DNA of 64,000 nt from the NCBI GenBank assembly GCA_000004985.1, contig GG738847.1; one strand, given 5' to 3'. Source of the stretch: Naegleria gruberi (taxonomy: Eukaryota). A program made the position numbers and the translations under genes. Positions 1 to 64,000 of this stretch are shown here, piece after piece (positions within the stretch are counted from its first letter, which is position 1; the number at the start of each line of letters is the position of its first letter). The notes under the pieces are model-generated. The model did no database searches. It was not told where the DNA came from and worked only from the letters and a program-made list of their open reading frames with translations.

Positions 1-209
1 ACGAGGTCATTCAAAATATCCAAATGGTCAATTCATTCTATGATATTTCTCTAATGTTCCAATAAATTGGAATGAAAAGAAATTGATCTATATGTAATAG
101 GAATAGGATGGCCTGTAAATAAAATTCCTGCCATTTAAACTTTGCAAAGATCTGAATTTAAAAGCTATTTCCATAAAATTCAACCATACTATTCCAAAAA
201 AGTATTATT

Positions 210-2096
210 TTAAAATTTCCTTAATTTTGATTTTGGTGTTAAATCTTCCTCAATTTCAACATCTTCATCTTCTTGACTACCATCTTCTCTGCATCGTTTC
301 AGAGTATCAGCAAACTCCTCTTCCCAAGAATCTACTATAGCATATTCATTATCTTTCAATTCTCTTGAAAGTTTGAGAAGTGTTCGATCCAACAGGAGTC
401 TATCAGATGCACAATTAATACTACTTGGATTGTTCATTATAGCTGTCTTGACAATTTCGTAATCATCTTGTAAATCCTCGTGAGCCCAATCCAAAGAAGT
501 TCCCGAATTAGAAACTGCTGCCATTACAATTTCCCTATCACACTTGAATTCATCTGATACAAACTGCAAATTTGGTCCATATCCTTGAACTGCACAAAGT
601 GTCACCTCTCTATCACGTACATTTTCCGTATTGCTTTCTGAAAATAACCATGGACATTTGTTAACTACTTGTAATGCTATTTCCTTAGTAACAAATTGTG
701 GGTCAATAAATTGGAAGGAAAATAGCGATTGATTGAGTGCTGCTTGGACAATTTCCTCATTCTGATAATATGCAAATTCCAAGGCAAGTCCATTTTCAGA
801 TACTGCTTTGAGAATAATATCAGGTCTATTTCTCAATCTATTATCGGCATATTGTAAAGCCAATCCACAATTAGAAACTGCTGTCACTACAATTTCATCA
901 TCATCTTGCAGCTCTCCTGAGGTGTATCCCAGTGCCATTCCATAATTACTCACAGCAGCTAACAATACATCTCCATCATTCCTTATTTCCCTATGAGTGT
1001 AGCAAATAATCTCTCCATTCTCTTTAGCCAAATTCAATATGAAACTCTTAAAATCGGTTTTATCTGAGTGCACAAAGGCATACTGAATAGCTTCTGGGTT
1101 ATTTCTAATTGCCTCTGCTATTATCTCATCATCAACAAGATCAATATTAGCATACTCCAAAGATTCTCCATTATTTTGAACAGCTTGGAGTATCATTTCT
1201 CTTGTTTGATTTTCATCATTAATTAAACACAGCGCATTTCCATCATATTCTATTAATTTTTCAGACTCTTCGACAGGAAATCCTTCAACATTAATACTAT
1301 CAACTATTTCTCCAGAGTATTTCACAGACAACTTGGTTAATTCGATAATTTCAGAAAGAGACAAATCGTTAACATGTTGCAAATAGTATTGAGAATATGG
1401 ATGAACTTTCATGACTTCAACAAGAATTTCCTTTCCAATACAATTGCCCATAGTATCGTGACATAATCCAAGGTACAGAGCTACCTTATTACCCACTTGT
1501 CTATCTGTCACTGCTGTTGTAGTCTTAACGAATGGATTGTCATTAGCTCCCAGGATTACAATTGCATCACTTGTAACTTCTGAACCAAGATATTCCAAAG
1601 CCATGCCATTACTTTTAACTGCTTCTGTTGTAATTACCGTGTCCCAACATCCATTATTTTCAAAGACCTTAATGGCCATTCCATCCTCTTTAACAGCTTC
1701 CAATATTAAATCTTTTGTAATATATCTCCAATCCATATCCAAAATTAACATTCCATTCTGCTGAACTGCTCTTTTCCTCACTTTATGATGATTCTGTAAT
1801 CGTTGACTTGCTTTTAAATAAAAATCTCCGTGAAAATCAATATATTTTAGCATGACTTCCATATCATCACACAGTTTTTCTTCCATTTCCTCATCATTAC
1901 ACTGTTCAATCAGCAATTCCAAAGTAGAAGCATTTAACCCAGCCAAAGACAATGCATCAATCCGAAGCTTTTGATATTTTACTTGTCGTTCGCGAGAATT
2001 TTTCATAAATTTTCGGAGGAAATTGTAGGCTTGGCTGATGTGTTGATTCCCAGCATCAAAATCGATGAGATGAATGGAACAAGAAATTTCAGACAT
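210..2096 (-). CDS. DUF4116-repeat protein
   Basis: 628-aa ORF with an ATG start. It contains about nine tandem ~36-aa repeats of the form 'AV.xNGxAL.YA...L..D.E.V..A', the DUF4116 signature, and ends in an acidic tail. Confidence 0.85.
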   Translation of the reverse strand: MSEISCSIHLIDFDAGNQHISQAYNFLRKFMKNSRERQVKYQKLRIDALSLAGLNASTLELLIEQCNDEEMEEKLCDDMEVMLKYIDFHGDFYLKASQRLQNHHKVRKRAVQQNGMLILDMDWRYITKDLILEAVKEDGMAIKVFENNGCWDTVITTEAVKSNGMALEYLGSEVTSDAIVILGANDNPFVKTTTAVTDRQVGNKVALYLGLCHDTMGNCIGKEILVEVMKVHPYSQYYLQHVNDLSLSEIIELTKLSVKYSGEIVDSINVEGFPVEESEKLIEYDGNALCLINDENQTREMILQAVQNNGESLEYANIDLVDDEIIAEAIRNNPEAIQYAFVHSDKTDFKSFILNLAKENGEIICYTHREIRNDGDVLLAAVSNYGMALGYTSGELQDDDEIVVTAVSNCGLALQYADNRLRNRPDIILKAVSENGLALEFAYYQNEEIVQAALNQSLFSFQFIDPQFVTKEIALQVVNKCPWLFSESNTENVRDREVTLCAVQGYGPNLQFVSDEFKCDREIVMAAVSNSGTSLDWAHEDLQDDYEIVKTAIMNNPSSINCASDRLLLDRTLLKLSRELKDNEYAIVDSWEEEFADTLKRCREDGSQEDEDVEIEEDLTPKSKLRKF

Positions 2097-2486
2097 TTTT
2101 TTTTAAAAAATTAAAAATTTACAATTTTATTTAATAATGTGAACTAAAGGTTTACAATATTGAAAATTTGAAAGAGATGGAATTCTTAAAGGGGAAGATT
2201 GAAGAAATTGTTAATGCACACGAGGCGAACCATTCTTTCTAATAATACTCGAAACTAAACTACCTCGGACGCTCAAATTTCATCTATCGCACATTTGTCG
2301 GTCATATTAGTAAACATTCCAGTTTAATAAATTCGCAATTTTAAGAAAATTTCAAAAAACAAAATCAAAAAAAAATTCAAAAAACGTTGAACAAAGGAAG
2401 AATTTTTCAATCTCTTCAAAATATTCATCATCATCATCAATTAAATAATAATAATAATTTTATTCATTCCGATCATCATTATCATC

Positions 2487-3434
2487 ATGTTTGTCGCAGT
2501 TACAGGAGCTTCAGGATATATTGCCGGACATATTGTTAAACAATTATTGGAAAATGGACATAGAGTGAGAGGTGTTGTCAGAGATTTATCAAACAAGAGC
2601 AAGTATGATTATTTGGAAAAGTTTGCAAACTTGGAAAATCAATTGGAATTTGTGCAAGTCAATGATCAAAATTATGAGAATGCATTTGTTGGAGTGGATG
2701 CTGTGATTCATACTGCTACTCCTTATATTTACACTGCTAAGGATCCACAGAAGGAGATTGTAGAACCAGCTGTCAATTTGACAAGAGGTGTGATTGAGGC
2801 TGCTCTTAAGAATCAAGTGAAGAGAGTTGTGATTACTTCTTCTGGAGGTGCAATTTTCAGTTTCCCAGTTCCACAAGGAAAGATCTTTACTAGCAATGAT
2901 TGGAATCTTCAAAGTAATCTCACTAATAATCCATATTTCTATTCCAAGAGATTGGCTGAAGAGGAAGCTTGGAGATTATATAAGGAAAATTCTGACAAGA
3001 TTGAAATTGTTGTTGTGAATCCAGTTTATGTTTTGGGACCAACTTTGAATCCATTTATCAATACCAGTGTTGAAAATTTGAAAAAGTACTTGTTGGGTGA
3101 ACATGAAACAGTTCAAGTTGGAGGAATTGCAATTGTTGATGTGAGAAATGTAGCAACAGCTCATGTATTGGCAGTGGAAAAGAAGGAAGCTGCTGGAAAG
3201 AGATTAATCTGTAGTGGACAAGTTTGTAATTGGTCCGATATTCCAAAAACTCTCAAACAACAATTCCCTCAATATGCTGTAAGCAAGTACACTGAATTCC
3301 CAGAAGCTACTACATATGGAATGGATACTCAACCACTCAAAGATTTGGGACTTGTTGAATATTATTCATTTGAGCAAACTATTAGGGATACTGTTGAATC
3401 TCTATTGGAACATAATTTGATCGAAAAGTTGTAA
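2487..3434 (+). CDS. NAD(P)-dependent epimerase/dehydratase-family reductase (cinnamoyl-CoA reductase / DFR / GRE2-like)
   Basis: N-terminal Rossmann motif VTGASGYIAGHIV, a conserved NxxD/RD pattern and the YSKRLAE (YxxxK) catalytic dyad. The whole 315 aa aligns with the 3-beta-HSD/epimerase family. Confidence 0.9.
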   Translation: MFVAVTGASGYIAGHIVKQLLENGHRVRGVVRDLSNKSKYDYLEKFANLENQLEFVQVNDQNYENAFVGVDAVIHTATPYIYTAKDPQKEIVEPAVNLTRGVIEAALKNQVKRVVITSSGGAIFSFPVPQGKIFTSNDWNLQSNLTNNPYFYSKRLAEEEAWRLYKENSDKIEIVVVNPVYVLGPTLNPFINTSVENLKKYLLGEHETVQVGGIAIVDVRNVATAHVLAVEKKEAAGKRLICSGQVCNWSDIPKTLKQQFPQYAVSKYTEFPEATTYGMDTQPLKDLGLVEYYSFEQTIRDTVESLLEHNLIEKL

Positions 3435-3518
3435 AATAGATAAAATTAAATAATAGTTAATAACATGTTAACCACTATTTTATTGAGGAATTGAATTTGA
3501 CTTGGTAGTGACGAATCT

Positions 3519-4102
3519 TTATAACCCAGTAAATTCTAAACAATGTTTTTCTGGTTTGAATTTATATCCAGCTTCCTCAGTATGATAAATAGTGTACTTT
3601 CCAAAAATATCATAATCAAAAATGGGTGTTACTTTGAGTTTCGAATAGATTGCTTCTGGGAGAAAATTAGTTTTCATACCAATTCCACATAGTTCACACT
3701 GGAAGAGATATTTGAATTTCTCATCTCCTTTGATACTGCTTCTTGAGATACGAAAGTGTGAACATTCAGTTTGTTTCTTCTGGATTAGTACTTTGTTTTT
3801 AAACTTTGAAAGTTCACGTTCGAGGAAGAATCTTGCATGATGCATTCGATTTTCTTCTTGAACTTCGTTTTCCTTCTGCAAACATAATAATTGATTGTGA
3901 ATATTCTGAAAATTACTTTACAATTATTGTAATCTTTCAAAGGTCTTTCCTTTTCTTGAAGAGCTTTCTTCTTAGCCATATGAGGTGACATCAGAGTATC
4001 AGAAACACTCTTGAAAAAAATCTCCTTATCAATTCCAGAAATAATCTTGAATTTCATCTCTCGGTCAACCAGATTAAAAAATCCATTACAATCTCTTTTC
4101 AA
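3519..4102 (-). CDS. hypothetical protein, two exons joined by a 41-nt intron
   Basis: Two overlapping minus-strand ORFs in different frames join cleanly (phase 0) at a GTAATT...TTTGCAG intron spanning 3876..3916. The product is about 180 aa, basic, with a C..H...C..C cluster and no recognised family. Confidence 0.5.
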
Positions 4103-4159
4103 TAATTTTACAAAAAATTCATTCTTGTGAATTCGTGCTGATACAACTTTGAAATTGAT

Positions 4160-6313
4160 TTATTCAATTTGAATATTTCTAAGTAATTCTTGAATTTGAT
4201 AAACTTTTGTAAATTGATAACAAGGCAACGATTGGAAATATTTAATTTCCTTTACAATATCATACATTGATTCTCTCTTCATCCAATTAATAAATTCAAT
4301 TGAATTTGGTCCAATTACAAAATCATTTTGATTTTCTTCCACTAGAAATAAATCTCTTAAATGAAGTCTGACGTATGGAATGATTGATGTGTTTTCCTCA
4401 GATGATTCTTTGAGTGTTTGTCTGTATTCTTGGTAATTTGATTCTTCAGACATGAGTTGTTGGAATTTCATCTTGTTTGCTTGTTCTGATTGATTAATTT
4501 TTAAGGTTTTGACCTCGCCATATTCGAAAGCATTTAGGATAGCTTTGAGTGTGTTGAAATTATTCAATTTTTTCAAATGTTCACAAATTGAAATGCATCT
4601 CTTGATTGGATTTTTAGATTTTGGTTTACAAATTGAAAAACTAATCCATTTGGTGACATTTTCAAAATGAATTAACAATTTGTTGATATTTGGACATCTG
4701 TGTTTGAATTTCAAACGTTTCCATCCGAAACTCATTAATTCTTCCAATCCAATAGCGACAAACAAGTCATATTCATAAAGTGTTAATTGTCTTGCAATTT
4801 CCTCCTCATCTATATCATCCAATGAAAGAGTTTCACAGAAAATCTTTTGCATTGGCACTTTAGGTTCAATATAATTGACATTGACACTCGATGGATTTTT
4901 CTTTTCAGTGGATTGACCTTGTTCAATGTGTTGTAAAATATCCTTTCTCAATTTGATGAATTTAGGTGAGGAATTATTATGATTTTCATGGTTCAATAAC
5001 TTTTGCACCTTGGCAATCATGTTATTGGTGAAATGTTGCGAATGTTGTTCCATCCAATAGTGCAAGAATTTGAGAATTCCTGCCTGAATATTATTTTTCG
5101 ATTCTTGTGAATGATTCTTTGGCAAATTTTTGCATTTCTGAATGAGACGATTCAGAACAGTTTCGGCTGAAATCAGAGACAAGTAAGTATGAAGGAAAAC
5201 ATCCACAAATAGTGAACTCTGTTGATCTGTTGTTAAGGAGGTCAACTTTTCAAGAATTCTATTCAAAGTACCAGCTTGGAATTGTTCATATTTCTTAACT
5301 GGATCCACGTGGACAATTTCATTCTGACCTCCAACAATTTCCTTCCACTTACTCAAATTCTCCTTTTCAGATTCTGTCACATGTCCATATTCATTAATTC
5401 CCAAATCATTCAAACTTTCTTCCAATGCCTTCATAATTGAATTCTTATTCTTTTGTACATTGGCCGAATGTTGAAACTTGTCGAAAATGACCAAATCATG
5501 CAAACGTTCAGTTTTCTTCACTGCTTCCTTTGCCAATCCATGCAATAAACTCTGTTGAACATCAATATCCAAATACTTTCGTTTAGTTTCCTTTTCCAAT
5601 TCTGAAATAGTCCTCTTCAATCCTTCAAATCTCAAATGTTGCATCAAAATATTCAAAACAACATCTTCTGTTAAATTTTCTCTTACTTGTTTCTGACCTG
5701 CATTGTAAACTTCGCCAAATGAAATTGTTCTCCATAATGGATAGATTCTTTCTTGTAATTCTTGAATGACTGGATATTTCTCGAGAATTCTGTTTCTCCA
5801 TTTGGATTTATCTTCTGAATTTGATTTGGATGAGTCTTCGGATGGAGGAATAGTTTCGGTTGGAATAGTTTCAAGTGGTGGATTCGTTTCTGATTTTGAA
5901 CTTTCTGGAATTGCTTCAGGTTGTGATTCTTCTAAAGAAGCAGAAACTGGAAGTGAAGATGGAGAAATCAATGTGGAATTCAACAATGGACGAAACTCTT
6001 CAACATTCCAATGATCTTCATAAACATATCCTAAACTATTTTCGAATAATTTAACCGAATTGTATGGTTTCACCGAATCTTTCAAATTTTCTACATTCTC
6101 CACCACATTCTTCTTTGTAAATCCAATTCGAATAGGAATTTTGTCTTGAGAATTAAAATTTTCCTTTACAATTTTCACATTTTCCAAAATTTCCAATTCC
6201 ATTTCTGATCTTTCGAGTTTTGAATTATTTCCAGAACTGGACAAACTTGATCTCAACTTGAAAAGATTACTTCCAGGAGGTATTGGCAGTTGTGCATTAA
6301 AAGTTGGTGCCAT
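4160..6313 (-). CDS. Ras guanine-nucleotide exchange factor (LisH + RasGEF_N + RasGEF/CDC25 domains)
   Basis: A LisH-like segment (EDVVLNILMQHLRFEGLKRT), a RasGEF N-terminal region, and a C-terminal CDC25-homology region (ARQLTLYEYDLF...IPYVRLHLRDLFLVEE). Confidence 0.85.
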   Translation of the reverse strand: MAPTFNAQLPIPPGSNLFKLRSSLSSSGNNSKLERSEMELEILENVKIVKENFNSQDKIPIRIGFTKKNVVENVENLKDSVKPYNSVKLFENSLGYVYEDHWNVEEFRPLLNSTLISPSSLPVSASLEESQPEAIPESSKSETNPPLETIPTETIPPSEDSSKSNSEDKSKWRNRILEKYPVIQELQERIYPLWRTISFGEVYNAGQKQVRENLTEDVVLNILMQHLRFEGLKRTISELEKETKRKYLDIDVQQSLLHGLAKEAVKKTERLHDLVIFDKFQHSANVQKNKNSIMKALEESLNDLGINEYGHVTESEKENLSKWKEIVGGQNEIVHVDPVKKYEQFQAGTLNRILEKLTSLTTDQQSSLFVDVFLHTYLSLISAETVLNRLIQKCKNLPKNHSQESKNNIQAGILKFLHYWMEQHSQHFTNNMIAKVQKLLNHENHNNSSPKFIKLRKDILQHIEQGQSTEKKNPSSVNVNYIEPKVPMQKIFCETLSLDDIDEEEIARQLTLYEYDLFVAIGLEELMSFGWKRLKFKHRCPNINKLLIHFENVTKWISFSICKPKSKNPIKRCISICEHLKKLNNFNTLKAILNAFEYGEVKTLKINQSEQANKMKFQQLMSEESNYQEYRQTLKESSEENTSIIPYVRLHLRDLFLVEENQNDFVIGPNSIEFINWMKRESMYDIVKEIKYFQSLPCYQFTKVYQIQELLRNIQIE

Positions 6314-6943
6314 ATTTTGTTGGTAATGATGTAAACTTTGTTGTTGGAAAGTGGACGAAAGTGGAATTTGATGAGGAGGTGAAGAACTTGAAGCGACTTG
6401 TTGATTGTTACGTGGAGAAATGTTTCTCGGTGAATTGTTATTAGAATTATTGTGTAGGAGAATGTTGGTATGATAATTAGAAAGTGAGATGATGAAGGAC
6501 TGTTATTCGAATGTGTTGAAGAGGATCGGGAGCGATTATTATGAATAGGTGGAGTGCCAGAAATATTGGAAACTTGTTGTTGATGACTAGAATGATGATG
6601 ATAGGTATTAGAATAACTATTAGAATTATTATTCGAAACCATTCGTATTGGATAATTCAAGGTATAAACCAATCGATGAGGTTCAACATCCACATAATCA
6701 TAAACTCCATCACTGTACAATGTCTGTGATGTTTCTTCTTGACTTGTCTCAACATCAATTGCAGTGCTTGTCATCTTTTTTTTATTATTCGAATCTTACG
6801 GGGTAATTTGGTTCACTCCGTCGTGTGGCTATTAATAATTATAACCAACTTCTCAGATAGGCATGCCGAAATCATTTCATTCTTGATTTGGAGCGAATGA
6901 CATTGTTCTTTGTAATTTTTGAAAACTTTCGAATAGTTGGTTT

Positions 6944-8448
6944 TTACACAGTTTCTAATGGAGAGTTTGACCTTTTGAAATCTTCCACTCTGCCTTCATC
7001 TGCTCCTTCACTGCTGAAACTGTGGTGGCTTGTTTCATCATCGTCATCGTTATCGAATGCATTTCTTGGAGATTCAAGTTTCGAATTATTTCCAGAATCA
7101 TCCATTGCTTGATTTCCAAATGAAGAAATTGAAGAAACATTCTTCTTGATATAATTATATTCCAAAACATCCTTTCCATTCAAAATAATAACTGGTTTCT
7201 CAATTACTTGTTCCTTTCCAACAGTTGACTTATTCGAAACTGTTTCTTCTTTAAATTTAAAGTATGAATATAAGAATGTTCCAACTAATGCAATAGAAAG
7301 TCCAATCAAGGTATGAATTGATAAATCCTTCTCATTTCCAAAGAGGAAATATCCACCAATGAGAACTGAAACTGTTTTTGCGTGACCTAAAACTTGAAAA
7401 CTTTACAATTTTTGTAAGTGAAAAGAAATACTGAAATACTTACGTAAGTGGAGAGAGTTTACCAATAACTAGGTAACCTGAAACATTTACGAAAAATGCT
7501 GCAAATCCTGAAGCTAAAACTGCCAACTGTCAATTTAGGTAAATTTACAAAAATGGAAAATGACAAAAACTTACAAAGAATGATGAATTTCCATTAAATA
7601 AATTAACACTATATGCAATGGAATCTAATCCATCAACTGGAATGGATGCTAATGCCATCAAAATTGAAGAAAACAATGAATGGTTCAGTAACAATTCGAA
7701 ACCATTCATCTTGTACTTTTTACAGAAATAATTAATACACTATTTTGAGAACCAAATCAATATTAAGCACATAATCAATCCATTAAATCATTTCTTGACT
7801 ACTTACAATTTGAGAAGTTGCTCCTGTCAAGATTGCAAACAGACAAATGACACTTCCAAACCAATTTAACATGATATCAAATCCAATCACCAACATCATA
7901 CCCAAAACAATCAAAACCAAAGATCCAACAATTTTCTTTTCCATTTTCATGTTAAAATAAAAGAAATTAATTGCAATCAAACATGGAATGACCATTAATT
8001 TGGAAAGTTGATAGACGGAAATGGAATTGTGGATTAAACTCAAGTTTCCGAAAAGGAGAGCGGAAGAAACACTCAAACTGAAGAGAATGCCATCGGTTAA
8101 GGACATGAATTTACATTCGAATACTGAGAATATTTCAGTTTCTGAATCATTATTCGAAATATGGTTTTCTTCTTTGGAAATTATTATGGGTAATACGGTT
8201 TCTTCTTCCTTATTCACTGCCTGTTGTTTCTCACTCAGAGTTTCTTTGAGTGGATTCTTGAATAAATTATTCAAGACATACAAAATATACGAAACTATGA
8301 AACAAGTAATGAAATGGAATGCCATTAGAAGAGTTCCCGCAACTTTCTTATCATTGTAAATGTACTTGTTGATGAATATGATGGAAACACTGCTTGCATA
8401 TGAAAAGAGCAAGTATCCTAGTTGTTGCATAATAATGCCAAATGTCAT
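6944..8448 (-). CDS. nucleotide-sugar / triose-phosphate transporter family (SLC35/TPT) membrane protein, 4 exons
   Basis: Hand-spliced minus-strand exons 8448..7807, 7709..7575, 7526..7444 and 7400..6944, with phases consistent. The spliced product contains the TPT signature VIGKLSPLTFQVLGHAKTVSVLIGGYFLFGNE and about ten TM helices. Introns are 43-99 nt with GTAAGT donors. Confidence 0.8.
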
Positions 8449-8670
8449 TTTGTTTTGTTTTTTTTGAAAATGCCGAAAGGAAGTGATATCTAATGGGTAA
8501 CAATAACAGCAACGTTTCATAACATTTAACACTGTCGGTCTATTTTAGTCCAATTCCCTTTAGTTGTCCTCTTCATTCAATTTGGAAAGTTATTCGAAAG
8601 TAGTCGTTGAAATTGATAGCACTAATGCGACCAAGTTTCTAATTGGCTGTTTCAAATTCCTCTTGATAAT

Positions 8671-9952
8671 TTATTGTTGTTGTTTCTTAGTAAGTTTAGT
8701 TAAAGCATCCTTCCATTCATTTCCCATCTCCTTTTCACAATTAGGAACACATGCAGTGACAAGCCTGAATTCAATTTGATGATTAGGTGACTTTCCTTCA
8801 AGAATATCTCTATCATTCTCCCATGTGAATAGGCAAGTTCCTGCAAATTCAGCAAATGGATTCAATTCCACAATTTTCACTTGTTTTTCTCCATTCCTAT
8901 CTTGGACAATAATAATGTCGACAATGAAATTGGAAACTTGAATAGCTGGATTATTGATAATGTCCTTTTCCAAAAAGTTTCTCATTAATTGTTGAAGATC
9001 TTCCTTTTGTTTGATGAGTTGTGGAAAGTAAACAAAAGGATTGTATTGAGTAATGCCTGTCAATTTCTTATTACAAATAAATGCTCTAAATTCGTGAGCT
9101 ACATCAAATGTACACCACTATTTCCATTCATAATTTATAAAATTGATTGTGATAATTAGTTCAATATAATTGGATTAAAAGATATTAATTATAATAACAT
9201 ACCTCTCTGAGAATTAATTCATTCGTTTTAGTTGCATCTCCATAAACACCACTAGCAATCTTGTTCAACTCCTGTTGTGCTCTCTCAGATTCCACCAATA
9301 ATTGAACTGCATCCATTCCATTATTCAATTTGAGAGCAGAAGTTGAAGCCTTATACAAGGCATAGACATTTCTATTCATTTGCTCTTTAAAATCGATATT
9401 CATCTCCTTCTCCAATTTCAACAGCTCATTATAATGTTTCCACACAAGAGAAATAAATCCCAATCGATTGGTGGCAGCATCCTTTGGACTCATAGTTGCC
9501 ATTCTACAGAAGAATCCATCCTCTCTATTTGGCAAATCAACTGCACACTCATCCACTCTCTTGCACAAATTCAACAAGATCCCCCTTCTCTCATTCAACT
9601 CATGATCATCAGTATTGACATTCTTCCACTCCTCATATTGAATAACATTGTCCTCCGAATTGGCTTGTTCCGTATCTTGAGTTCTTCTGAAATTTGAAGA
9701 GAAATCCTGAAATTCAGCAATCAAAGCCTTTGCTTCTTCAACACTAATCTTCAAGCTCACCGATTGGAAGGTAAATTGTTTAATGGCTTGATAGTAGTGA
9801 TCAAAGGAAGTCTCCGATAAAAGCCTATTGTAGTCATCATCAGTTTCGCAATAGACTTTTACTTTATGATTGGCTGTATGTTGTTGTTGTTGTTGGGTAG
9901 TAGGAGTAGACTTTAAGGAAACTCCCTTGACAATATCTTGTAGGAAACTCAT
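8671..9952 (-). CDS. CDC123: cell division cycle protein 123 (D123 family), 2 exons
   Basis: The N-terminal exon has FFCRMATMSPKDAA. The C-terminal exon has IVDIIIVQDRNGEKQVKIVELNPFAEFAGTCLFTWEND, the D123 C-terminal motif. One phase-0 intron, GTATGT...AAATAG, spans 9118..9202. Confidence 0.8.
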
Positions 9953-10263
9953 GATGATTTGGTGTTGATAATATTTAAATTAAAGTGTTGTTGATGGTGA
10001 AGAAAGAATAATATATTGTTTAATATATAGTACAGGTAATAATAATAATACAATGTTTTTTTACGGTTGTGTTGTTTGATGTTGAATACAGGCGAAGAAA
10101 TACTAGTTTCAAATCTCTTCTGTGGCTCTTCAATGAACTACGAACTCTTCATAATGTCTTCCAAGTTCATCACTGAATAATTTTTTAAATATTAATTTTC
10201 AAAATTATTTAAATTGGATTGTGGTGATGGTATTCAATATCGAGGAAATGAAATTAAATCTAT

Positions 10264-10653
10264 TTACACAATTACTCCAATAATATTCTCAATAGTTGGC
10301 ACTCCACTTCCTGAGACATGAATTTTAACTTGTTTTGTATCAAAATCAACATCCAAAGAACCACCGGCCCAGAAATTCATAAAAGCATTAAAAGCCTTCA
10401 CTGTTCCCTGATCCTCTCTCGTTCTCATAATCGAGCCAGTGTAGGCCGTTCTTGTATTGGTGGTATTTGGAGTCTTTTGTGGAGTAATAATTCTCTTGGT
10501 GCTTTGATAATTGTCGGGAATGATCTGCACAGTTCGATCTTGTCGAACAATAATGGTGCTGCTCGGATCAAGATCTAGTTGATTATTGGCAGAGAATTGA
10601 GTAAAGTTTACTCTAAAGGAATGAACAGTAGGTGATGTCGAAGTATTGCTCAT
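10264..10653 (-). CDS. hypothetical protein (~129 aa)
   Basis: ORF re-anchored to the first ATG (MSNTSTSP...). S/T-rich N-terminus and hydrophobic C-terminus. No recognisable family. Confidence 0.4.
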   Translation of the reverse strand: MSNTSTSPTVHSFRVNFTQFSANNQLDLDPSSTIIVRQDRTVQIIPDNYQSTKRIITPQKTPNTTNTRTAYTGSIMRTREDQGTVKAFNAFMNFWAGGSLDVDFDTKQVKIHVSGSGVPTIENIIGVIV

Positions 10654-10888
10654 GATGATGATGAACTTGTTTTTTTGATTAAGATAATAATATAATAGAG
10701 AAGGGAAGATGAACATTGTGCAATCAAATTAGGAGTGTATAGTGTGGTACGATATTCTATCTTTCTTAAAAAGGTTGAATATCTTCCCTCAACAAGATAT
10801 CTGATGACCACAGTGCACCACACAAATAGTAATTCAATGTTGCAGATTTATTTACCAAAACACTTTGTAAACACTATTAGTATTATTA

Positions 10889-13800
10889 TCAAAATAACCC
10901 TTGTTGGTCCAATTCACTACTATGATAACGCCACAATTTACGTAGCAGTGATCTCTTGTAAGATCTGTAAATTGACCATACAGGATCTGCCATCTTGTCA
11001 CTATATAAGAGAATTCCTTTGAATTCACCAGTTGCCAGCATTTTAACCTTCGCTACAAGATGTGGAACTTTCTCAGTTTGACATAAGTAATAGAAGAGGG
11101 CTATATGAACTCCGTGTCCTCTCTTTCTTCCATAAATTATGCCTGCTGCTTCATAAATGTCACTAGTCGAAGCAAATAATGGACCGAGTTGATTGATTCC
11201 AGATGAATTCATTTCTGTAACGAAATTGGTATATAGCCCATTTCTTCTATTCTTGATGTGTTTTGTTATTGTGGCTCTGAGATGGTCTGTTCGTTGCTCT
11301 GGAGTGGTTGTAAATGGAGAAAGGTATTCACCCTTATCAATGGCATATCTTCTATCTGAATTCTTTTGATGATCAATGGTTTGTGTTAGTAATATTATTT
11401 TGGCAGCATTATCAAGTTCCAATGAAATTTCTGATTGTTGAGAGCCAAACATCCACTGCTTGATTTTGGTGAGATGCTTGTTAATATTCTTATTGTAAAA
11501 TTTATCAAGTTTCTGGAATAATTCTGTGGCTTTTGGAGAAAGTTGAGTCAATTCCAATACATAGTCAATTAAATCTTGATTTTCATCCACAAGTGGCTGA
11601 GAAGTAACAGTTTCAGTTTGTGAAACCTCGTCAGAAACTGTATTCTCTTCAACACCTACAAGTTTTCTCATTATCTCTCCATATTGATATATCTTATCAG
11701 ACGAATTATTTAAAAGTTCCATAAATTTCTCCTTCTTTCTAGAAACAAATTGATTAATCATTGTTTCTGTATCTACATTCAATAATTCGAACCACAAGTC
11801 AACTGAAACTTCTGGAATATTTAGCACAAAAGCTCCCTTTCTTCTCAATTCCTCCTCAGCAATATTCTTAAAGAAGAGATTTGTGTCCACTTGACTATTC
11901 GAAACATCAATCAATCCTATCTTGTTTGAACACAACAGTTGAGTGATAAATACTTCATTGTTAGGGATCACATCAAGTGTTCTACTTTCTGGCAACATGT
12001 TATACTGTGAGAAGAGTTTGGTTAAAGTTTCGGACAATTTCTCCTCCACTTTTTCTGCAGAGCATTCCTTTACAATTTGTAAACAAGTGTCCATGACTAG
12101 TTTCAATCTCAAAGCTTGGAATTCAGTGAGTTGACCTTCTGAACTTTCTTGAAGCAATTTGTACAGTACTAAAAATGGAATGGTCTTGAATTGTTCGAAA
12201 GAGTATCCCATAATATCTAATGTTGCAATGAATCCCAAAATTGGCTTCATCTTTTGTCTTGAAACCCTCCAGTGTTCTTCACTAATGTACAATGGAAGAA
12301 CTGCATTGATACTTTCTCTGGAGGCACCTGAAATAATCTTTGATTGACTGTTCGAAACTTGACCTTGACTTACAGGTACATCTTTGAAACCACCATGTGA
12401 ATCCTCAACATTATAGGCACTTCCAAGTGAGAAAGTCACAGAATCAAGGAAAGATTCGGCAGACATCATAGAGTTGGACACTGAAACAATTTGGACTCTG
12501 CTTGGATCAGCAATTGCTGCCTGAGGACGATTCACTTGTAATCCCAAACAGAGACAGTCCTTATCCTGTAATAGATCAATCCAATTTGAGGTGGTATAGA
12601 AGCATGGACCGATTTCCTCAGCTTGTTTGGAGTATTTTTCCTTAATTTCCGTAAAGTTCATTGAATCTACTGATTCTTGAATGATGTTTTCTGCCTGTTC
12701 GAATAATTCAACATTGGCTTGAGCTCTTAAATCCAATTTCTTTTGTAAGCTTCTCTTTGTGATGGATCTATAAGCAAGAGTATTCAAATTTGCAATCTTT
12801 TCATTAGATAAAGTTCCAACCATTGATTCTGCAAGAATCTTGTTAAAGTTTGCTAAAGATTCAAAAATTGGTTGAATCATTTGATAGAGAGTTCTTCTCA
12901 CTGACTTGTCACGCATCTTTCTAATGTCAGTTGTTATTGATTCAAGCTTTTCTTCAATAGCTTTACACTTGATATGAATTTCCTTAAGGGAAGAGCTGTT
13001 TTTGGTAATTAAACCAGCAGCTTCAATCAAGAACTTTTCAATTATCATGATTTGATAGGATAGTTTTTCAACTGAACTAAGTTCAGGTCTTTTAAATGCT
13101 TCATAGGAAAGTGGAATAATCAACTCATTTTCTCCAAATTCAAGATATAATTCACAATCAGGAGTAATATCAGTATTGATGAGAGATTGAATAATAAATT
13201 CAGATTTGTCATTATCTTGCTCCAACTTGACTCTTTCTCTGAATATTTCATTTCCTTCCTTATTCTTGACAATTAATTGACATGTGAATGAACTTCCCTT
13301 GACTAGTTCAGTCAAACTAGCCATACATGGGGCAATAGAAGAAACTGACTCTGCAAACTGAAAAGAACCTTGAGCAGTTCCCAATCTTGTAATATCTGTC
13401 AATAATCTTGCATCATGAACTGATGTGAAACCAATGGTATGAAATTCATAAGATTCACTCTCAGTATTTAATCGTTCTTGCAATGATTTAATTGACCCTT
13501 CTCTAGTTGAATTTGACGAATATTGATCTTGACCATCGGTAAAGAAAATAATTGCAACTTGTCCATTCAATGAACCACCATAGTTCCGAATAATTTTAAA
13601 AACAGACGAAAAGTCAGTTCCACCTCCAGCACTCACTTTCTTCACAACTTGCAACTTGTTTTCAAGTTCCATATTTGTCATGTCAATTAATTCCGAATTA
13701 CTATCAAAAACAATAAACAAAATTCTCTCATTACAACCTTCAACATTTGACAATAAAGTTTCAAGTGCCAATTTTGCTTCAGAAATTCCACTCCCAGCCA

Positions 13801-14086
13801 TCGATCCCGATTTATCCAAAGCAATAATCAATAATTTTCCTTGATTTTTCGAAGTATGCTGCTGCTGCCAGAACTCATCTCTGATCGCCAACTGAATGCG
13901 AACAATTTCAATTGGCGTTGTTGTAGTAGTATTGGTAGGATCACTCAGAGGCGAAGCAACACTGAAAAATTCTTGTTTGATGACCGACACGAAAAATGAT
14001 GCATCAGTAATTTGTGATTTTTGTTTTGCATTTTTTTTTCTTTTAAAATGTTGTAAACGTGATACGTGAACTTTGCTGATATTCAT
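10889..14086 (-). CDS. large von Willebrand factor A (vWA, MIDAS) domain protein
   Basis: The N-terminal vWA domain has MIDAS residues (LLIIALDKSGSMAG ... AGGGTDFSS ... IFFTDGQD). About 800 aa of unrecognised sequence follow. The true ATG (MNISKVHVS) lies at 14086, downstream of the ORF track's GTG start. Confidence 0.8.
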   Translation of the reverse strand: MNISKVHVSRLQHFKRKKNAKQKSQITDASFFVSVIKQEFFSVASPLSDPTNTTTTTPIEIVRIQLAIRDEFWQQQHTSKNQGKLLIIALDKSGSMAGSGISEAKLALETLLSNVEGCNERILFIVFDSNSELIDMTNMELENKLQVVKKVSAGGGTDFSSVFKIIRNYGGSLNGQVAIIFFTDGQDQYSSNSTREGSIKSLQERLNTESESYEFHTIGFTSVHDARLLTDITRLGTAQGSFQFAESVSSIAPCMASLTELVKGSSFTCQLIVKNKEGNEIFRERVKLEQDNDKSEFIIQSLINTDITPDCELYLEFGENELIIPLSYEAFKRPELSSVEKLSYQIMIIEKFLIEAAGLITKNSSSLKEIHIKCKAIEEKLESITTDIRKMRDKSVRRTLYQMIQPIFESLANFNKILAESMVGTLSNEKIANLNTLAYRSITKRSLQKKLDLRAQANVELFEQAENIIQESVDSMNFTEIKEKYSKQAEEIGPCFYTTSNWIDLLQDKDCLCLGLQVNRPQAAIADPSRVQIVSVSNSMMSAESFLDSVTFSLGSAYNVEDSHGGFKDVPVSQGQVSNSQSKIISGASRESINAVLPLYISEEHWRVSRQKMKPILGFIATLDIMGYSFEQFKTIPFLVLYKLLQESSEGQLTEFQALRLKLVMDTCLQIVKECSAEKVEEKLSETLTKLFSQYNMLPESRTLDVIPNNEVFITQLLCSNKIGLIDVSNSQVDTNLFFKNIAEEELRRKGAFVLNIPEVSVDLWFELLNVDTETMINQFVSRKKEKFMELLNNSSDKIYQYGEIMRKLVGVEENTVSDEVSQTETVTSQPLVDENQDLIDYVLELTQLSPKATELFQKLDKFYNKNINKHLTKIKQWMFGSQQSEISLELDNAAKIILLTQTIDHQKNSDRRYAIDKGEYLSPFTTTPEQRTDHLRATITKHIKNRRNGLYTNFVTEMNSSGINQLGPLFASTSDIYEAAGIIYGRKRGHGVHIALFYYLCQTEKVPHLVAKVKMLATGEFKGILLYSDKMADPVWSIYRSYKRSLLRKLWRYHSSELDQQGLF

Positions 14087-14365
14087 TTCTTCCACATGCA
14101 CTCTCTAGCATTCTGCAATTGCATATGAGGCATGTGTTGATTGTGTTGCTGGTTCAGTGTGGATTTTGCATTCAATGTTAACAGTGCACTATGAGGATTG
14201 ATTGGGAATGGTGATTCAATATTTGATTTCAAATTGTTGTGTGGTTTTCAATGGTTTATTGGGATATTTCTGTATGGGATCACTATTTAATTCTAACTCA
14301 CAACTTCAGCAATATCATATGATTTGAATGTCAAGTGTCAATAGTAGAAACAAATTCATTAAAAA

Positions 14366-16475
14366 ATGTCCTCATTGACGATCATTAAAAAATGTGTCTT
14401 TGGTAGGTAGTACTCTGCTTCAATCATTCGCTCATCAACTTTAGTTGGAAGTTGTTATAGAGAAAAAACAGCACTTCTTTGTACCGTTTCGACTGGAACC
14501 TATCCGGAAGGTAAGTTTCGAATAATTATTTCACAAAAATTGATAACTTTTATAGAATATGTACCTACCGTGATGGATAATCATTATGTTACTTTGAAAT
14601 TTGAAGGAACTTCTTTTTCGTTAGGGTTGTGGGATACGGCTGGTCAAGAAGAGTAAGTTGAAAATTTGGCATTTGACAATTTGACTGTTACTAGATGGGA
14701 GTAAGTATTCAAGTAGAGATCTTTTGTGGATTGATCAAACTAGTCGTTTGAGACCACTTTCTTATCCAGAGTATGTAAAATTCTTTTCATTTCTCAAAAA
14801 CGAAACCTTTCCAATAGAACTAATGTATTTGTTGTTTGTTTTTCAATTGTAGATTACGCATCCTTCACTGATGTCAAGTATAAATGGGTTCCAGAACTCC
14901 ATCATCACTGTCCTGATGCTACAATCATCTTGTGTGCAGTCCAGATTGAACTCAGAAATGACGAAACTAGACGAATTGAAGTCACCAAAGAAATGGCAGA
15001 AGAAATGGCAAAGGAAACCAATTGTGCTGGTTATATCGAATGTTCTGCAAAAAATGGAATTGGAATTAGCGAACTACTCGAAACAATTAAGGAATTTGCA
15101 TTATTTCCTGAGAGAGCAGATAAAAAATCAAAAAAGAAATCTTCAAGCAAATCTGGAATTTTTGGAAGATTGAAGAATGTTTTCCAAGTTAAACCAACTG
15201 GTAATTCACCTAATTCATCTCCAACTATAATGGAATCGAAGCAATCTTCTGACAATTCAACAATTATTCGATTGCCAATGCTTAGTACACCAAATGTCAT
15301 GCCAGATGTCAGAACTACACCAGTAATTGAAGAGAAGCAAGCAAATAGTCCATCAATGTCAAGAGATTTCAATCAAGTTCCATTTGAGGATTGGACAGCT
15401 GAAGAAGTTTCAAAATGGCTTCAATCCAAAGGTTGCAATCAAACAGTCATTGACAGTAAGTATTTCACATGAATATTTTAACAATTGACATTTTCAAGCA
15501 TTGAAGAATAATGATTTTGGAGGAACTGCCCTGCTCTATTGTGATAAACAAGATTTAACAAGTTTGGGAATTTCTTTAGGAAATTCAATTACAATTATGA
15601 AATGGATTGAAAGTTTTAAAAAGAATTCTGACACTGGTTCAGCAACACCTTCATTGGAAAAACAATCTGTTGGAAGCAGTGTTGGTAACTCTTCATCGTC
15701 CTCCTCTGATTTCCCTTCCTCTTTCCAAATGGATTTGAAAGCTAACGAAACTTTTTCCAATAACAATGAAAAGGAGCAAGAAAATGAATTTGAAAAGAGA
15801 TATATCATTTTGGAGAAATTGGGAGAAGGTGGATTTGGAAAGGTCTATAAAGTAAAGACCAAAAAGACAAATCAAATTAGAGCTGTCAAGATTGTTTCAC
15901 CAAGTCAGGATTTCACAATCAATCAGGCCTTATCTGAAGCATTGAAACAAGCTCAATTATATAGAGATGATAATCACATTGTTCACGTGTATGATGTCTT
16001 TATTGCAGTGGAGAATTATGGGCAGATTGTTTGCATTGAAATGGATTGTATGGAGGGAAATCTACGTACAATCTTTAGAGGAAGAAAGGTTTCGGAAGGA
16101 ATGATTTGGTCAATTCTGAGGCAAATTGGAGCTGCTCTCAAGTTCCTTTCTGAGAGTGGAAAGATTGTACACAGAGATATCAAACCAGATAATATTCTTG
16201 TTAAGAAAGTGGATTTTGAAACAGACGAAATTGACGTTTATTTGAGTGATTTCGGATTGGCCAAGTCAACCCAAAATTCCATGCAAACATCACATCTTTC
16301 AGGAACCATTTTCTTCCTAGCTCCAGAAATTCTTGATTTTGGAAATTCATTGAATGGTGAGACATGTCGTACTCCTTATTCGATTGCTTCTGATATATTT
16401 GCACTAGGAGTTTCTCTCTATCAAATTATGTGTCAAACGTTGCATCGTTCCTCGCAACTAGCCAACCTTTCTTAA
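14366..16475 (+). CDS. Rho-family (degenerate) GTPase domain - SAM domain - Ser/Thr protein kinase fusion, 6 exons
   Basis: Exons 14366..14402, 14445..14510, 14556..14652, 14744..14770, 14818..15455 and 15499..16475 sum to 1842 nt with all phases consistent. The Rho domain is collinear with Rac/Rho (YVPTV, WDTAGQE, LRPLSYPE, CFSIV, Rho insert, ECSAK) but has GSCYREKT in place of GDGAVGKT and VQIE in place of TKLD. SAM domain: WTAEEVSKWLQSKG...LLYCDKQDLTSLGI. Kinase motifs: GEGGFGKVYK, AVKIV, HRDIKPDNIL, DFGLAKS, LAPE. Confidence 0.8.
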
Positions 16476-17249
16476 TTTCTTGAATAAATATATGTTACAT
16501 TGCAAATTAATAAAAACAAGATTGAGAACAAGTAATTATACTAATGGGTATTAAAGCTCAGGGACTGTTTCACCTTTAAGGTGATTCAGCCTTGAGACCT
16601 ACCTTAATGGATATAAATATTTATTAAAGATGTGGGCTTTCAAATATTCCCCTTTGGAATCTGACAGCCCGTTGACATTAATTGTTGTGATAATTCAACA
16701 AGAATTTCTTTTCTACTAAAATTTCTACTATATGCACTGGGACAATTCGAATTTCAATATTAAAATAGTTCAAACATTAAGCAAGACAACCATTCAAGAA
16801 TTCCTTTAATTAGTATTTCACTTCTTAAATGTTTTCTTCTTTGTCTTTTGGATCGATCTTAGTAAGTGACATATTTATTATTACTAACATTTTCAAACAG
16901 AAATATTTATTATGGCAAAATCTCTCCGTCCAGATTGTTTTAACCAATTTTTCCTGCTTTGCAGGAGTAGTTCTATTTCAATCTCGATTTTGTAAACAAC
17001 TTTTTTAACTTGCTGAATAAAGTTAATGACCTAAAAAGCAACATTCTGACCAACATATCTCATCCTTTTGGAAGAAGAATATATTGAGTAAGCTTCTACC
17101 TAATAGTTTATCAACGATTGTCTAGATTGTTTTATTGTTTCTTTTGGAGAAATAAGCTTAATACCTAAAAACAGCAGTAACCAAGTTACAAACCACCTTA
17201 TTGTATATTTATTAAATGGAATATTTTTTATGATAAATTTTTAACAAAA

Positions 17250-18404
17250 TTAAAATCCAAATTGTTCATCACTAAATGGTGACGAATACATGACATCCCA
17301 TGATCTCTTATCAACAATGCAAACGGATCCGTCTTGTTTGAAATCTTCACTACTCACACAATAAGGAGTTACCCACTCTGGTACTGATGTTAAAATATTG
17401 GCTCCCATATATCTCAAAATTGCTCTGTCAGAGCATTTAACAGACATCTCATTAAATGTAATCTCATCAAGTAAAAGTGCCAATTCCTTGTTCAATCGTT
17501 CGGTAAAATTATTCATCATGGTTGTTCCTCCAGAGAGAATTATATTATTGGAAAGATCGAGAGAATCATCATTAATTTTAGTAATGCATTCCTTGACCAA
17601 TTGTGGAATAGATGAGCAATTATTGGTAAAGAGTATTTCAGATACTTGTTTGAATTCTTCCTTACATTCTCCAATGTTAATTGTCACTGTATCAGTCACA
17701 TTGAAACTCTCATAAAGTGGGAAATTCTCACAGGTGGCACTCACATATTTTGCCTTGAGTCTATTCACAATTTCATCTGAAAAGATATTCGAATCGTGCT
17801 TTTCAAAATGTTTCTGTAAAGAATTCTTTAACTTTTCTGTCAAGTGTCTTCCACTCACACTTCCAATACACAGTGAATCCATTCTCACTTGGCCATCCAC
17901 AACAGCAATCACATACGAAGAATTCTCTCCAACATGAACAACCAATCCAGACATGAACTCCACTCCACTTGCAACCAAACTCATATAAGCAGCATCTTGA
18001 ATCGACAAGTGAGAAATCTTGAAATCTTCAAACAAGACTTTACAAATCACTTCTCTCCTTTTCAAATCATCAACATGATCCAATGGAGAATCAATAATCA
18101 AAACAGATTCCAAATTATTATCCTTTTCAATATTCAACACTTCCAAAGCCTTTGAAATATTTAATTTGAGTTCTTCCGAATATTTTACTAATTTTCCTTC
18201 AGCATCATTATCATCATCATGAAGAATATTAATTTTACGGAATGATCGGGATGGTCTATCTTCCATGATATTTGTCTTTCCACATCGAATGGTGGATTGA
18301 CTAGATAGATCAATGATAATTGCAGATGATGTTGATTGGGAATTATTTGCGAGCCAATCTTCAAAGTTTGATGAAGTAAATTCTGTGCTTTCAAAATTTT
18401 CCAT
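17250..18404 (-). CDS. actin-related protein (divergent Arp)
   Basis: Actin-fold signatures: IIIDLSSQSTIRCG at the N-terminus and LSGGTTMMNNFTERLNKEL at the C-terminus (actin has LSGGTTMYPGI). 384 aa. Too divergent to be Arp2/3. Confidence 0.8.
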   Translation of the reverse strand: MENFESTEFTSSNFEDWLANNSQSTSSAIIIDLSSQSTIRCGKTNIMEDRPSRSFRKINILHDDDNDAEGKLVKYSEELKLNISKALEVLNIEKDNNLESVLIIDSPLDHVDDLKRREVICKVLFEDFKISHLSIQDAAYMSLVASGVEFMSGLVVHVGENSSYVIAVVDGQVRMDSLCIGSVSGRHLTEKLKNSLQKHFEKHDSNIFSDEIVNRLKAKYVSATCENFPLYESFNVTDTVTINIGECKEEFKQVSEILFTNNCSSIPQLVKECITKINDDSLDLSNNIILSGGTTMMNNFTERLNKELALLLDEITFNEMSVKCSDRAILRYMGANILTSVPEWVTPYCVSSEDFKQDGSVCIVDKRSWDVMYSSPFSDEQFGF

Positions 18405-18582
18405 TTTTTTTATAAAAAATTAATTTAAAAAAATTTACAATAATTAAATATTTGTTATTAAGTAATTCAATCATTTCAGAAACAACAAATTAAAGAGCTG
18501 ATACATCTGTTTTCACAGCAAGCATTATATGATCTGATTTGTCAGACACCAACAAATTGTAAAATATCAAAATCACTATATT

Positions 18583-19653
18583 TTAATTCAAATAATCCTT
18601 GCACAAATCGAGAGAGGTTTGCCACAATGTATCTTGCAATGAAACATTATCTTCAAACTTATTTCCAAGCTTTGTAGCACAATCGGCATAATAACTTCCA
18701 GATTTCAATTTACTCTTATCCTCCAATGCAGTGTGAAGAGTGGTTTGAGCTCCTTGGAGAGCTGACTTGGTGAAATACCACATTGCTGGGAATATGATTC
18801 CACCCAAAGTGAAGCTTCTTCCGAGCAGGGACCGGACAATGCCAGGATGGCAAGCATAAGATGTAGCTTCACTTCCATTTGCCAATTCACGAGCAAGTCT
18901 CTTTGTGAATAAAAGGTTTGAGAATTTGGATCTGTAATAGAGTTCGTATGGATTGGCCAATTTGCTTCCATCTCCAATGACAACATCTGGCTTGAATGAA
19001 CAGAATCCTTCAAGATCACTTTCCTTCTTAATTCCACTAGCAGCTAATGAAGACAAGTTGACAACTCTACCATTTGATTGCTTAATCATGTCCAATAACA
19101 AGTAGGTCAATAAGAAGTGACCCAAGTGATTAGTACCGAATTGAATTTCCACATTTTGCCTTGTTGTGGCATGTGGACACATCATGATACCAGCATTATT
19201 AATCAAAATATCCAAAGTAGTGAATTTTGACTTGAATTCCTCAGTAAACTTCTTAATAGAAGCCAAATCAGTCAGATCCATCAACATGACAATCAAACGA
19301 TCAGCTCCACCTCCATTTTCCTCAGTAATCATCTTCTTGGATTCATTACCATTCTTTTCAGAACGAACTCCCAAAATAACAGTTGCTCCCAAACTATGTA
19401 AAACCTTACTAGTTTCATATCCAATACCATAAGGGCTAGCACCAGTAACAATAATAGTCTTTCCCTTCAAAGATGACTTGTTAGCCAATAATTCTCCTCT
19501 CACAACACCTCCATTGAAAAACTTCTTTCCGAAATACAATCCAAGACCACCCAAAATAGATGAACAAGCCAATTTCAAATAACCTTGTGGGGATAATCCT
19601 TGGAAATAATAAACAGCTTCAATCAATTTAGTTTCCAGAAATTCAGAAATCAT
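18583..19653 (-). CDS. short-chain dehydrogenase/reductase (retinol dehydrogenase / WWOX-like)
   Basis: N-terminal TM helix, TGASPYGIGYE (TGxxxGxG), NNAG and a YxxSK catalytic motif (YYRSKFSNL). Confidence 0.9.
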   Translation of the reverse strand: MISEFLETKLIEAVYYFQGLSPQGYLKLACSSILGGLGLYFGKKFFNGGVVRGELLANKSSLKGKTIIVTGASPYGIGYETSKVLHSLGATVILGVRSEKNGNESKKMITEENGGGADRLIVMLMDLTDLASIKKFTEEFKSKFTTLDILINNAGIMMCPHATTRQNVEIQFGTNHLGHFLLTYLLLDMIKQSNGRVVNLSSLAASGIKKESDLEGFCSFKPDVVIGDGSKLANPYELYYRSKFSNLLFTKRLARELANGSEATSYACHPGIVRSLLGRSFTLGGIIFPAMWYFTKSALQGAQTTLHTALEDKSKLKSGSYYADCATKLGNKFEDNVSLQDTLWQTSLDLCKDYLN

Positions 19654-20220
19654 TGTGCTGATGAGATTTAATTTTTTTTTAAATTATTAATTTTTTGTAT
19701 TGGTGTGATGATGGCGGAATTAGATGAAGAGCAAGTTCCTCCTATTGCGACACAAAATACATAGCAAAGTATCAACAATGATAGTAGTGAGATGAAGCTC
19801 TTTTGTGGTAATTAAATGATAATAAGCTCTTTTGGTACGAGTGAGGACAATATTAAGTAATTGTCATCATTTCCATTACATTATCATGTTGTTTTTTCTA
19901 ATTGTTATTGTAACACAAGCGAAGGAGTACAAGTCATCCACACAATGTAACACTTATAGTGAACACAGCCAATATTATTGTAACCTTGCCAAATATTTAT
20001 CTCCAACTGTTTTCATAGAAAGACACTTCTTATTATGATCACACATTGCGGAATCTCAAAGCTTCAAAAAACACAAAAAATCTCATCAATATTCTCTTCT
20101 ATTGTGTGTATTGGATGAAATCACAATACTCCAACTACTACTACTACTAATCATCATCATCTCATCAATATATATTAATCATCATCAAAGAAGCAAATTA
20201 ATAATTATCATCATTTAAAT

Positions 20221-20974
20221 ATGCAAAACACTAATAATATAACAGAACAACAATTGGCTGCTCTTCAAACTCTTCATAATCAAACTTGTTCCTATCTATC
20301 GGAGAATGAATGTCTCTCCTTTCTAACTTCCTCTCAGTGGAATTATTCTCATTGTGAATATTTACTTGTTACCATTCCAAAGGAAATTGAAAACAAAACT
20401 TCACTGCCACCAATACTTTCTCTGCGGATATTGGGTGATGCTCAGGTGGATTGGAGGAATTTGGAATTGTGCCAAGTAAGAATCAACATGATGGTCGATT
20501 TAAGTCAGAAAACAAGATTAAATTATTACTTGTGTCATGATTGTCTTACTCAGTCGAATTGGAATGTAGATTTAGCTTTGGAATTGTTTAATAGACATAA
20601 ATCGAATATACCCGAGAGTGGTTTTATCAATCATGTTCATCCGTAATAATAATAATTTAAATAATTTAAATAATAATAATTTGGTTAATAGTTCGGATGA
20701 GTCGAGTAATGCATTCCAAGATGTTAATCAATTACCTCCAATGATTCAAATAGATCAACAACAAATGCCTGGAGAATCTCCATCATTGGGAAATGTTTAC
20801 TTTTCTATTGGAAATCAATTGCCTAGTTCCTTCACAGATAATAGTCAATTAATGGATGGCACTGCAGCTAGTGTTGCAGTTCAACCTCATGCAAATACTC
20901 CAGAAAATTCACCAAATGAATCGGCAACGATTTTGAATACGAGTAGAATTTCAATTATTAGTAATTACTTTTAA
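20221..20974 (+). CDS. hypothetical protein with two TAP-C/UBA-like modules, 2 exons
   Basis: A GTAATA...TTAATAG intron (20643..20691) joins two ORFs in phase. Two copies of a C..(F/C)L..S.WN...D.A.ELF-type UBA-like motif are followed by an N/Q/S-rich tail. Confidence 0.55.
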
Positions 20975-21328
20975 GAATGCATTCTTTGTAAATTTCCATC
21001 TCATGATGATGATGTTAAATATTCCTCCTCCGATTCATCACCATCATCATTAAATCTTATGAAAAATATCATGTAAATAGAGAATAATACAAGTAATTTG
21101 ATTTTCACACATATTTAAAAAGGAAATTAGTTATGTTATTTACTTTTTTATCATGATTGTGGAGTATTTCTGAAATTATACACAAAATTCTCGAATTTCT
21201 TATTGGTATCACATGGAAATTATCTCTTTTGCTCGATTATTGATTAGGAGTTGCGAGAATACATTCATCAATCAAACAAAATATTATTCCAATATTATTA
21301 TTATTATTGTTACAAAATAAGAAATTGC

Positions 21329-21943
21329 CTAGAAACTATTGAATGGATACTTTTCTTTGAGATTCTTCTCAAATTCCAATTCTTTAATTTCCTGATCCTT
21401 TTGCAAGAATTTATCCAAATCAATTCCTCCATCATCAGATTCTTCCTGATGAGACAAGTCATTCTTTTTCGATTGTTGTTGTTGTTGCTGCTGTTGTGGA
21501 ACTTGTTTGAATGAAGTGGATGGAATGAAATCCAATTTCCTCTTTGAATTCTTCTCCAGTACCAATGAAATATTATGTTCTGGCAATTCCTCATATCCTT
21601 CCATTCCATTCATTGAATAATCCTCTCCTGAATAGTTAGTGAAATCATGTTGGTCCTCCTCCTCGAAAATTGACTCTCCAGGAATGATCATTTTCGTCAG
21701 TCGAGCCCTCTCCAACTTGCCAATGTATTCTCTATCTGTAATTTTCTTATCGGAATGCAGAATGGATTCTATCGATGAGGATTCTTCTAATTTTATGGCA
21801 GTTTCGGCTGGTTGTTGATTGGTGGAAGGTCCTCCTGAGTTTTCTTCGGTTTGGGACATGGGTTTATAGAAGCACGTGTACCATCCTGTCCCAACTACTG
21901 TAGAGAAGAGAGCAATACCTCCAAAGATTAGCAATTCAGCCAT
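21329..21943 (-). CDS. hypothetical signal-anchor membrane protein
   Basis: N-terminal hydrophobic helix (LLIFGGIALFSTVVGTGWY), then an acidic/Q-rich low-complexity region with a poly-Q run. Confidence 0.5.
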   Translation of the reverse strand: MAELLIFGGIALFSTVVGTGWYTCFYKPMSQTEENSGGPSTNQQPAETAIKLEESSSIESILHSDKKITDREYIGKLERARLTKMIIPGESIFEEEDQHDFTNYSGEDYSMNGMEGYEELPEHNISLVLEKNSKRKLDFIPSTSFKQVPQQQQQQQQSKKNDLSHQEESDDGGIDLDKFLQKDQEIKELEFEKNLKEKYPFNSF

Positions 21944-22094
21944 TTTTTTTGATATTTTGTGATTAATGATGGATGACTGGAAATAGTGATTCGGTTGTTT
22001 TGTAATGTGATTGATATTCAGTGATTGTACTTTTAAAAACTTTGTTTATATTAGTATCATTTGAAATCAATTTAAATTTCATCAATAACCGAAA

Positions 22095-22448
22095 CTAATC
22101 TTCATAACATTCTCGTTCTTTCAAGATACAAACTATAGTAATATCCACAAGTCCAGATGGTGGCGATTTACCAAGAAACGGATTTGGTTTCTCTCTAAAC
22201 AATCCTCTCTCCACAGCATTCATCAATTCCGAAACAAAATTCGAAACATCTACAATAAAATCATCCAATTGATCTTTTAATACTTCTCTGACATTTAATT
22301 CGTTAGATCTTTCCATCAGTCCATCCATCAGTGCCATAATATATTGAGAAAGTATAAGAGGATTAGCCGTAGTGCACTTATCTTGTATTTTGTTAATAAT
22401 CCAATCTTGGATTTCTTGTGCTTTTGAATCATCGTAAAAGTGAGACAT
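22095..22448 (-). CDS. hypothetical small protein (~117 aa)
   Basis: ORF from the first ATG (MSHFYDDSKAQEIQDWIINKIQ...). Helical and possibly PWI-like, but unconfirmed. Confidence 0.45.
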   Translation of the reverse strand: MSHFYDDSKAQEIQDWIINKIQDKCTTANPLILSQYIMALMDGLMERSNELNVREVLKDQLDDFIVDVSNFVSELMNAVERGLFREKPNPFLGKSPPSGLVDITIVCILKERECYED

Positions 22449-22494
22449 TTTCACACCTGCTTGGTCAATCAATTTGTGGTATTTTTTTTGATGA

Positions 22495-24087
22495 TTATTT
22501 CCAGTGATAGAAAGAAATGTCGGTCAATTGATTTTGTTTGCATTTTTCGAATAATGGTTTACAATGTGAAATTAAAGAGTGAGTCAACCGAGGTGATTTT
22601 TCAATTCCAAAAATAACTCCATGATTTGTTCGTTTGATTATCAGCTCTCTATCCTGATATGAAGTAGAATTCAATTCCTGCAATGGAAATCCAATATCAA
22701 TCAAGTTGAATTTTAGAAAGGCAATCGAATACATTTTCTTATTAGAAATATAAAGTGAATAATCTTGCAATAGAAAACAAATGTGTGTGGAACCATTTCC
22801 ATCTATATCTATACATGATGGTAATGAATTGGTATCGAGTGGTGATTTTCTTTTTCTTTTGGTTGTTCTTGGAATTAATCCTAATATAGAGTGCACATTC
22901 AAATTTGTAAATTCTATTCCATTTTTAGATTTTAAGAATTGAAACTTGACTGAATAGGCTCCTTCCTTGAATATCCACTCATTAGCAATGGTTTGAATTA
23001 ATAACGTTCCACCTTCCAAAAATTTTATATTTTTAATCTTGTTTTTAATTGATTTAATTTTTGTAAATATTAAATTATTTCCTTTATGGGAAATTGTTGC
23101 TAAACTTTTATCTTCCATAATGCAATACAATAGTACTTTAAATGATTCACAGTTAAATATCTTTTTAAATTTTAAATTTGTTTTAAATTCCAAAAATTTT
23201 CTATCAATTTCATAAAATAATCTTCCAAAATTAGTAATAATAAATTTACAAAAATCTGCCTTATATACTAGACAAATGTCATCAATATACTCATTTTCCA
23301 ATAGAAATCCTCTCAAAACAGAATCAGTATCACCCAAATTAGATGCAACAATCGCTGCATGATTATTAAAATCGTACAAGCAAACAACATGAGAATGTTT
23401 TGCAAAATAGCAAAAATTATTCAATTCAGAAATTGGCAATTGTTCATTTCTCATTAAAATGTCATATCTTTCCTGACTGTACTTGTGAGTATGTTTCACT
23501 GGGCATTCATATATAATTCCATTTTTGGAAGATATTTTGCATTCGAGTAAATTGTTTTTCAGTGTATGAATCGAATTTTGCTCAATGTTGAAATATTTCC
23601 AAACATTTCCGTGTAAATAATTGATGTTATTCAATTCCAATTGATTAATTCCATTTATATTCACATAATATACTTGGTCGACATATCTATTCAAGGAAAT
23701 GTATGAATTGCTATCATACAAATCAGAGAATATATCCTTTTTAAAATTAATTGCACATTTTTCAATACCATTTCCCAATAATTCTTTGCCATTTCCTAAA
23801 AAGGCAGTATTTAAAGTATTACAATCTTGTTGTTTCCTTACAAATTCTGAATAATCATACAATGGCAATACAACCTCATCATTTTCATCAATTTCAGATA
23901 GTGAACAAACATTATTCTCATCATCAATCGTTTGTTCATTTCCATTTCCATCCAACAATATTGAAATTAATTTTTCACTATTTTTACAATTATTTAAAAA
24001 ATTATTTGCAAAATTCTTCTTCCGATCATTAATTGTCGATTGATGAAGAATAAACGAAGAATTGTTGGAGGGAAGTGGAATGAGCAT
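22495..24087 (-). CDS. hypothetical protein (530 aa)
   Basis: Long uninterrupted ORF with an ATG start and a basic KRKRK patch. No recognised domain. Confidence 0.65.
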   Translation of the reverse strand: MLIPLPSNNSSFILHQSTINDRKKNFANNFLNNCKNSEKLISILLDGNGNEQTIDDENNVCSLSEIDENDEVVLPLYDYSEFVRKQQDCNTLNTAFLGNGKELLGNGIEKCAINFKKDIFSDLYDSNSYISLNRYVDQVYYVNINGINQLELNNINYLHGNVWKYFNIEQNSIHTLKNNLLECKISSKNGIIYECPVKHTHKYSQERYDILMRNEQLPISELNNFCYFAKHSHVVCLYDFNNHAAIVASNLGDTDSVLRGFLLENEYIDDICLVYKADFCKFIITNFGRLFYEIDRKFLEFKTNLKFKKIFNCESFKVLLYCIMEDKSLATISHKGNNLIFTKIKSIKNKIKNIKFLEGGTLLIQTIANEWIFKEGAYSVKFQFLKSKNGIEFTNLNVHSILGLIPRTTKRKRKSPLDTNSLPSCIDIDGNGSTHICFLLQDYSLYISNKKMYSIAFLKFNLIDIGFPLQELNSTSYQDRELIIKRTNHGVIFGIEKSPRLTHSLISHCKPLFEKCKQNQLTDISFYHWK

Positions 24088-24720
24088 TTTTTTTTGTTAA
24101 TTTCAAATTTGAAAGTTCAGTTTTTAAAAACAGTTAGAAACCTACTGTTTTATTAAAGAGTCATGAAAATAAAGTGGGTGGAAAGTGATTGAGAAGAAAC
24201 TGTAGTTACAATTCTAGTTATTGTAAACTAGACGAATCGAATAGGAAACGGAAAAATCTTTTGTGGTAACCACATCAAAGTCAACAAAAGATTCTTTTCT
24301 CTCATTATTTCACCTCCTCTCGTTCTTTTAAAAAGTAAAATTGAACTCCAACATCAACTATGCTACTTTCTCCAAAACTAAACCTTTCCAATAAGTTCAA
24401 GCTATACGAATACACTATCCAATTAACACATTTAACAAATCTTTCACACAACTAATCGTGTTAAATTAATGTATTCATCATCCACGAATGCCAAACATCA
24501 ACATTGGATTCTTCCAAGGATTCTTTCGTATAATTTTTTTTGATACGGAACTTGTCTTTAATAATTTCTTGGGCAACTTGGCTAAGAATCCTCACAATAT
24601 TTTTGTAATCCAAAGAATCCTTGAAACCCCGACCAAGAATCTTCTTGCCAGCCTATTTCACCACCTTTCGAATAACACTTTTCACATTACTTTTAACACA
24701 AAAAAAACATTCGAAACTAA

Positions 24721-24982
24721 CATGCCTCTCCCATATAACTTTAAACTCCAAAGAACTGCTGTCTTACCACTCAAGCAAGCTGGTTTGTTCGGTCTTTCAT
24801 GTTTCTTCTCCTTGGCTGTCATTACAACTGTCAAGAACGCAATTGGTCAACCAGAAACTTTGAAGAATTTGAATGAAGAAAACATTCTTTATTGTAGACC
24901 TTTGGAAGAAAAGAGAGATATCTACTTTTTCAATTGGGCTCCATTGACTGGTGAAGCTGCTGGTAGACCAAAGAGAGATTAA
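24721..24982 (+). CDS. small single-TM protein (~87 aa) with high-expression codon usage
   Basis: ATG ORF MPLPYNFKLQRTAVLPLKQAGLFGLSCFFSLAVITTVKN... has one TM helix. Its codons come from the GC3-rich preferred set (aag, ttg, ggt, gct, aga), also seen in profilin and TrpRS here. Confidence 0.45.
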
Positions 24983-25517
24983 ATTGGTTTCTTATAGTTT
25001 TTATGAGAAACATTTTTGACGAGATACATTCGATTATTGGTTTATTTTACCTTTCTAACCACACACAAATAATAAACATTTAACACTAAGATTTTTTTGC
25101 AACTTGGAATATCATTGCTTTTAATCGTTTCGTTTTTATGGATTAAAGTGTGTGCTCAAGAGTTTCCAATAGTAGTCAGTTTTCTATCATCTTTACTATT
25201 TCTCGTAGTATCTTTCTCTATGAATTTCTCGAGAATTTCGTATAGTTCTTTTGCGATACAATCATATGGTACACAAGTTGGAAGACAAGATTCATGCCCT
25301 GTTGAGAATGTGGTACTTCAAGAGCTTGTTTTAAAGCAAACACAATCCAGAGAAACAATTGTTCATGAACGACTCCAAACCCTCCATTCGAATATGTCAT
25401 ATTAGTATTTCTAAGATTTGCATGAGAATCCAAATAATTTTTCAGAAGCAAAATTTTTAGTTTTTGGATGAAAAATAGATCGAACTTTAAAACACATTTT
25501 AAAATTTTCAAAAAAAA

Positions 25518-26693
25518 ATGAACAACACCCCAAGTGCTTCTTCATCATCCAACAACAACAACAACAAGAGAACATACTTTGACTTTTTAGATGAAGATTT
25601 TTATCACCTTTTCAATGATGAATCAATATTTGAAGACAGTGTTTTTGAAAGTGGTGCATTTCTCAATTTTACAGAACATGAAAATATACAGAGACAGATA
25701 GAGAATCAGGTTGTTTGTCCAAAGAAGATTCGTACAGTGTATGATTTGACTACTTCTCCTACAATTAGTCCAAGTGAAATGGTTTCGTCTGCTGATCGAT
25801 CTGAAAAGAGAATTATCCAACGAGTCGAAATTGAAGGATTGAATGAAAATTGTTGGTCTAACATTGTGTCATTCATTGGAAAGGAAGAATTTCTTTGGTT
25901 TAAACCATATTTGATCAATAGAGATGTCTATGAAAAGATATTCGAAAGTGAATCATTTTGGGAAGCTTTCTTCCAATCGACATGGAAAGGAGATGAACAA
26001 GTTGGTAAATGCTATGATTGGCTCTATAAGAGAGGATATTGTCTGAGAAAATTTCACTCATTCCAAACTCATAATTCCTTAAATATTCACATCTTGACAG
26101 GTCATTCACATGATAACGTTAAATACCTGTCACAAGTATATAGTGACATGTCCAGTTCGTGTTTCATCACAAAAAGTAATTCACATAACGGACAATCTTT
26201 CCACATTCAATGTCCTAATGGATGGTTAAGTGATGTCAATTGGCTTGTTGACATTTTCCTGAAAGAGAAACCAATTCATCTTTTTCTCAAATTGGAAATC
26301 AAATCCTTCTCGTCCTTTTTGTCACGTGATTTGAGTGTAGAAGCAATTCTTCCATCTGCCACTAATCAACCAATCAAAATATTTGGAAAAGATGCCATTA
26401 TCAAGAATGGTATTAGGAAATTATTTAAGGAATTGAATTTGGATGAGGAGAAGAATTTACCAAATGATGAAACTGAATTGGATTTGAGATTTTCAAATTT
26501 GAAATTTGGTCAATTGATGCAAGATAGATATTTCATTTGGTTTTGTAATTCAATTCTGAGTTGGATTCCATTTCCTATTGAGGATGTCTATGGAGTTTCT
26601 GATTATTCTGATCATTTGTGTTTCAGTGTAAATGATGCAAGAAATGAAAAAATTGAAAGATATTTCGAATTGAAGAAGGAACTTGGTTTCTAA
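25518..26693 (+). CDS. hypothetical protein (391 aa)
   Basis: Long ORF with an ATG start. Poly-N/S N-terminus. No recognised domain. Confidence 0.6.
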   Translation: MNNTPSASSSSNNNNNKRTYFDFLDEDFYHLFNDESIFEDSVFESGAFLNFTEHENIQRQIENQVVCPKKIRTVYDLTTSPTISPSEMVSSADRSEKRIIQRVEIEGLNENCWSNIVSFIGKEEFLWFKPYLINRDVYEKIFESESFWEAFFQSTWKGDEQVGKCYDWLYKRGYCLRKFHSFQTHNSLNIHILTGHSHDNVKYLSQVYSDMSSSCFITKSNSHNGQSFHIQCPNGWLSDVNWLVDIFLKEKPIHLFLKLEIKSFSSFLSRDLSVEAILPSATNQPIKIFGKDAIIKNGIRKLFKELNLDEEKNLPNDETELDLRFSNLKFGQLMQDRYFIWFCNSILSWIPFPIEDVYGVSDYSDHLCFSVNDARNEKIERYFELKKELGF

Positions 26694-26811
26694 TAGTATG
26701 ATAGATGGCCAGTTGGTTAAATTGGTTAAATTATGTAAATAGTCTAATATTAAATATATCATGTAAATATCTCTGTATCAAATTGTTGAAATTATTAATG
26801 AAATTCCAAGT

Positions 26812-27219
26812 TTAGTTTTGATTATTTTGATTTAATTTTTCCTGATCTCTTTTCAATGCCAATTCATATCTTTCTCTAAAATCAACAATATGTTGTTCGG
26901 TTGGTTTCTTTAATTTCTTCATAATTTTCTCCAAATCATCACTTGATGGCAATAGAGGAAGTGTCAAAGCTGTCAATTGTTTAGTAATTGGAAGATTTGA
27001 TGGTGGAGGAGGAGGAACACTTCCTGGAGATGTGATGAATGTTGTACATTCCGATGAAGGTGATGGTAAATCAACTTGTTCATATTCAAATATTTTCAAG
27101 TCATCACTAAAAGAAACAGTTTTGATTATTGACATTTTTTTCAACTTGGAACTTAATACCGAATCAAATAACAAAGTGTTGAACAAGACGTTAGGCCTAT
27201 TTTTAAATAAGTTCCACAT
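26812..27219 (-). CDS. hypothetical protein with a KxVxF (PP1-docking-like) motif and a proline-rich segment
   Basis: 135-aa ORF. It contains KTVSF, which matches an RVxF-type motif, and a PPPPP tract. This is weak evidence. Confidence 0.4.
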   Translation of the reverse strand: MWNLFKNRPNVLFNTLLFDSVLSSKLKKMSIIKTVSFSDDLKIFEYEQVDLPSPSSECTTFITSPGSVPPPPPSNLPITKQLTALTLPLLPSSDDLEKIMKKLKKPTEQHIVDFRERYELALKRDQEKLNQNNQN

Positions 27220-27281
27220 TCACCCAGTTTCGAATAGTTTTTTGATAATCTCTTTACAATTTTACAATTCAATTAAAAAAA

Positions 27282-29200
27282 ATGTTCATAGGTCAGTCCA
27301 CAGAAAGTTCATCATCGTTGAAAATATCATGTCATACTCTACCACAAAATAATCCACACAAATTATTATTGCAAAGAAGAGGGGTAGGTTTAGTTTACTT
27401 TCGAATATTAAACAATTCAATTTCCCACAGCATAGCACAGTGTTATTCAAAGAAAGATATTTAATTGTATTCGGAGGATGTGATATGAGAGGTAATTTCC
27501 TCTCTGATATTCTTCGTTTTGATTTATTGACATGTCAATGGTCAGAAATTAGTTCTTTTGGTGACATGCCATGTGGAAGATATGGACATTCTGCATGTAT
27601 CCACAATGATTACCTAATGTACATCTATGGTGGTTATTACAGAAACAAAACTAATGAATTGTCTTGTCTGAATTTGGAAACTGGTGAGTGGAAAGTTGTC
27701 GAATGTAGGGGAAACCAAATTCCTCCTGGAACAGATGGTCAATCGATGATTATTTACAATAATCAGTTGATAATATTTGGAGGAAGAAAGAAGAGTTGGA
27801 TTTCTATTAATTTAGTTCATGTTTTGGATTTGGAAACGTTGGAATGGAGAAGAGTGGAAATTACTGATCTTTCGAATGTTCCATGTCCTAGAACCGATCA
27901 TTGTGATGTATTCCATGATGGAAAGTTGTATATTCAAGGAGGATATGATGATGGAGGTCAATTCTTGGGAAGAAGAAATGATTTGTATGTATTTGATGTA
28001 AAAACCGAAACTTGGACTCAATTGACTGGCCAATGTAATGGTTTACCACCTCCAGAAATGTCCACTCATAGAGCAGAATGCTTGGAATTGAATGGGAAAC
28101 ATTACATGATCATGGTGGCAGGTTGGGATAATTACAAGAGACACAGGAATGAAATTTATGGATTGGAATTGGAAACTCTGACATGGATTCATTTTCCATC
28201 CATTAACCCTAATATTTTCCATGAGAGAAGACATTTTGGAATGGTAAAATTGTCATCCTCAATTCAATCTGAGTATTTCAGAGGAAATGATTTGATTGTT
28301 TATGGTGGTTGTACTGATACCTGCATGTTGAATGATGTTTGTGTATTGAGATTGAGCGATTCGTCTGTTAATGAGGATGAATTGGTGGAAGTGTCGTCTA
28401 TCTCTGAATTTGATAATGGAAAAACTGAAGAATTGTGGAAATTATTAATGAATGAACATTCGAATTGTTTCGAACGAATTCTTGAATTTGGAAATTGTTA
28501 TGACTTGTTGGATTGGAGTCTTGTGAACAAGAAACAATGGAATTCATCAATATCTAACAATAATTTACTAAAGAAAGCAGTAATTCAATACTGGAATTAC
28601 AGAAATAGACATCTCATTGACGGGAATGCCAAGATTTTGAAATTACTTCCAAAAGAAGCAACACTCAAAATATTACAAGAAGATGACGATAATATTTCAA
28701 TCACAACTGTGAAGAACTTGATACACCAACTCACTGACACATTTTTTTTTGCAGATCCTTATGAAAATATTGCCTGGACTTCCTTTCCAAAAATTAATTC
28801 CTTATTAGGTATTGCCAAGCTCAATTTCTCAAAAATTGAATCACAACTTGATAATAATTTTTCATTCTACATGGCCCTCCACTCTACCTGTTTCGACGAG
28901 TATCCCATCATAACCTCAATCATTTCTACCTCTCGAAAAACAATCAAATCTCCACGAGAAACTTTCATCCTTTTTGATCCATACATTGGCTCTCTAATCT
29001 TTACAGAAAAAGTGCAAACCAAGATGCTTAATGATTTCAAGCGATTGCTAACGACCACAATCTCACCTTCGATAACGATTCCACTCATTGATTCTCAATT
29101 ATCTGACACACCATTATCAAACTCCCAAAATGGAAGTATACTTGAGGACATTCTATCGGTACTATTAAGAAATGCCTCAATCCAAAAAGACAAACGATAG
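27282..29200 (+). CDS. Kelch-repeat beta-propeller protein, 2 exons
   Basis: Exon 1 (27282..27383) joins exon 2 (27431..29200) through a GTAGGT...CCCACAG intron in phase 0. Repeated Kelch blades (FGG...R.GH...YIYGG...W) are followed by an unrecognised ~270-aa C-terminal region. Confidence 0.8.
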
Positions 29201-29317
29201 TGACGCACTATTACATTGAAAATTAAATAAGCGCAATAAATTTTAATATCCGCCCACATGTCCAACAAGTCCGAAAGCCAAGTCCTCGCTTGAATTTTGT
29301 TCAAAACCTTAAAAAAA

Positions 29318-31162
29318 ATGAAAAAACGACAAGTTAGAGATTTCTTCACGGTGCATGATTCGAAAAAGTTGAAACTCTGTGATTCTGGAACATTGGTTGA
29401 TTCGGATGATCATGATCACGTTGATAATGATGATGATGATGGGAAGATGCATCTGACGACATGTGATGATCGCGATGAAAATATTTCATCTGATGATTTT
29501 ATTCTTCCTATTGAAATTAAATTATATATTTTGGAATTTATTCAATTTCCATTGGCTAGGTATACTTCCCTGTCGGAGGCTGGTTTTTGGAAGGAATTGA
29601 GAAAGATTACTGAGGTTAGAAATGTAAATTTGAATACAGGATGGAAAATTGCTAGAAAGATTGTTAGAGATCGAATGATCAAGGCGATGTTTGGTTATTT
29701 TGTTGGGAAGGTGACAAACTTGGTGAAGGAACGAGAAGTTCATCAACTGTATAAGCATGTAAATTATGAATACGTTGGAATTTGGGGACAAGATGAATTT
29801 TATTCGAATTTGAGGTTTAGAGACTTGAAATCGATTGAATTTTCAAATGATTATTCGTTTGCTTGTAAATTTGATTACTGGAGCTATATGCCAAACTTGG
29901 AATCGATCATTGGGTTGAATATTGAACTAGAGGGACATGAAGAAAAGTTCATTAATAATGTAAATAGAGACAAATTGACGAGTATTTCTTTTGCTAATGC
30001 TAAAGGAAAATTAATTAATGACGGAAAGAGATTCTTTCAAAGTTTACCAAATCTAACTAGGTTGAAAGTGTCTCCTGCCTACGCTTCAGATATTATGGGT
30101 TTGGAAAAGTTGAAACATCTCACATTTACTGAAGGAACAATGGGATTTGATAATTTACGATCCATAATTGAGAAAAGTGAGAATTTAGAAACTATTGATG
30201 TGAGCCAACTGAAACTAATTGCATCTCCAGACCGAGTTTTTACCAGTCCAAAGAAAAAAATCAATCTGAAAAGTATTCATGCAACCAAACATGGATTTAC
30301 ACATCGAGTCTTTACGAATCTTATCAGGAGTGTTAACTTTTTGCCAAATTTAACAGATTTACGAATTGGAATTGCACAAACTGAGTTGTTTGTAATGGAA
30401 AACTTTACTAACTATTGCCGAGAGTACTCTAATATAGAACACATCTCACTCAAAGGATTTGAATTCACTGCTGAGTGTTTTAGTGAAATGCAAAATTTAA
30501 AGAAATTGAAAAGTATTCGGGATGCTACATTGAGAAGTTGTGAGGAATTGGCAAATATTCCATCACTCAAAATACTAACAATTGATCCAAAATGTAATCA
30601 CTCAATAGATTTCTCTCCACTGCACCAATTAGAAGGGCTCTCTACAGTAGCTTCACTTTCACTTTTAAGAAATTTCAAAGATTCTAACTTTCTTCCACGT
30701 TTAGGAAAACTTTCTTTGGAAATTCAAAACGAATTGGCAATGGATTCTATTTCTAACGAATTTCTAACTTTGGGAACTTTTAGACCTCATCTGATTATCC
30801 ATCTTTCAATTGCACCTTTAATTTCTGAAGATAATTACCACAACATTTTGTCATGTCCATTAATTGAAAATTTACATGTCAAATGTAATCAAATTCCCGA
30901 ATCAATTCAATTTAATACTACTTTGAAAAAGCTAACCCAACACGTCAACTCTCTTTTCATTATACCTGACCACTTGGCATCCAATCAAACTATTGAGGAA
31001 ATTAGAATTTATGGAATGGATCCAAATTTTATGATTTCAAGTTCACAAGAATTATTTGATTTTGTGGAAAAATCAAAAGCTACTTATATTTCATTTGTGG
31101 ATCCAGATAGAGTTGGATTTATTGATAAGGGAGAACATGATCCAGATGTTTTGCTTTGGTAA
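29318..31162 (+). CDS. F-box-like / leucine-rich-repeat protein
   Basis: F-box-like segment (LPIEIKLYILEFIQFPLARY) followed by irregular LRRs (LPNLTRLKVS..., LEKLKHLTF...). Re-anchored to ATG 29318. Confidence 0.65.
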   Translation: MKKRQVRDFFTVHDSKKLKLCDSGTLVDSDDHDHVDNDDDDGKMHLTTCDDRDENISSDDFILPIEIKLYILEFIQFPLARYTSLSEAGFWKELRKITEVRNVNLNTGWKIARKIVRDRMIKAMFGYFVGKVTNLVKEREVHQLYKHVNYEYVGIWGQDEFYSNLRFRDLKSIEFSNDYSFACKFDYWSYMPNLESIIGLNIELEGHEEKFINNVNRDKLTSISFANAKGKLINDGKRFFQSLPNLTRLKVSPAYASDIMGLEKLKHLTFTEGTMGFDNLRSIIEKSENLETIDVSQLKLIASPDRVFTSPKKKINLKSIHATKHGFTHRVFTNLIRSVNFLPNLTDLRIGIAQTELFVMENFTNYCREYSNIEHISLKGFEFTAECFSEMQNLKKLKSIRDATLRSCEELANIPSLKILTIDPKCNHSIDFSPLHQLEGLSTVASLSLLRNFKDSNFLPRLGKLSLEIQNELAMDSISNEFLTLGTFRPHLIIHLSIAPLISEDNYHNILSCPLIENLHVKCNQIPESIQFNTTLKKLTQHVNSLFIIPDHLASNQTIEEIRIYGMDPNFMISSSQELFDFVEKSKATYISFVDPDRVGFIDKGEHDPDVLLW

Positions 31163-31198
31163 TATTTGAACTGTCAAGCATCAAAGAAATTAAAAAAA

Positions 31199-32395
31199 AT
31201 GTCAAGATGCCCGCAACTACATTCTATTTCCATTATTTGTTTAGTATTGTTGTTGGTTAATCAAGCCTTGTCAAGTTACATTGCTCCGAAAACTTGTTCA
31301 TCATCAACTTCATCAGATTCGTATAAATATTGTGGACGAATTTCAATAACGGAATTAGAAACTAACTTTATCTACTCACAAGTAACAACATTTCCAACAG
31401 ATTTTATATCTGCCAAACCAAATACATGCCTCTCTATCACTCCTTCTAACTTTACCCTTGATGAACAATATCCAAATCATCAAATTATTGGAAACCCTTT
31501 CTTTTCTATCGGAAAGTATTTTAACACAACTTGGTGTACATGTCGATGGAAAAACACAACCTCCATCATTTCTACACGGAGGGAAATATGTGCCACCAAT
31601 CAAGATTCCAAAATATTTTACATTATTTCAGATTCGTATAATGTTGACAAGACGAAAGGATTTATTTTGGTGGATGACATTGTGAATGAAAATTATTTTG
31701 CAAATAATACAATTTTAATGCCAACTGCTTATGATGATAGTGTATTTATTGTAAAAGGACCTAATTTTGCATTGACAAGTTGGAAAAATGGAATTATTGG
31801 AACAGTTTCGAATAATCATCCAAAACTTTTAACAGATACTTCATTTCAATTTCAAATTAGTTCTGTGGGAAGTGGAGATAAGAATGGAATAGGAATCACT
31901 CTGAAAAATCTTTATTCCAATGATTGTGTAACTGCCTCCATTGATCCATTCACATCGGGAATTAAACTCCGAATGCAAACTTGCTCTGGAGTTACAACTT
32001 TGAAGAGGGCATCTCAGAAAGGAGATGATATTGCAAAAATTTATGCAAAACAAAAGTTTTTCTGGACTGGAAAGTTGTTATTTTCATCAGTAATTGCCAA
32101 TTCTTGTTCTGGTCAATTGGAAGCTATTGCAGTGACTAGCACAGTATTTGGATCACCTCATTTTCAATGGAAAGGAGTTCAATTTTTGACACTGAATAGT
32201 TTGAATGAAAGTAATGTGGAAAAGTTTTATTCAACAGCTTGTCTGTACGATCAGGACACTACCCTTCAAAACCAACTTGTTGACAATGATTTAGTGAGAT
32301 TTTCCTCAGCTGTGCTATTGAATCATTCGTCCAGAGTGTTAACTAATGGATTATTACTGATATTGGTATTGTTCATTGGATGCATTGTTTGTTAA
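31199..32395 (+). CDS. secreted / probably GPI-anchored surface protein
   Basis: N-terminal signal peptide (MSRCPQLHSISIICLVLLLVNQALS), Cys- and N-glyc-site-rich body, and a C-terminal hydrophobic tail (LLLILVLFIGCIVC) typical of a GPI signal. Confidence 0.6.
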   Translation: MSRCPQLHSISIICLVLLLVNQALSSYIAPKTCSSSTSSDSYKYCGRISITELETNFIYSQVTTFPTDFISAKPNTCLSITPSNFTLDEQYPNHQIIGNPFFSIGKYFNTTWCTCRWKNTTSIISTRREICATNQDSKIFYIISDSYNVDKTKGFILVDDIVNENYFANNTILMPTAYDDSVFIVKGPNFALTSWKNGIIGTVSNNHPKLLTDTSFQFQISSVGSGDKNGIGITLKNLYSNDCVTASIDPFTSGIKLRMQTCSGVTTLKRASQKGDDIAKIYAKQKFFWTGKLLFSSVIANSCSGQLEAIAVTSTVFGSPHFQWKGVQFLTLNSLNESNVEKFYSTACLYDQDTTLQNQLVDNDLVRFSSAVLLNHSSRVLTNGLLLILVLFIGCIVC

Positions 32396-32455
32396 TATTT
32401 CAGTTTTTCTCAATAATTATTATTATTCTATTGAAATAGAGTTTGAAACATGTAA

Positions 32456-34563
32456 TTACTCTTCTGATGGTGTGGATGGACTTGAGGAATTTTCCTTCTT
32501 TTTTGTTGTAACATTCTTGAGTTTGGTTCCACCTTCTTTCAATAAATTTCCTCCTTGCTTTAATTTGTTCAAACCACCAACACCTCCTTCCTTAAGCAAG
32601 TTTCCACCTTGTTTCAACTTGTTTAGTCCACCTGCTCCTCCAGCTTTCATGAGATTCATTCCTCCCTTACCTCCTTGTTTCAATTTGTTCAAACCACCAA
32701 CTCCTCCCTCTTTCAATAAGTTTCCTCCTTGTTTCAGTTTGTTTAGTCCACCAACACCTCCAGCTCTCATCAAGTGAATTCCACCTTTACCTCCCTTTTT
32801 GAGAATATTGAAACCTTGAGTCATATTTTGCTTTTGCTTATTCATCATGTTACCAATTTGTTTCATGGCTGCCTTTTCCTGTAAATCCTTAAATTCCAAA
32901 AATGTTTTCTTTTGGGCTTTCTTGAAATTTGAAAGAAGTGATTCTTGAATGGATTTGGCCACGAAACCAAGTAAGATACCCAACAATCCAAGACCAATCA
33001 AGACAAAGAAACCAAATGTAATCTTACCATTGGTTGTCTTTGGGTAAAAATCTCCATATCCAATTGTACTCAGAGTTACAAATCTTTTCATAAAATCATT
33101 ACCAAGTATAATTACATATGATTGTAAATAAATTTTCTCCTAAATATTGAAAAAACCTACGAATAATAGAATGCATCATAAAACTCCCAATTTTCCAAAT
33201 AACTAAACAATGCAGCAGCTCCCACAACATATCCTCCCAACAGTAAAATCATGTTAATAATCTGAGTAGCACCTCTATTAAAGAATGAAAACATTTTCTT
33301 TTCCAATGGTGTTAGCTCTGGATTTTTCATATTTGCCTTAATTCTCATCACTTCTTCCAAATCTCGATTTTTAGCTGTTTTGAATGTAATTACAATGGAT
33401 CTCTTAATGTAGAGCATGACTACAAATATTCCAGTACCGAAAGAGTTCATAATGGCACCTCCTACGAATGAAATCCACATACCCATGAGGGATATTCCTA
33501 GAAATCCAAAAAAGACAACCCACAGTTTACCTCCAATAGTAGTTGGTGACATATCTCCGTATCCAATGGTTGATAAGGTAACAATCATGAAATAGACACT
33601 GTTTCCATATGTCCATTTAGGATTAAATGGATCAATAGTGACATTGGCATTTCCTGTCGAATTATCAAATGAATATTCATCTAATGTTGAATTCAATAGA
33701 TTTTCCTTATATGCCAAATAATTCTTATATTCAACATCTTGTTCAATGAACATGACAGCCATAGCACCCAATGCAATGACAGCCATGATTAAGGCAAAGG
33801 AAATTAGCAATTTCAAAATATCTTTTGCAAAATCTTTCAGTGATGGCTTTTGAATATATTCCTTTGAAATGTCACCCATCAATTTATCTGAAAATCCATT
33901 CAATAATTTCATAAATTTCTTTTCCTTGACTTCATCTGCATCAGAATCCAATTCTGATTGAGTATTATCAAGTGTAGGAGCTTCCTCTTCATTGGAAACT
34001 GTTCCAGAGTTGACCAAATCGACTATTACATGTTCTCCCATGAGGTGTTCTTGAGATACTTGTGGAAATTCTCCTTGTTTCTCATCGTTATGACCTATTT
34101 CTCCTGTAAATTGTACATCTTGCTCATTATCCATCACATCCTGATCTAGTTCCGCAAGTGCCAACTCACTAACTCGTTGCTCATGCTCTACACCATTCAT
34201 AAACATGACAAATTCACTATATCCATCAATAAACTCAAACAATCGATCACAAATTCTCAATTTCCTCCTCTCTGCATCATCGCCAAAGTACAATTCCACA
34301 TAGTGTTGAATCATATTTTCAATATTTCCCGAACTTGTTGAATTGCCAAATAACTGATGAATGACATCCCATGAAACGCTCTTCAACGATGAAGGAGATG
34401 CCATTGGTGATACTGCTTCTATCCTTCCTTCATCATTCTCATCATTTTCTAAAGATAATGGTGGTGCTTCAATATAGAAATTACCAGAAAAGTCAACGGA
34501 ATCGTGTTCTCTTCCACACAATACACAAAAACATTCTCTATTCACTGTTTCCAACACTCTCAA
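32456..34563 (-). CDS. two-pore-domain K+ channel (4TM/2P) with C-terminal Gly/Lys-rich tandem repeats, 2 exons
   Basis: Two selectivity filters, TLSTIGYGD in exon 1 and TLSTIGYGD in exon 2, are each flanked by TM helices. A GTAGGT...GAAAAG intron (33084..33160) is in phase 2. The tail holds about six copies of an 18-22-aa repeat (GG.GGLNKLKQGGNLLKEGG) encoded by ~57-63-nt DNA repeats. The 5' end is uncertain because the ATG-initiated upstream ORF hits an in-frame TAA. Confidence 0.8.
32520..32790. repeat. tandem ~57-63-nt coding repeat (K+ channel tail)
   Basis: Directly visible periodicity: ccacc(t/a)cctt...aagtttcc(t/a)ccttg(c/t)tt(t/c)aa(c/t)ttgtt... The opposite-strand ORF 32376..32777 (PP.PP..FNKFPPCFNLF) is its antisense shadow. 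Confidence 0.8.
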
Positions 34564-34995
34564 TCCATTATCTTCTTCTTCTTCTTGTGGTGATGATGAT
34601 ACAGATGATGATTTATTCCTATTATTTTCCTCTCCATTATCATCATCATGATGCTGCTGTTGTTCTTGTTATGATGAATGTTCCGCTCTTCTAGTTCTAT
34701 TACATTGCTCATGTCCCCCACCACATGATGTTGTTGTTGTTGGTTTTGTGGTGGACATTTTTCTTCGAGTGACTGTTCGTTGTTGTTGTGATTTTGATGG
34801 ATGAGCTGTTAATGTGAATTGGGAAGAGCGAAGGATTTTATTGGATTGATGTGTTCAAAACCTTCTTTTGTTACTTTGACATATTTTATGCATGTGAAAA
34901 AGTTCAATAATAGTTGTGAAGAATAATTAATGTAAACAATTGCTACAAACAAAAATCAGTTATTTAATTAATTCTTCATTGTCAATTATTCCTCT

Positions 34996-36207
34996 TTATA
35001 TTGTAAGATCTATTAATTGTTTCATTTCAGTGAAGTATTTTGTTCCTTCTTCAGTAATAAAATTGTTTCTAATATCAAGTTTGGTCAATTGTTTCAATTC
35101 ACTAATGTATTTAGCTCCTTCATTACGAATCTTATTGTTATTAATATAGAGATAGATCAATTTCTTCAATTCTCCAATAGGCATAGCTCCTTTATCGCCT
35201 AAATGATTAGTTTTAATATCAAGATAGATCAATTGTTTCAATTCACTTAAATATTGAGCTCCTTCATCTCCAATTCTATTATAAGATAAATCAAGACTTT
35301 TTAATTGTGCCAATTGACCAAAATATTCAAGTCCTTCATCACCAATATCATTTTTACAAATATCAAGATTTTTCAATTGATTCAATGAACTAATGAATTT
35401 AGATCCTTCATTTCCAATACGATTGCTATTAATATGAAGAGTGGTCAATTGTTTCATTTTGCTTACATATTTAGCTCCTTCATCACCAAGCCAATTACTG
35501 GAAATATCAAGACAGGTCAATTGTGTTAATTCACTTAAATATTTAGCTCCTTCAGCACCAATATCATTTTCATCAATAGAAAGAGTGGTCAATTGTTTCA
35601 ATTCACTTATGTATTTAGATCCTTCATTACCAACACGATTGCAAAAAATAATAAGAGTGGTCAATTGTTTCAATTCTCTTAAATGTTTAGCTCCATACTC
35701 AGAAATACCATTACTAGGAATACTAAGATAGGTCAATTGTTTCAATTCACTAATATATCGAACTCCCTCATCACCAATATGACTTCCATAAATCGTAAGT
35801 TTGGTCAATTGTTTCAATTCACTTATATATTTAACTCCTTCTTCATCATCACATCTAATGATAAGTTTAGTTAATGATTTCATCAAGATTAATTTTCTAT
35901 AGGTATCCCTTGTGATCACACCAACTTTAAGAGTTGCAATATTCTGTAAAAATCGGCCACTCATTCCACCAACACCACCAAATCTACAATTCAGATTGAG
36001 ATGATTACATGTTGATAAAATAACATGGAACCACTCTTTGGATACCAATGCACAATTCATGACAATAAATTTAAAATCATCCAAGAAGGACAAAATTTCA
36101 TAAATAATGTCAGTGGGGAATTTATAATCTTGCGACAGTAAGTTCTCCGTACTTGTTTCTGCTTCTTCTTTGTGTGAAAGTTGGATACACATTGTGTGTT
36201 TGTCCAT
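34996..36207 (-). CDS. F-box + RNI-like leucine-rich-repeat protein
   Basis: N-terminal F-box (DIIYEILSFLDDFKFIVMNCALVSKEWFHVI), then about eleven 24-aa LRRs of the form LKQLT.L.I..N.IG.EGAKYISE. Confidence 0.85.
   Translation of the reverse strand: MDKHTMCIQLSHKEEAETSTENLLSQDYKFPTDIIYEILSFLDDFKFIVMNCALVSKEWFHVILSTCNHLNLNCRFGGVGGMSGRFLQNIATLKVGVITRDTYRKLILMKSLTKLIIRCDDEEGVKYISELKQLTKLTIYGSHIGDEGVRYISELKQLTYLSIPSNGISEYGAKHLRELKQLTTLIIFCNRVGNEGSKYISELKQLTTLSIDENDIGAEGAKYLSELTQLTCLDISSNWLGDEGAKYVSKMKQLTTLHINSNRIGNEGSKFISSLNQLKNLDICKNDIGDEGLEYFGQLAQLKSLDLSYNRIGDEGAQYLSELKQLIYLDIKTNHLGDKGAMPIGELKKLIYLYINNNKIRNEGAKYISELKQLTKLDIRNNFITEEGTKYFTEMKQLIDLTI
35050..35880. repeat. 72-bp coding LRR tandem array
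   Basis: A repeated DNA unit ...ttggtcaattgtttcaattcact(t/a)a(a/t)tatt(t/g)agctccttcat(t/c)accaa... recurs every 72 bp. Confidence 0.7.
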
Positions 36208-36653
36208 TTTTTTTGATAAATCAGCGGATCAACTTGTCAAGAGTTAACAATCAATATGGCAAAAACGTGGTCTTCATGTACAGCCGCTACAGTATTGTTA
36301 GGTTGTTTGGTATTTTAAGAAATAAACAAGTTATCTTTGAACAGCTTCCTCTTCAGAAAGTCCACAACATCCATATTCATACTAGTGATTAAATATTGAT
36401 GTTGTAACATTATCGTAATCCATTAATTTGGTACCTTGTTGTCAAGCGACTGGCTAATAATTACCATAATTGCAAAAGGTGGTGAGTTCAGTGTTTTTCT
36501 ATTTTTCCAATTAATTATATTTCAAATATTCCATAAATCTAATACTATCTATTATCAAGAAGCGAGTGATTTGGCGCCAATTTGAAACTGGGTTGGATAA
36601 GACAGTTACATTTTACAAATTAAGAAATTACCTAAAATGTAAATTTCAAAAAA

Positions 36654-39600
36654 ATGTACATAAAACCATCAAGATCCTCTTCACAGCTGAACAAACACTT
36701 CATATTCCTATTGATTCTCATCATATTGTCCATTTCCTTCATTAATGCACAATCCAAGACAATCATCTTCCTTCCCTTCTGTTCCTCCCTCACAATCTCT
36801 CCAACCAGTAAGGTATTGAGCTCCAACTCACTCTCTCTTACAATATCAGCTCCGAACACTCTGTGGTAGGTTTATCATATATTCGGAATGTTAACATTTG
36901 TAAATTGTTAAGGTTGCCAAAATCAACAGGCCAATATTATCAATTGAACACCTTGACAGCGAGTGATGCTACTGAACAGATCAAGTCACTAGTCGTTCTG
37001 TCTGATCCTAAGGCTGGTGTTGCTAGATCTCCTTCAACTGTTTCTGTTCTATCTGCTTCATCATTTAGTGTTCAATTTACTGGATTGACTAGCAATGCTC
37101 GATTCACATTATTAATTGCTTATGGATTTGCTTATTTGGATGTGGAAACTACCAGTTATGTTCAATTAATTATGATATCCTCACAGTCAGTGTATAACTA
37201 TGCTACAGGAACAGCTCAAATTGAGACATTTGCTTTACAGAACTCGTATGAGAGCTCATTGGGTCAATTTTGTTTATCTAATTTATCTCCATATGCATTG
37301 ACATATCTTTCTCAAATTGATAATATTCGAAACAATGTATTTTCATCTCCATATCTTCAATCTCAAAAATTAATTCTCAATGGTAAATGGAATGGACAAC
37401 CAACTTTACAAAAAATTACAGAATTTGTTTCGAATGGATTCACCTATCAATTGAAGAGTAGTATTGATATCCAATTCCAAGAATTAGCAAATACTCAAAT
37501 CATAATTCCTTTACAATTCAAGAGACATATTGGAGCTGTCTTTGAAAAGATTGATATTGATGATTTCAAGATTAGTGAAAGACCAGCTGATCCGCAAGAA
37601 TTGGAAAGTCTATTCGAAAGGATACGTCAAGAAACTATCTTTTACAAGGTGAGTCTTGATCCTAATACCGCTCCAGTCTCTCAGGAATATTTAACAGGAG
37701 CAGCTGCTGAAACTAATGTTGCCATTCTAATGACCTATGCCTATTACTGGGCAGATTTCTTTGATTGGTATCGTAATCCAATGGTCAGAGTGATAATCAA
37801 GGATGGTATTATTGGAATGATTAGTATTTCAGTGGCAGGTCTCAATTATTTCACATGTCCTTATGGTTCTCTTCGTAGTGAGATACAACACTTTACTCAG
37901 GGAGACTCCTACCATTCGATTGGTTATTCCTCCATCCATTCGATATACACATTTGCCTATGATCAAAAGAATTGGAAAATCAATACGCAAGTGAATATCA
38001 ATACTAATGGAATGGTTGCAAATGTTGCCAGCCTGTCAAATTTTGAAAATTCCTTGAGTTGCATTGATGGAAATTTCAAAGTAACCCTCTCGGATAATGT
38101 ACTAGCAGATTATGAAAGCTTTTTCACTGATAACTATATGATTTCCAAGATTGATACTAGAATGTCCATTCAGTCAATTGAAAATTTTACACTTCTCTAC
38201 GTTGACGATTTGGGAAGTGAATTCACAGGCCCATTAATTACACCAGAGAGTTTCGTTGGAGATTTGCAATTCAATCCAGGATTTTGTGATGAAACTATTG
38301 GTACTGGATTAGGAAATCAATTATCTTACTATTTTTCTTCTAGTGATTTTTCAGTCGAAAGGTTTCCAGAATATTCGACAAGATTGAGCTATGAAAATGG
38401 AGTTTCTTATCTTTCAGATACAAATTCTGTTGGTTTAAAGTATTCCAATCATGAATATTTGCAGGATTTCTCCATAGAAATTGATCAATCTATTCTATTA
38501 TATAAGGAACCCAAAGTTTCATCTGTGAATTTCACATTAATTCCAAATCGTTCAGAATGGAATGAAATGAATGCTACAATTCAAATATTTTCCTTTAACA
38601 GTGGGGATTGGGGTGGTGAATTCACTGTTGAATTGACTTGTTCCTATCCAATCATAATTTCCAATAATTCGCCTCAGAAATTCAACGTGGAGCCAGGACA
38701 AAACTTTACAGCCTTCTTCACTGTCAAGAGTGATTTCGACTCGTGCAAAACTGTATCCCTCCAATCTGTGTGTGATTTCAAAATTTCCATCAAGAAAGAA
38801 CAATTGTGGACTAATCTAGAAAAGGAAATTTCTGCCCATGAATCTGTGGCCATAGATTATGGATATTTCATTCCAAGATGTCAAGCCAAATATAATGAAC
38901 CATTCCTCTGGCTGGAGAATATGACCCTATCCTCTCCATATTTCCAGAGAAGTGCCCATGATGGATTTGTCAACTCAATTCTCGTAGTTTTGAAAACTAA
39001 TAGTTCAGATTTAATCCTTTCGAATATTGCAAGCGGTCTGTTGGCAGATTCTAATAATCCATTCCACTCATGGAAAGATTACTCAATTATTATGCAACAT
39101 GCTGAATATTACATGTTGAACTTTACGATTTCAAGCACAAACGTTGCTAGAATTTTAAGTGAACGAGTTGACCAAACGCTTTACACATTCTCCCTCAATT
39201 TAACTCTATTAGATAATTATATTTGTTGGTCAACAAATGGAAAAGGAGGAATCTTCCCATTTTCCTTTAGTGTTGCCTACGATTGTCCAATCGAGTATAC
39301 CGGTATCCAATGTGATATTCCATTATGTTATGGAATTAATGCAACCAATTATACGAACGTATGTTCAGGTCATGGTGATTGTGTATCGCCAGATTATTGT
39401 TCCTGTCATGCAAATTACACATCTGCCACCTGTTCTGTTCCTATTTGTTATGGTGTTCGTGGAGATAATTTATCTACTTGCTCATCCAAAGGTTCTTGTA
39501 TAGATGCTAATACCTGTACCTGTCAGAATGGTTATACAGGTGTCAATTGTGAAATTCCAATTTGTTTCAATGTTCCAGCTAATTTTTCACATTCATGTTA

Positions 39601-42600
39601 TGGACATGGTAACTGCATTGATCATGATCTTTGTTCATGTAATGATGGATACACTGCTTCATTGAATTGTTCACTTCCAATATGTTATGGATTAGATTCT
39701 AGTCAGCTAATTGTTTGTTCTTCACATGGACAATGTTTGGCTCCAAATAATTGTTCATGTTTTGATGGTTTTACATTCGATAATTGTTCAATTCCAATTT
39801 GTTACAATATTGATGCTTCCAATAGTTCAGTGTGTACTGGATTTGGTGAATGTTATTCTCCAAATAATTGTAAATGTCATGAAAATCATATTGGATTACA
39901 ATGTGAAATTCCAATTTGTTTTGGAGTTCCATCAAATGAAACTCAGTCGTGTAATGGTAATGGACAATGTATTCAATATAATGAATGTGTGTGTCATTTA
40001 GATTATACAGGACTCAATTGCTCCATTCCAATATGTTTTGGAAGTAATGCCACCAACCCAACTGTTTGTTCTTCGCATGGCGTTTGCCAAGCACCAGATC
40101 AATGTCAATGTCATGAAGGATATACTGGAATACAATGTGAAATTCCAATTTGTTTCAACATTCCAGCAACCAATTCCAGCACATGTTCATTCCATGGAGA
40201 ATGTATCGACCATAATCTTTGCACATGTCATGATGGATACACTGCTGCATTGAATTGCTCCCTTCCAATATGTTATGGATTAGATTCTAGTCAATCAATG
40301 GTTTGTTCTTCACATGGTCAATGTTTGGCTCCAAATAACTGTACATGTTTTGATGGTTTTACATTCGATAATTGTTCCATTCCAATTTGTTACAACATAG
40401 ATGCTTCCAATAGTTCAGTATGTAGTGGATTTGGTGAATGTTATTCTCCAAATAATTGTAAATGTCATGAAAATCATATTGGATTACAATGTGAAATTCC
40501 AATTTGTTTTGGCGTGCCATCAAATGAAACTCAAGCTTGCAATGGTAACGGACAATGTATTCAATATAACGAGTGTGTGTGCCACTCAGATTATACAGGA
40601 ATAGACTGTTCAATTCCAATATGTTTTGGAATTAATGCTACTAATCAAAGTCATGTTTGTTTTTCACATGGTATTTGTCAAAAACCAGATCAATGCCAAT
40701 GTCATGAAGGATATACTGGAATGCAATGTGAAATTCCAATTTGTTTCAATATTCCAGCTATTAATTCCAGCACATGTTCATTCCATGGAGAATGCATTGA
40801 TTTCAATCATTGTTCTTGTCATGATGGATACACTGCTTCATTGAATTGTTCACTTCCAATATGTTATGGATTGGATTCTAGTCAGCTAATGGTTTGTTCT
40901 TCACATGGTCAATGTTTGGCTCCAAATAATTGTTCATGTTATGAAGGATATACAGCTGAAAATTGTTCCATTCCAATTTGTTACAACATTGATGCTTCCA
41001 ATAGTTCAGTATGTAGTGGATTTGGTGAATGTACTTTTCCAAATAATTGTAAATGTCATGAAAATCATGTTGGATTACAGTGTGAAATTCCACTTTGTTT
41101 TGGCGTGCCATCAAATGAAACTCAGTCTTGCAATGGTAATGGACAATGTGTTCAATATAATGAATGTGTGTGTCATTCAAATTATACAGGAATAGATTGC
41201 TCAATTCCATTATGTTTCAATATCAATGCCACCAACCCAACTGTTTGTTCTTCGCATGGTATTTGTCAATCACCAGATCAATGCCAATGTCATGAAGGAT
41301 ATACTGGAATGCAATGTGAAATTCCAATTTGTTTCAACATTTCAGCTAATGATTCCAGTACATGTTCATCCCATGGAGAATGTATCGATTTCATGATCTT
41401 TCACTGTCATGATGGATACACTTCAGCAAATTGTTCAATTCCAATATGTTATGGATTAGATTCTAGTCAATCAATGGTTTGTTCTTCACATGGACAATGT
41501 TTGGCTCCAAATAACTGTACATGTTTTGATGGTTTTACATCTGATAATTGTTCAATTCCAATTTGTTACAACATAGATGCTTCCAATAGTTCAGTATGTA
41601 GTGGATTTGGTGAATGTTACTTTTCCAAATAATTGTAAATGTCATGAAAATCATGTTGGATTACAGTGTGAAATTCCACTTTGTTTTGGCGTGCCATCAA
41701 ATGAAACTCAATCTTGCAATGGTAATGGACAATGTGTTCAATATAATGAATGTGTGTGTCATTCAAATTATACAGGAATAGATTGCTCAATTCCATTATG
41801 TTTCAATATCAATGCCACCAACCCAACTGTTTGTTCTTCGCATGGTATTTGTCAATCACCAGATCAATGCCAATGTCATGAAGGATATACTGGAATGCAA
41901 TGTGAAATTCCAATTTGTTTCAACATTTCAGCTAATGATTCCAGTACATGTTCATCTCATGGAGAATGTATCGATCATGATCTGTTGCACATGTCATGAT
42001 GGATACACTTCAGAAAATTGTTCAATTCCAATATGTTATGGATTAGATTCCAGTCAGTCAATGGTTTGCTCCTCGCATGGCCAATGCTTAGCTCCAAATA
42101 ATTGTTCGTGTTTTGAAGGTTTTACATTCGATAATTGTTCCATTCCAATTTGTTACAACATAGACGCCACCAACCAATCAGTATGTAGTGGATTTGGTGA
42201 ATGTTCTTCTCCAAATAATTGTAAATGTCATGAAAATCATGTGGGATTACAATGTGAAATTCCGCTATGTTTTGGAATTGCATCAAATGAAACTTTGGCA
42301 TCGTGCAATGGAAACGGCCATTGTTTTGCAGTGGATTCTTGCTCTTGTAATCAAAATTATACTGGAGCCAATTGTTCTATTCCTATTTGCTTTGACTTCA
42401 ATGCCACCAATTCGAAGGTATGTTCGGGACATGGAAGTTGTTCGAAACCAAACTATTGCGAATGTTTTGAAGGTTATATGGACACCCAATGTGAAACTCC
42501 AATTTGTTTTGATATTCCAGCAACTATGAATAATACCTGTTCTGAAAATGGCATTTGCCAAGATTACAATCATTGTAATTGTAGCTCTGGGTTTACTTCT

Positions 42601-45600
42601 TCAAATTGTTCAATTCCTATTTGTTTCGGTTCGAATGCCACTGACGAAACAGTATGTTCCTCACATGGTCAATGTCTTTCTCCTAATAATTGTTCCTGCA
42701 GTGATGGATACATGCATTCAGATTGTTCTCATCCAATTTGTTTCGGGCTTGAATCAACTAATCGAAACTCTTGTTCTACTCATGGCACTTGCATTTCACC
42801 AAATTCATGTCAATGTGATGGCAATCATGTAGGTGACATGTGCGAAATTCCACTTTGTTTCAATATCCCGGCCAATCATAACTCAACTTGCAGCTCAAGT
42901 GGAAAATGCATTGGTGTGAATTTGTGTGAATGTTATGGAAATTTCACAGGAATGAACTGTTCTGTTCCAATTTGTTTTGATGAGAATTCAACTTCCATTA
43001 TGAGTTGCTCGTCGAGAGGAAGATGTATTGGACCCAACCTGTGTGAATGTCAAGTTGGATATACTGGTAGCGTTTGTGAGTATCCTGTTTGTTACGGTTT
43101 CTATTCGGAAGATGTAAATTCATGTTCAGGACATGGAGAATGTATTGACTATAACAAATGTCAATGTGAAAATGGGTACGTTACTGAGAATTGTTCCATT
43201 CCTGTGTGTTTTGGTTTGAATAGTTCAGATTCCAATGTTTGTGCTTCCCATGGCGATTGCTTGTCACCAAATAATTGTTCATGCCATGAAGGATTTACAT
43301 CAATCAATTGTTCCATTTCAATTTGTTATAATTCACCTGCCACTGACCCATTTGCATGCAATGGAAAAGGAAATTGTGTAAATCCAAATGAATGCGCCTG
43401 TCAAGAAGGTAACATAGGATTACAATGTGAGATTCCACTTTGTTTTGGCGTGCCATCAAATGAAACTCAGTCTTGTAGTGGTAATGGAGAATGTATTCAA
43501 TATAATGAATGTATGTGTCATTCAAATTTTACAGGACTCAATTGTTCCATTCCAATATGTTTTGGTATAAATGCCACTGATCAAAGTCACGTTTGTTTTT
43601 CACATGGTATTTGTCAAGAACCAGATCAGTGTCAGTGTCATGAAGGATATACTGGAATACAATGTGAAATTCCAATTTGTTTCAATATTCCAGCAACCAA
43701 TTCCAGTACCTGTGCATCCAATGGAGTTTGCATTGATTTCAATAATTGTTCTTGTCTTGATGGATACACTTCGGAAAATTGCTCCCTCCCAATATGTTAT
43801 GAATTGGATTCTGGTAAATCAATGGTTTGTTCTTCACATGGTCAATGTTTGGCTCCAAATAATTGTACATGCCTTGAAAGATTTACATTCGATAATTGCT
43901 CCATTCCAATTTGTTACAATATTGATGCTTCAAATAGTTCAGTATGTAGTGGATTTGGTGAATGTTCTTCTCCAAATAATTGCAAATGTCATGAAAATCA
44001 TATTGGATTACAATGTGAAATTCCACTTTGTTTTGGAATTCCATCAAATGAAACTCAGTCGTGTAATGGTAATGGACAATGTATTCAATATAATGAATGT
44101 GTGTGTAATTCAGATTATACAGGAATAGACTGTTCAATTCCAATATGTTTTGGAAGTAATGCCACCAACCTAACTGTTTGTTCTTCGCATGGTATTTGTC
44201 AATCACCAGATCAATGTCAATGCCAAGAAGGATACACAGGTACCAACTGTGAAATTCCCATTTGTTTCAACATTCCAGCTAATGATTCCAGTACATGTTC
44301 ATCCAATGGAGAGTGCATTGATTTCAATAATTGTTCTTGTCATGATGGATACACTTCAGAAAATTGTTCAATTCCAATATGTTTCAATTTGAATAGTACT
44401 GATTCTAGTGTTTGTAACTCTAATGGAATTTGTACTTCCCCTGACAAGTGTCAATGCCAAGAAAATTTCACAGGTGAAAATTGCTCAATTCCAATATGTT
44501 TCGGATTGGCAGCAAACTCAAGCGGGGCATGCTCCGCATCTGGAAGTTGTGTTTATCCCAATACATGCCTCTGCAACCAAGGAATCATTGGCATTAATTG
44601 TGAAATACCTTCCTGTTTTGGAATATTCCAAAATAATAGCCAATCCTGCTCAGGAAATGGAATTTGCATTGAACTGAACAAATGCTCATGCTACCTAAAC
44701 TTCACAGGTGAATCCTGCTTAATTTCTGCATGTAATGGTATTGCCTCTAATGATAGCTCTGTTTGTTCCGGAAAAGGAAAATGCACAGCTCCAAATCTTT
44801 GTGAATCATGTGAGGAAAATTACTTTGGAGAATGGTGTGAAATTTCACAATGTTTTGGAATATTCTCGAATCAGAGTCAAGTTTGTTCTGAAAATGGAAA
44901 GTGTGAATCTTACAATAATTGTAATTGCTCAATGGGTTATGTTGGGGAAAATTGTAATATTCCTGTATGCTTTAAAATTAATTCAACCGATGAAAATGTT
45001 TGTAATTCTAATGGAATTTGTACTTCTCCTGATTTGTGTTCATGTAATTCCAAATATGGAGGTTTAGAATGTTCAGAACCGAAATGTTTTGGAAAAACAA
45101 CATTAGAAGGTGCATGCAGCTCGAAAGGTAATTGCACACAACCAGATTCATGTACTTGTGAGAAAGGTTTCTTTGGTATTTCATGTGAATTGCATTCTTG
45201 TTTTGGAATTCAATTGAATGATTCGAGTGTGATTTGTTCTGGACATGGTGAATGCAAATCTCTGGACGAATGTGAATGTGACAGTGGTTACTTAGGTGAA
45301 TCATGCTCCATCCACACCTGTTTTGGGATTACATTCAATGAGAGTGGTGTTTGCAGTGGAAATGGAAGTTGCTCAAGTTTGGACAACTGTACCTGTTATG
45401 GAGATGGAAAATTCTATGCAAATTGTACTTTAATTCCAAGTGATTCTCCAATAATTGATAGTGATGTACCTTCGAATCATACAGAAATATCCAATAATTC
45501 AAGTTCTTATCCAAATTGCTTTAACATTTCGGCAAATCATTCGAATGTTTGCAATGGAAATGGAAATTGCACAAGTGAAAATGAATGCAAATGCAGAGAG

Positions 45601-47835
45601 GGATATTTTGGTGGGGAATGTTCTCTATTTGCATGTTTTGGAAAGGAATCAGCTGATTCAAGTGTTTGTTCATCCAATGGAATATGCGCGAGTCCAAATA
45701 CTTGTAAATGTCGACCAGAAAGATATGGCTCTCAGTGTCAACTTGTCAAATGTTTTGAAATTCTTTCTAATCAGTCCAATGTTTGTTCCAGTAAGGGTTC
45801 ATGTCAAGATACCAACGCATGCATATGTAATGAGGGCTATTTCGGCCCCATGTGTAATATCACAAGTTGTGAAGGAATTTTGAGTAATAATTCTCAAGTT
45901 TGTAATGGAAGTGGACAATGCACTCATTACAACACTTGCCAATGTAAGGAAGGATTCATTGGATTGAACTGCCAATTCACCAAATGCAACTCTACATCGT
46001 GTAGGCATGGAAGTTGCATCACTACCTCTCAGTGTGAATGCGAAAGTGGATGGACAAGCTCGGAATGCAATCTTCCTATTTGTTACGATTTGTTGGCAAG
46101 TGACTCGAATGTTTGTTCTACACATGGCAAATGTATAGCTCCAAATAAGTGTAACTGCTCCACAAATCCATTGTACATGGGTGATAAGTGCCAATACTTA
46201 CAATTAGATAGTTTGCAATGTAGTATTAATCCATCACTCAATTTGATACCAATTGAGTGGACAATTTCAGGATTGGATAAAATAACATTTGATATGAGCT
46301 CGAAGGAAATACTTGTTAGAAACAGTATCCCATACAGTACATCTCTCCATTCCAAATCAAAATTCAACTACGAGCTCAATATTTACAACACTGGAAAGCG
46401 ATCTTTCAATTATCAAATTAATTCATTCTGTGAAAATGGAATTTCATTCAAACAATTGGGAATTTCTTCTCAATTCGGATTATTACAAGAAGGAAACAAT
46501 GCAAATATTAAGGATTTACAAAATATTGGATTTGCTCTCTTTTGGAATGATGAAAGTTTGAAATATGAAGATATTAAATGTCATGTCGAATTAATAGTCA
46601 ATCCGAAAGATCAATTCGATGAATGTCAACACTACGATTCGAATACTGAAACATCCTCCAAATATAATATTACTCTCATATTGGAACGTACAAATGTTTG
46701 TCAATTTTTGAAAGAAACAGATTTACCACTGACCTTTTCAAGCACTCAATTGTCAACCATGAGTGAAATAGCTCTAATTGATGAAAATATTCTTTCAGAT
46801 AACGATATTCTCAAAATTATTAATACATTCACTCAAAAGAGGAATAACTGGCAAATAATTAATAAGGACAACAGTACTCTTCAAGCTAACATCTTGTTAA
46901 CTGCCCAGTTGAGTAATCCAAACAATGAATTGGGACTTTTTGTTCCATCTCTGATATGTAAGGATGAAAGAATTGTTGATGACATAGAATTTACCACAGA
47001 ATATCTTTCCAATCAATCTCCATTCTCCATTTCTCACTCTCTACAAAAGATTCAATTCCAATTCAATGTTACAATTAAGAATGTTTCGAATTATGTTGAT
47101 TATGGTAGAGTGAGAGGAGGAAAGGAAGGAATGGCAACAGTTCTCATTGAGGACATGCTCCTTAATTGTTCTCTCATTCTCCTACCAAATCCATCTGAGT
47201 GTTGGTCCAACACGAATAGAAATTCCACATTCTCCAAATATATCATTTCACACTTTACACTGCCAATTGTTTCTGGTGAATTTTCATTCTTCCAAGCTGT
47301 GAGATCCTTCGAAATAGGTATCATTACACTTACCTACACTTGTATGGGCATTGGTTTTGCATCCATGATATGCACGACCAAAGTTCCTCGAGATCGAAAA
47401 CATTCTCTGCTCCAACTTGTAGAATTTGTCAAGGAAAAGAGAAGAAACAAACTCAACTCTACATCTGATGACTCCAAACCACTCCTAGAGAATCAAATTG
47501 ATAGGCCATACTGTGAAAATTGTGGTCATCACACTCGGAAGAAAGCTCGTTATGCCATTCGTGTGGAAAATTATGATGCTAATTGCGAAATGTTCATTTG
47601 TGAGAATCAGGTATGTTTTGAAGCCATGATCTCTCTCCACAATAGAGGATACTCCCATCACTATCAATGTTTCGACTTGGATAAAGAAGAAGATTGTCAA
47701 CTCATGATTGAAACACCATTCAAGACACTTGCTGATAATTTTGATGAGTCGGATATTTATGAATCTATGGATATTGAATTTCCAATACCTTCCGATATCA
47801 ATGATGATGAAGAAGATGACTCTGATTTATTCTAA
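36654..47835 (+). CDS. giant type I membrane protein with ~75 six-Cys EGF-like modules; interrupted by two +1 frameshifts
   Basis: Exon 1 (36654..36865) encodes a signal peptide (HFIFLLILIILSISFINAQS). A 47-nt GTAGGT...GTTAAG intron joins it in phase to exon 2 at 36913. An ~800-aa N-terminal domain is followed by EGF-like units of the form C.IPIC(Y/F)x4-9C.xHGxCxxPxxCxCxxGYTGxxC, then a stem, a TM helix (IGIITLTYTCMGIGFASMICTT) and an acidic cytoplasmic tail. The frame breaks at about 41617 and 41984, so the ORF track splits it into 36863..41632, 41577..41999 and 41812..47835. Confidence 0.75.
39640..44400. repeat. ~580-bp super-repeat (5 EGF modules each) array with very high inter-copy nucleotide identity
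   Basis: The module order YGLDSSQ / YNIDASN / FGVPSNETQ / FGINATN / FNIPATN recurs about eight times. Copies are nearly identical at the DNA level and become more divergent downstream to about 46200. Confidence 0.8.
41040..42000. repeat. near-identical direct tandem duplication (~580 bp, two copies)
   Basis: 41040..41620 and 41620..42000 differ at only a few positions. The junction copy carries two single-base insertions relative to the other copies: tgtTactttt instead of tgtactttt, and ctGttgc instead of ctttgc. Confidence 0.75.
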
Positions 47836-47937
47836 TCTAAATTGTTGGTATTTTTTTAATATAATAAAAAATAACAACTTGTTTTATTTAAATTTTGGCG
47901 GGAATGAAGAGTGAACTTGTAAAACCATAAAAAAAAA

Positions 47938-49248
47938 ATGGGTCAACCAATGAATAGACAATTACAGCACACTGGTTTGATATCAGAAAGTGTAAATGAA
48001 GTATTCGCATCGGAAGATGAAACTCTCTCGGAAAATGTAACAATTTCTGATCAGAATAACCCTCTATTTGTTTTTGATATATTGTCTGAGATTTTCTCAT
48101 ATTTGGATAATTTTACAGTTTATTTGAGATGTGTATTGGTTTGTAAAACTTGGAGATATTGTGCTTGGCATTTGTTGGATGAATTTAATTTTAGATATGA
48201 TGATTTGGATTTGTTATTTTATGGGAAAGAGGGAGAACGAATTGCCAAGCAATTTAATCCTTCTCTTGGAAGATCGGAGGCAGTCCGATTGAATAATACT
48301 CAAATGTTGGAGTACATGTTGAATTTAATTGTGAGAAATGCTAGATATTTGAAAAAGTTTAATGTTGTTGGAGCACAACAGAATGAGGATATTAAAAAGA
48401 TGATCAATGATGAGAGAATTGCACTCTTGATGAGATCTTGCTCTGAAAACTTGGAAATGTTGGATTTATCTTCTTGCGATAATTTGAAAGAGGTTTCGTA
48501 TAGTCAAATACTGAACAAGTGTAGAAAAACTTTGAAATCACTCAAACTCAGATGTAGTTTAAGCATTAGAGATACCTTTGCTAAGGATTATATTTCAACA
48601 CTGGAATCTTTGGAGTATCTCAATCTTTCGAAATGTTGTTACATTGGACTTTATAGTTTAATACCAATTTCTACCAATTGTACGAAATTGAGAGTTTTGG
48701 ATGTGTCTGGATGCACGTCATTTTATGGATTTAGCTTTTTAAGGAATTGTACAGTATTGGAAGAGTTACATGTACAAACAACATATTTTTCCTCAGATGA
48801 TTTCCAATACATTCCAAATTCATTGAAAATTTTGGATGTGCAAAATTGCGAACAAGTGAGAAGGTTGAATCATGTAGCAAACTTGGAACACTTGGAGGAA
48901 ATCAACCTTTCCTACAATAACATTCAACTTGAAGGAGAGTGGAAGAATCACGTTATGAAATGGAAAATTCTAAAGGCAATTTCAGTACCAGTTGGCTGCG
49001 AGTTATTAGACCAAACACCATACTTGAAACATTTAGAAATTGGTTTCCTTGAAGCCTCTGCTAGCATTACAATGCTAAGTGTTCTCAAGAGGTCTCATTC
49101 ATTCACAGAGGAAGATTCAACAGCCAAGCTCAGCACCAATCTGAAACATTTACTCATAACTGATTCACACCTTACTCACTCTTTTGTTGAAGAATTGAAA
49201 TACTATTGTCCTTCAATAGTATTAAAAACTCGACGTTGCAATATCTAG
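47938..49248 (+). CDS. F-box / Cys-containing LRR protein (FBXL-like)
   Basis: F-box (LFVFDILSEIFSYLDNFTVYLRCVLVCKTWRY), then cysteine-containing LRRs (LDLSSCDNLKEVS, LNLSKCCYIGL, LDVSGCTSF). Confidence 0.8.
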   Translation: MGQPMNRQLQHTGLISESVNEVFASEDETLSENVTISDQNNPLFVFDILSEIFSYLDNFTVYLRCVLVCKTWRYCAWHLLDEFNFRYDDLDLLFYGKEGERIAKQFNPSLGRSEAVRLNNTQMLEYMLNLIVRNARYLKKFNVVGAQQNEDIKKMINDERIALLMRSCSENLEMLDLSSCDNLKEVSYSQILNKCRKTLKSLKLRCSLSIRDTFAKDYISTLESLEYLNLSKCCYIGLYSLIPISTNCTKLRVLDVSGCTSFYGFSFLRNCTVLEELHVQTTYFSSDDFQYIPNSLKILDVQNCEQVRRLNHVANLEHLEEINLSYNNIQLEGEWKNHVMKWKILKAISVPVGCELLDQTPYLKHLEIGFLEASASITMLSVLKRSHSFTEEDSTAKLSTNLKHLLITDSHLTHSFVEELKYYCPSIVLKTRRCNI

Positions 49249-49327
49249 TCTTAGACCATTGCCTTTGTTTCATCCATAATAATCATGTTGTGGTTGAAAG
49301 TTCAAGAAGAAAAGTGAAAAGAAAAAA

Positions 49328-50302
49328 ATGAGTGAAGAAGAAATTATTGATTTTGGAGGTGATGACCTTTTCCAAGTCGACCCTTCCTACTACAGGCAAC
49401 CAAAACCAAATCGTGTAGAAATTATTAAAATCGATAATACAGATATTGAAATTAAAGTGAGCATTTTGGGTAAATATTTAATTAGTAGACTTTCGGAAGT
49501 TGAAATTCGATTTTTTTAATTTATTTTTTAATTTATTATTATTTTCATCACATTCATCATCACCATATCATCACAAATATTGTATTGATAAATAATAATA
49601 GGAGAACACAGTTTATGGGGAAATTACTTGTGGAATTCTGCTAGATGTTTATGCCAATACTTTTACGAAAATCCATCCGCCATTCAAGGTAAAACAGTGA
49701 TTGAATTAGGAGCTGCAGGAGGTCTTCCAAGTTTAGCTTGTGGCAAACTCGGAGCCAAGAAGGTTATTATTACCGATATTGATGATGGAGATTTAATTCC
49801 AAATCTCAAGAGGAATGTTGCATTGAATTTTGATGAAGATAACACTGTGATGGAAGTGAGAGGACATGCTTGGGGTGAAAAATTAGAACAAACATTCGGA
49901 AAAGGAGAGGAGAAGGAAACTTTTGATATCATTCTGTTGAGTGACTTGTTGTTCAATCATTTTTGTCATTCTCAATTGTTGGACAGTTGTGAATATTTGT
50001 CACATCCTAATACTTTAATTTATGTCGGATATTCGTAAGTAATTGTTAATTTCAAATAATACTTATTGTATAATATTATTATTAATAATAATTAAATAAT
50101 AATTTTAATAATATTTAGACATCACCGACCTTGGTTGATTAAGGAAGATATGAATTTATTTAAATTGGCCACAGAGAGAGGATTCAAAGTGGAATATGGA
50201 TTCCAGAGGAAGTATCCACCAATGTTTGAAAATGATCCAGGTGATTATGAAGAAAGATCTACTGTTCATGTTCAAATTATGAGACCACCATCACACAATT
50301 AG
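49328..50302 (+). CDS. METTL21/FAM86-type protein-lysine methyltransferase (Methyltransf_16), 3 exons
   Basis: Exons 49328..49469, 49602..50034 and 50119..50302, with phases 1 and 2 consistent. SAM-binding motif: GKTVIELGAAGGLPSLACGKLGAKKVIITD. The preceding LWNSARCLCQYF matches the family's VW.AA..L..Y segment. Confidence 0.8.
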
Positions 50303-50430
50303 CTTAATATCTATTAAATATTTTGATCACATGCTTAATGATAACAAGTGATCTTTTGTGTTAAATTCAAGACAAAACAATCCAAGTTAAATACAATGAA
50401 AAGTATAATAATACACTATATTTATACAAT

Positions 50431-50844
50431 TTAGTTCAAGAGGGAAGCAACAGATGGGTCTTGAGCCAAAGCTTCAGCAACCTTACTGACAGCAGCATTG
50501 ATATTTCTGGCATGGTCCAAAGCACCCCAAACGACAATGGTGGTCTTCTTCAACATATGACCACAGACACAAGTCTTTTGAGTAGAATTGGAGACAAATT
50601 CAGAGTCATCAGCTCTCATACCCATGAATTTAACACCACCCAAAGTGCAAGAAATTGGAGCACCAGCACTAGTCTTAATAGCATTAGCCAAAGTGGCAGC
50701 TTCTTGAGCAGAAACATTCCATTGACCAGCCAAACCCCACATACTTCCATCAGCACCCATCAACAAGACAGCAGAAGCACCAGATTGAGCAAGAGGAGCC
50801 AACAAAGCACCTTGAACCCAAGCAGTCCATGGAAGAGAAGCCAT
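50431..50844 (-). CDS. profilin
   Basis: 137 aa. GADGSMWGLAGQW matches the profilin G.DG.VWA motif, and LGGVKFMGMRADD matches LGG.KYMVIQGE. The coding sequence uses a strongly GC3-rich preferred-codon set. Confidence 0.8.
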   Translation of the reverse strand: MASLPWTAWVQGALLAPLAQSGASAVLLMGADGSMWGLAGQWNVSAQEAATLANAIKTSAGAPISCTLGGVKFMGMRADDSEFVSNSTQKTCVCGHMLKKTTIVVWGALDHARNINAAVSKVAEALAQDPSVASLLN

Positions 50845-51405
50845 TTTTGTATAATAATTAAGGAGGTTGTTTTTTTTAATAAGAAAAAAGTGGTTGAGTG
50901 ATGATGTGGAGCCTTATTACACAACAATCACAAACAACACTCTCACCTCCGCTGCTCTCACACGCACACTGAGAGAGTTTGTGAAGAACAATATGAACGT
51001 TTATTGTCGATTACTGTATCGCTCTTTTATGGCGGGAAACTTGTAGCTTCCTTCAAAATTCGAGCAACTTGATTGGAACCTTAATTGGCTGAAAAGTTTA
51101 CAATGACGAATATGGTGAATATTGTTAACAAGGGTTTCATAATGGTGAAATATTGTATCGTTAAGAGGGTACTTGACTTTGATTTTTTTAACAGTCAAGT
51201 TGACTTTCAGTGTTCTAAGAAATTGTTAACAGTTTACAACAATTTTAATGGATTACAGTATTATCCACTTTCCACATCTTTCTGCAACACTGTATTAATA
51301 CAGAATAAACCAGCCGAACTCGAACGAAATTACTATGAATTTCATTCAATTTCGTCATCTTGTTGACTTTTTAAGAATCCACTTACATTTTTCTATTAAA
51401 AAAAA

Positions 51406-53277
51406 ATGAGCAAACATCTAGAGGGTGAAATTCTCTCACCCTCAACAAGAACATTTTCATCATCACGTGATGATGAACTTGAAACTTTTCATCAACTGCA
51501 GCAACGAATTCTTCATCATCATCATGAGGGGAAGAATATTTCATCATCATCGGCACCTTCGGATCATGAAATTAAAATCAAATTGAATACACGAGATGGA
51601 GGAAATGAGGATGATGCAGATGATGCACAAATTAAATACTTGATACCTCCTAATGAATTAAACATGCAAGGATCCGAATTATTTATGAAGGCTTCACCCA
51701 TGTTGGAGGCAATTAGAATGAAGTTTAGACAAGGAAGGGCTGGGGGAAGAAAAAGATATTGTCTCATGCCCTATGATTTGGATTTGACAATGATTACATC
51801 ACGAATTATTGCAACTTCACTTCCCACTTTGAATTGGTTTGTTGGATATTTTAGAAATGATGCTAGTGTTTTGGCAAAGTTTTTGGAGGAAATGTATGGA
51901 AAGGATCATTATATGATTTATAACTTGTCAGAATTCCGATATGAGAAACAAGTTTTTGATGGAAAGGTTGTTGATTTGAATTTTCCTGATCACTATAATC
52001 CACCATTGGACTTGTTAATGATGGGTTGCAAGAGTATTCAAGATTGGCTTGCAAGAGATGAGAAAAATGTTGCATTAATTCATTGTGCTGGTGGAAAGGG
52101 AAGAACAGGAACATTTATTACTGCCTACTTTTTATATTGGTATGTTTTATTTTACTGTTTTCTTATTCAAATAATAATATGTTTAATATTTTATGTAAAA
52201 TATTTAAACTGTTTAATTTGCATTTCTAATAGTTCACTTTTCCGTGATGCAATGGATGCACTCATGTATTTTGCTCTGATGAGAATGGAAAAACCTGTCA
52301 ACCCATTCTCAGTTTGTCAGAATGGTGGTATTAATTCTCCATCTCAAATCAGATACATTACCTACATTCAACATTTGCTGGAAAATAAGTTTGGATCCAA
52401 ATCTCAACGACACACTACCACTAACCCTCAATCTTACTTGTACAATAATACGATATTCGAGAAGGATAACCTATTCTTGAAAAATCATTGTAACATTCCT
52501 GTAAAACAATGTGTTAAATTGGAAAAAATTGTAATAAGAGAAGCTAGTCAACAAATTGTTGACCATGTAAAAGCCAATACATTCTTGTGTGAAATTTGTG
52601 AATTGAGAATACACAAGTTTGAAGAGACTCATAGCCCAATTAGAAATACTCTAGATATTGAAGATTATGAAGTTAGAAAGGAGATTTTACTAACTTTTGG
52701 TAATGAATTTTGTGAAATTAATGGTAATTTATTGAAATTCAATTTACCGAAATCGGTAGCACTCTCTGGTGATGTCATTATCATTATGAGAATGAAGAAT
52801 CATATCAAAATGAAAGAGTTTGCTAGAATTGGTTTCCACACTGCATTCCTCATTAATAATAGACTCTCCCTTACCAAGCCTGAAATTGATGGTGTTCACA
52901 GAAGAGAGACAGTTGGCTCAGATTTTGGAATGGATTTTTACTTTGAACATTCCAATAATGAAACAATTCAATCCACTACCACTGAATACTCTCTCAATAA
53001 TCTCTACCAGTTACCAGAGCAACCTGCCACGCTCAGTCCTCATCACGTATTTTTATACGATACTGACTTCCACTTCCCTTATCATTCCTATCTCAAAACT
53101 CAGAGTGTTGAGAAAATAGAAACAACAACTATGGAAACTCTCTCCCCATCAGTCATCCACTCTCAACAAGTTGTTCACATCAGACCAATGAAATTCAAAG
53201 TCAAATTGGCACCAACCTTACACGAAATGGATCATGCCAAAGGTAAATTCATTTCACTCACCATAACTCTAGGTTAA
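51406..53277 (+). CDS. PTEN: PTEN-like phosphoinositide 3-phosphatase, 2 exons
   Basis: The phosphatase domain is collinear with PTEN: RKRYCLMPYDLDLTMITSRIIA, HYMIYNLSEFRYEKQVFDGKVVDLNFPDHYNPP and the P-loop IHCAGGKGRTG. A 93-nt GTATGT...TAATAG intron spans 52140..52232. There is an ~110-aa N-terminal extension and a ~280-aa C-terminal region. Confidence 0.9.
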   Translation: MSKHLEGEILSPSTRTFSSSRDDELETFHQLQQRILHHHHEGKNISSSSAPSDHEIKIKLNTRDGGNEDDADDAQIKYLIPPNELNMQGSELFMKASPMLEAIRMKFRQGRAGGRKRYCLMPYDLDLTMITSRIIATSLPTLNWFVGYFRNDASVLAKFLEEMYGKDHYMIYNLSEFRYEKQVFDGKVVDLNFPDHYNPPLDLLMMGCKSIQDWLARDEKNVALIHCAGGKGRTGTFITAYFLYWYVLFYCFLIQIIICLIFYVKYLNCLICISNSSLFRDAMDALMYFALMRMEKPVNPFSVCQNGGINSPSQIRYITYIQHLLENKFGSKSQRHTTTNPQSYLYNNTIFEKDNLFLKNHCNIPVKQCVKLEKIVIREASQQIVDHVKANTFLCEICELRIHKFEETHSPIRNTLDIEDYEVRKEILLTFGNEFCEINGNLLKFNLPKSVALSGDVIIIMRMKNHIKMKEFARIGFHTAFLINNRLSLTKPEIDGVHRRETVGSDFGMDFYFEHSNNETIQSTTTEYSLNNLYQLPEQPATLSPHHVFLYDTDFHFPYHSYLKTQSVEKIETTTMETLSPSVIHSQQVVHIRPMKFKVKLAPTLHEMDHAKGKFISLTITLG

Positions 53278-53381
53278 AACTTACATGTTTGTAAATACGA
53301 GATGATATAATCTCTTGATAATTTATTATAAATTAATTTATTTAACAAATTTCGAATATATTCTTTTCGAAATCTTTTTGC

Positions 53382-54293
53382 TTATACATCGATTGGACCT
53401 TGTTGTACATAACCAATATCTTTCAGACTTCTTTGACTTCCATCAAATGAGGAAATTTCCTCCTCTCTCATCATACTCCATGCATTGTTATTCTTGAGAA
53501 TGACAGAGTATCGACGAAGACTCTTTCTCGTTCTCTTTTCACACAAGGCACAAACAAGGAGAGTGATACACCCCAAAGCACACAAGGAAACAACAATGGT
53601 CACTGACAGAACTATATACAAATAGGAGAAGGGTTCTGTTTTCAGAACACCAAACTCCCCATTCAAATAACTGATTTGCTTAATTTCTAAAGTCTCATTT
53701 CTTGGCTGTTTACACACAACTTGAATATCAATTACCAAATGTTGATCCTTAGTTGACATGAACGAGGTTGAAAAACTCTTGACTGTTAAATTACTTTGAG
53801 GATATTGAGCTTCAATTAATTGTAAAGTTGGTGATACAGATCGTTCATTAATCAAATCATTCATCAATGAATAATCATCACGATTCAGCTCAACACTGGA
53901 ATCCAAATAATGAATATAACCATGAACTCCCAACAAGTAATCCGACGTTGTGTAAGCATACTTTAAAAACCACTGAGCAACCTGTGAAGTACACTTCCTA
54001 CAAAACACTCTTATTATATTATTCCTCAATTTCCTATCGAGTGATTGTGCCACCCCTCCACATGATATTTCAAATTGACGAATGTTGGCTACTAAAGTAC
54101 TTGGATTTAATTCGGTAATGGAGTGAACAGCAATGAGCGTCGAATTGGTAAGGTAGGGAAAACGTATTGATGAAGCAACCAATAATAATTGGGAATTAGA
54201 ATTGTGTGATGTGATCGATAGGGTTGCATTCAATCTCGGAATGATCAATAGCAATATAAGAATTGCCAAATTTAAAATTAAAATGATTTTCAT
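53382..54293 (-). CDS. hypothetical type I membrane protein
   Basis: N-terminal signal peptide (MKIILILNLAILILLLIIP), an N-glycosylation-site-rich ectodomain, and one TM helix near the C-terminus (YLYIVLSVTIVVSLCALGCITLLVCALC) followed by a basic cytoplasmic tail. Confidence 0.6.
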   Translation of the reverse strand: MKIILILNLAILILLLIIPRLNATLSITSHNSNSQLLLVASSIRFPYLTNSTLIAVHSITELNPSTLVANIRQFEISCGGVAQSLDRKLRNNIIRVFCRKCTSQVAQWFLKYAYTTSDYLLGVHGYIHYLDSSVELNRDDYSLMNDLINERSVSPTLQLIEAQYPQSNLTVKSFSTSFMSTKDQHLVIDIQVVCKQPRNETLEIKQISYLNGEFGVLKTEPFSYLYIVLSVTIVVSLCALGCITLLVCALCEKRTRKSLRRYSVILKNNNAWSMMREEEISSFDGSQRSLKDIGYVQQGPIDV

Positions 54294-54720
54294 AATTCAA
54301 ATCTCTATGTAGAATGGGCTTCAATATTCCCTCAATTTTCAGCATATAATATTAAGGAAGTTGTTCTTCACAAAATTTAAAATCTTTGATTTCCCTCTTC
54401 TTGTTGGAGATCTTTTTTTAAGTGGTCTTTGAGCGTAGGAGATTTTCTCAAAGGAATATGAGGAAGAAACAATGGTCCTTAGCATCGCTTTATAATGTCA
54501 ATGCAATTAAATGTTAATGGCTTAAAAATAGTGAGTTTATTACTCCATCAGAGAATTAATTGCAACCCTTCTTCCCAAATTCACCATTCGTAGCAGTAAA
54601 CTCAATTCATCATACTATGCCTTGAGAAAGTACGAAAATCGTTTATCGGAGGCTGCAGGACAATTTGTAATTTGAATAAATATTTAATTTTGTGTTCAAA
54701 AAAAATACGTAAACGACAAA

Positions 54721-54956
54721 ATGATCTACGATATCCATTCTGACTTGTTCTTGAGATTTGTTAGAAACAAGACTAACCGTGCTCACTTGAAGTATGTATA
54801 AAAACATTATGATAGTAATATTTATTCCGTTATATTAAATTCTTCACTATAACTTCATCATGACGTTATTCAATATTAAATAATAATAGGAAGCAAGAAA
54901 AGAGAGAAAAGAAGGAAGCTGGTAAGGCTACTGGCGACAAGATGGAAGACGAATAA
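54721..54956 (+). CDS. small (46-aa) two-exon ORF with preferred-codon usage; function unknown
   Basis: atg..ttg aa|GTATGT...AATAATAG|g aag..taa joins in phase 2. The product is MIYDIHSDLFLRFVRNKTNRAHLKKQEKREKKEAGKATGDKMEDE. Its codons match the highly-expressed set, but there is no family assignment. Confidence 0.35.
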
Positions 54957-55133
54957 ATTGTCTGAACCCCAATAAAACCTACTCCTCCTAAATTATTTAA
55001 ATAATATAAAAACTAATTTTAAAATTAATATCTGATTAACGACTAATATCTACAGTACGTGAAGAGAGTTTTCAACGTAGACATACAACAACAAAATTCC
55101 TTCTTAGTATTCATCGAAAAAGTAACAATCAAT

Positions 55134-56438
55134 TTATTCCTTCTTGGCTTCTGTGGTAGCTGAAGGAACAACTTCCTTCTTTGTTGGCATGGTAAAGGAG
55201 AGTTTACGAACAGAGAGGAATTCCTTGACTTGTTCATCGGTAATCTTCTTTCTTCTCTCTTGATGTTCGGCAACCATCTTTTGCAAGAGGTCAATCAATG
55301 CTCCCTTGACTTGACCAGTCAACATCTTACCAGTTGAGTACTTTTCACGAATATCTTCTAATTGGACATCATCTTCCAAGAAGAATTGCAAATATTGATA
55401 AGGAACGTCAACAGCCAAGTTAGCTCCATACTTTTCTTGGTCTTCCTTGGTGGCACCACCTCCAGAGAAGGCATGTTTGTTAATCTTATCCTTAATTTGC
55501 TTTGGAGTATCTGTCAAGAAGATTGAAGAAGTGTCAGATGAGGATGACATTTTCTTGTTAGCACCTTGCAAAGCAGGGAAGAATTTGGAGTGAATGAGAG
55601 CTGGCTTTTGGAAACCCAATTTTGGAGCAACATCTCTTGTCACTCTAAAGTATGGATCTTGATCAATAGCACATGGAATCAAACACATAATATCATTCTT
55701 TCTCTTTGTCTTCTTTTGCTTCTTTTTATCTTCAGCTGTTTCTGGGAAAATGTGTGGGAATGAAGTATAGAAGGAAGGAGCAGCTTGAATAGCAGGGAAT
55801 GAGAATTTACCAATATTATCGGAATCTTCAAAACCAAAAACACCTTTAACTTGACTACAAGTTACAGACTTTTCAATTTCGAGAACAGTTCTATATAAAT
55901 GTCCCATATAATCCAAATTGGAGAAGATGAAAGTCTTACTCATATCAAAACCACAGGCAATAATATCCTTGGCGTTTTCATAAGTCAAACGATGAGCTTC
56001 TTCCAATTCCAACTTTTTCCACAAGAACTTTTCATCATCGGTCATTTGAACTACCAAAGGAACATCAAAAACATCTTGCAAATATTTAGTAAACATGAAA
56101 GGAATCAAGTGACCCAAGTGCATTGATTCACTGGATGGTCCTCTACCAGTATATAAATAAAAAGGTTTGCCTTGTTCATAGTAATCCAACAATTTGTGCA
56201 TATCACGATGTGAGAAGAAAATTCCTCTCTTCAAAAAGTGGTGGACAGGCTTCTTGGTAACACGTTCAATACGTTCTAACAAATCTTCAGAAATTGCTTG
56301 AGAACCGAATTGATTAATTAATTTACCATAATCGACACCATCATCACCAGCATCAACATCCCAAGGGGTGACTATTTGTTCCTTCTTTTCTTGTTGTTGT
56401 TCAGTGCTTTGTATTGGTTCTTGTGGTTGTTCGGACAT
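55134..56438 (-). CDS. WARS1: tryptophanyl-tRNA synthetase (cytoplasmic type)
   Basis: HIGH-type motif in [18 protein letters not shown] and a KMSSSS (KMSKS) motif. The whole catalytic core is collinear with eukaryotic TrpRS. GC3-rich preferred codons. Confidence 0.9.
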
Positions 56439-56803
56439 TTTTTTGATTTTGAATTTTTAATTATTAATTATTTTTAAATTTTTATTGAAAATATGAGTAA
56501 TGAGAAAATTTAAGAATAGAACGATGATGAAATAATGGCAAAAGGTGCAAATGTAAAAACGAAGGTTTTGTCTTCCTTCAAATCTCGGAGAGGGACGAAT
56601 GAAATTGAACAAGGATTTTGCTTGAATTTCAAAATCTATTTTTATGATCAAAGATGAATTGTTTACAATTACATTGAATCTGAATCCTCACCTCTGTGGA
56701 GTGTTATCATTGAAGCTTTGTTCTTTTGAGTATGGTTTAAGATTCATTTCTGGGCAGAAGGACTTTTTCTAATAAAATTGTTCTGAGAACATCACATATA
56801 ATC

Positions 56804-57952
56804 TTAATCGGAGGATACTTCTTCCTTCATTGCTTGCATTATCCACTGATAAAATTCAATACTGATTGGATCGAGCTTGAGTTTTTCTTGAACCTTCTTG
56901 ATAAAATCTTCATTCATTTCTCTCGAGTGGAGCATACACTCTGACCATGGCTTATTGAGGAAGGTCATGATTGATTTGCACACTTGGAGTGTACATCCAG
57001 CTACTGAGTGGAATGGTAAACATCTGAATAGACCACTGATAGGTGGTTTGGCCAAATAATTAGGAGAAATTCTCAGCACTTTGGCATTTGGATCCCATTC
57101 CACTTTACATTTACAAATTTTACACTTTCTATCAACAATAAGGCAAGAGTAAATATCATTGAGATTGATTCTTGAAACTGAACGTTCTTCTGGAGTTGCT
57201 GATCTGAATTCACCAATTTCCATAATATTTGCATCCAAAGCTGCCACACTGAGCATTGGTGGAATATTCTTATTCAAGTGCTTGAATACATTCAAAATAT
57301 CTGGAATGTTAGAAATTTCAAAAGCGAAAAAGTCTCGTATCATGTCAATATTTCCAAGAGGAAATTCCAGAGGGGCCATCTTTTTCTCAACAATCATTTC
57401 CATCCTATCCAACCACTCCTTTTGTTTTCCTTTAATAAATGCCATATGAGGGTCATACAATATCTTTTTAAGGAAATCAGCAGTTACCTGATGTGACTTG
57501 TTGTGATCTTTAAAGAAGCAATTTACATTAATTTCCGCAGAAAATTTGAAAGCAACTTGTAGAGCATTCATGATGTTTCTACAAAATCTTGGTGCTGTTG
57601 TACTCAAAATAATTTCAACAAAACTTCCAATGGTCATTGATGTATCCTCTGCAACAAATCTTGCAACAAACCAAGGATCAAAATCTGTTGGATCATAAAT
57701 CCAAAACGTTGTATCATCCTTTCTTTCAATATGACTATTGAATGGATTTAATTTGCCAGAGTTTGTAGATGAAGTAGTATCGGATTGTTGAGGTGGTGTT
57801 TTGGAAAACATTTCATTAAACTCTGCCAATGATATATCATAATTTACTCCTTTCTTTCTCTTGAGAGGTGGTATATTCTCTCCATTTTCTCCCTTCTTCG
57901 GAGTGAGGTGGTTTACATCTTCATGACGAGTGATAAAGATTGAACAGGTCAT
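56804..57952 (-). CDS. hypothetical globular protein (382 aa), no recognised domain
   Basis: Clean ATG ORF with mixed composition, a CKICKCK cluster and a conserved-looking core. Confidence 0.65.
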   Translation of the reverse strand: MTCSIFITRHEDVNHLTPKKGENGENIPPLKRKKGVNYDISLAEFNEMFSKTPPQQSDTTSSTNSGKLNPFNSHIERKDDTTFWIYDPTDFDPWFVARFVAEDTSMTIGSFVEIILSTTAPRFCRNIMNALQVAFKFSAEINVNCFFKDHNKSHQVTADFLKKILYDPHMAFIKGKQKEWLDRMEMIVEKKMAPLEFPLGNIDMIRDFFAFEISNIPDILNVFKHLNKNIPPMLSVAALDANIMEIGEFRSATPEERSVSRINLNDIYSCLIVDRKCKICKCKVEWDPNAKVLRISPNYLAKPPISGLFRCLPFHSVAGCTLQVCKSIMTFLNKPWSECMLHSREMNEDFIKKVQEKLKLDPISIEFYQWIMQAMKEEVSSD

Positions 57953-58072
57953 GTTATTTTTTTTTGAAAATCATAATCGTAGATATTTTTGGAGGGAAAC
58001 TAGACAAACATGGAACGTATCTAATTATTTCACATATTGTTGTTGAATTACATGATCATGTAATTTCAAATA

Positions 58073-59609
58073 TTATGTTGTTGTTAATTGAATACCAATT
58101 GGTAGTGAGCTTGAAATGTAAATGAAGAAACAAACCTTGTTTTTCAAAAAGGAGAAAATTCCTCCATCATTACTAGGAGAGGATTGAGAATTGGCAGAAG
58201 AGTGTGAATTACTATTCACTCCCACTTGAGAAATATTTCCATAATGTCCAGGAAGGAAGGAGTAAAGTTTTTCAGACCCTCCTTTTGTGTTATTGATTTC
58301 GAATGCTGGAATATCACCATGATTAGTATTGTTGGGTTGAAGGGTATTGAGGGTTGGTATCTTTTTCATATCTTTGGTTTTGGGATTGAGAATAATTTTG
58401 AGGTATTCTTTCATTTCCATATTCAAATGTTCAGGGAATATTACATCAAATAATACAACTAGGTTTCCATATTGTCCTTTTTTGCCTTTAATAGGCATTC
58501 CTTTTCCAGGGATAGCTTTCTTTTGACCTGGCTGAATGACTTCATCAACCTTGACCACAATTTTTGAATTGTTTTCAATAGAGTCCAGAGTAATATTGAA
58601 TCCTGTCAGAGCTTCCAATAATGTAATAGTTCTATTAATTAACAAGTCATCTCCACTGTATAGAAATTATCAGAATGTTTAACATAAATAATGCTATTCA
58701 AGAAAATAAAACATACACTCTCTGAAATTCCTTATGAGGAATTTGATGAATTTGAAAGATAATATCACCAGTGCTCTTATTTTGCCATTCATCACCTTGA
58801 TTTTTCAAAACGATACGCTCTCCATCAGCAGTGCCTGGTTCCACATTTACAGTTACAGTATTTACCTCATTCACCAATTTTCTTCCTTTACAAGTGTCAC
58901 ATTTTTTAGTGACATATTGTCCTCTTCCTTCGCAATCCATACAGATGGTAGAGAATTGTTGTACAATATTTCTTGGTAGAGTTCTTCTCATAATTCTTCT
59001 ACCAGTTCCTTTACATGCCTTACAATAGAAAACATGTTCATTTGAGAATGCTCCAGTGCCATTGCAAGTTCTGCATAGGATTTTCCTCTTTTTGGTAAAT
59101 TCTCTCTTGCATCCATGATAGAGTTCCTCTAATGTCACTTCAATAGCGATTACCATTTCCTCTTCCGGTTCCTCTGTTGAGGCATTTGGTTTCTGTCCTC
59201 CAAATAATGATTGAAAGAATCCAAACTGATTTAGATACATATCGAATGGATTCATAACAGAATCAGTCTGGTCAAAATTCTGACTATTCAATCCAGATTC
59301 TCCAAAGGCATCATATTGTTGTCTTTTATCTGGATTTGATAACAATTCGTAGGCTTCAGTAATTTCTTGAAATTTACTTGTAATTTCCGCTTGATTTGCC
59401 TTTGGATTTAAATCGGGATGGTATTGTTTTGCCAATTTCCGATAACTTTGTTTAATTTCCTCATCCGAACAATCCTTTTCTATTAATTAATACAAATTAA
59501 ATTGGCAACATTATAATTATATTAAAATTATTAAATTATTAAATTGTTAAATCGTACCCAATCCGAGAAGCTTGTAGTAATCGTGTTTTGGAGATTTATT
59601 TTTACTCAT
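58073..59609 (-). CDS. DnaJ/Hsp40 type I (J domain + Gly/Phe + CxxCxGxG zinc finger + C-terminal domain), 3 exons
   Basis: Exons 59609..59558, 59479..58717 and 58655..58073, with phases 1 and 2 consistent. The J domain DYYKLLGL|EKDCSDEEIKQSYRKLAKQYHPD spans intron 1. Four CxxCxGxG repeats are present, and FQRVGDDL spans intron 2. Confidence 0.85.
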
Positions 59610-59754
59610 TTTTTTTAAATGTTAATAACAGACTTTAATGATATCACACTGAAATGAAAACGAAAGTATATTCTTCGAAACTCTTTGGTTCTTATTGTAA
59701 TCAGTGAATAATTATAAATATTAGTTTACTTCATTCTAATGAAAATATTGTACT

Positions 59755-61056
59755 CTAATCCTTCTTATTTCCTTCAATGTGTTCCTTAGTATACTTTTCG
59801 AGACGTTCTTGTTCTTGTTCCTTAGTTTCTTTCACATTAAACCTTTCTTTTCCATCCCAAATATAGGCAATCAGTTTAATACCATCAAATAATCTTCCAT
59901 GATTTTCACTAATACATGTTCTTGCTGCATGAAGTGTCTTGAAACGAATTTCGACAACACCATCAGGATTTTCAGGGTAGAGTTTGATTTTTTCAATCTT
60001 TCCATATTTTTCCATTTCTGGTTTGATTTCATCTTTGAGTTCTGCACCAAAGAGTGGATTTGAAGAGAAATCATCTGGAACAAACATGTGTTTCAAAATG
60101 ACAGTTCTATCAGATGGTTCTGCAGTCTCAGTGGTAACATCTGGATCATCGGCAAATCCCCAGTGAAGTTTCTTATTTTCCTTCTCCTTAATTTGCTTTC
60201 TTCTATTATGGTATTCGAGACTAATGTTGGCATCATAATTTTCTGGCTTGGTAAATTCTGCTCTTGTCACAGTAATGGTTGAACCATCTCCAAACAATGA
60301 AGCACCATCAAATAAAGTGATTGCCAAGTCAATGCTCTCCTCTTTTAAAAAGGTAACTCTTGCATCACCCTTCAGAGATCCATCATCATTTCTATACAGC
60401 TTGACTTTTGGTTGTTCTGTAAATGGATCAGTTTTTATAATACCACACTTGGAAAATTCATCAATTAACAATTGATTATGGACCTTCTTTTCATCAAGAG
60501 GTAGTCCACTAATATAAATCGATGTATTGAATTGAGAATGCCAACCAGGAGCAAAATCATTCTTTCTCTTCTTTTGGTAAGGTTCCCCATTTTCTTGATC
60601 CATCATTGATTTTATATTTCCTCTCTTTTCCTTCTTTTCCTTTCTTTCCATTTCCAATTGTTCACGTAATTTTAAAGCCTTTTCCTTCTCCAATCGTTCA
60701 AATCTCATCTCATCAGTTTCCTCAAAGTGATAAATTGATTGTTGATTTTCAAATTGTGCCTCCTCTACAAATGGAAGCCAAGCCTGTTGATCTCCATGAT
60801 AGCAATATTCCAATCCAGTTTCGGGATCAACAAATACCTGTCCATCTTGTATGATACCAGTTGGAAATTTTGTTGTTGAATTTTCTATATTATTATTATT
60901 ATTAGTACTATTATCTGTTGTTTGTTCTTCTTGATCCGATGACGATGACTGTTTCTCCACCACCACAGCATTAGTCTCACTTGCTGATGTTGTTTCTTCT
61001 TGATTTTCCATTTTTTTCAAATTGTTATTATTAATTTTGATGAAGAGCTTGAACAT
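59755..61056 (-). CDS. HTATSF1: HIV Tat-specific factor 1 / CUS2-like splicing factor (two RRMs)
   Basis: The first RRM (IYISGLPLDEKKVHNQLLIDEFSKCGIIKTDPFTEQPKVKLYRNDDGSLKGDARVTF) is collinear with the Tat-SF1 RRM1. A second RRM and an acidic N-terminus are also present. Confidence 0.75.
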   Translation of the reverse strand: MFKLFIKINNNNLKKMENQEETTSASETNAVVVEKQSSSSDQEEQTTDNSTNNNNNIENSTTKFPTGIIQDGQVFVDPETGLEYCYHGDQQAWLPFVEEAQFENQQSIYHFEETDEMRFERLEKEKALKLREQLEMERKEKKEKRGNIKSMMDQENGEPYQKKRKNDFAPGWHSQFNTSIYISGLPLDEKKVHNQLLIDEFSKCGIIKTDPFTEQPKVKLYRNDDGSLKGDARVTFLKEESIDLAITLFDGASLFGDGSTITVTRAEFTKPENYDANISLEYHNRRKQIKEKENKKLHWGFADDPDVTTETAEPSDRTVILKHMFVPDDFSSNPLFGAELKDEIKPEMEKYGKIEKIKLYPENPDGVVEIRFKTLHAARTCISENHGRLFDGIKLIAYIWDGKERFNVKETKEQEQERLEKYTKEHIEGNKKD

Positions 61057-61217
61057 GTAGTTTAATCCCTCATCATCATCGGAATGAATTAATTTATCAT
61101 CAATTGATTTCCCATCACCATCAAATATTAATTATAATAAAAATTAAATTTGCATCATTAATTTCAAAAATGCAGTAAAACTTCAAAAAAAATTCAATTA
61201 ATAATTTAAGAATCGGA

Positions 61218-62756
61218 ATGAAGAAGACAACGTTTGTTAGGAAGGGAGCCTCTCTTCAGAGACAACTCCCAACAGGTACCAAACCATCTGTACACAATGG
61301 ACAATTACTCGTCTCATCAGGTCTTCACGATTTGGATAGTATTATTGGTGGTGGTTTTCCTTTGGGAAGTTTGGTTTTAATTGAAGAGGATCGTTATAGT
61401 GAATATTGTCAGAATTTGATGAGGTATTTCCTCTCGGAGGGTGTTACTAATAGACACTCTGTTGTCTGTGGTATTTTCAATCAACAACAAATTGCTCAAC
61501 AACAAGCATCATCATCATTGCTTCATCCTTCTCTTTCCTCTGTTTTTGCTTTTAATTATTCACGTTTTAAACAAGAACAAGAATTGAAGGAAGAAGAAAA
61601 GGAAGCCTCTACTACTGCTCAAACATCTGCTACTTTACCAGAAAAAACCGAAGAACAACAACCAACAAAACCAGCCTCTAATAGTATTATGGATAGATTG
61701 AATAGAAAAATTGGAGCCAATGCTGCATCTAATAGTAGTGGAGGTTCTACTACTCAACTCTCTAATTCAACTTCTCAATCAGGAAATGATAGTGAATTGA
61801 AAATTGCTTGGAGATATCAAGATTTCGTCGAACAACAAATCAAGGCCAAACAACAACGTGGTACATCATCTTCTGCTAGCTCTGGAGAAAAGAGTGGTGT
61901 TATTGGTACTGTTTTGTGTAGTGAATATGATTTGAGTAAGAATATGCAAGAGGAATTAATCAAGGAAAATTTGGATGGTATTCATGTCTTGTTTGATAAG
62001 GATGAAATTTTCGAAAGTGACAAGGAAGAAATTAAAATGTTCTACGATGACATACTGAAAAAGATTGCCAATATTATCACAGAGAGTAAGAAGCATTTTG
62101 CTTCAACAGCTACTGGAAATGAAATTTCAAGCAGAGCAGTTGTTAGAATTGGATTACAATCACTGGGATCATTGTTCTATAATTCTGGATCCAATACTCA
62201 CCATCATAATTACATGCTCAGATTCCTTTTACAATTGAAGAGTCTTTTGAGGTCTAGTCTTTCAGTTTGTGTCTGTACAATTCCAAAGGTAGCTCTTCAA
62301 ATGATGTCATCATCTTTGATTCAACAATTGGAACAATTATCGGATTTATCCATGTCTATTGACAGTTTTACAGGATCTCAATTGGATGTTAGTGATTGGG
62401 AATTTAAGGAATATAGTGGACTTTTCTACATTAAGAAACTTTTCAAGATGAACTCTCTGACCTATAATTTCACTCCTGATACTTTGAATTATGCTTTCAA
62501 GATTAAGAAGAGAAAAATGTACATTGAAAAGTTGCACCTTCCACCAGAAGAAACCAGAGAAGCCTCAAATCCTGATCGACCAAAGTTCAAAGCTTCCAAC
62601 GATGTCGAAAGACACAAACTCAAAGTTAACAAGGTTTTGAAGGAAGTTCCATCTGTGAATCAACAAAATGATCAATCACTTCAACAAGCAGATGATCACG
62701 TTTTTGGTTGTGCATCTCAGTCAAGTGTGACAGGATCTAATCCATTAGATTTCTAA
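61218..62756 (+). CDS. ELP4: Elongator complex protein 4
   Basis: N-terminus GTKPSVHNGQLLVSSGLHDLDSIIGGGFPLGSLVLIEEDRYSEYCQNLMRYFLSEG is collinear with ELP4/PAXNEB (G.RPS..NGQLL.S.G...LD.LLGGG...G...LIEED.Y). Confidence 0.8.
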   Translation: MKKTTFVRKGASLQRQLPTGTKPSVHNGQLLVSSGLHDLDSIIGGGFPLGSLVLIEEDRYSEYCQNLMRYFLSEGVTNRHSVVCGIFNQQQIAQQQASSSLLHPSLSSVFAFNYSRFKQEQELKEEEKEASTTAQTSATLPEKTEEQQPTKPASNSIMDRLNRKIGANAASNSSGGSTTQLSNSTSQSGNDSELKIAWRYQDFVEQQIKAKQQRGTSSSASSGEKSGVIGTVLCSEYDLSKNMQEELIKENLDGIHVLFDKDEIFESDKEEIKMFYDDILKKIANIITESKKHFASTATGNEISSRAVVRIGLQSLGSLFYNSGSNTHHHNYMLRFLLQLKSLLRSSLSVCVCTIPKVALQMMSSSLIQQLEQLSDLSMSIDSFTGSQLDVSDWEFKEYSGLFYIKKLFKMNSLTYNFTPDTLNYAFKIKKRKMYIEKLHLPPEETREASNPDRPKFKASNDVERHKLKVNKVLKEVPSVNQQNDQSLQQADDHVFGCASQSSVTGSNPLDF

Positions 62757-62829
62757 TAAATTAATTTATTGTTTTTCTTTTGTTTGAAAGAATGTTGTTC
62801 TCTCTGTTGTTGAATCAATGAGTTCTTCT

Positions 62830-63419
62830 TCATCCACGTCTTCTTCCCTGGGTTGGTTGATTCAATTTTGCTGAGCTGGAATGTTTGCTAGATGATGTCA
62901 ATTTACTAGTTGCTGGTAAATTGATTTCTCGTTGTTCTCTCCAATAGCACGAAAATTCTCCAACCAATGTCATGATAATTCCGTGTAAAACAATAAAGAC
63001 ATACCATTCCCAATAAACTGGAAATGCCTTGTAAATGATACAGAAAATCAAATGAATAACATGGAAAGTAATTGTGAAATCCATGCATTTCTTACTACGT
63101 CTTACAATCATGAATAGTAAAAATCCACTATTATATTAATCAATCGGAATACATATTAACTCAACAGAAAATTCCAAAATCCTTACCCCACAAAACCATC
63201 CAATACCCAAATTCCAATACTAATCCATCCAAACAAACTGAAAACAGAAATGGCCTTATATGAGAATATCTGTTCCAATGTCGGAACGTATCCGAATGGT
63301 AAATCCACCACCACACACATTAATACCAATAAAAAATAATTCATCAATTGAATTAATAATATTTGCAAAATAATTAGCCAAGCATCGCTTATCGAACGTC
63401 CCAATGATACTTGAAGCAT
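62830..63419 (-). CDS. SYS1: SYS1-like Golgi integral membrane protein, 2 exons
   Basis: Exons 63419..63187 and 63127..62830 are joined by a GTAAGG...AATATAG intron in phase 2. The product has four TM helices, and RRSKKCMDFTITFHVIHL...GEFSCYWREQREI is collinear with SYS1 (RRGKQCLDFTVTVHFFHL...GEYLCMRTELKEI). Confidence 0.75.
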
Positions 63420-63694
63420 ATTTTCATCTACTTGTTTTTATATTTACAATCTAATCCTCTCTTTATACAAAATTTTCTTTTCTCCAACTCTCCGATTATT
63501 ATTGTCTTTTTGATTATTTACAACTCTGAGTTTTTTAATAATTGACAATAAAATATTTCCTTCTGCTGATGCGTTGAATTGTGTTGTTTTATTTTTTTAA
63601 ATTAATTTTTTAAAAATAGATTTTGAAATAGAAAAAACATGTCATCAAATGAAAAAACACACAAATCGAATGTCGAGCACCCGTTTTATTTCCC

Positions 63695-63958
63695 TTAACA
63701 TATTTTAATAAGGAATCGATACAAATCTTGACTTTTAACATTCATGAGACAGGTATCTTTGAGATGGGAGGCAAATTGAATCGAGTATTCATCAAATTTT
63801 CCACAAACCTTCTCAAAGATTTGAATGTGAGTTTTGACACAGCTCAGATCAGCTTGTTCATCTGAGTAACAAGTCTTGGAAGGGTTTAATCTCATCATAT
63901 CGTCAATGAATTGCTTTCTATACTTTTGAAGTGTTCCTAGATTGAATTGGGTGCTCAT
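63695..63958 (-). CDS. hypothetical small protein (87 aa)
   Basis: ATG ORF near the window edge. It may have further exons beyond the window. No family recognised. Confidence 0.35.
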   Translation of the reverse strand: MSTQFNLGTLQKYRKQFIDDMMRLNPSKTCYSDEQADLSCVKTHIQIFEKVCGKFDEYSIQFASHLKDTCLMNVKSQDLYRFLIKIC

Positions 63959-64000
63959 TTGGGAGAAGATTAGGTCAGTTCTTGCTTTCTTCTTTAAGAA

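What the first reader, a model, noticed from the sequence alone, without database searches (positions are those of the whole stretch)
14366..16475. Rho-like pseudoGTPase fused to a SAM domain and a Ser/Thr kinase in one 6-exon gene
Hand-splicing yields a 613-aa protein whose first ~190 aa are collinear with Rac/Rho. Switch I (YVPTV), DTAGQE, LRPLSYP, the Rho insert and SAK are all present. The P-loop, however, is GSCYREKT, equivalent to G12C and G15E, and the NKxD guanine-specificity box is VQIE. A canonical Rho cannot bind nucleotide normally with both changes, so the domain looks like a pseudoGTPase or an unusually regulated one. It is joined through an S/T-rich linker to a SAM domain, which itself straddles a 43-nt intron, and to a complete protein kinase. 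A Rho-SAM-kinase architecture does not match ROCO (LRR-Roc-COR-kinase) or any standard Rho effector. This is the most novel-looking locus in the window.
Basis: partly seen in the sequence, partly recalled or inferred. Interest (0 to 1): 0.75.

Follow-up and report, generated by a model that had tools for sequence, protein, structure and literature searches.

The report
Disabled Rho-like domain–SAM–truncated kinase gene
One Naegleria gruberi gene, of which the public annotation appears to record only the last 292 codons, joins a Rac/Cdc42-like domain with a broken nucleotide-binding loop to a SAM domain and a protein kinase that lacks its last quarter; the fusion is real but has no orthologue and may be decaying.

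Summary
The locus is real and is best read as one gene. The window is Naegleria gruberi: the annotated 'protein kinase' XP_002682211.1 (292 aa) is 100% identical to window 15597-16472. It starts at an internal Met inside the SAM domain. No annotated protein covering the upstream Rho-like exons turned up. The P-loop GSCYREKT (G12C, G15E), VQIE, intact switch I/II, SAK, and a SAM domain split by a 43-nt intron are all confirmed.

Four corrections:
1. A 7-exon model with a 6-nt microexon (ATGGGA, restoring EEWD, like Rho EDYD) fits better than the 6-exon model.
2. Cdc42 itself has TQID in this box, so VQIE amounts to T115V plus D118E.
3. The Rho insert is 8 residues short.
4. The kinase is not complete. 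It stops 11 residues after helix alphaF, lacks subdomains X-XI, and no remnant of them exists elsewhere in the window.

No orthologue with this architecture was found in the protein collections (which hold N. fowleri, N. lovaniensis and Willaertia proteins) or in metagenome contigs. The nearest kinases are Naegleria/Willaertia paralogues (39-47% identity) with other N-terminal modules and complete kinase domains.

Verdict: a lineage-specific chimeric gene, either a scaffold built from two disabled enzyme domains or a decaying gene. Moderate interest.

The parts
14366..16475 (+). Whole coding region, 7 exons: 14366-14402, 14445-14510, 14556-14652, 14695-14700, 14744-14770, 14818-15455, 15499-16475 (stop 16473-16475). 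Product is 615 aa. Introns are 42, 45, 42, 43, 47 and 43 nt, all GT..AG.
   Evidence: The frame is open across exon 5 (212 codons) and exon 6 (324 codons). With the window-wide stop frequency of 0.058 per codon, P(no stop) is about 3e-6 and 4e-9 respectively.
14390..15091 (+). Rac/Cdc42-like G domain (aa 9-169), interrupted by five introns.
   Evidence: Pfam Ras 122 bits. Best solved relatives are Cdc42 and Rac1, E about 5e-48. 43-50% identity to Heterolobosean, choanoflagellate and human Rac/Cdc42.
14447..14470 (+). Degenerate P-loop (G1) GSCYREKT, aa 14-21. Changes are D11S, G12C, A13Y, V14R and G15E in Cdc42 numbering. Lys16 and Thr17 are kept.
   Evidence: The length is identical to the canonical loop, so this is not a splice-site artefact.
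14695..14700 (+). Proposed 6-nt microexon ATGGGA, flanked by TACTAG| and |GTAAGT. It supplies the codons for E67 (partly), W68 and D69 (partly) in switch II.
   Evidence: +9.5 bits on a Rac HMM. Intron lengths become uniform. GTAAGT is rare in the window. Not verified by transcript data.
14939..14950 (+). G4 box VQIE (aa 119-122), in place of T(K/Q)xD.
   Evidence: Asp118 is 100% conserved in 64 Rac/Cdc42-type sequences and is Glu here.
15110..15391 (+). Polybasic stretch (KKSKKK, 15122-15139) followed by a Ser/Thr/Pro/Asn-rich linker. There is no CAAX box.
   Evidence: Read directly from the translation. The CAAX Cys is 100% conserved in the reference set and absent here.
15392..15602 (+). 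SAM domain (aa 270-325), split by the 43-nt intron 15456-15498.
   Evidence: Pfam SAM_2 and SAM_1 pass threshold only when the two halves are joined. If the intron is retained, a stop follows after 'VIDSKYFT'.
15801..16442 (+). Ser/Thr protein kinase domain, subdomains I-IX only (aa 392-605). GEGGFGKV, VAIK-Lys (AVKIV), HRDIKPDN, DFG, APE and the alphaF helix are present. Subdomains X-XI are absent.
   Evidence: Pfam Pkinase positions 1-195 of 263. The CaMK1G alignment stops at chain residue 202. The last helix of the AF2 model is alphaF, residues 263-280 of P0121. Foldseek aligns about 215-220 columns to kinase chains of 260-300 residues.
16440..16475 (+). Eleven-residue tail LHRSSQLANLS plus the TAA stop. 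An AATAAA lies about 10 nt further downstream.
   Evidence: The annotated protein ends at the same stop.
15597..16475 (+). Extent of the existing public gene model (XP_002682211.1 / EFC49467.1 / D2V050_NAEGR, 'protein kinase', 292 aa). It starts at Met324, inside SAM helix 5.

Best explanation
This is one Naegleria gruberi-specific chimeric gene, under-annotated in the public record. It encodes a 615-aa protein.

Domain order:
1. A Rac/Cdc42-derived G domain whose Walker-A loop (GSCYREKT) and guanine-specificity Asp (D118E) are altered. Switch I, switch II and the SAK box are kept.
2. A polybasic stretch followed by an S/T-rich linker in place of the CAAX tail.
3. A SAM domain.
4. A Ser/Thr kinase with every catalytic motif, but cut off after helix alphaF.

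Shown here: the architecture, the motif changes and the truncation.

Inferred mechanism:
- The G domain no longer cycles with GTP. It would be nucleotide-free or locked, a class-i-like pseudoGTPase, and would act as a constitutive Rho-shaped docking surface.
- The SAM domain would provide oligomerisation or partner recruitment.
- The truncated kinase, lacking alphaG-alphaI and the subdomain-XI Arg, is at best weakly active.
- The protein would therefore work mainly as a scaffold or decoy in Rho-type signalling rather than as a switch-controlled kinase.
For: - Organism and annotation gap.
- Single gene: exons 5 and 6 physically link Rho to SAM and SAM to kinase. The SAM halves complement each other across a canonical 43-nt intron (12.4 + 15.3 bits becomes 31.9 bits). 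All six introns are 42-47 nt GT..AG. GTAAGT is enriched in this gene.
- G-domain changes.
- 49 of 73 columns that are at least 90% conserved in Rac/Cdc42 are retained, including DTAGQ, RLRPLSYP, KWVPE..HHCP and CSA. The fold-defining core is therefore kept while the phosphate and guanine contacts are hit.
- Long open frames: about 4e-9 chance for exon 6.
- Kinase catalytic motifs are intact, but the domain ends at Pfam position 195 of 263.
- No C-terminal kinase signal in any frame anywhere in the window.
- Degenerate Rho P-loops with a non-Gly residue at position 15 recur elsewhere: Anaeramoeba ignava GDQESKKT with TQSE, and teleost GDAEVEKT.
Against: - No transcript evidence was available, so the exon junctions, the microexon and the 3' end are all predictions.
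- No orthologue was found, so there is no evolutionary evidence of constraint.
- 24 of 73 highly conserved Rac/Cdc42 positions differ, including the effector residues F37M and Y40H. This equally fits relaxed selection.
- From general knowledge, not checked here: a eukaryotic protein kinase domain lacking subdomains X-XI has no known active precedent outside atypical kinases such as RIO and Bud32.
- Nucleotide binding was not and cannot be tested here.
- The public annotation treats the kinase part as a separate gene.
Confidence: 0.55

Rival explanations
1. This is a decaying or never-functional chimeric gene. A Rac gene fragment, a SAM module and a partial copy of a Naegleria kinase were joined recently. 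The broken P-loop, shortened Rho insert, lost CAAX and missing kinase C-terminus are all symptoms of relaxed selection. There is no specific mechanism.
For: - No orthologue turned up among the proteins searched, which include N. fowleri, N. lovaniensis and Willaertia.
- All close paralogous kinases have complete domains, to Pfam position about 259 of 263. This copy alone is truncated.
- A third of the highly conserved Rac positions are changed.
Against: - There are zero stops or frameshifts in 615 codons, and six intact splice-site pairs, in a 34% GC genome where 5.8% of random codons are stops.
- All kinase catalytic residues and both switch regions are intact.
- The region downstream of the stop shows no recognisable kinase remnant. 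The truncation is therefore not a fresh nonsense mutation, yet the upstream frame has stayed open.
Confidence: 0.3
2. The G domain is still a working, unusually regulated nucleotide switch, for example with altered nucleotide specificity or low affinity. It would control the fused kinase in cis, a Rho-type analogue of ROCO proteins.
For: - Lys16, Thr17, Thr35, DTAGQ (including Gln61) and SAK are all retained.
- D118E keeps a carboxylate.
- Cdc42 itself tolerates Q in the G4 box.
- Rho-kinase fusions with canonical P-loops exist: Anaeramoeba flamelloides P0035 and Diversispora P0115.
Against: - Gly15 of GxxxxGK[ST] is invariant in all 64 reference sequences and is Glu here. Positions 12-14 carry the bulky residues Cys, Tyr and Arg.
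- The supposed output domain, the kinase, is truncated.
- There is no COR dimerisation domain.
Confidence: 0.12
3. There are two separate genes, as the public annotation implies: an unannotated Rho-like gene ending at the stop inside the retained 43-nt intron, and a kinase gene starting at Met324.
For: The public model XP_002682211.1 starts at 15597. Retaining the intron gives a stop at 15470-15472.
Against: - This would cut a SAM domain in two, leaving each half below detection threshold.
- The kinase ORF stays open for 32 codons upstream of Met324, with SAM homology.
- No intergenic space or promoter-sized gap exists.
- The intron has the same size and GTAAGT donor as the others.
Confidence: 0.05

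Closest known systems
Rac/Cdc42 subfamily of Rho GTPases (human Cdc42, Rac1; Naegleria fowleri and Willaertia magna Racs)
   Same: Same fold family. 43-50% identity. Switch I (YVPTV), switch II (DTAGQE..RLRPLSYP), KWVPE..HHCP and CSAK are kept. There is a Cdc42-like Q in the G4 box and a polybasic stretch after the domain.
   Different: Walker A is GSCYREKT instead of GDGAVGKT. Also D118E and T115V. The Rho insert is 8 aa shorter, there is no CAAX box, and the domain is fused to further domains.
ROCO proteins (LRRK2, Dictyostelium Roco kinases): Roc GTPase-COR-kinase
   Same: A Ras-superfamily G domain and a protein kinase lie in one polypeptide, with the G domain N-terminal to the kinase.
   Different: The G domain is Rho-type (Pfam Ras 122 bits vs Roc 48 bits). 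There is no COR and no LRR. SAM sits between the domains. The kinase's nearest solved relatives are CaMK/CDPK and STE20-type kinases (SLK, STK10, MST1), not kinases of the LRRK2 type, and it is truncated.
PseudoGTPases (class i, e.g. AAGAB psGD, PMC12490416; p190RhoGAP pG domains, recalled from general knowledge)
   Same: A GTPase fold whose G1 and G4 motifs no longer fit the consensus, embedded in a larger protein and presumed to act as an interaction module.
   Different: Those are biochemically shown to lack nucleotide binding; here that is only inferred. This domain keeps G2, G3 and G5 almost perfectly, which is unusual for class i.
Yeast Cdc42-Ste50(SAM/RA)-Ste11(SAM-kinase) module and SAM-containing MAP3Ks (recalled from general knowledge: a lead, not a test)
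   Same: It combines a Cdc42-like surface, a SAM domain and a Ser/Thr kinase, the three parts that in yeast are brought together in trans.
   Different: Here they are fused in cis. The SAM_Ste50p match is only 14.8 bits, below the cut-off of 21. The kinase is not specifically STE11-like.
Other database Rho fusions and degenerate Rho domains: Anaeramoeba flamelloides P0035 (Rac-kinase), Diversispora epigaea P0115 (kinase-Rho), Anaeramoeba ignava P0001 (four Rho-like domains with GDQESKKT / TQSE)
   Same: Rho domain and kinase in one predicted protein (P0035, P0115). Non-Gly residues at P-loop positions 12 and 15 together with D118E (P0001).
   Different: None has a SAM domain. P0035 and P0115 have canonical P-loops. 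P0001 has no kinase. None is closer than about 46% identity, so these are parallels, not orthologues.

Membership tests
Rho family small GTPase | Ras-superfamily G-domain fold with best similarity to Rho/Rac/Cdc42 | tested here: met
   Pfam Ras 1.7e-35. The top 60 PDB sequence hits are all Cdc42 or Rac1, 5e-48 to 1e-44.
Rho family small GTPase | G1 / Walker A motif GxxxxGK[ST] | tested here: not met
   GSCYREKT: the second Gly (position 15) is Glu and position 12 is Cys. These columns are 98-100% conserved in 64 references.
Rho family small GTPase | G4 box [NT][KQ]xD with the guanine-specifying Asp | tested here: not met
   VQIE. Asp118 is 100% conserved in the references and is Glu here.
Rho family small GTPase | G2 Thr35, G3 DxxGQ and G5 SA[KL] | tested here: met
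   YVPTV, DTAGQE and CSAK are all present.
Rho family small GTPase | Rho insert helix (about 13 aa between beta5 and alpha4) | tested here: not met
   An 8-residue gap relative to Cdc42/Rac1 at this position.
Rho family small GTPase | C-terminal CAAX prenylation box | tested here: not met
   The Cys column is 100% conserved in the references and absent here. The sequence continues into the linker.
PseudoGTPase (class i) | GTPase fold that neither binds nor hydrolyses nucleotide | not testable with these tools
   Only the motif changes are seen. The spliced G domain could not be submitted for structure prediction because the tools reject non-contiguous window sequence.
ROCO protein | COR domain following the Roc G domain (plus LRR or other repeats) | tested here: not met
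   The Pfam scan of the full protein lists no COR or LRR. The Roc hit (48 bits) lies under the stronger Ras hit.
Eukaryotic protein kinase (ePK) | Subdomains I-IX with catalytic residues (Gly loop, VAIK Lys, HRD, DFG, APE) | tested here: met
   Pfam Pkinase 1.9e-38. The motifs are located. The AF2 model has pLDDT above 85 for most of the domain.
Eukaryotic protein kinase (ePK) | Complete C-lobe: subdomains X-XI (alphaG-alphaI, conserved Arg of XI) | tested here: not met
   The profile match ends at 195 of 263. The near-invariant Arg column has no residue in this protein. The last helix of the model is alphaF. No remnant is found in any frame of the window.
SAM domain | Match to the SAM profile above the curated threshold | tested here: met
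   SAM_2 31.9 bits (cut-off 20.5) and SAM_1 28.6 bits (cut-off 23), on the spliced sequence only.

The most novel reading that the evidence does not exclude
The protein is expressed and functional as a Rho-type counterpart of ROCO proteins. A nucleotide-independent, or unconventionally regulated, Rho-shaped domain and a SAM oligomeriser would control in cis a minimal kinase that works without subdomains X-XI. That would be a previously undescribed signalling architecture and a natural 'Rosetta stone' for a Cdc42-SAM-kinase pathway in Heterolobosea.
Probability: 0.12. Interest if true: 0.65.

Novelty: new variant of a known kind. Interest (0 to 1): 0.4.

Why it matters
**Practical value.** This corrects a gene model. 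XP_002682211.1 appears to be the 3' fragment of a 615-aa multidomain protein, and a probable 6-nt microexon is involved.

**Biological value.**
- Multidomain Rho proteins are rare. From general knowledge, RhoBTB is the familiar example.
- G-domain/kinase fusions are known mainly from ROCO proteins.
- A Rho-like domain with a selectively disabled Walker A but preserved switch regions, fused to SAM and a kinase, would be a useful natural example of how GTPase folds are repurposed as nucleotide-independent modules.

**Limits.** The gene is confined to one species as far as could be searched, its kinase is truncated, and nothing shows that it is expressed.

Tried and rejected
1. **Decayed kinase remnant after the stop.** I thought I saw subdomain XI downstream ('LKLRDCFTFK' in the kinase frame plus 'DSALRPTLMDI' in the +2 frame, 16545-16625). 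Appending the frame-corrected tail did not raise the HMM score: 162.5 vs 163.2 bits, and 198 of 200 shuffled tails scored as high or higher. An HMM built from close Naegleria-type paralogues also found nothing. Rejected.
2. **Weak hit at 16964-17134.** It scored -0.9 bits against HMM positions 205-260. It ranks 17th among background hits over the whole window. Rejected as noise.
3. **Alternative splice choices around the P-loop.** A donor at 14407 or an acceptor after TTATAG gives either a stop or a shortened loop (my reading of the sequence). Kept.
4. **N. lovaniensis P0350 as a possible orthologue.** It is 58% identical over the C-lobe. Its locus L001 carries NHL/EGF modules upstream and no Rho or SAM. 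It is a paralogue family, not an orthologue.
5. **Insertion of a mobile element causing the truncation.** The 775 nt downstream have no other copy in the window and no significant terminal repeats. No support.
6. **Searches that returned nothing.**
   - Exact look-ups of the neighbouring actin-like ORF and of P0121 in assembly collections.
   - The metagenome scan.
   - Literature searches for the accession or for this architecture.
8. **Caveat on the word-index search.** One search did not list P0121 even though it is 100% identical to part of the query. 'No annotated Rho-part protein' is therefore not absolute.
Full report
**What is there**

The region 14366-16475 (+ strand) lies in a 33-34% GC eukaryotic window. 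The organism is Naegleria gruberi. The database protein 'protein kinase [Naegleria gruberi]' (P0121 = XP_002682211.1 / EFC49467.1 / D2V050) is 100% identical to window 15597-16472. It comes from a 941,567-bp contig.

That public model begins at an internal Met (MKWIESFKK). Two protein searches found no annotated N. gruberi protein covering the upstream exons. One caveat applies: the word-index search also failed to list P0121 itself.

**Gene model**

Splicing at GT..AG sites gives an open frame from ATG 14366 to TAA 16473-16475.
- The 91-nt 'intron 3' contains TACTAG|ATGGGA|GTAAGT.
- Using ATGGGA (14695-14700) as a microexon gives introns of 42, 45, 42, 43, 47 and 43 nt.
- It restores switch II to DTAGQEEWDRLRPLSYP (consensus DTAGQEDYDRLRPLSYP).
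- It raises the score on a Rac-family HMM from 207.8 to 217.3 bits.
- GTAAGT occurs only 12 times on the + strand of the 64-kb window, and four of these are donors in this gene.

The product is 615 aa.

**One gene or two**

- Exon 5 (14818-15455) is one ORF running from Rho strand beta4 through the linker into the first half of a SAM domain.
- Exon 6 (15499-16475) is one ORF running from the second SAM half through the kinase.
- Alone, the halves score 12.4 bits (SAM_2, profile positions 4-20) and 15.3 bits (SAM_1, positions 31-61). Both are below threshold.
- Joined across the 43-nt intron they score 31.9 bits (SAM_2, positions 4-62, cut-off 20.5).
- If the intron is retained, a stop follows at once.
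- The upstream neighbour, a VWA-domain protein on the minus strand, starts 265 nt before the ATG. The downstream neighbour is a minus-strand actin-family ORF.

The architecture Rho-like then SAM then kinase is therefore well supported from sequence alone. No transcript data could be consulted.

**The G domain**

Pfam Ras matches aa 9-169 at 1.7e-35. The best solved relatives are Cdc42 and Rac1. Identity is 43-50% to Willaertia, N. fowleri, choanoflagellate and human Rac/Cdc42.

- The P-loop is GSCYREKT against an invariant GDGAVGKT. The changes are D11S, G12C, A13Y, V14R and G15E, with no change in length.
- The G4 box is VQIE. Because Cdc42 itself has TQID, the real departures are T115V and D118E. 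Asp118 is 100% conserved in 64 references.
- Thr35, DTAGQ, RLRPLSYP, KWVPE..HHCP and CSAK are kept.
- The Rho insert is shorter by 8 residues.
- The CAAX box is gone, though a polybasic KKSKKK remains.
- Overall, 49 of 73 columns that are at least 90% conserved are retained. The losses include F37M and Y40H in the effector region.

From established knowledge of Walker-A geometry, Glu at position 15 together with bulky residues at positions 12-14 should prevent normal phosphate binding. This is inference, not a test.

Comparable degenerate Rho loops exist elsewhere. Anaeramoeba ignava P0001 has four tandem Rho-like domains with GDQESKKT and TQSE. Teleost proteins have GDAEVEKT.

**The kinase**

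All catalytic motifs are present: GEGGFGKV, AVKIV, HRDIKPDN, DFG and APE. The domain nevertheless matches Pfam Pkinase only to position 195 of 263.
- It ends 11 residues after helix alphaF.
- The alignment to CaMK1G stops at chain residue 202.
- The subdomain-XI Arg column, more than 90% conserved in 98 homologues, has no counterpart here.
- The AlphaFold2 model of P0121 (mean pLDDT 79, kinase part mostly above 85) ends with alphaF.
- Foldseek aligns about 215-220 columns to kinase chains of 260-300 residues.

HMMs built from distant and from close homologues found no subdomain X-XI signal downstream in any frame, nor anywhere else in the window. My own impression of a decayed remnant failed a shuffle test.

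**Relatives**

An exhaustive HMMER search with exon 6 found P0121 itself and then only paralogues:
- N. gruberi NAEGRDRAFT_67434 (44% identity, with Sel1 repeats) and NAEGRDRAFT_33549 (42%).
- Willaertia magna proteins (39-41%).
- N. lovaniensis proteins.

The nine close relatives scanned with Pfam carry other N-terminal modules (Sel1, ankyrin, TPR, DUF4116, NHL/EGF), and eight of the nine have kinase domains complete to profile position 259-263, the ninth reaching 251.

The best partial match is N. lovaniensis P0350, 58% identical over the C-lobe. It sits downstream of NHL/EGF modules with no Rho or SAM nearby. A metagenome scan found nothing. Literature searches found no description of this protein or architecture. 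Rho-kinase fusions do exist in databases (P0035, P0115), but they have no SAM domain and their P-loops are canonical.

**Interpretation**

Most likely this is a lineage-specific chimeric gene. Its Rho-like module has lost nucleotide cycling and serves as a docking surface. SAM gives oligomerisation or recruitment. The truncated kinase contributes little or no catalysis, so the protein would be a scaffold built from two disabled enzyme domains.

The main rival is that the gene is simply decaying or never became functional. The lack of orthologues, the truncation and the many changes at conserved Rac positions argue for that rival. Two observations argue against it:
- 615 codons and six splice-site pairs are intact in a genome where 5.8% of random codons are stops.
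- No recognisable remnant follows the stop, which implies the frame stayed open after an old truncation.

A still-functional atypical switch, analogous to ROCO, cannot be excluded but is less likely. The two-gene reading of the public annotation is unlikely because it would split the SAM domain.

**Verdict**

It is a new variant among G-domain/kinase fusions and atypical Rho proteins. Interest is moderate until expression and conservation are shown.

Noticed in passing
window 14695-14700: A probable 6-nt microexon (ATGGGA), flanked by 42- and 43-nt introns with consensus TACTAG / GTAAGT sites. Such tiny exons are easily missed by gene predictors and may be one reason the Rho-like exons appear to have no annotated model.
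   Followed up: partly
window 15597-16475: The public N. gruberi model XP_002682211.1 starts at an internal Met inside SAM helix 5. It appears to be a 3' fragment of the larger gene.
   Followed up: yes
P0001 (Anaeramoeba ignava, 888 aa; not in the window): Four tandem Rho-like domains, each with the P-loop GDQESKKT and TQSE in the G4 box. These are the same kinds of changes seen here (non-Gly at positions 12 and 15, D118E), so this may be a separate family of Rho-derived pseudoGTPases.
   Followed up: partly
P0011, P0021, P0002 (teleost proteins; not in the window): Tandem Rho-like proteins in fishes (Siganus, Menidia) with P-loops GDAEVEKT, GDAVVEKT and GDQESQKT. Position 15 is Glu or Gln.
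   Followed up: no
L001 1-2422 (N. lovaniensis PYSW02000009.1): Two adjacent gene calls, an NHL/EGF protein (1-1710) and a 186-aa kinase fragment (1862-2422), look like one receptor-type kinase gene that was split. The Gly-rich loop is in frame +3 at 1656-1733 and the rest of the kinase is in frame +2 from 1724. This suggests an unrecognised short intron or a frameshift.
   Followed up: partly
window 10889-14101 (-) and 17250-18404 (-): The neighbours are apparently intron-free: a 1070-aa ORF with a VWA domain and a 384-aa actin-family (Arp-like) ORF. The finding's gene has six introns, five of them in the Rho-like part.
   Followed up: partly
window 16478-16491 / 16617-16630: A 14-nt AT-rich inverted repeat (93% complementary, 125 nt apart) lies just after the stop codon. 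An AATAAA sits about 10 nt after the stop. Possible 3'-end signals, or chance in AT-rich DNA.
   Followed up: no

What the first reader, a model, noticed from the sequence alone, without database searches (positions are those of the whole stretch)
32456..34563. Two-pore-domain K+ channel with a Gly/Lys-rich tandem-repeat C-terminal tail
Two TLSTIGYGD selectivity filters, each between TM helices, give a K2P-like 4TM/2P topology. The second pore lies on a separate exon after a 77-nt phase-2 intron. The cytoplasmic tail carries about six copies of GG.GGLNKLKQGGNLLKEGG, encoded by a visibly periodic ~57-63-nt DNA repeat. There is also a ~200-aa acidic N-terminal cytoplasmic domain. A repeat-tailed K2P is unusual. 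The repeat could be a scaffold- or lipid-interaction module, and its copy number could be polymorphic.
Basis: partly seen in the sequence, partly recalled or inferred. Interest (0 to 1): 0.6.

Follow-up and report, generated by a model that had tools for sequence, protein, structure and literature searches.

The report
Naegleria tandem-pore K+ channel, repeat tail
This is a real, already annotated potassium-channel gene of the amoeba Naegleria gruberi with two pore domains per subunit; its core is ordinary, but it carries two undescribed lineage-specific parts: a conserved glycine/lysine repeat tail and a probable zinc-binding N-terminal domain that the current gene model cuts off.

Summary
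On the minus strand, 32456..34404 encodes a 623-aa protein identical to RefSeq XP_002682402.1 ("outward-rectifier potassium channel", Naegleria gruberi NEG-M). It has two Ion_trans_2 domains, two exact TLSTIGYGD filters, four TM helices and a real 77-nt phase-2 intron (33084..33160). The intron sits at the same site in a syntenic relative and is absent from the single-ORF N. lovaniensis orthologue, so this is one gene.

The tail (32528..32812) is coding and predicted disordered, with net charge +16. It consists of ten GG-flanked modules of 7-11 aa, not six 19-mers, and the DNA period is 54/66 nt, giving 120 nt. Copies differ almost only at synonymous sites. The motif recurs in four orthologues with 6-10 modules, so it is under selection.

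Strict animal-K2P membership fails on the long SF2-M4 loop, and the cap is doubtful. It is best called a 4TM/2P channel of the K2P/TOK/TPK superfamily.

An invariant C-x2-C-x3-H...C N-terminal domain, weakly ZAD-like, starts upstream of the annotated ATG, so the gene model is probably 5'-truncated.

The tail's function is untested. My best guess is a polybasic multivalent tether that acts on the M4 extension. Interest is modest.

The parts
32456..33083 (-). CDS exon 2. It holds the second half of pore helix 2, filter 2, M4, the long post-M4 helix, the repeat tail and the Ser/Pro/Glu end. The stop codon TAA is at 32456..32458.
   Evidence: The spliced product is identical to XP_002682402.1.
33084..33160 (-). 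77-nt phase-2 spliceosomal intron (GTAGGT...AAAAG) that interrupts pore helix 2.
   Evidence: The syntenic relative L001 has an intron at the same position, 40 nt long and with unrelated sequence. The N. lovaniensis orthologue has none (single ORF).
33161..34404 (-). CDS exon 1 as annotated, starting at ATG 34404. It holds the acidic N-terminal region, M1, the M1-P1 loop with three N-x-S/T sequons, P1 with filter 1, M2, the linker, M3 and the first half of pore helix 2.
34405..34668 (-). In-frame open extension upstream of the annotated ATG. It encodes the conserved CFCVLCGREH (C-x2-C-x3-H) motif at 34504..34533. It is probably coding, which would make the RefSeq model 5'-truncated.
   Evidence: The motif is invariant in six homologues, and this is the strongest DNA block conserved with L001. 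There is no in-frame ATG between the TAA at 34669..34671 and 34404.
34669..34671 (-). In-frame TAA that closes the upstream extension. An in-frame ATG lies further up at 34758 (MSTTKPTTTTSCGGGHEQCNRTRRAEHSS*).
   Evidence: Whether it is removed by a small intron, is a strain or assembly lesion, or lies upstream of the true start is unresolved.
34246..34257 (-). RICD. It contains the invariant Cys-Asp, the putative fourth zinc ligand, at the start of the long helix of the N-terminal domain.
33745..33810 (-). M1 transmembrane helix (LLISFALIMAVIALGAMAVMFI).
   Evidence: Hydropathy, AF2 helix, coordinates.
33553..33579 (-). Selectivity filter 1, TLSTIGYGD.
   Evidence: Pfam Ion_trans_2.
33451..33534 (-). 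M2 inner helix. In the model it continues as a long helix into the cytoplasm.
33196..33261 (-). M3 transmembrane helix.
33050..33076 (-). Selectivity filter 2, TLSTIGYGD.
   Evidence: Pfam Ion_trans_2.
32957..33022 (-). M4 inner helix. The model continues it as one helix of about 80 residues, up to the start of the repeat.
32906..32929 (-). Polybasic patch NFKKAQKK on the cytoplasmic extension of M4. It is conserved in Naegleria, Willaertia and P0123.
   Evidence: The analogy with the TREK-1 and TASK-2 PIP2 patches is taken from PMC8436263.
32528..32812 (-). Gly/Lys/Leu/Asn repeat tail. It has ten GG-flanked modules of 7-11 aa with consensus xGG-Phi-N-x-Phi-K-x-GG, net charge about +16, and is predicted disordered.
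   Evidence: Module map. TRF period 120 nt. Composition G33 L18 K18 N10 in 102 aa. Synonymous versus nonsynonymous differences 39:3. pLDDT 30-40. Present in orthologues.

Best explanation
The locus is the Naegleria gruberi gene for a tandem-pore (4TM/2P) potassium-channel subunit, XP_002682402.1.

Inferred from homology: two subunits assemble so that four TIGYGD filters line one K+-selective pore.

Shown here: there are two exons joined across a 77-nt intron, and the architecture is cytosolic N-terminal region - M1 - glycosylatable loop - P1 - M2 - linker - M3 - P2 - M4 - long helix - repeat tail.

Inferred: the channel core works like K2P/TOK/TPK channels. M4 runs on into a long cytoplasmic helix carrying a conserved polybasic patch (NFKKAQKK). 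This is the position where TREK-1 and TASK-2 sense PIP2 and transmit M4 motions to the filter gate.

Shown: that helix ends in a disordered, strongly basic array (+16) of ten short GG-hinged amphipathic motifs (Phi-N-x-Phi-K). The array is maintained by purifying selection, and its module number drifts between species.

My committed reading of the tail, at roughly 0.3 on its own: it is a flexible multivalent electrostatic tether. It binds an anionic surface, either inner-leaflet acidic lipids or the channel's own very acidic N-terminal disordered segment (-24 to -50 in Naegleria species). In doing so it biases the position of the M4 extension and hence gating.

The N-terminal region contains a small folded domain with invariant C-x2-C-x3-H...C. 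It is probably zinc-binding and weakly ZAD-like, so it may be a cytosolic dimerisation or regulatory module. Its first half lies upstream of the annotated start codon.
For: Identity and single-gene status:
- The spliced product is 100% identical over 100% of its length to XP_002682402.1.
- Pfam Ion_trans_2 matches twice, E 1.1e-32.
- There are four hydrophobic TM segments and two exact filters.
- The N. lovaniensis orthologue is one 1842-nt ORF.
- L001 has an intron at the identical site and is syntenic downstream.

Fold:
- The AF2 core has pLDDT 85-97.
- The top 50 Foldseek PDB hits are all animal K2Ps, with probability 1.00 and TM-score to target up to 0.66 for TWIK-1.
- The best sequence matches in the PDB are fungal TOK (E 4.6e-21, spanning both pore domains) followed by KCNK3, 9 and 13.

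Tail is coding and selected:
- Among the four xGGLNKLKQGG and three NLLKEGG copies there are 39 synonymous and 3 nonsynonymous pairwise codon differences. That is 14 synonymously variable codon sites against 1 nonsynonymous, at only 75-82% nucleotide identity.
- The same GG-flanked Phi-x-x-Phi-K modules occur in L001 (9 modules), N. lovaniensis (about 7) and P0123 (about 6), at 53-87% core identity.

Disorder and charge:
- The tail has pLDDT 30-40 and net charge +16.
- N-terminal regions carry -29 to -50 and C-terminal regions +14 to +20 in the three Naegleria lineages.

M4 extension:
- The model has a single helix from residue 485 to 564.
- The polybasic patch is conserved.
- The role of such patches in TREK-1 and TASK-2 is described in PMC8436263.

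N-terminal domain:
- C13, C16, H20, F25, C105 and D106 are invariant.
- The AF2 model gives a hairpin, a strand and a long helix.
- The domain profile finds only 8 proteins among 1.84 billion representatives.
Against: - No functional, expression or transcript data were available. K+ selectivity, dimerisation and gating are inferred from homology only.
- A rough hand estimate of basic-hydrophobic membrane-binding propensity for the repeats, made from remembered scale values, came out low. Each amphipathic stretch is only 5-6 residues between Gly pairs, so direct lipid binding is not compelling.
- The conserved Asn in the Naegleria modules suggests specific recognition rather than charge alone.
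- The link between an acidic N-terminus and a basic tail rests on three closely related lineages. Willaertia has a basic N-terminus (+10) and a basic but Gly-poor C-terminal region (+12, 6% Gly) whose repeats are degenerate, and that gene model may be incomplete.
- The N. gruberi sequence has no in-frame ATG upstream of the conserved Cys motif, so this strain's protein may really lack half of that domain.
Confidence: 0.85

Rival explanations
1. The tail is an array of short linear motifs that recruits a specific protein partner. The partner could be a cytoskeletal polymer or an adaptor with repeated binding sites. On this view the tail anchors or clusters the channel instead of acting electrostatically on lipids or the N-terminus.
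For: - Positions are strictly conserved inside each module (GG, Phi, N, Phi, K), including a polar Asn, in three Naegleria lineages.
- The GG hinges look like linkers between binding motifs.
- Module number of 6-10 is typical of multivalent binders.
- From memory only: there are loose resemblances to WH2 (LL...LNK/LKK) and tau (K-x-G-S-x-x-N-L-K-x-x-P-G-G-G) repeats.
Against: - No Pfam family, including WH2, the tau/MAP tubulin-binding repeat and RTX, matches the tail even at E <= 10.
- Asn is not conserved in P0123 (ISKLKK, VTMLKS, MKILKN).
- The hydrophobic helix required by WH2 is replaced by glycines.
- No partner is known.
Confidence: 0.25
2. The tail is a functionally neutral low-complexity expansion. 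It would be a tolerated disordered appendix generated by duplication of a 120-nt unit, with no specific role.
For: - It is predicted disordered.
- Module number differs between species, and the region is degenerate and Asn-rich in Willaertia.
- TRF shows a duplication of about two 120-nt units.
- No similar sequence was found elsewhere.
Against: - Copies are only 73-82% identical in DNA yet nearly identical in peptide, with 39 synonymous against 3 nonsynonymous codon differences. Neutral drift would not produce this.
- The GG-flanked motif persists in orthologues with only 53-56% overall identity.
Confidence: 0.15
3. In strain NEG-M the gene is damaged at its 5' end, by a nonsense or frameshift lesion. 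It would be either a pseudogene or would express only an N-terminally truncated channel from ATG 34404.
For: - The conserved C-x2-C-x3-H block lies in an open frame with no ATG. That frame is closed upstream by TAA at 34669..34671, and a further in-frame ATG sits at 34758.
- A different frame upstream (MSNVIELEERNIHH) resembles the L001 N-terminus (ENMIELQEQHNIS), which hints at a frameshift.
- No alternative N. gruberi protein model with a longer N-terminus was found.
Against: - The remaining roughly 1.9 kb of CDS is intact, with conserved filters and strong purifying selection.
- Several GT..AG candidates, for example a 44-nt intron at 34602..34559 or a 57-nt intron at 34721..34665, could join an upstream ATG to the frame.
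- The upstream similarity lies in low-complexity sequence.
Confidence: 0.1
4. The two pore-bearing ORFs are separate genes, each encoding a 2TM/1P subunit.
For: Under bacterial ORF rules the window shows two ORFs, 33157..34563 and 32456..33091, and the second starts with an ATG.
Against: - That ATG lies inside the intron.
- The downstream ORF lacks M3 and the first half of pore helix 2, so it cannot form a pore domain.
- Splicing restores YDAFYYS|FVTLSTIGYGD exactly as in the orthologues.
- N. lovaniensis encodes everything in one ORF.
- The L001 intron is at the same site but has a different length and sequence.
Confidence: 0.02

Closest known systems
Animal K2P / KCNK channels (e.g. TWIK-1 3UKM, TREK-2 4XDL, TRAAK 3UM7)
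   Same: - 4TM/2P subunit with two Ion_trans_2 domains.
- These are the best fold matches (Foldseek probability 1.00, about 290 aligned columns, TM-score to target 0.5-0.66).
- In the sequence search most of the best non-heterolobosean named hits are animal TWK-7/KCNK17/18-like proteins (E 1e-23 and weaker).
- The M4 helix is extended by a polybasic cytoplasmic segment, as in TREK-1 and TASK-2 (PMC8436263).
   Different: [quoted passage not shown]
- Both filters are TIGYGD.
- The M1-P1 loop is 42 aa, has no Cys, and only one predicted helix. It is as short as about 17 aa in Willaertia, so a cap is doubtful.
- It has an acidic N-terminal region of more than 200 aa with a Cys/His domain.
- It has a Gly/Lys repeat tail of about 100 aa that no KCNK channel has.
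Fungal TOK1 outward-rectifier channels (PDB 9pik, 45il)
   Same: - This is the best sequence match among solved structures. One continuous alignment covers P1-M2-linker-M3-P2-M4 (E 4.6e-21).
- The P2 filter is GYGD and the filter-to-inner-helix linkers are canonical.
- The RefSeq name 'outward-rectifier potassium channel' derives from this family.
   Different: - TOK has eight TM helices, with four extra helices N-terminal to the 2P core. Here the N-terminus is soluble and acidic with no hydrophobic segment.
- Outward rectification was not tested, so the RefSeq name is an automatic transfer.
Plant TPK/KCO tandem-pore channels
   Same: From background knowledge: 4TM/2P topology, GYGD in both pores, no long SF2-M4 loop, and cytosolic regulatory N- and C-termini.
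   Different: - TPKs carry C-terminal EF-hands and an N-terminal 14-3-3 site. No EF-hand or other Pfam domain is found here.
- Several protist 2P homologues do carry EF-hands (PF13499, PF13202), but this family does not.
ZAD (zinc-finger-associated domain) of insect C2H2 proteins (PDB 7poh, 1pzw, 7po9, 6fp5, 7ppp)
   Same: - The layout is shared: a Cys-x2-Cys beta-hairpin, then a further Cys at the start of a long C-terminal helix.
- From background knowledge, ZAD is a homodimerisation module, which would suit a dimeric channel.
   Different: - The ligand pattern is C-x2-C-x3-H...C, not C-x2-C...C-x2-C.
- There is no Pfam match.
- The context is a membrane channel, not a transcription factor. 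Convergence on a generic treble-clef-like fold is likely.

Membership tests
K2P / KCNK (animal two-pore-domain K+ channels) | Four TM helices and two P-loops per subunit (M1-P1-M2-M3-P2-M4) | tested here: met
   Two Ion_trans_2 stretches. Four hydrophobic segments. AF2 helices and pore helices. Foldseek hits to K2P chains.
K2P / KCNK (animal two-pore-domain K+ channels) | K+ selectivity-filter signature T-x-G-[YFL]-G in both P-loops | tested here: met
   TLSTIGYGD at residues 276-284 and 418-426 of the 623-aa protein.
K2P / KCNK (animal two-pore-domain K+ channels) | SF2-M4 linker of 12-14 residues, against 6 for SF1-M2 (PMC8436263; TRESK is the one exception) | tested here: not met
   The two linkers, GYGD-MSPTT-IGGK and GYGD-FYPKT-TNGK, have equal length. 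In the AF2 DSSP the coil is 332-342 against 473-484, so both are canonical at about 6 residues.
K2P / KCNK (animal two-pore-domain K+ channels) | Extracellular cap made of two helices per subunit between M1 and P1, usually with an apex disulfide | tested here: inconclusive
   The M1 helix extends about 21 residues beyond the membrane (H242-291), but the rest of the 42-aa loop is coil with pLDDT 46-62. The loop has no Cys. It is about 30 aa in N. lovaniensis and about 17 aa in Willaertia.
K2P / KCNK (animal two-pore-domain K+ channels) | Dimeric assembly and background (leak) K+ current | not testable with these tools
   Only monomer prediction was available, and there is no electrophysiology.
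TOK (fungal 8TM/2P outward rectifiers) | Four additional TM helices N-terminal to the 2P core (8TM in total) | tested here: not met
   There is no hydrophobic segment in the 195 aa, or at least 248 aa with the extension, before M1. This region has net charge -24 to -32.
TOK (fungal 8TM/2P outward rectifiers) | Sequence similarity across the P1-M2-M3-P2-M4 module | tested here: met
   9pik_A, E 4.6e-21, query residues 264-485 aligned to chain residues 298-514.
TPK/KCO (plant tandem-pore channels) | C-terminal EF-hand Ca2+-binding motifs | tested here: not met
   No EF-hand family appears in Pfam scans of the whole protein or of the C-terminus.
ZAD (zf-AD) zinc-binding dimerisation domain | C-x2-C ... 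C-x2-C zinc site and the zf-AD sequence profile | tested here: not met
   The invariant residues are C13, C16, H20 and C105, a CCHC-type pattern. There is no Pfam hit at E <= 10.
ZAD (zf-AD) zinc-binding dimerisation domain | ZAD fold (hairpin zinc knuckle plus long C-terminal helix) | tested here: inconclusive
   [not shown]
Known Gly-rich or basic tandem repeats (RTX nonapeptide, WH2, tau/MAP tubulin-binding repeat) | Match to the family profile | tested here: not met
   A Pfam scan of the tail alone returned 0 families at E <= 10. HMMER's filters and bias correction are harsh on this composition, so weak similarity cannot be excluded.

The most novel reading that the evidence does not exclude
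Heterolobosean amoebae have a distinct, undescribed class of tandem-pore K+ channel with two lineage-specific cytosolic modules attached to a canonical 2P pore. One is an N-terminal zinc-dependent (CCHC, ZAD-like) dimerisation or sensor domain followed by a highly acidic disordered segment. The other is a C-terminal array of 6-10 GG-hinged basic motifs. The oppositely charged disordered arms would form an electrostatic latch, or a multivalent tether to lipids or the cytoskeleton, that gates the channel through the M4 extension. Such a latch could respond to ionic strength, zinc or redox state, or cell-shape change during amoeboid movement.
Probability: 0.12. Interest if true: 0.55.

Novelty: new variant of a known kind. 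Interest (0 to 1): 0.33.

Why it matters
The channel core is a routine member of the tandem-pore K+ channel superfamily and has been in RefSeq since the 2010 genome, so the headline finding is not new.

Three points are new, though modest.
1. A family restricted to Naegleria-type heteroloboseans couples a 2P pore to a selected, disordered Gly/Lys repeat tail and to a Cys/His N-terminal domain. That domain is found in only about 8 of 1.84 billion representative proteins.
2. The family lacks the long SF2-M4 loop and probably the cap that characterise animal K2Ps. It therefore sits between K2P, TOK and TPK, which is useful for reconstructing how 2P channels diversified.
3. The RefSeq gene model is very likely 5'-truncated and omits half of the conserved domain.

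If the tail proves to be a gating tether, it would be a simple natural example of regulation of a K+ channel by a repeat-encoded disordered region. This matters little beyond channel evolution and Naegleria biology. N. fowleri is a pathogen, but I did not examine its orthologue here.

Tried and rejected
1. Searching the 5.8-billion-protein collection with the tail alone found only 40 word-sharing candidates and nothing at E <= 0.01, not even the protein itself. Low-complexity correction makes this null result weak.
2. A metagenome scan with exon 2 gave 335 pattern matches but no relative by tblastn.
3. Pfam scans of the tail, the N-terminal domain and the post-M4 helix gave no family. The only near-hit was a chance SopE_GEF match at E 0.11. 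The remembered resemblances to RTX (GGxGxDxUx), WH2 (LL..LKKV/LNKT) and tau repeats (KxGS..NLKH.PGGG) are therefore not supported, and I dropped them as classifications.
4. I tried to resolve the 5' end. Enumerating ATG + GT..AG combinations gave 33 frame-compatible solutions, none distinguished by good splice signals. A third homology search with the N-terminal extension returned only P0004 and P0005 and no alternative N. gruberi model. The 5' end remains unresolved.
5. A Foldseek search of the N-terminal domain against AFDB50 could not run because the library was unavailable.
6. Literature searches for the accessions and for Naegleria plus K2P or tandem-pore channels found nothing about this protein.
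7. The plus-strand 133-aa Pro-rich ORF at 32376..32777 is rejected as the mirror image of the repeat. The minus frame is continuous with the channel, is conserved in orthologues, and shows synonymous-only variation.
8. A membrane-binding (basic-hydrophobic) estimate made by hand from remembered scale values came out low. It was not computed with a tool, so it counts only as a caveat.
Full report
**What is there**

The window has 33% G+C and is eukaryotic. On the minus strand, two ORFs that a bacterial ORF finder reports separately (33157..34563 and 32456..33091) are joined by a 77-nt GT...AG intron at 33084..33160. Exon 1 ends in phase 2.

Starting at the first in-frame ATG (34404), the spliced CDS gives a 623-aa protein. 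It is 100% identical over its full length to XP_002682402.1 / EFC49658.1 / UniProt D2V059, [quoted passage not shown]. The window is therefore N. gruberi nuclear DNA, and the gene is already annotated with exactly this exon structure.

**Check of the observation**

- Pfam finds Ion_trans_2 twice (E 1.1e-32).
- The motif TLSTIGYGD occurs exactly twice, at residues 276-284 and 418-426, corresponding to 33553..33579 and 33050..33076.
- Hydropathy shows four TM segments. The M1-P1 loop carries three N-x-S/T sequons, which fits an extracellular location.
- The region before M1 is soluble and acidic, with net charge -24.

The repeat is real but was mis-described. It consists of ten GG-flanked modules across 32528..32812: FNILKKGG, KGGIHLMRAGG, VGGLNKLKQGG, NLLKEGG, VGGLNKLKQGG, KGGMNLMKAGG, AGGLNKLKQGG, NLLKEGG, VGGLNKLKQGG, NLLKEGG. 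That is four xGGLNKLKQGG cores and three full 18-aa composites, not about six 19-mers. The core spacing is 54/66/54 nt, and TRF calls a 120-nt period with about 2 copies and 78-85% matches.

**One gene, real intron**

- The intron cuts pore helix 2 (YDAFYYS|FVTLSTIGYGD). M3 and the first half of the helix are on exon 1, and the filter and M4 are on exon 2. The downstream ORF's ATG lies inside the intron. Neither ORF could make a pore domain alone.
- The N. lovaniensis orthologue (P0002, 56% identity) is encoded by a single uninterrupted 1842-nt ORF.
- A close, syntenic Naegleria relative assembled from SRR25266747 (L001; 85-87% amino-acid identity in the core, colinear downstream genes) has an intron at the identical codon position. 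That intron is 40 nt long and unrelated in sequence.

This is what a genuine intron flanked by constrained exons looks like.

**The tail is coding and under selection**

The four xGGLNKLKQGG copies and three NLLKEGG copies are only 82% and 75% identical in DNA, yet almost identical in peptide. Pairwise there are 39 synonymous and 3 nonsynonymous codon differences. Counted by site, 14 codon positions vary synonymously and 1 varies nonsynonymously.

The same architecture, xGG-Phi-x-x-Phi-K-x-GG, is present in:
- L001, with nine modules (it lacks KGGMNLMKAGG);
- N. lovaniensis, with about seven modules;
- P0123, a 600-aa heterolobosean orthologue with 53% identity, with about six modules.

In Willaertia magna the region is degenerate and followed by an Asn-rich tail.

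The 102-aa tail is 32% Gly, 18% Leu and 18% Lys, with net charge +16. AlphaFold gives it pLDDT 30-40 with no secondary structure.

It matches no Pfam family. Neither a word-indexed search of 5.8 billion proteins nor a metagenome scan found it elsewhere. The first of these did not even recover the query's own protein, so that null result is weak.

**Structure and family placement**

With a 58-sequence alignment, the AF2 model has a confident channel core (pLDDT 85-97). Foldseek against the PDB returns only animal K2P chains at the top: TREK-2, TWIK-1, TRAAK, THIK-1 and TASK-1/3, with probability 1.00 and TM-score to target up to 0.66.

By sequence, the best solved relative is the P1-M2-M3-P2-M4 module of fungal TOK (E 4.6e-21), followed by KCNK3, 9 and 13.

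Two hallmarks of animal K2Ps listed in the review PMC8436263 were tested.
- The uniquely long SF2-M4 linker (12-14 residues against 6) is absent. Both linkers here are equal and canonical (GYGD-MSPTT-IGGK and GYGD-FYPKT-TNGK; coil 332-342 against 473-484).
- The two-helix cap is doubtful. M1 extends as a helix about 21 residues beyond the membrane, but the rest of the 42-aa loop is low-confidence coil with no Cys. The loop is only about 30 aa in N. lovaniensis and about 17 aa in Willaertia.

TOK membership fails because there are no extra N-terminal TM helices. TPK membership fails because there are no EF-hands.

The protein is therefore best described as a 4TM/2P member of the K2P/TOK/TPK superfamily. 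The RefSeq name is an automatic transfer and not evidence of outward rectification.

**How it probably works**

The following is inferred from homology. A dimer forms a pseudo-tetrameric K+-selective pore with four TIGYGD filters.

In the model, M4 continues as one helix of about 80 residues (485-564). This helix carries a conserved polybasic patch (NFKKAQKK, 32906..32929) and ends exactly where the repeats begin. In TREK-1 and TASK-2 the equivalent basic M4 extension binds PIP2 and couples to the filter gate (PMC8436263).

I therefore propose that the repeat tail is a flexible, multivalent polycationic tether. It would engage an anionic surface, either acidic lipids or the channel's own acidic disordered N-terminal segment, and so bias the M4 extension. 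In the three Naegleria lineages the N-terminal regions carry -29 to -50 and the C-terminal regions +14 to +20.

This step is inference, and I put it at about 0.3. The rivals are:
- a motif array for a specific protein or cytoskeletal partner (about 0.25), favoured by the conserved Asn;
- neutral low complexity (about 0.15), disfavoured by the synonymous-only divergence.

**N-terminal domain and gene-model problem**

All longer homologues share C-x2-C-x3-H, then a W, then [RV]-x-C-D. C13, C16, H20, F25, C105 and D106 are invariant in six sequences.

In N. gruberi the C-x2-C-x3-H block (CFCVLCGREH, 34504..34533) lies 100-129 nt upstream of the annotated ATG. It is in the same frame and is the most conserved DNA block in the 5' region when compared with L001.

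That frame is open up to a TAA at 34669..34671 and contains no ATG. A further in-frame ATG lies at 34758, and another frame upstream resembles the L001 N-terminus. The RefSeq model is therefore very likely 5'-truncated. A small unannotated intron, an indel or nonsense lesion in NEG-M or its assembly, or genuine truncation remain possible. I could not decide between them.

A profile of the domain finds just eight proteins among 1.84 billion representatives. Six are these channel homologues, of which P0004 and P0005 are N-terminal fragments. The other two are multi-stretch matches that I took, without checking, to be low-complexity. A ZAD-like dimerisation or zinc-sensing role is a tentative lead.

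**Novelty and verdict**

The gene and its channel nature are already in the databases. No paper in the searchable library mentions it.

Three things are new: the characterisation of a selected GG-hinged basic repeat tail shared by Naegleria-type orthologues, a lineage-restricted Cys/His N-terminal domain, and the likely 5' mis-annotation. The core is ordinary and the accessories are a new variant of a known kind. Interest is modest at 0.33.

Noticed in passing
window 34405..34760 (minus strand): The RefSeq CDS starts at ATG 34404, but the invariant CFCVLCGREH motif (34504..34533) is encoded upstream in the same open frame. That frame has no ATG, is closed by TAA at 34669..34671, and has an in-frame ATG at 34758. 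A different frame (MSNVIELEERNIHH, ATG 34712) resembles the relative's N-terminus. The gene model is probably 5'-truncated, or the strain or assembly carries a lesion.
   Followed up: partly
[not shown]
   Followed up: partly
window 32376..32777 (+): A 133-aa Pro-rich ORF (…PPCFNLFKPPTPPS…) lies antisense to the repeat tail. It is the mirror image of the Gly-rich coding repeat (GGN codons read as NCC), not a gene.
   Followed up: yes
window 34996..36207 (minus strand); L001 5174..6157: The neighbouring gene encodes a 403-aa F-box-like plus LRR_6 protein (Pfam LRR_6 E 3e-40). In the syntenic relative a similar LRR gene lies on the other side of the channel gene, between it and the next conserved gene. 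This suggests local rearrangement or turnover of LRR genes.
   Followed up: partly
window 31166..32395 (+): This 409-aa ORF has a hydrophobic N-terminus, many N-x-S/T sites and a hydrophobic C-terminus, and no Pfam match. It is conserved and syntenic in L001 (6457..7266, about 73% in tblastx). It is possibly a lineage-specific surface glycoprotein.
   Followed up: no
L001 3900..3910: The relative's channel ORF changes frame by one base inside ATATATATCAAAAG, in the region of the M1-P1 loop, with no room for an intron. This is probably an assembly error in the Logan contig. It explains why its predicted protein P0004 stops at 359 aa.
   Followed up: partly
tool behaviour: the search for homologous proteins did not return the query's own protein P0001, either for the low-complexity tail or for the N-terminal query that shares 135 identical residues with it. 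Null results from that tool for these regions should therefore be read cautiously.
   Followed up: no

What the first reader, a model, noticed from the sequence alone, without database searches (positions are those of the whole stretch)
36654..47835. ~11-kb gene for a giant EGF-module surface protein with a 5-module (~580 bp) super-repeat under concerted evolution
A signal peptide exon, a 47-nt intron and an ~800-aa unique N-terminal domain precede about 75 six-cysteine EGF-like modules. The first ~40 modules form a strict 5-module super-repeat (YGLDSSQ / YNIDASN / FGVPSNETQ / FGINATN / FNIPATN) whose copies are almost identical at the nucleotide level. This implies ongoing unequal crossing-over or gene conversion. 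The modules then diverge toward a stem region, a single TM helix and an acidic cytoplasmic tail. Dense N-glycosylation sequons (NxS/T) recur at fixed positions in every module. This is a candidate adhesion or surface-coat molecule with rapidly evolving repeat number.
Basis: partly seen in the sequence, partly recalled or inferred. Interest (0 to 1): 0.6.

Follow-up and report, generated by a model that had tools for sequence, protein, structure and literature searches.

The report
Giant EGF-stalk protein with HAP2-like head
This is a real, very large Naegleria gruberi gene for a membrane-anchored surface glycoprotein: a long stalk of 58 EGF modules carries, at its far end, a head domain distantly related to the gamete-fusion protein HAP2, but the reference sequence breaks the reading frame twice inside the repeats.

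Summary
The window is Naegleria gruberi. The gene at 36654-47835 (+) is real. The signal-peptide exon, the 47-nt intron, the transmembrane helix, the acidic tail and the dense N-glycosylation sequons are all confirmed. Several claims need correcting. There are 58 EGF modules, not about 75. The eight 5-module units are 57-94% identical, with dS 0.12-0.45 among the similar ones, so they are not "almost identical". Only one ~356-nt tract, shared by units 3 and 4, is near-identical. Two single-base insertions (41618, 41984) lie at or just beyond the two edges of that tract and break the frame. The public model (NAEGRDRAFT_62182, 1693 aa) is therefore truncated. Removing both bases gives a clean 3710-aa ORF. 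N. fowleri and Willaertia magna have orthologues with the same architecture and 36 and at least 13 modules. The N. fowleri array shows its own 5-module period and its own in-frame 286-nt identical tract, so lineage-specific amplification and gene conversion are supported. The main new result is that the "unique" head is a divergent HAP2/GCS1 (fusexin)-like ectodomain. Pfam PF10699 scores above threshold in the orthologue, and the family profile's best PDB hits are domain III of Fusexin1 and Arabidopsis HAP2. The function is inferred.

The parts
36654..36865 (+). Exon 1. It encodes the signal peptide (36654-36752, MYIKPSRSSSQLNKHFIFLLILIILSISFINA|Q) and the first ~38 mature residues.
   Evidence: Reading. 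The hydropathy maximum lies at aa 12-35. The exon-1 product aligns with the N-termini of the N. fowleri and W. magna homologues.
36866..36912 (+). 47-nt GT..AG intron.
   Evidence: It restores the frame between exon 1 (frame 0) and the long ORF (frame 2). The junction ...APNTLW|LPKSTG... aligns with contiguous N. fowleri sequence. The NCBI model instead uses 36813-36912 with an out-of-frame ATG at 36745.
36913..47835 (+). Giant exon 2, interrupted in the assembly by two +1 frameshifts. The stop codon is at 47833-47835.
   Evidence: ORFs 36863-41632, 41577-41999 and 41812-47835 lie in three frames. Deleting 41618 and 41984 gives one 3710-aa ORF.
36753..39325 (+). Head, ~840 aa. Homologous to the heads of N. 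fowleri FDP41_011210, W. magna ABK040_013066 and the N. gruberi paralogue NAEGRDRAFT_69794.
37994..38833 (+). HAP2/GCS1-like part of the head. It corresponds to Pfam PF10699 profile positions ~182-451 as matched in the homologues. It includes the '...FC...LGNQL' motif at 38309-38335.
   Evidence: Pfam hits on homologues in one register. hhalign to a 4-sequence HAP2 alignment gives E 0.036 in the same register. Mapping to the N. gruberi sequence is.
38543..38788 (+). Fusexin domain-III-like beta-sandwich. The two family-invariant cysteines are at 38639-38641 and 38771-38773.
   Evidence: The family profile hits Fusexin1 7p4l (E 0.002-0.003) and Arabidopsis HAP2 5ow3 (E 0.62), and nothing else in the PDB. 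The cysteines align with Fsx1 C389/C432, the invariant domain III disulfide (PMC9259645). Their invariance in the family is shown.
38906..39295 (+). Pre-EGF subdomain, a beta-sandwich. It is the only part of the head model with pLDDT ~70.
   Evidence: The same subdomain plus first EGF module matches other giant EGF proteins, such as NAEGRDRAFT_58267 (5396 aa).
39326..46191 (+). Array of 58 six-cysteine EGF modules of tenascin/teneurin type: C-x10-C-x5-C-x5-C-x-C-x8-C, joined by 4-residue linkers.
39683..44379 (+). Eight 5-module units (585-591 nt). The C1 codons of the type-A modules start at 39683, 40271, 40862, 41447, 42034, 42622, 43207 and 43795.
41034..41389 (+). Unit-3 copy of the near-identical tract. 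Its partner is 41620-41975 in unit 4, at a lag of 586 nt. There are 2 mismatches, and the longest exact run is 245 nt.
   Evidence: (D3).
41618..41618 (+). First +1 insertion (T), at the 5' edge of the unit-4 tract. The context GAATGT-T-ACTTTT looks like a hybrid of the unit-2 and unit-3 sequences.
41984..41984 (+). Second +1 insertion (G), just beyond the 3' edge of the unit-4 tract.
41330..41434 (+). Defective module 18 (…ECIDFMIFHCHDGY…), which lacks Cys4. The scrambled stretch lies at about 41393-41410, the position homologous to the second frameshift (41984 minus 586 = 41398).
   Evidence: The positional correspondence is inferred from the alignment.
46192..47307 (+). Membrane-proximal domain, 372 aa, with no known family. 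It is conserved in N. fowleri and W. magna.
47308..47379 (+). Transmembrane segment FEIGIITLTYTCMGIGFASMICTT, followed by a conserved K-(V/I)-PRDR.
47380..47832 (+). Cytoplasmic tail, 151 aa. It contains a conserved Cys/His motif, CENCGH…CE(N/S)QxCF(E/D)A…C, at 47512-47673, and an acidic end.
   Evidence: There is no Pfam family.

Best explanation
WHAT IT IS
This is one Naegleria gruberi gene, locus NAEGRDRAFT_62182. If the two single-base insertions are ignored, it encodes a 3710-aa type I membrane glycoprotein. Its parts, in order, are:
- a signal peptide;
- an ~840-aa head that is a divergent relative of the HAP2/GCS1 (fusexin) ectodomain;
- a stalk of 58 tenascin/teneurin-type EGF modules, dense in N-glycosylation sequons;
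- a conserved 372-aa membrane-proximal domain;
- a transmembrane helix;
- a cytoplasmic tail with a conserved Cys/His (probably metal-binding) motif and an acidic end.

WHAT IS SHOWN
- The architecture.
- Its conservation in N. fowleri and Willaertia magna.
- The EGF identity of the modules.
- The sequon enrichment.
- The remote but consistent HAP2/Fsx1 similarity of the head.
- The lineage-specific, recombination-driven turnover of the stalk in 5-module steps.

WHAT IS INFERRED
- Mechanism: the EGF array forms a stiff rod that holds the HAP2-like head on the order of 100 nm from the membrane (own estimate from ~2-3 nm per EGF).
- There the head binds a surface or membrane partner on another cell, such as a mating partner or prey. 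The tail relays or sorts.
- The protein probably acts as a long-reach adhesion or recognition receptor rather than as the fusogen itself. Domain III is separated from the membrane anchor by ~2700 residues, and a canonical HAP2 (EFC41606) exists elsewhere in the genome.
- The two frameshifts are more likely consensus errors of the Sanger assembly in a near-identical repeat (about 0.55-0.6) than real lesions.
For: ORGANISM AND GENE STRUCTURE
- The organism is identified by a 100% TrpRS match.
- The clean 3710-aa ORF appears after removing the intron and two bases.
- Comparative alignment supports exon 1 and the intron.

STALK
- Pfam EGF families match.
- There are 58 modules with regular Cys spacing.
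- Sequons number 104 against 41.8 +/- 5.5 expected.

HOMOLOGUES
- N. fowleri FDP41_011210 (2986 aa, intact in GCA_008403515.1) and W. magna ABK040_013066 (2171 aa) have the same order of parts.

HEAD
- PF10699 HAP2-GCS1 scores on the homologues' heads, all in one register:
  - 33.9 bits, E 1.8e-8, on the N. fowleri head, against a gathering score of 27.4;
  - 32.3 bits on the environmental relative P0138;
  - 24.5 bits on W. magna;
  - 19.9 bits on the N. gruberi paralogue.
- The only PDB hits of the family profile are Fusexin1 domain III (E 0.002) and Arabidopsis HAP2 domain III (E 0.62).
- The family-invariant cysteine pair aligns with the invariant domain III disulfide.

REPEAT DYNAMICS
-.

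LIKELY FUNCTIONAL GENE
- dN/dS is 0.1-0.33 between units, on both sides of the frameshifts.
- 2007 stop-free codons lie downstream of the breaks.
Against: - The N. gruberi head itself gives no reported Pfam hit. Its HAP2 relationship rests on transitivity through 35-52% identical homologues.
- The family profile does not match the canonical Naegleria HAP2 fragment with HMMER.
- The hhalign signal is weak (E 0.036-0.18).
- The Pfam match does not cover profile positions 1-181, where the fusion loops lie.
- Both AlphaFold models are unusable (pLDDT 41-42), so there is no fold-level confirmation.
- As assembled, the gene cannot make the full protein.
- No expression, localisation or binding data were found.
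- The flanking genes are not syntenic with N. fowleri, so orthology rests on architecture and best hits.
Confidence: 0.55

Rival explanations
1. The gene is a very recently inactivated pseudogene or null allele in the laboratory strain. A sloppy gene-conversion or unequal-crossover event between units 3 and 4 left single-base insertions near both ends of the converted tract.
For: - Both insertions sit at or next to the edges of the 356-nt near-identical tract.
- Unit 3 has an indel-scrambled, Cys-less module at the homologous position.
- The public model is truncated there.
- The head and tail of unit 4 are unique sequences, so unit 4 is not simply a copy artefact.
Against: - 2007 codons downstream are free of stops in a 34% GC genome.
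- Units on both sides of the breaks show purifying selection.
- Hybrid-looking junction sequences in both copies are what a mixed-read consensus would give.
- The equivalent N. fowleri tract is in frame.
Confidence: 0.3
2. The similarity of the head to HAP2/fusexins is spurious, arising from composition or from a generic Ig-like beta-sandwich. On this view the head is simply a lineage-specific adhesion domain.
For: - There is no direct Pfam hit for the N. gruberi sequence.
- There is no HMMER match to the canonical Naegleria HAP2 fragment.
- Weak hits to other beta-sandwich families (Ig_CFAP65) appear alongside.
- There is no structural support.
Against: - Four of five family members give HAP2-GCS1 as their best non-EGF Pfam hit, in one consistent register. 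Two of them exceed the curated threshold.
- An independent library (PDB) returns only two sequences at E<=10, and both are fusexin domain III.
- The invariant disulfide is matched.
Confidence: 0.2
3. The protein is itself a membrane fusogen, a working HAP2 paralogue used in cell-cell fusion.
For: - The head is HAP2/GCS1-like with a domain III hallmark.
- Naegleria is reported to carry several HAP2 paralogues (PMC9928731).
Against: - Class II fusogens act by fold-back of domain III and a short stem onto the trimer, next to the membrane anchor (established mechanism; PMC6327110, PMC9259645). Here 2288 residues of EGF plus 372 further residues intervene.
- The fusion-loop region is not matched.
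- The canonical HAP2 is a different gene.
Confidence: 0.1
4. The repeat array is mis-assembled (collapsed or expanded), so the unit count and perhaps unit 4 are artefacts.
For: - The unit length (585-591 nt) is close to the length of a Sanger read (own knowledge of the 2010 assembly).
- Three local anomalies cluster in units 3 and 4.
- Deleting any in-register 587 nt that spans both insertions restores the frame (inference spacings).
Against: - Every unit, including unit 4, has private substitutions.
- The N. fowleri orthologue in accession GCA_008403515.1 shows the same kind of array and an intact ORF.
Confidence: 0.3
5. There are two separate genes: the annotated 1693-aa product and an independent downstream gene.
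For: The public annotation stops at 41999.
Against: - The downstream ORF starts in the middle of an EGF module and has no signal peptide.
- Module periodicity runs straight across the break.
- The homologues are single proteins.
- The annotated 'intron' 41594-41666 removes the core of an EGF module.
Confidence: 0.03

Closest known systems
Naegleria fowleri FDP41_011210 (A0A6A5C967, 'EGF-like domain-containing protein', 2986 aa) and Willaertia magna ABK040_013066 (2171 aa)
   Same: They have the same order of parts: signal peptide, HAP2-like head, EGF array, membrane-proximal domain, conserved TM, and a CENCGH…CExQxCF tail. Identity to the window protein is 35% and 26% in the head and 44% and 35% in the C-terminal part. 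The N. fowleri array also has a 591-nt period and an identical tract.
   Different: They have 36 and at least 13 modules, against 58 here. The N. gruberi B-type module has no N. fowleri counterpart, and the five-module registers do not correspond. The intron is at a different position. The flanking genes are not syntenic. Their reading frames are intact.
Naegleria gruberi NAEGRDRAFT_69794 (D2VLI8, 2085 aa), a paralogue
   Same: The head is 52% identical, followed by EGF modules, and the protein is a type I membrane protein.
   Different: It has only ~4 EGF modules. The stalk is replaced by a long N/S/T-rich, sequon-dense region and another domain. The tail is short and different.
HAP2/GCS1 gamete fusogens and archaeal Fusexin1 (class II fusogen superfamily)
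   Same: Pfam HAP2-GCS1 matches the family heads. The domain-III-like sandwich carries the invariant disulfide. A '...C...L-x-NQL' motif region is shared. Both are type I membrane proteins with Cys-containing tails.
   Different: Sequence similarity is very low. The fusion-loop half is not detected. Domain III is followed by ~2700 residues (58 EGF modules plus a 372-aa domain) instead of a short stem. The gene is not in the canonical Naegleria HAP2 orthogroup (EFC41606).
Tenascin/teneurin-type EGF arrays and multiple-EGF receptors (MEGF10/Draper/PEAR1)
   Same: Six-Cys modules are joined head to tail with 4-residue linkers. Pfam EGF_2, EGF_TEN, EGF_Teneurin and EGF_PEAR1L all score above their cut-offs. 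As in MEGF receptors, the protein is type I with a signalling-type tail.
   Different: The C1-C2 loop is 10 residues long and carries a sequon. There are no FN3, fibrinogen, NHL, YD or EMI domains. There is no NPxY motif. The module number is far higher.

Membership tests
EGF-like module, tenascin/teneurin type (Pfam EGF_2 PF07974, EGF_TEN PF25024, EGF_Teneurin PF23106) | Six cysteines with the spacing C1..C2-x5-C3-x4-7-C4-x-C5-x8-C6. | tested here: met
   57 regex-complete modules plus one lacking a Cys.
EGF-like module, tenascin/teneurin type (Pfam EGF_2 PF07974, EGF_TEN PF25024, EGF_Teneurin PF23106) | Profile score above the curated gathering score. | tested here: met
   For example EGF_TEN 270-323 bits against 65, and EGF_2 184-296 bits against 22.1.
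Teneurin | Type II orientation, with NHL, YD-repeat shell and toxin-like C-terminus. | tested here: not met
   The protein has an N-terminal signal peptide and a C-terminal TM. Pfam finds no such domains.
Tenascin | The EGF array is followed by FN3 repeats and a fibrinogen globe. | tested here: not met
   There are no FN3 or fibrinogen hits.
MEGF10/Draper/PEAR1 phagocytic receptors | An N-terminal EMI domain and NPxY/YxxL motifs in the tail. | tested here: not met
   There is no EMI hit. NPxY is absent. The only tyrosine motifs found are YESM and YQCF; YESM has no counterpart in the two homologues' tails.
HAP2/GCS1 (fusexin) ectodomain | A Pfam PF10699 score above the gathering score, tested on the window protein itself. 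| tested here: not met
   No hit was reported for the N. gruberi head or a sub-segment at E<=10. HMMER filters may hide weak matches.
HAP2/GCS1 (fusexin) ectodomain | A Pfam PF10699 score above the gathering score, tested on close homologues of the head. | tested here: met
   N. fowleri head 33.9 bits and P0138 32.3 bits, against 27.4. W. magna 24.5 bits and the N. gruberi paralogue 19.9 bits are below the cut-off but in the same register.
HAP2/GCS1 (fusexin) ectodomain | A domain III beta-sandwich with the invariant betaC-betaF disulfide. | tested here: met
   The profile aligns to Fsx1 chain 343-416 and Arabidopsis HAP2 403-452. The family-invariant cysteines align with Fsx1 C389/C432 (PMC9259645). 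This is sequence-level evidence only.
HAP2/GCS1 (fusexin) ectodomain | Domain II with hydrophobic fusion loops. | not testable with these tools
   The Pfam matches do not cover profile positions 1-181, and the AlphaFold model has pLDDT 41.8.
HAP2/GCS1 (fusexin) ectodomain | Domain III connected by a short stem to the TM anchor, as required for fold-back. | tested here: not met
   About 2700 residues, comprising 58 EGF modules and a 372-aa domain, intervene.
HAP2/GCS1 (fusexin) ectodomain | Membership of the canonical Naegleria HAP2 orthogroup. | tested here: not met
   OG0000563 contains EFC41606.1 and KAF0982544/5, not EFC49472 or KAF0982280. There is no HMMER match to that protein. The membership of the second 'HAP2' orthogroup, OG0010275, could not be read.
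Concerted evolution of tandem repeats | Repeats are more alike within a species than between species. | tested here: met
   83-100% within the species against 50-64% to N. fowleri for super-repeat modules. The two values are equal for the other modules.
Concerted evolution of tandem repeats | Mosaic identical tracts between units (conversion or crossover footprints). | tested here: met
   Units 3 and 4 show a run of 59 polymorphic sites, 0 of 5000 permutations. There is a 245-nt exact run in N. gruberi and a 286-nt run in N. fowleri.
Concerted evolution of tandem repeats | Array-wide, continuing homogenisation (near-identity including synonymous sites). | tested here: not met
   Nucleotide identity is 57-94%. 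dS is 0.12-0.45 among the similar units and above 1 for unit 6 and most unit-5 comparisons.

The most novel reading that the evidence does not exclude
Heterolobosean amoebae (Naegleria, Willaertia) carry a previously undescribed branch of the HAP2/fusexin superfamily. In this branch the fusogen-like ectodomain has been moved to the tip of a very long, fast-evolving EGF (or, in a paralogue, mucin-like) stalk. It is coupled to a new membrane-proximal domain and a conserved Cys/His cytoplasmic module. This would be a class II fusogen fold re-used as a long-range cell-cell recognition or capture device, possibly acting in the never-observed sexual cycle of Naegleria.
Probability: 0.4. Interest if true: 0.75.

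Novelty: new variant of a known kind. Interest (0 to 1): 0.55.

Why it matters
- HAP2/GCS1 is the ancestral eukaryotic gamete fusogen. Its mechanism depends on domain III lying close to the membrane anchor. A conserved paralogue family with ~13-58 EGF modules between the two would show that the fold can be redeployed for something other than fusion.
- Such a family would also give a concrete surface marker to look for in the unobserved mating biology, or the prey recognition, of Naegleria, including the pathogen N. fowleri.
- On the practical side, the reference annotation of this locus is wrong at both ends. The N-terminus is out of frame and lacks a signal peptide, and the model is truncated at a frameshift.
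- The locus is also a clear example of stalk-length evolution by recombination in five-module steps, occurring independently in two species.

Tried and rejected
- **Tandem Repeats Finder** found nothing, because the unit exceeds its 500-nt period limit. Lag analysis and the repeat finder were used instead.
- **Word-indexed protein searches:**
  - The search with the head returned nothing, not even the annotated self protein.
  - The search with the C-terminal part returned one hit.
  - The exhaustive representative search later found the family. Negative results are therefore unreliable.
- **Exact-sequence look-ups** of the downstream ORF, of the NCBI model and of a neighbour found no N. gruberi contig. 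No independent copy of the frameshift region was obtained.
- **A junction-specific DNA pattern** scanned against JGI metagenomes gave 0 hits. A head-pattern scan gave no relatives.
- **AlphaFold2** of the head (5-sequence alignment) and of the C-terminal part (3 sequences) gave pLDDT 41.8 and 41.4. No fold search was run, because matches would be meaningless.
- **Direct PDB searches** with single sequences found nothing.
- **Programmed +1 frameshifting** was considered, because the first shifted frame ends in AAA-TAA. It was rejected because a slip at the second site's stop would delete two cysteines of the module (reading), and nothing else supports it.
- **The 73-nt 'intron' of the public model** (41594-41666) was rejected as a device to skip the frameshift. 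It removes the core of an EGF module.
- **Literature searches** by accession numbers and for Naegleria with EGF or adhesion gave nothing specific.

Full report
**1. Source and gene structure**

- The window is from Naegleria gruberi. The tryptophanyl-tRNA synthetase at 55134-56438 (-) is 100% identical to the N. gruberi protein on a 941,567-bp scaffold.
- GC content is 32-36% throughout. The window is densely packed with eukaryotic genes.
- On the + strand, three overlapping ORFs in three frames cover the finding: 36863-41632, 41577-41999 and 41812-47835.
- An ATG at 36654 follows an in-frame stop. It opens a 71-codon exon with a typical signal peptide.
- A GT..AG intron of exactly 47 nt (36866-36912) joins this exon to the long ORF.
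- The spliced product (…SAPNTLW|LPKSTGQYYQLN…) aligns with uninterrupted sequence in the N. fowleri and Willaertia magna homologues.
- The public model is NAEGRDRAFT_62182 / XP_002682216 / D2V061, 1693 aa. It differs as follows:
  - it starts at an out-of-frame ATG (36745);
  - it uses a 100-nt intron and has no signal peptide;
  - it skips the first frameshift with a 73-nt 'intron' that removes the core of an EGF module;
  - it stops at 41999.

**2. The frame breaks**

- Alignment of the eight units shows that unit 4 carries two single-base insertions, a T at 41618 and a G at 41984.
- Removing them, and the intron, gives an uninterrupted 3710-codon ORF.
- Unit 4 is a mosaic:
  - its first 190 nt are closest to unit 2 (7 differences);
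  - the next ~356 nt equal unit 3 with 2 differences (41034-41389 against 41620-41975, lag 586);
  - its last ~45 nt resemble unit 1.
- The first insertion lies at the 5' edge of the shared tract. The second lies a few bases beyond its 3' edge.
- At the position homologous to the second insertion, unit 3 has an indel-scrambled stretch. It turns …DFNHCSC… into …DFMIFHC… and removes a cysteine.
- The junction sequences look like hybrids of two unit types.
- My assessment is that consensus errors from mixed reads in a ~590-nt repeat are somewhat more likely (~0.55-0.6) than real lesions. The data at hand cannot decide this, because no independent copy of the region could be retrieved.
- Two observations argue that any inactivation would be extremely recent:
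  - 2007 stop-free codons lie downstream;
  - dN/dS is 0.1-0.33 between units on both sides of the breaks.

**3. The EGF array**

- The array spans 39326-46191 and holds 58 modules. 57 have six cysteines, with the pattern C-x10-C-x5-C-x5-C-x-C-x8-C and 4-residue linkers.
- Pfam EGF_2, EGF_TEN and EGF_Teneurin score far above their cut-offs.
- Modules 4-43 form eight units of five module types in ABCDE order. Three positions in unit 6 are exceptions.
- Self-match peaks at lags of 117 nt (44%) and 588 nt (40%), against ~32% at most other lags.
- Unit identities range from 57% to 94%. Units 1-4 and 8 are 87-94% alike, with dS 0.12-0.45. Unit 5 is intermediate. Units 6 and 7 are old, although the last three modules of unit 7 again resemble the young units.
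- 'Almost identical at the nucleotide level' therefore holds only for the unit 3/4 tract.
- Sequons are strongly enriched in the array: 104 against 41.8 +/- 5.5 in shuffles. 45 of the 57 intact modules have one in the C1-C2 loop. The head and the membrane-proximal domain show no enrichment.

**4. Relatives and repeat dynamics**

- An exhaustive HMMER search with the head found:
  - the annotated self protein;
  - an N. gruberi paralogue, NAEGRDRAFT_69794, with a head 52% identical;
  - a full-length W. magna protein;
  - an environmental fragment, P0138.
- The C-terminal part led to N. fowleri FDP41_011210 (2986 aa). It is intact in assembly GCA_008403515.1 and has one 85-nt intron at a different position.
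- All three species share the order head, EGF array, ~370-aa membrane-proximal domain, conserved TM and tail. Conserved sequence features are:
  - in the TM, FEIG…GFAS…K(V/I)PRDR;
  - in the tail, CENCGH…CE(N/S)QxCF(E/D)A…C.
- Module numbers differ: 58, 36 and at least 13.
- N. gruberi super-repeat modules are 83-100% identical to a sister module but only 50-64% to any N. fowleri module. For the other modules the two values are equal.
- The N. fowleri array has its own strongest period at 591 nt (five modules). It also has a 286-nt exactly identical tract flanked by 74-78% identity, in frame.
- The five-module registers of the two species do not correspond. The N. gruberi B type has no N. fowleri counterpart.
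- The array is therefore remodelled independently in each lineage, by duplication and conversion in five-module steps. Continuous array-wide homogenisation is not seen.
- Why the step is five modules in both species is unexplained.

**5. The head is HAP2/GCS1-like**

- Pfam finds nothing in the N. gruberi head itself. Its homologues, however, give PF10699 (HAP2-GCS1, male gamete fusion factor) as their best non-EGF family:

| Protein | Bits | E-value | Residues matched | Profile positions (of 515) |
|---|---|---|---|---|
| N. fowleri head | 33.9 | 1.8e-8 | 404-659 | 182-436 |
| P0138 | 32.3 | 5.5e-8 | 221-353 | 333-450 |
| W. magna sub-segment | 24.5 | 1.2e-5 | 138-309 | 279-451 |
| N. gruberi paralogue sub-segment | 19.9 | 3.1e-4 | 156-303 | 284-434 |

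- The curated cut-off for this family is 27.4 bits. All four matches are in one register.
- A profile of the family searched against all PDB sequences returns only two sequences at E<=10: archaeal Fusexin1 (7p4l, E 0.002) and Arabidopsis HAP2 (5ow3, E 0.62). Both match at the same profile positions, and both matches fall in domain III.
- The two cysteines invariant in all five family members (codons 38639-41 and 38771-73) align with Fsx1 chain C368 and C411.
- With the 21-residue construct offset, these are C389-C432. The Fsx1 paper describes this as the invariant domain III disulfide of HAP2-type proteins (PMC9259645).
- A weak profile-profile match places the family's '…FC…LGNQL' motif on the '…C…CL-x-NQL' motif of canonical HAP2s.
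- There are caveats:
  - the relationship to N. gruberi is by transitivity (35-52% identity to the matched homologues);
  - the fusion-loop half of the Pfam profile is not matched;
  - the family profile does not hit the canonical Naegleria HAP2 fragment;
  - both AlphaFold models are unusable.
- The canonical Naegleria HAP2 is a different gene (EFC41606; PMC9928731 supplement). That paper notes that HAP2 has 'several paralogs' in Naegleria. Whether this gene is in its second orthogroup could not be read.
- No paper mentions the accessions of this family.

**6. How it most likely works**

- Shown: it is a type I membrane protein with a HAP2-like head, a very long glycosylated EGF stalk, and conserved juxtamembrane, TM and tail elements.
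- Inferred:
  - the EGF array acts as a rod that presents the head far from the membrane, on the order of 100 nm or more (own estimate from ~2-3 nm per EGF module);
  - the head binds a partner on another cell or membrane;
  - the conserved TM and Cys/His tail couple this to the cell interior.
- Class II fusogens need domain III and a short stem next to the anchor in order to fold back (PMC6327110, PMC9259645). About 2700 residues intervene here, and a canonical HAP2 exists elsewhere. I therefore favour adhesion or recognition over fusion.
- The fast divergence of the head (35% identity, against 78% for TrpRS) fits either mating-related or prey or surface recognition.

**7. Comparison with known families, and verdict**

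- The modules are bona fide tenascin/teneurin-type EGF. The protein is nevertheless not a teneurin, tenascin, Notch ligand or MEGF-type receptor, because their defining domains are absent.
- It is a divergent member, or a derivative, of the HAP2/fusexin superfamily. Its architecture has not been described in any paper I could find.
- Giant EGF arrays as such are common in Heterolobosea. Examples are NAEGRDRAFT_58267 (5396 aa) and Percolomonas proteins of 3.8 kaa.
Its interpretation is partly right.
- The most interesting content is the HAP2-like head, which remains to be confirmed structurally. The practical caveat is the pair of frameshifts.

Noticed in passing
36745-36912 and 41594-41999: The public gene model NAEGRDRAFT_62182 starts at an out-of-frame ATG and has no signal peptide. 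It uses a 73-nt 'intron' to jump the first frameshift and ends at the stop created by the second. The 3' 5.8 kb of the gene (EGF modules, stem, TM, tail) was not found in any annotated N. gruberi protein by the one search run, which is itself unreliable.
   Followed up: yes
protein P0123 (NAEGRDRAFT_69794), not in the window: This N. gruberi paralogue has the same HAP2-like head (52% identity). It has only ~4 EGF modules, followed by a long N/S/T-rich, sequon-dense stalk, another domain and a different TM and tail. The same head therefore sits on two kinds of stalk.
   Followed up: partly
38906-39295: The last ~130 residues of the head are a beta-sandwich just before the first EGF module. Together with the first EGF module, this subdomain also matches other giant EGF proteins, including NAEGRDRAFT_58267 (5396 aa) and a Logan-assembly protein of 3689 aa. 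It may be a separate 'cap' module for EGF arrays.
   Followed up: no
47512-47673: The cytoplasmic motif CENCGH-x21-25-CE(N/S)QxCF(E/D)A…C is conserved in three genera and has no Pfam or PDB match. It looks like a small metal-binding module. The TM segment and the following K(V/I)PRDR are also unusually conserved.
   Followed up: partly
L003:10001-19046 (N. fowleri VFQX01000009.1): The N. fowleri orthologue also has a five-module (591-nt) period and a 286-nt exactly identical tract between adjacent units. The registers of the two species do not correspond. Why the step is five modules in both is unexplained.
   Followed up: partly
34996-36207 (-) and 47938-49248 (+): The giant gene is flanked on both sides by F-box/LRR genes. 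The 5' neighbour is divergent, with a 446-nt intergenic region, and the 3' neighbour starts 103 nt after the stop. The N. fowleri orthologue has entirely different neighbours.
   Followed up: no
L001 (ENA metagenome ERZ929261, contig k127_141758): A 2.7-kb metagenome contig encodes a TrpRS 100% identical to the N. gruberi protein in this window. That sample therefore seems to contain N. gruberi-like DNA and could hold independent reads of the repeat region.
   Followed up: no
(tool behaviour): The word-indexed homology search returned no hit for the head, although the identical annotated protein is in the collection (found by the exhaustive search). Absence of hits from that tool should not be read as absence of homologues for this kind of low-complexity-rich query.
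   Followed up: yes
10889-14101 (-), 51406-53277 (+), 61218-62756 (+): Other genes in the window are a 1070-aa VWA-domain protein, a PTEN-like phosphatase with a C2 domain, and an Elp4/PAXNEB homologue. They were used only to establish the eukaryotic context.
   Followed up: no

What the first reader, a model, noticed from the sequence alone, without database searches (positions are those of the whole stretch)
41040..42000. Two single-base insertions break the reading frame exactly within the youngest tandem duplicate of the EGF array
41040..41620 and 41620..42000 are a nearly perfect direct duplication. Relative to every other copy, the junction copy has an extra T at about 41617 (tgtTactttt) and an extra G at about 41984 (ctGttgc). 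These split a single ~3,700-aa frame into three overlapping ORFs. Either this is an assembly or sequencing error in a hard-to-resolve repeat, or the gene is a recent pseudogene, or it is a pair of truncated paralogues. If the breaks are real, the secreted N-terminal half would be expressed without its membrane anchor.
Basis: seen in the sequence. Interest (0 to 1): 0.55.

Follow-up and report, generated by a model that had tools for sequence, protein, structure and literature searches.

The report
Frame-broken giant EGF-repeat membrane gene
Two one-base insertions split a conserved 3,710-residue Naegleria gruberi surface-protein gene into three reading frames. They sit just inside the ends of a freshly homogenised repeat patch, so they are most likely draft-assembly errors or at most a very recent lesion, which is ordinary rather than new biology.

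Summary
An extra T at 41618 and an extra G at 41984 shift the frame by +1 each and create three overlapping ORFs. Removing both bases and a 47-nt 5' intron gives one stop-free CDS of 3,710 aa: signal peptide, ~840-aa N domain, 58 six-Cys EGF units, ~370-aa juxtamembrane domain, TM helix, Cys-rich tail.

The window is the 8x Sanger draft of N. gruberi NEG-M. N. fowleri FDP41_011210 and Willaertia magna ABK040_013066 carry both the N and C domains in one intact protein. So this is one gene, not two truncated paralogues.

The "duplicate" is a ~436-nt patch (40991-41426 / 41576-42013) inside ~88%-identical super-repeats. Within the patch the copies differ by 2 synonymous substitutions and 5 indels; the flanks show 43 substitutions and no indels. 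Both frame breaks lie in hairpin loops just inside the patch ends. Copy A is also scrambled at the site-2 hairpin and holds the array's only missing Cys.

Nothing else in 11 kb is degraded, and pN/pS is low.

Best reading: consensus errors in a hard-to-place repeat (~0.6). Rival: genuine very recent mutation (~0.35). Only reads or resequencing can decide. I found no N. gruberi protein model for this gene.

The parts
36654..36865 (+). Exon 1: ATG plus signal peptide (MYIKPSRSSSQLNKHFIFLLILIILSISFINAQ, 36654-36752) and the start of the N domain
   Evidence: The spliced product aligns colinearly with N. fowleri FDP41_011210 across the exon junction (query 36-872).
36866..36912 (+). Predicted 47-nt GT..AG intron (gtaggt...ttaag)
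   Evidence: removing it joins exon 1 in frame to ORF1. This is inferred, with no transcript evidence. The N. fowleri orthologue also has a single short 5' intron (85 nt), but at a different position.
36913..39316 (+). N-terminal extracellular domain (~840 aa) with no Pfam or PDB match
   Evidence: It is 35% identical (E 1e-141) to N. fowleri P0145 residues 63-911 and 26% identical (E 5.5e-51) to W. magna P0144.
39317..46191 (+). Array of about 58 EGF-like units (39 aa / 117 nt, six Cys each), partly organised in 5-unit (585-nt) super-repeats
   Evidence: unit table. Pfam EGF_TEN 8.8e-55, EGF_Teneurin 3.4e-44, EGF_2 6e-40; 347 Cys, i.e. 58x6 minus 1.
40991..41426 (+). Copy A of the homogenised patch (units a17-right to d20)
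41389..41406 (+). In-frame scrambled segment in copy A (+TT, -G, -A relative to the canonical sequence; reads FMIFH). It holds the only missing Cys of the array.
41576..42013 (+). Copy B of the homogenised patch (units a22-right to d25); it carries both frame breaks
41617..41618 (+). Frame break 1: extra T (TGT[T]ACTTTT). ORF1 then stops at TAA 41630-41632.
   Evidence: A 48-nt exact match to the e10-a11 repeat type ends at 41619, and the exact match to copy A starts at 41620.
41984..41984 (+). Frame break 2: extra G (CT[G]TTGC). ORF2 then stops at TGA 41997-41999.
   Evidence: It lies in the loop of a quasi-palindromic hairpin (dG -9.8 kcal/mol, z -3.6) found only in units 20 and 25.
46207..47313 (+). 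Juxtamembrane extracellular C domain (~370 aa) with no Pfam or PDB match
   Evidence: In the search of 1.84 billion representatives the 542-aa C-terminal query (this domain plus TM and tail) hit only N. fowleri and W. magna. The same query is 42% identical (E 2.5e-122) and 32% identical (E 6e-71) to those two proteins.
47314..47376 (+). Predicted transmembrane helix IGIITLTYTCMGIGFASMICT, followed by the basic stretch KVPRDRKH
   Evidence: The motif is conserved in P0144 and P0145. The helix is assigned by eye from hydrophobicity; no predictor was run.
47377..47835 (+). Cytoplasmic tail with the conserved Cys-rich motif CENCGH..C..C..C (47512-47628) and an acidic C-terminus; stop at 47833-47835

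Best explanation
The locus 36654-47835 is a single gene of Naegleria gruberi NEG-M. It encodes a 3,710-aa type I membrane protein: signal peptide, a lineage-specific N domain, 58 teneurin/tenascin-type EGF units, a lineage-specific juxtamembrane domain, one TM helix and a Cys-rich cytoplasmic tail. From this architecture it is probably a surface adhesion or receptor protein.

The EGF array evolves by concerted evolution. One ~436-nt patch was recently copied between adjacent 585-nt super-repeats. The two +1 insertions that break the frame, and the scrambled segment in copy A, are most likely consensus errors of the 8x Sanger draft.

The proposed error mechanism is as follows. Reads from two almost identical copies (and possibly two haplotypes) cannot be placed unambiguously. 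They disagree only where the patch ends and where hairpins degrade base-calling. A gapped pile-up there can keep both alternative bases.

Shown: the gene is one unit, the insertions are present in the assembly, and their position relative to the patch ends and hairpins is as described. Inferred: that they are artefacts and the gene is intact in the organism.
For: One gene:
- N. fowleri FDP41_011210 (2,986 aa) and W. magna ABK040_013066 (2,171 aa) each contain both the N domain (E 1e-141 / 5.5e-51) and the C domain (E 2.5e-122 / 6e-71) in the same order.
- The N. fowleri array plus C domain is one 2,823-codon exon.

Artefact lean:
- (a) The window is the Sanger draft scaffold. Flanking ORFs are exact matches to XP_002682218 and others on a 941,567-bp contig, and the sequencing technology is given as 'Sanger' in PMC9928731.
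- (b) Inside the patch there are 2 substitutions (both synonymous) versus 5 indel differences. The flanks have 43 substitutions and 0 indels. That spectrum is typical of alignment or consensus error, not of coding-sequence evolution.
- (c) Both breaks lie within about 20-45 nt of the patch ends. At site 1, B's sequence TGTTACTTTTCC equals the gapped 'union' of the TGTTA-TTCTCC type seen to its left and the TGT-ACTTTTCC type seen to its right. An in-register biological recombinant could not have 13 nt there.
- (d) Site 2 and the scramble in copy A fall in the loop or stem edge of the same strong hairpin, which is unique to these two units. Site 1 lies in the a-unit hairpin loop.
- (e) There is no other decay. 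347 of 348 expected Cys are present. There are no stops in the 1,949 codons downstream although 5.4% of single substitutions would create one, implying <~1% neutral divergence since any inactivation. pN/pS is about 0.06-0.2 in units on both sides.
Against: - No reads, transcripts or second assembly could be examined. The exact look-ups and both metagenome scans found no independent copy.
- The 'union' argument at site 2 needs an unobserved CTG variant.
- An 8x Sanger consensus is usually accurate, so five indel errors in 600 nt require a local problem that I infer but cannot see.
- The two synonymous differences show that A and B were built from different reads, so the copies were not simply collapsed.
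- Hairpin-bounded template switching is a real mutational mechanism that predicts a similar picture.
- NEG-M is a long-cultured axenic strain, so loss of a surface receptor is plausible.
Confidence: 0.6

Rival explanations
1. The insertions are real and very recent, either fixed or on one haplotype of NEG-M. They would have arisen during or after the gene-conversion or template-switch event that homogenised the patch. Replication or repair synthesis stalled at the two hairpins and switched templates imprecisely. The gene is then a nascent pseudogene, or it yields a 1,643-aa secreted N-terminal fragment lacking the anchor.
For: - Both sites lie in hairpin loops just inside the patch ends.
- The extra G adds a 3-bp TGT/ACA mini-stem in the loop, changing dG from -9.8 to -10.9. 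A gain in complementarity like this is what quasi-palindrome template switching produces (own knowledge: Ripley-type models).
- Gene conversion is known to be mutagenic and prone to template switching (own knowledge: Hicks, Kim and Haber 2010).
- The array is a mosaic of conversion patches at offsets 588, 1176, 1179 and 4112.
- Heterozygosity is reported for N. gruberi (PMC9928731).
- No N. gruberi protein model for this locus was found.
Against: - It needs three or more independent or complex indel events in 600 nt, with none elsewhere in 11 kb.
- The indel:substitution ratio of 5:2 is far from normal mutation spectra.
- Heteroduplex-based conversion keeps register, so it does not by itself explain a 13-nt junction at site 1.
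- There is no sign of relaxed constraint.
- The orthologues are intact.
Confidence: 0.35
2. The breaks are real and are read through by programmed +1 ribosomal frameshifting. Site 1 is followed by AAA-TAA, the Euplotes-type shift motif, and site 2 by TCA-TGA.
For: - After site 1 the shifted frame reads ...TCC AAA TAA.
- A +1 shift there would give GECYFSKNC, which keeps the Cys spacing of GECYSPNNC (my reading of the sequence).
Against: - AAA-TAA arises automatically from the conserved CCAAATAATTGT (P-N-N-C) present in every a-unit once any +1 insertion lies upstream, so the motif carries no information.
- A shift at TCA-TGA would replace C-T-C-H by L-H-M-S and destroy two disulfide Cys.
- The orthologues need no recoding.
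- No such mechanism is known in Heterolobosea (own knowledge).
Confidence: 0.02
3. ORF1 and ORF3 are two separate functional genes: a gene fission or a pair of truncated paralogues.
For: Each is a long open frame, 1,589 and 2,007 codons.
Against: - The two halves are the N and C parts of single proteins in two other genera.
- ORF3 has no signal peptide and begins inside an EGF unit.
- The 366-nt stretch between the breaks is a perfect EGF sequence in the third frame.
- The two ORFs are contiguous, with no intergenic space.
Confidence: 0.02

Closest known systems
Naegleria fowleri FDP41_011210 (XP_044566993.1, 'EGF-like domain-containing protein', 2,986 aa) and Willaertia magna ABK040_013066 (KAL9658154.1, 2,171 aa)
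   Same: They share the colinear architecture: signal peptide, ~850-aa N domain, EGF array, ~400-aa juxtamembrane domain, TM helix (..FEIG..TY....GFAS..) and a tail with CENCGH...C..C. The N domain is 35% / 26% identical and the C domain 42% / 32% identical. Each has one short 5' intron and then one giant exon.
   Different: The orthologues have an uninterrupted frame. They carry fewer EGF units: about 36 in N. fowleri and about 15 in W. magna from Cys counts, against 58 here. The intron position differs. The neighbouring genes are not syntenic. All three proteins are uncharacterised.
Metazoan teneurin/tenascin-type EGF arrays (Pfam EGF_TEN PF25024, EGF_Teneurin PF23106, EGF_2 PF07974)
   Same: The six-Cys ~39-aa EGF unit is repeated head to tail in a large extracellular region of a membrane protein.
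   Different: Only the EGF module matches. Pfam detects no FN3, fibrinogen, YD-repeat or NHL domains, and the N and C domains match nothing in Pfam or the PDB. The similarity is at module level and does not indicate orthology.
Frameshift artefacts in draft assemblies at near-identical tandem repeats or heterozygous sites (own knowledge)
   Same: Isolated 1-nt indels lie inside an otherwise perfectly conserved ORF. They are located where two almost identical copies start to differ, and indels outnumber substitutions.
   Different: This could not be verified here because no reads or quality values are available.
Gene-conversion- or template-switch-associated mutagenesis at quasi-palindromes (own knowledge: Ripley 1982; Hicks, Kim and Haber 2010)
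   Same: A patch copied from a neighbouring repeat has small indels near its ends, in hairpin loops. One insertion increases loop complementarity.
   Different: It requires several events at once, and no population or read data are available to show that the lesions exist in the organism.

Membership tests
EGF-like repeat proteins (teneurin/tenascin-type EGF) | Repeated ~30-40-aa modules with six conserved Cys that match curated EGF profiles above threshold | tested here: met
   EGF_TEN 186 bits (cut-off 65), EGF_Teneurin 149 bits, EGF_2 136 bits; 58 units, 347 Cys.
Teneurin or tenascin proper | Family-specific non-EGF domains (teneurin intracellular domain, NHL/YD shell, Tox-GHH; or tenascin FN3 plus fibrinogen globe) | tested here: not met
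   the N domain (872 aa) and the C-terminal 542 aa give no Pfam hit at E<=0.01; no PDB sequence relatives.
Orthologue group of N. fowleri FDP41_011210 / W. magna ABK040_013066 | Significant colinear similarity of both lineage-specific domains (N and C) within one protein | tested here: met
   N domain E 1e-141 / 5.5e-51 and C domain E 2.5e-122 / 6e-71, in the same subject proteins and the same order.
Orthologue group of N. fowleri FDP41_011210 / W. magna ABK040_013066 | One uninterrupted reading frame from the N domain to the tail | tested here: not met
   there are two +1 breaks in this assembly. The frame is continuous only after removing 41618 and 41984.
Orthologue group of N. fowleri FDP41_011210 / W. 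magna ABK040_013066 | Conserved gene neighbourhood | tested here: not met
   (Stk19, adaptin, D123, RLI, XendoU, UBX and TPR neighbours) versus (LRR, K+ channel, F-box LRR, PTEN, TrpRS).
Unitary pseudogene | Disabling lesions present in the organism's DNA | not testable with these tools
   The lesions are present in the assembly. No reads or second assembly are available.
Unitary pseudogene | Signs of relaxed constraint: extra stops or indels, raised pN/pS, loss of conserved residues | tested here: not met
   no stop in 1,949 downstream codons, implying d<~0.0095; pN/pS about 0.06-0.2; 347 of 348 Cys retained.
Programmed +1 ribosomal frameshift | A shift site conserved in orthologues, with a product that keeps the protein's essential residues | tested here: not met
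   the orthologues are single ORFs; a shift at site 2 would lose two Cys. AAA-TAA is an automatic by-product of the conserved CCAAATAATTGT.
Assembly/consensus artefact | Errors localised to places where read placement or base-calling is ambiguous, with indel-biased differences | tested here: met
   (5 indels and 2 substitutions in the patch; 0 indels and 43 substitutions in the flanks). (junction at site 1). (hairpins).
Assembly/consensus artefact | Raw reads or quality values contradict the consensus | not testable with these tools
   There is no access to the JGI traces.

The most novel reading that the evidence does not exclude
The indels are genuine and were made by the same hairpin-bounded template-switch or gene-conversion event that homogenised the 436-nt patch. 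On this reading the assembly caught concerted evolution of a repeat array in the act of breaking a conserved 3,710-aa surface-receptor gene, or of converting it into a secreted 1,643-aa form, in the laboratory strain NEG-M.
Probability: 0.25. Interest if true: 0.4.

Novelty: new member of a known kind. Interest (0 to 1): 0.15.

Why it matters
The practical value is for annotation. The largest coding unit in this 64-kb window has no N. gruberi protein model that I could find. It has intact orthologues in N. fowleri and Willaertia. Proteome-based presence/absence comparisons could therefore score this family as missing from N. gruberi when it is only broken or unmodelled; one example is the '599 genes absent in N. 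gruberi' reported in PMC9928731.

The locus also illustrates how concerted evolution in EGF arrays creates patches that either mislead assemblers or occasionally damage genes.

If the lesions were real, NEG-M would lack a membrane-anchored form of a conserved heterolobosean surface protein. That would matter for anyone using this strain to study adhesion or phagocytosis. Neither reading opens a new question.

Tried and rejected
- Tandem Repeats Finder found nothing. The 585-nt period exceeds its 500-nt limit and the 117-nt units are too diverged.
- The word-indexed protein search with the 800-aa N domain returned no hit. This was a false negative: BLAST later gave E 1e-141 to the N. fowleri orthologue. 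The same index found only <=44%-identical EGF proteins for the corrected junction.
- Exact look-ups of ORF1 (from its first in-frame ATG), ORF2 and ORF3 found no record. I therefore could not see how, or whether, JGI/NCBI modelled this locus. GenBank numbering (EFC49469 to EFC49474) leaves room for one more + strand model between 32.4 and 47.9 kb that I could not retrieve.
- Two JGI metagenome scans, one with a DNA 23-mer and one with back-translated peptides, found no copy. The only other N. gruberi-like sequence is a 2.7-kb ENA contig (98.8% identical) that covers TrpRS, not this gene.
- A brute-force GT..AG search for introns that could bridge the frame breaks returned dozens of spurious solutions everywhere, so it is uninformative. 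Introns are rejected on other grounds: the breaks are 1-nt differences between otherwise identical copies, and the orthologue's array is one exon.
- AlphaFold2 on the C domain with a 3-sequence alignment gave pLDDT 43.5. That is too poor for a fold search, so none was run.
- False tandem duplication of two haplotypes was rejected: the segments between the patch copies are only ~88% identical.
- Simple collapse of copy A reads onto copy B was rejected, because two substitutions distinguish the copies.
- Literature searches found nothing on this protein or on frameshifts in the N. gruberi assembly.
Full report
**What the window is.** The TrpRS ORF at 55134-56438(-) is 100% identical to the NCBI Naegleria gruberi protein. 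Six of ten tested ORFs are exact matches to N. gruberi NEG-M RefSeq proteins. One of them is the F-box/LRR gene immediately downstream of the locus (XP_002682218). All lie on one 941,567-bp contig. That genome is a Sanger assembly of strain NEG-M, and heterozygosity has been reported for the species (PMC9928731). The window has no N runs and is 32-36% GC.

**Checking the observation.**
- Copy B reads GGTGAATGT[T]ACTTTTCC at 41609-41626 and CATGATCT[G]TTGCAC at 41976-41991.
- Among six aligned e+a unit pairs, only B has the extra column at site 1.
- Among the d-units, B is one base longer than the canonical CAT GAT CTT TGC ACA TGT.
- Each insertion is a +1 shift. The frames run 36863-41632, 41577-41999 and 41812-47835.
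- Upstream, an ATG at 36654 opens an exon encoding a signal peptide. It is joined to ORF1 by removing a 47-nt GT..AG intron at 36866-36912.
- With the intron and the two bases removed, the CDS is 11,133 nt, or 3,710 aa, with no internal stop.

**What the gene is.** The protein has these parts:
- a signal peptide;
- an ~840-aa N domain;
- 58 EGF units of 39 aa (347 Cys; Pfam EGF_TEN 8.8e-55, EGF_2 6e-40);
- a ~370-aa juxtamembrane domain;
- a TM helix followed by basic residues;
- a Cys-rich, acidic tail.

The N and C domains match nothing in Pfam or the PDB. A full HMMER search of 1.84 billion representatives with the C-terminal 542 aa found exactly two clusters. They are N. fowleri FDP41_011210 (2,986 aa) and Willaertia magna ABK040_013066 (2,171 aa). 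Both contain the N domain (E 1e-141 / 5.5e-51) and the C domain (E 2.5e-122 / 6e-71) in one colinear protein.

In N. fowleri the gene is a 163-codon exon, an 85-nt intron and a single 2,823-codon exon. ORF1, ORF2 and ORF3 are therefore pieces of one gene. The 'two truncated paralogues' option is rejected. ORF3 also lacks any signal peptide.

**Anatomy of the repeat.** The array is partly organised in five-unit super-repeats of 585 nt (a-b-c-d-e). The near-identical region is only A 40991-41426 versus B 41576-42013. The surrounding parts of the same super-repeats are 82-95% identical. It is the only pair with >=99% identity in the array. Elsewhere the best matches are <=98.3% and come from offsets of 588, 1176, 1179 and 4112 nt, a mosaic typical of concerted evolution. 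The sequence just left of site 1 (41443-41619) is closest to e10-a11, 1,176 nt upstream, not to copy A.

**Where the lesions sit.**
- Across the patch, A and B differ by two substitutions, both synonymous, and by five indel differences: T at 41617/8, TT at 41389-90 in A, and G 41984, G 41987 and A 41991 in B.
- The flanks show 19 and 24 substitutions respectively and no indel.
- Site 1 is about 42 nt inside the 5' end of the patch. The site-2 cluster is about 23-30 nt inside the 3' end.
- At site 1, a 48-nt exact match to the TGTTA|TTCTCC type ends at 41619, and the exact match to copy A (TGT|ACTTTTCC) begins at 41620. B's 13-nt TGTTACTTTTCCA is therefore the gapped union of the two 12-nt types.
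- At site 2, B's extra G and A's in-frame scramble both fall in the loop or stem edge of a quasi-palindrome, GAATGTATCGATCATGA...TCATGATGGATACA. A's scramble reads FMIFH and holds the single missing Cys of the array. The quasi-palindrome has dG -9.8 kcal/mol and z -3.6, and the other d-units lack it (dG -2 to -3, z>0).
- Site 1 lies in the loop of the weaker a-unit hairpin.

**State of the rest of the gene.**
- No stop occurs in the 1,949 codons after site 2, although 5.4% of possible single substitutions would create one. That bounds any period of neutrality at roughly <1% divergence.
- Units on both sides of the breaks show strong purifying selection. For example, e21 versus e26 gives pS 0.51 and pN 0.03.
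- The lesions are therefore either extremely young or not real.

**Weighing the explanations.** I favour consensus error (about 0.6) for these reasons:
- The difference spectrum is indel-dominated.
- All anomalies cluster in 603 nt, inside the two patch copies.
- They lie just inside the patch ends and in hairpins, where Sanger base-calling and read placement are weakest.
- The site-1 junction is out of register in a way that gapped pile-ups produce and heteroduplex recombination does not.
- The assembly is an unfinished 8x draft of a heterozygous organism.

The main rival (about 0.35) is a real, very recent event. Hairpin-bounded template switching during repair could copy the patch and leave imprecise junctions, and the extra G does increase loop complementarity. 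A long-cultured axenic strain could tolerate losing a surface receptor, or the lesion may be on one haplotype only. If it is real, the product is a 1,643-aa secreted fragment ending ...GECYFSK.

Programmed +1 frameshifting is very unlikely. The AAA-TAA after site 1 is an automatic consequence of the conserved CCAAATAATTGT. A shift at site 2 would remove two Cys, and the orthologues need no recoding.

**Independent data.** I found none.
- The exact look-ups returned nothing, and the word-indexed searches and two metagenome scans gave no N. gruberi-like copy.
- The one N. gruberi-like metagenome contig (98.8% identity, ERZ929261) covers only TrpRS.
- No N. gruberi protein model containing the N domain, the junction or the C domain turned up in the searched collections.
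- GenBank numbering nevertheless suggests that one + strand model may exist between 32.4 and 47.9 kb.

**Verdict.** It concerns a single conserved but uncharacterised giant EGF membrane protein gene. The frame breaks are an ordinary phenomenon: most likely draft consensus errors at a homogenised repeat patch, otherwise a nascent pseudogene or heterozygous null. Interest is low, and the practical value is in fixing the annotation.

Noticed in passing
window 41389-41406: Copy A of the patch has an in-frame +2/-1/-1 scramble (CIDFMIFHCHDGY instead of CIDHDLCTCHDGY). It removes the only missing Cys of 348 expected in the array. It sits in the same hairpin as frame break 2.
   Followed up: yes
window 36654-47835: I could find no N. 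gruberi protein model covering the N domain, the junction or the C domain, although flanking genes are annotated. GenBank numbering (EFC49469 to EFC49474) leaves room for one unretrieved + strand model in 32.4-47.9 kb.
   Followed up: partly
window 36866-36912: There is a putative 47-nt GT..AG intron right after the signal-peptide exon. The N. fowleri orthologue also has one short 5' intron (85 nt), but about 60 codons further downstream in aligned position, so the position is not conserved.
   Followed up: partly
window 54929-57592 / L001: An ENA metagenome contig (ERZ929261, PRJEB11402) is 98.8% identical over 2.7 kb, with 15 mismatches and 7 gaps. It encodes an identical TrpRS. This indicates a second N. 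gruberi-like strain in an environmental sample.
   Followed up: partly
window 32456-34563 (-): Two adjacent minus-strand ORFs each carry a K+-channel pore motif (TIGYGD), suggesting a two-pore channel split by an intron. The downstream ORF ends in a Gly-rich repeat (GGVGGLNKLKQGGNLLKEG, about four copies), whose opposite strand gives a spurious Pro-rich ORF at 32376-32777.
   Followed up: no
window 34996-36207 (-) and 47938-49248 (+): The EGF gene is flanked on both sides by leucine-rich-repeat genes: ISELKQLT-type repeats upstream and an F-box/LRR gene downstream. A DUF4116 repeat protein lies at 210-2096.
   Followed up: no
window 39317-46191: The EGF array is a mosaic of short high-identity patches between non-adjacent units (offsets 588, 1176, 1179 and 4112 nt, 96-98% identical). 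This indicates repeated gene conversion rather than a simple duplication series.
   Followed up: partly
(method): The word-indexed homology search missed an orthologue that BLAST scores at E 1e-141 (35% identity over 860 aa). A 'no hit' from that tool is therefore weak evidence for proteins this diverged.
   Followed up: yes
window 22001-24000: There is a local GC dip to 0.279 over the 530-aa ORF at 22495-24087 (-), which has no exact match in the protein collection.
   Followed up: no
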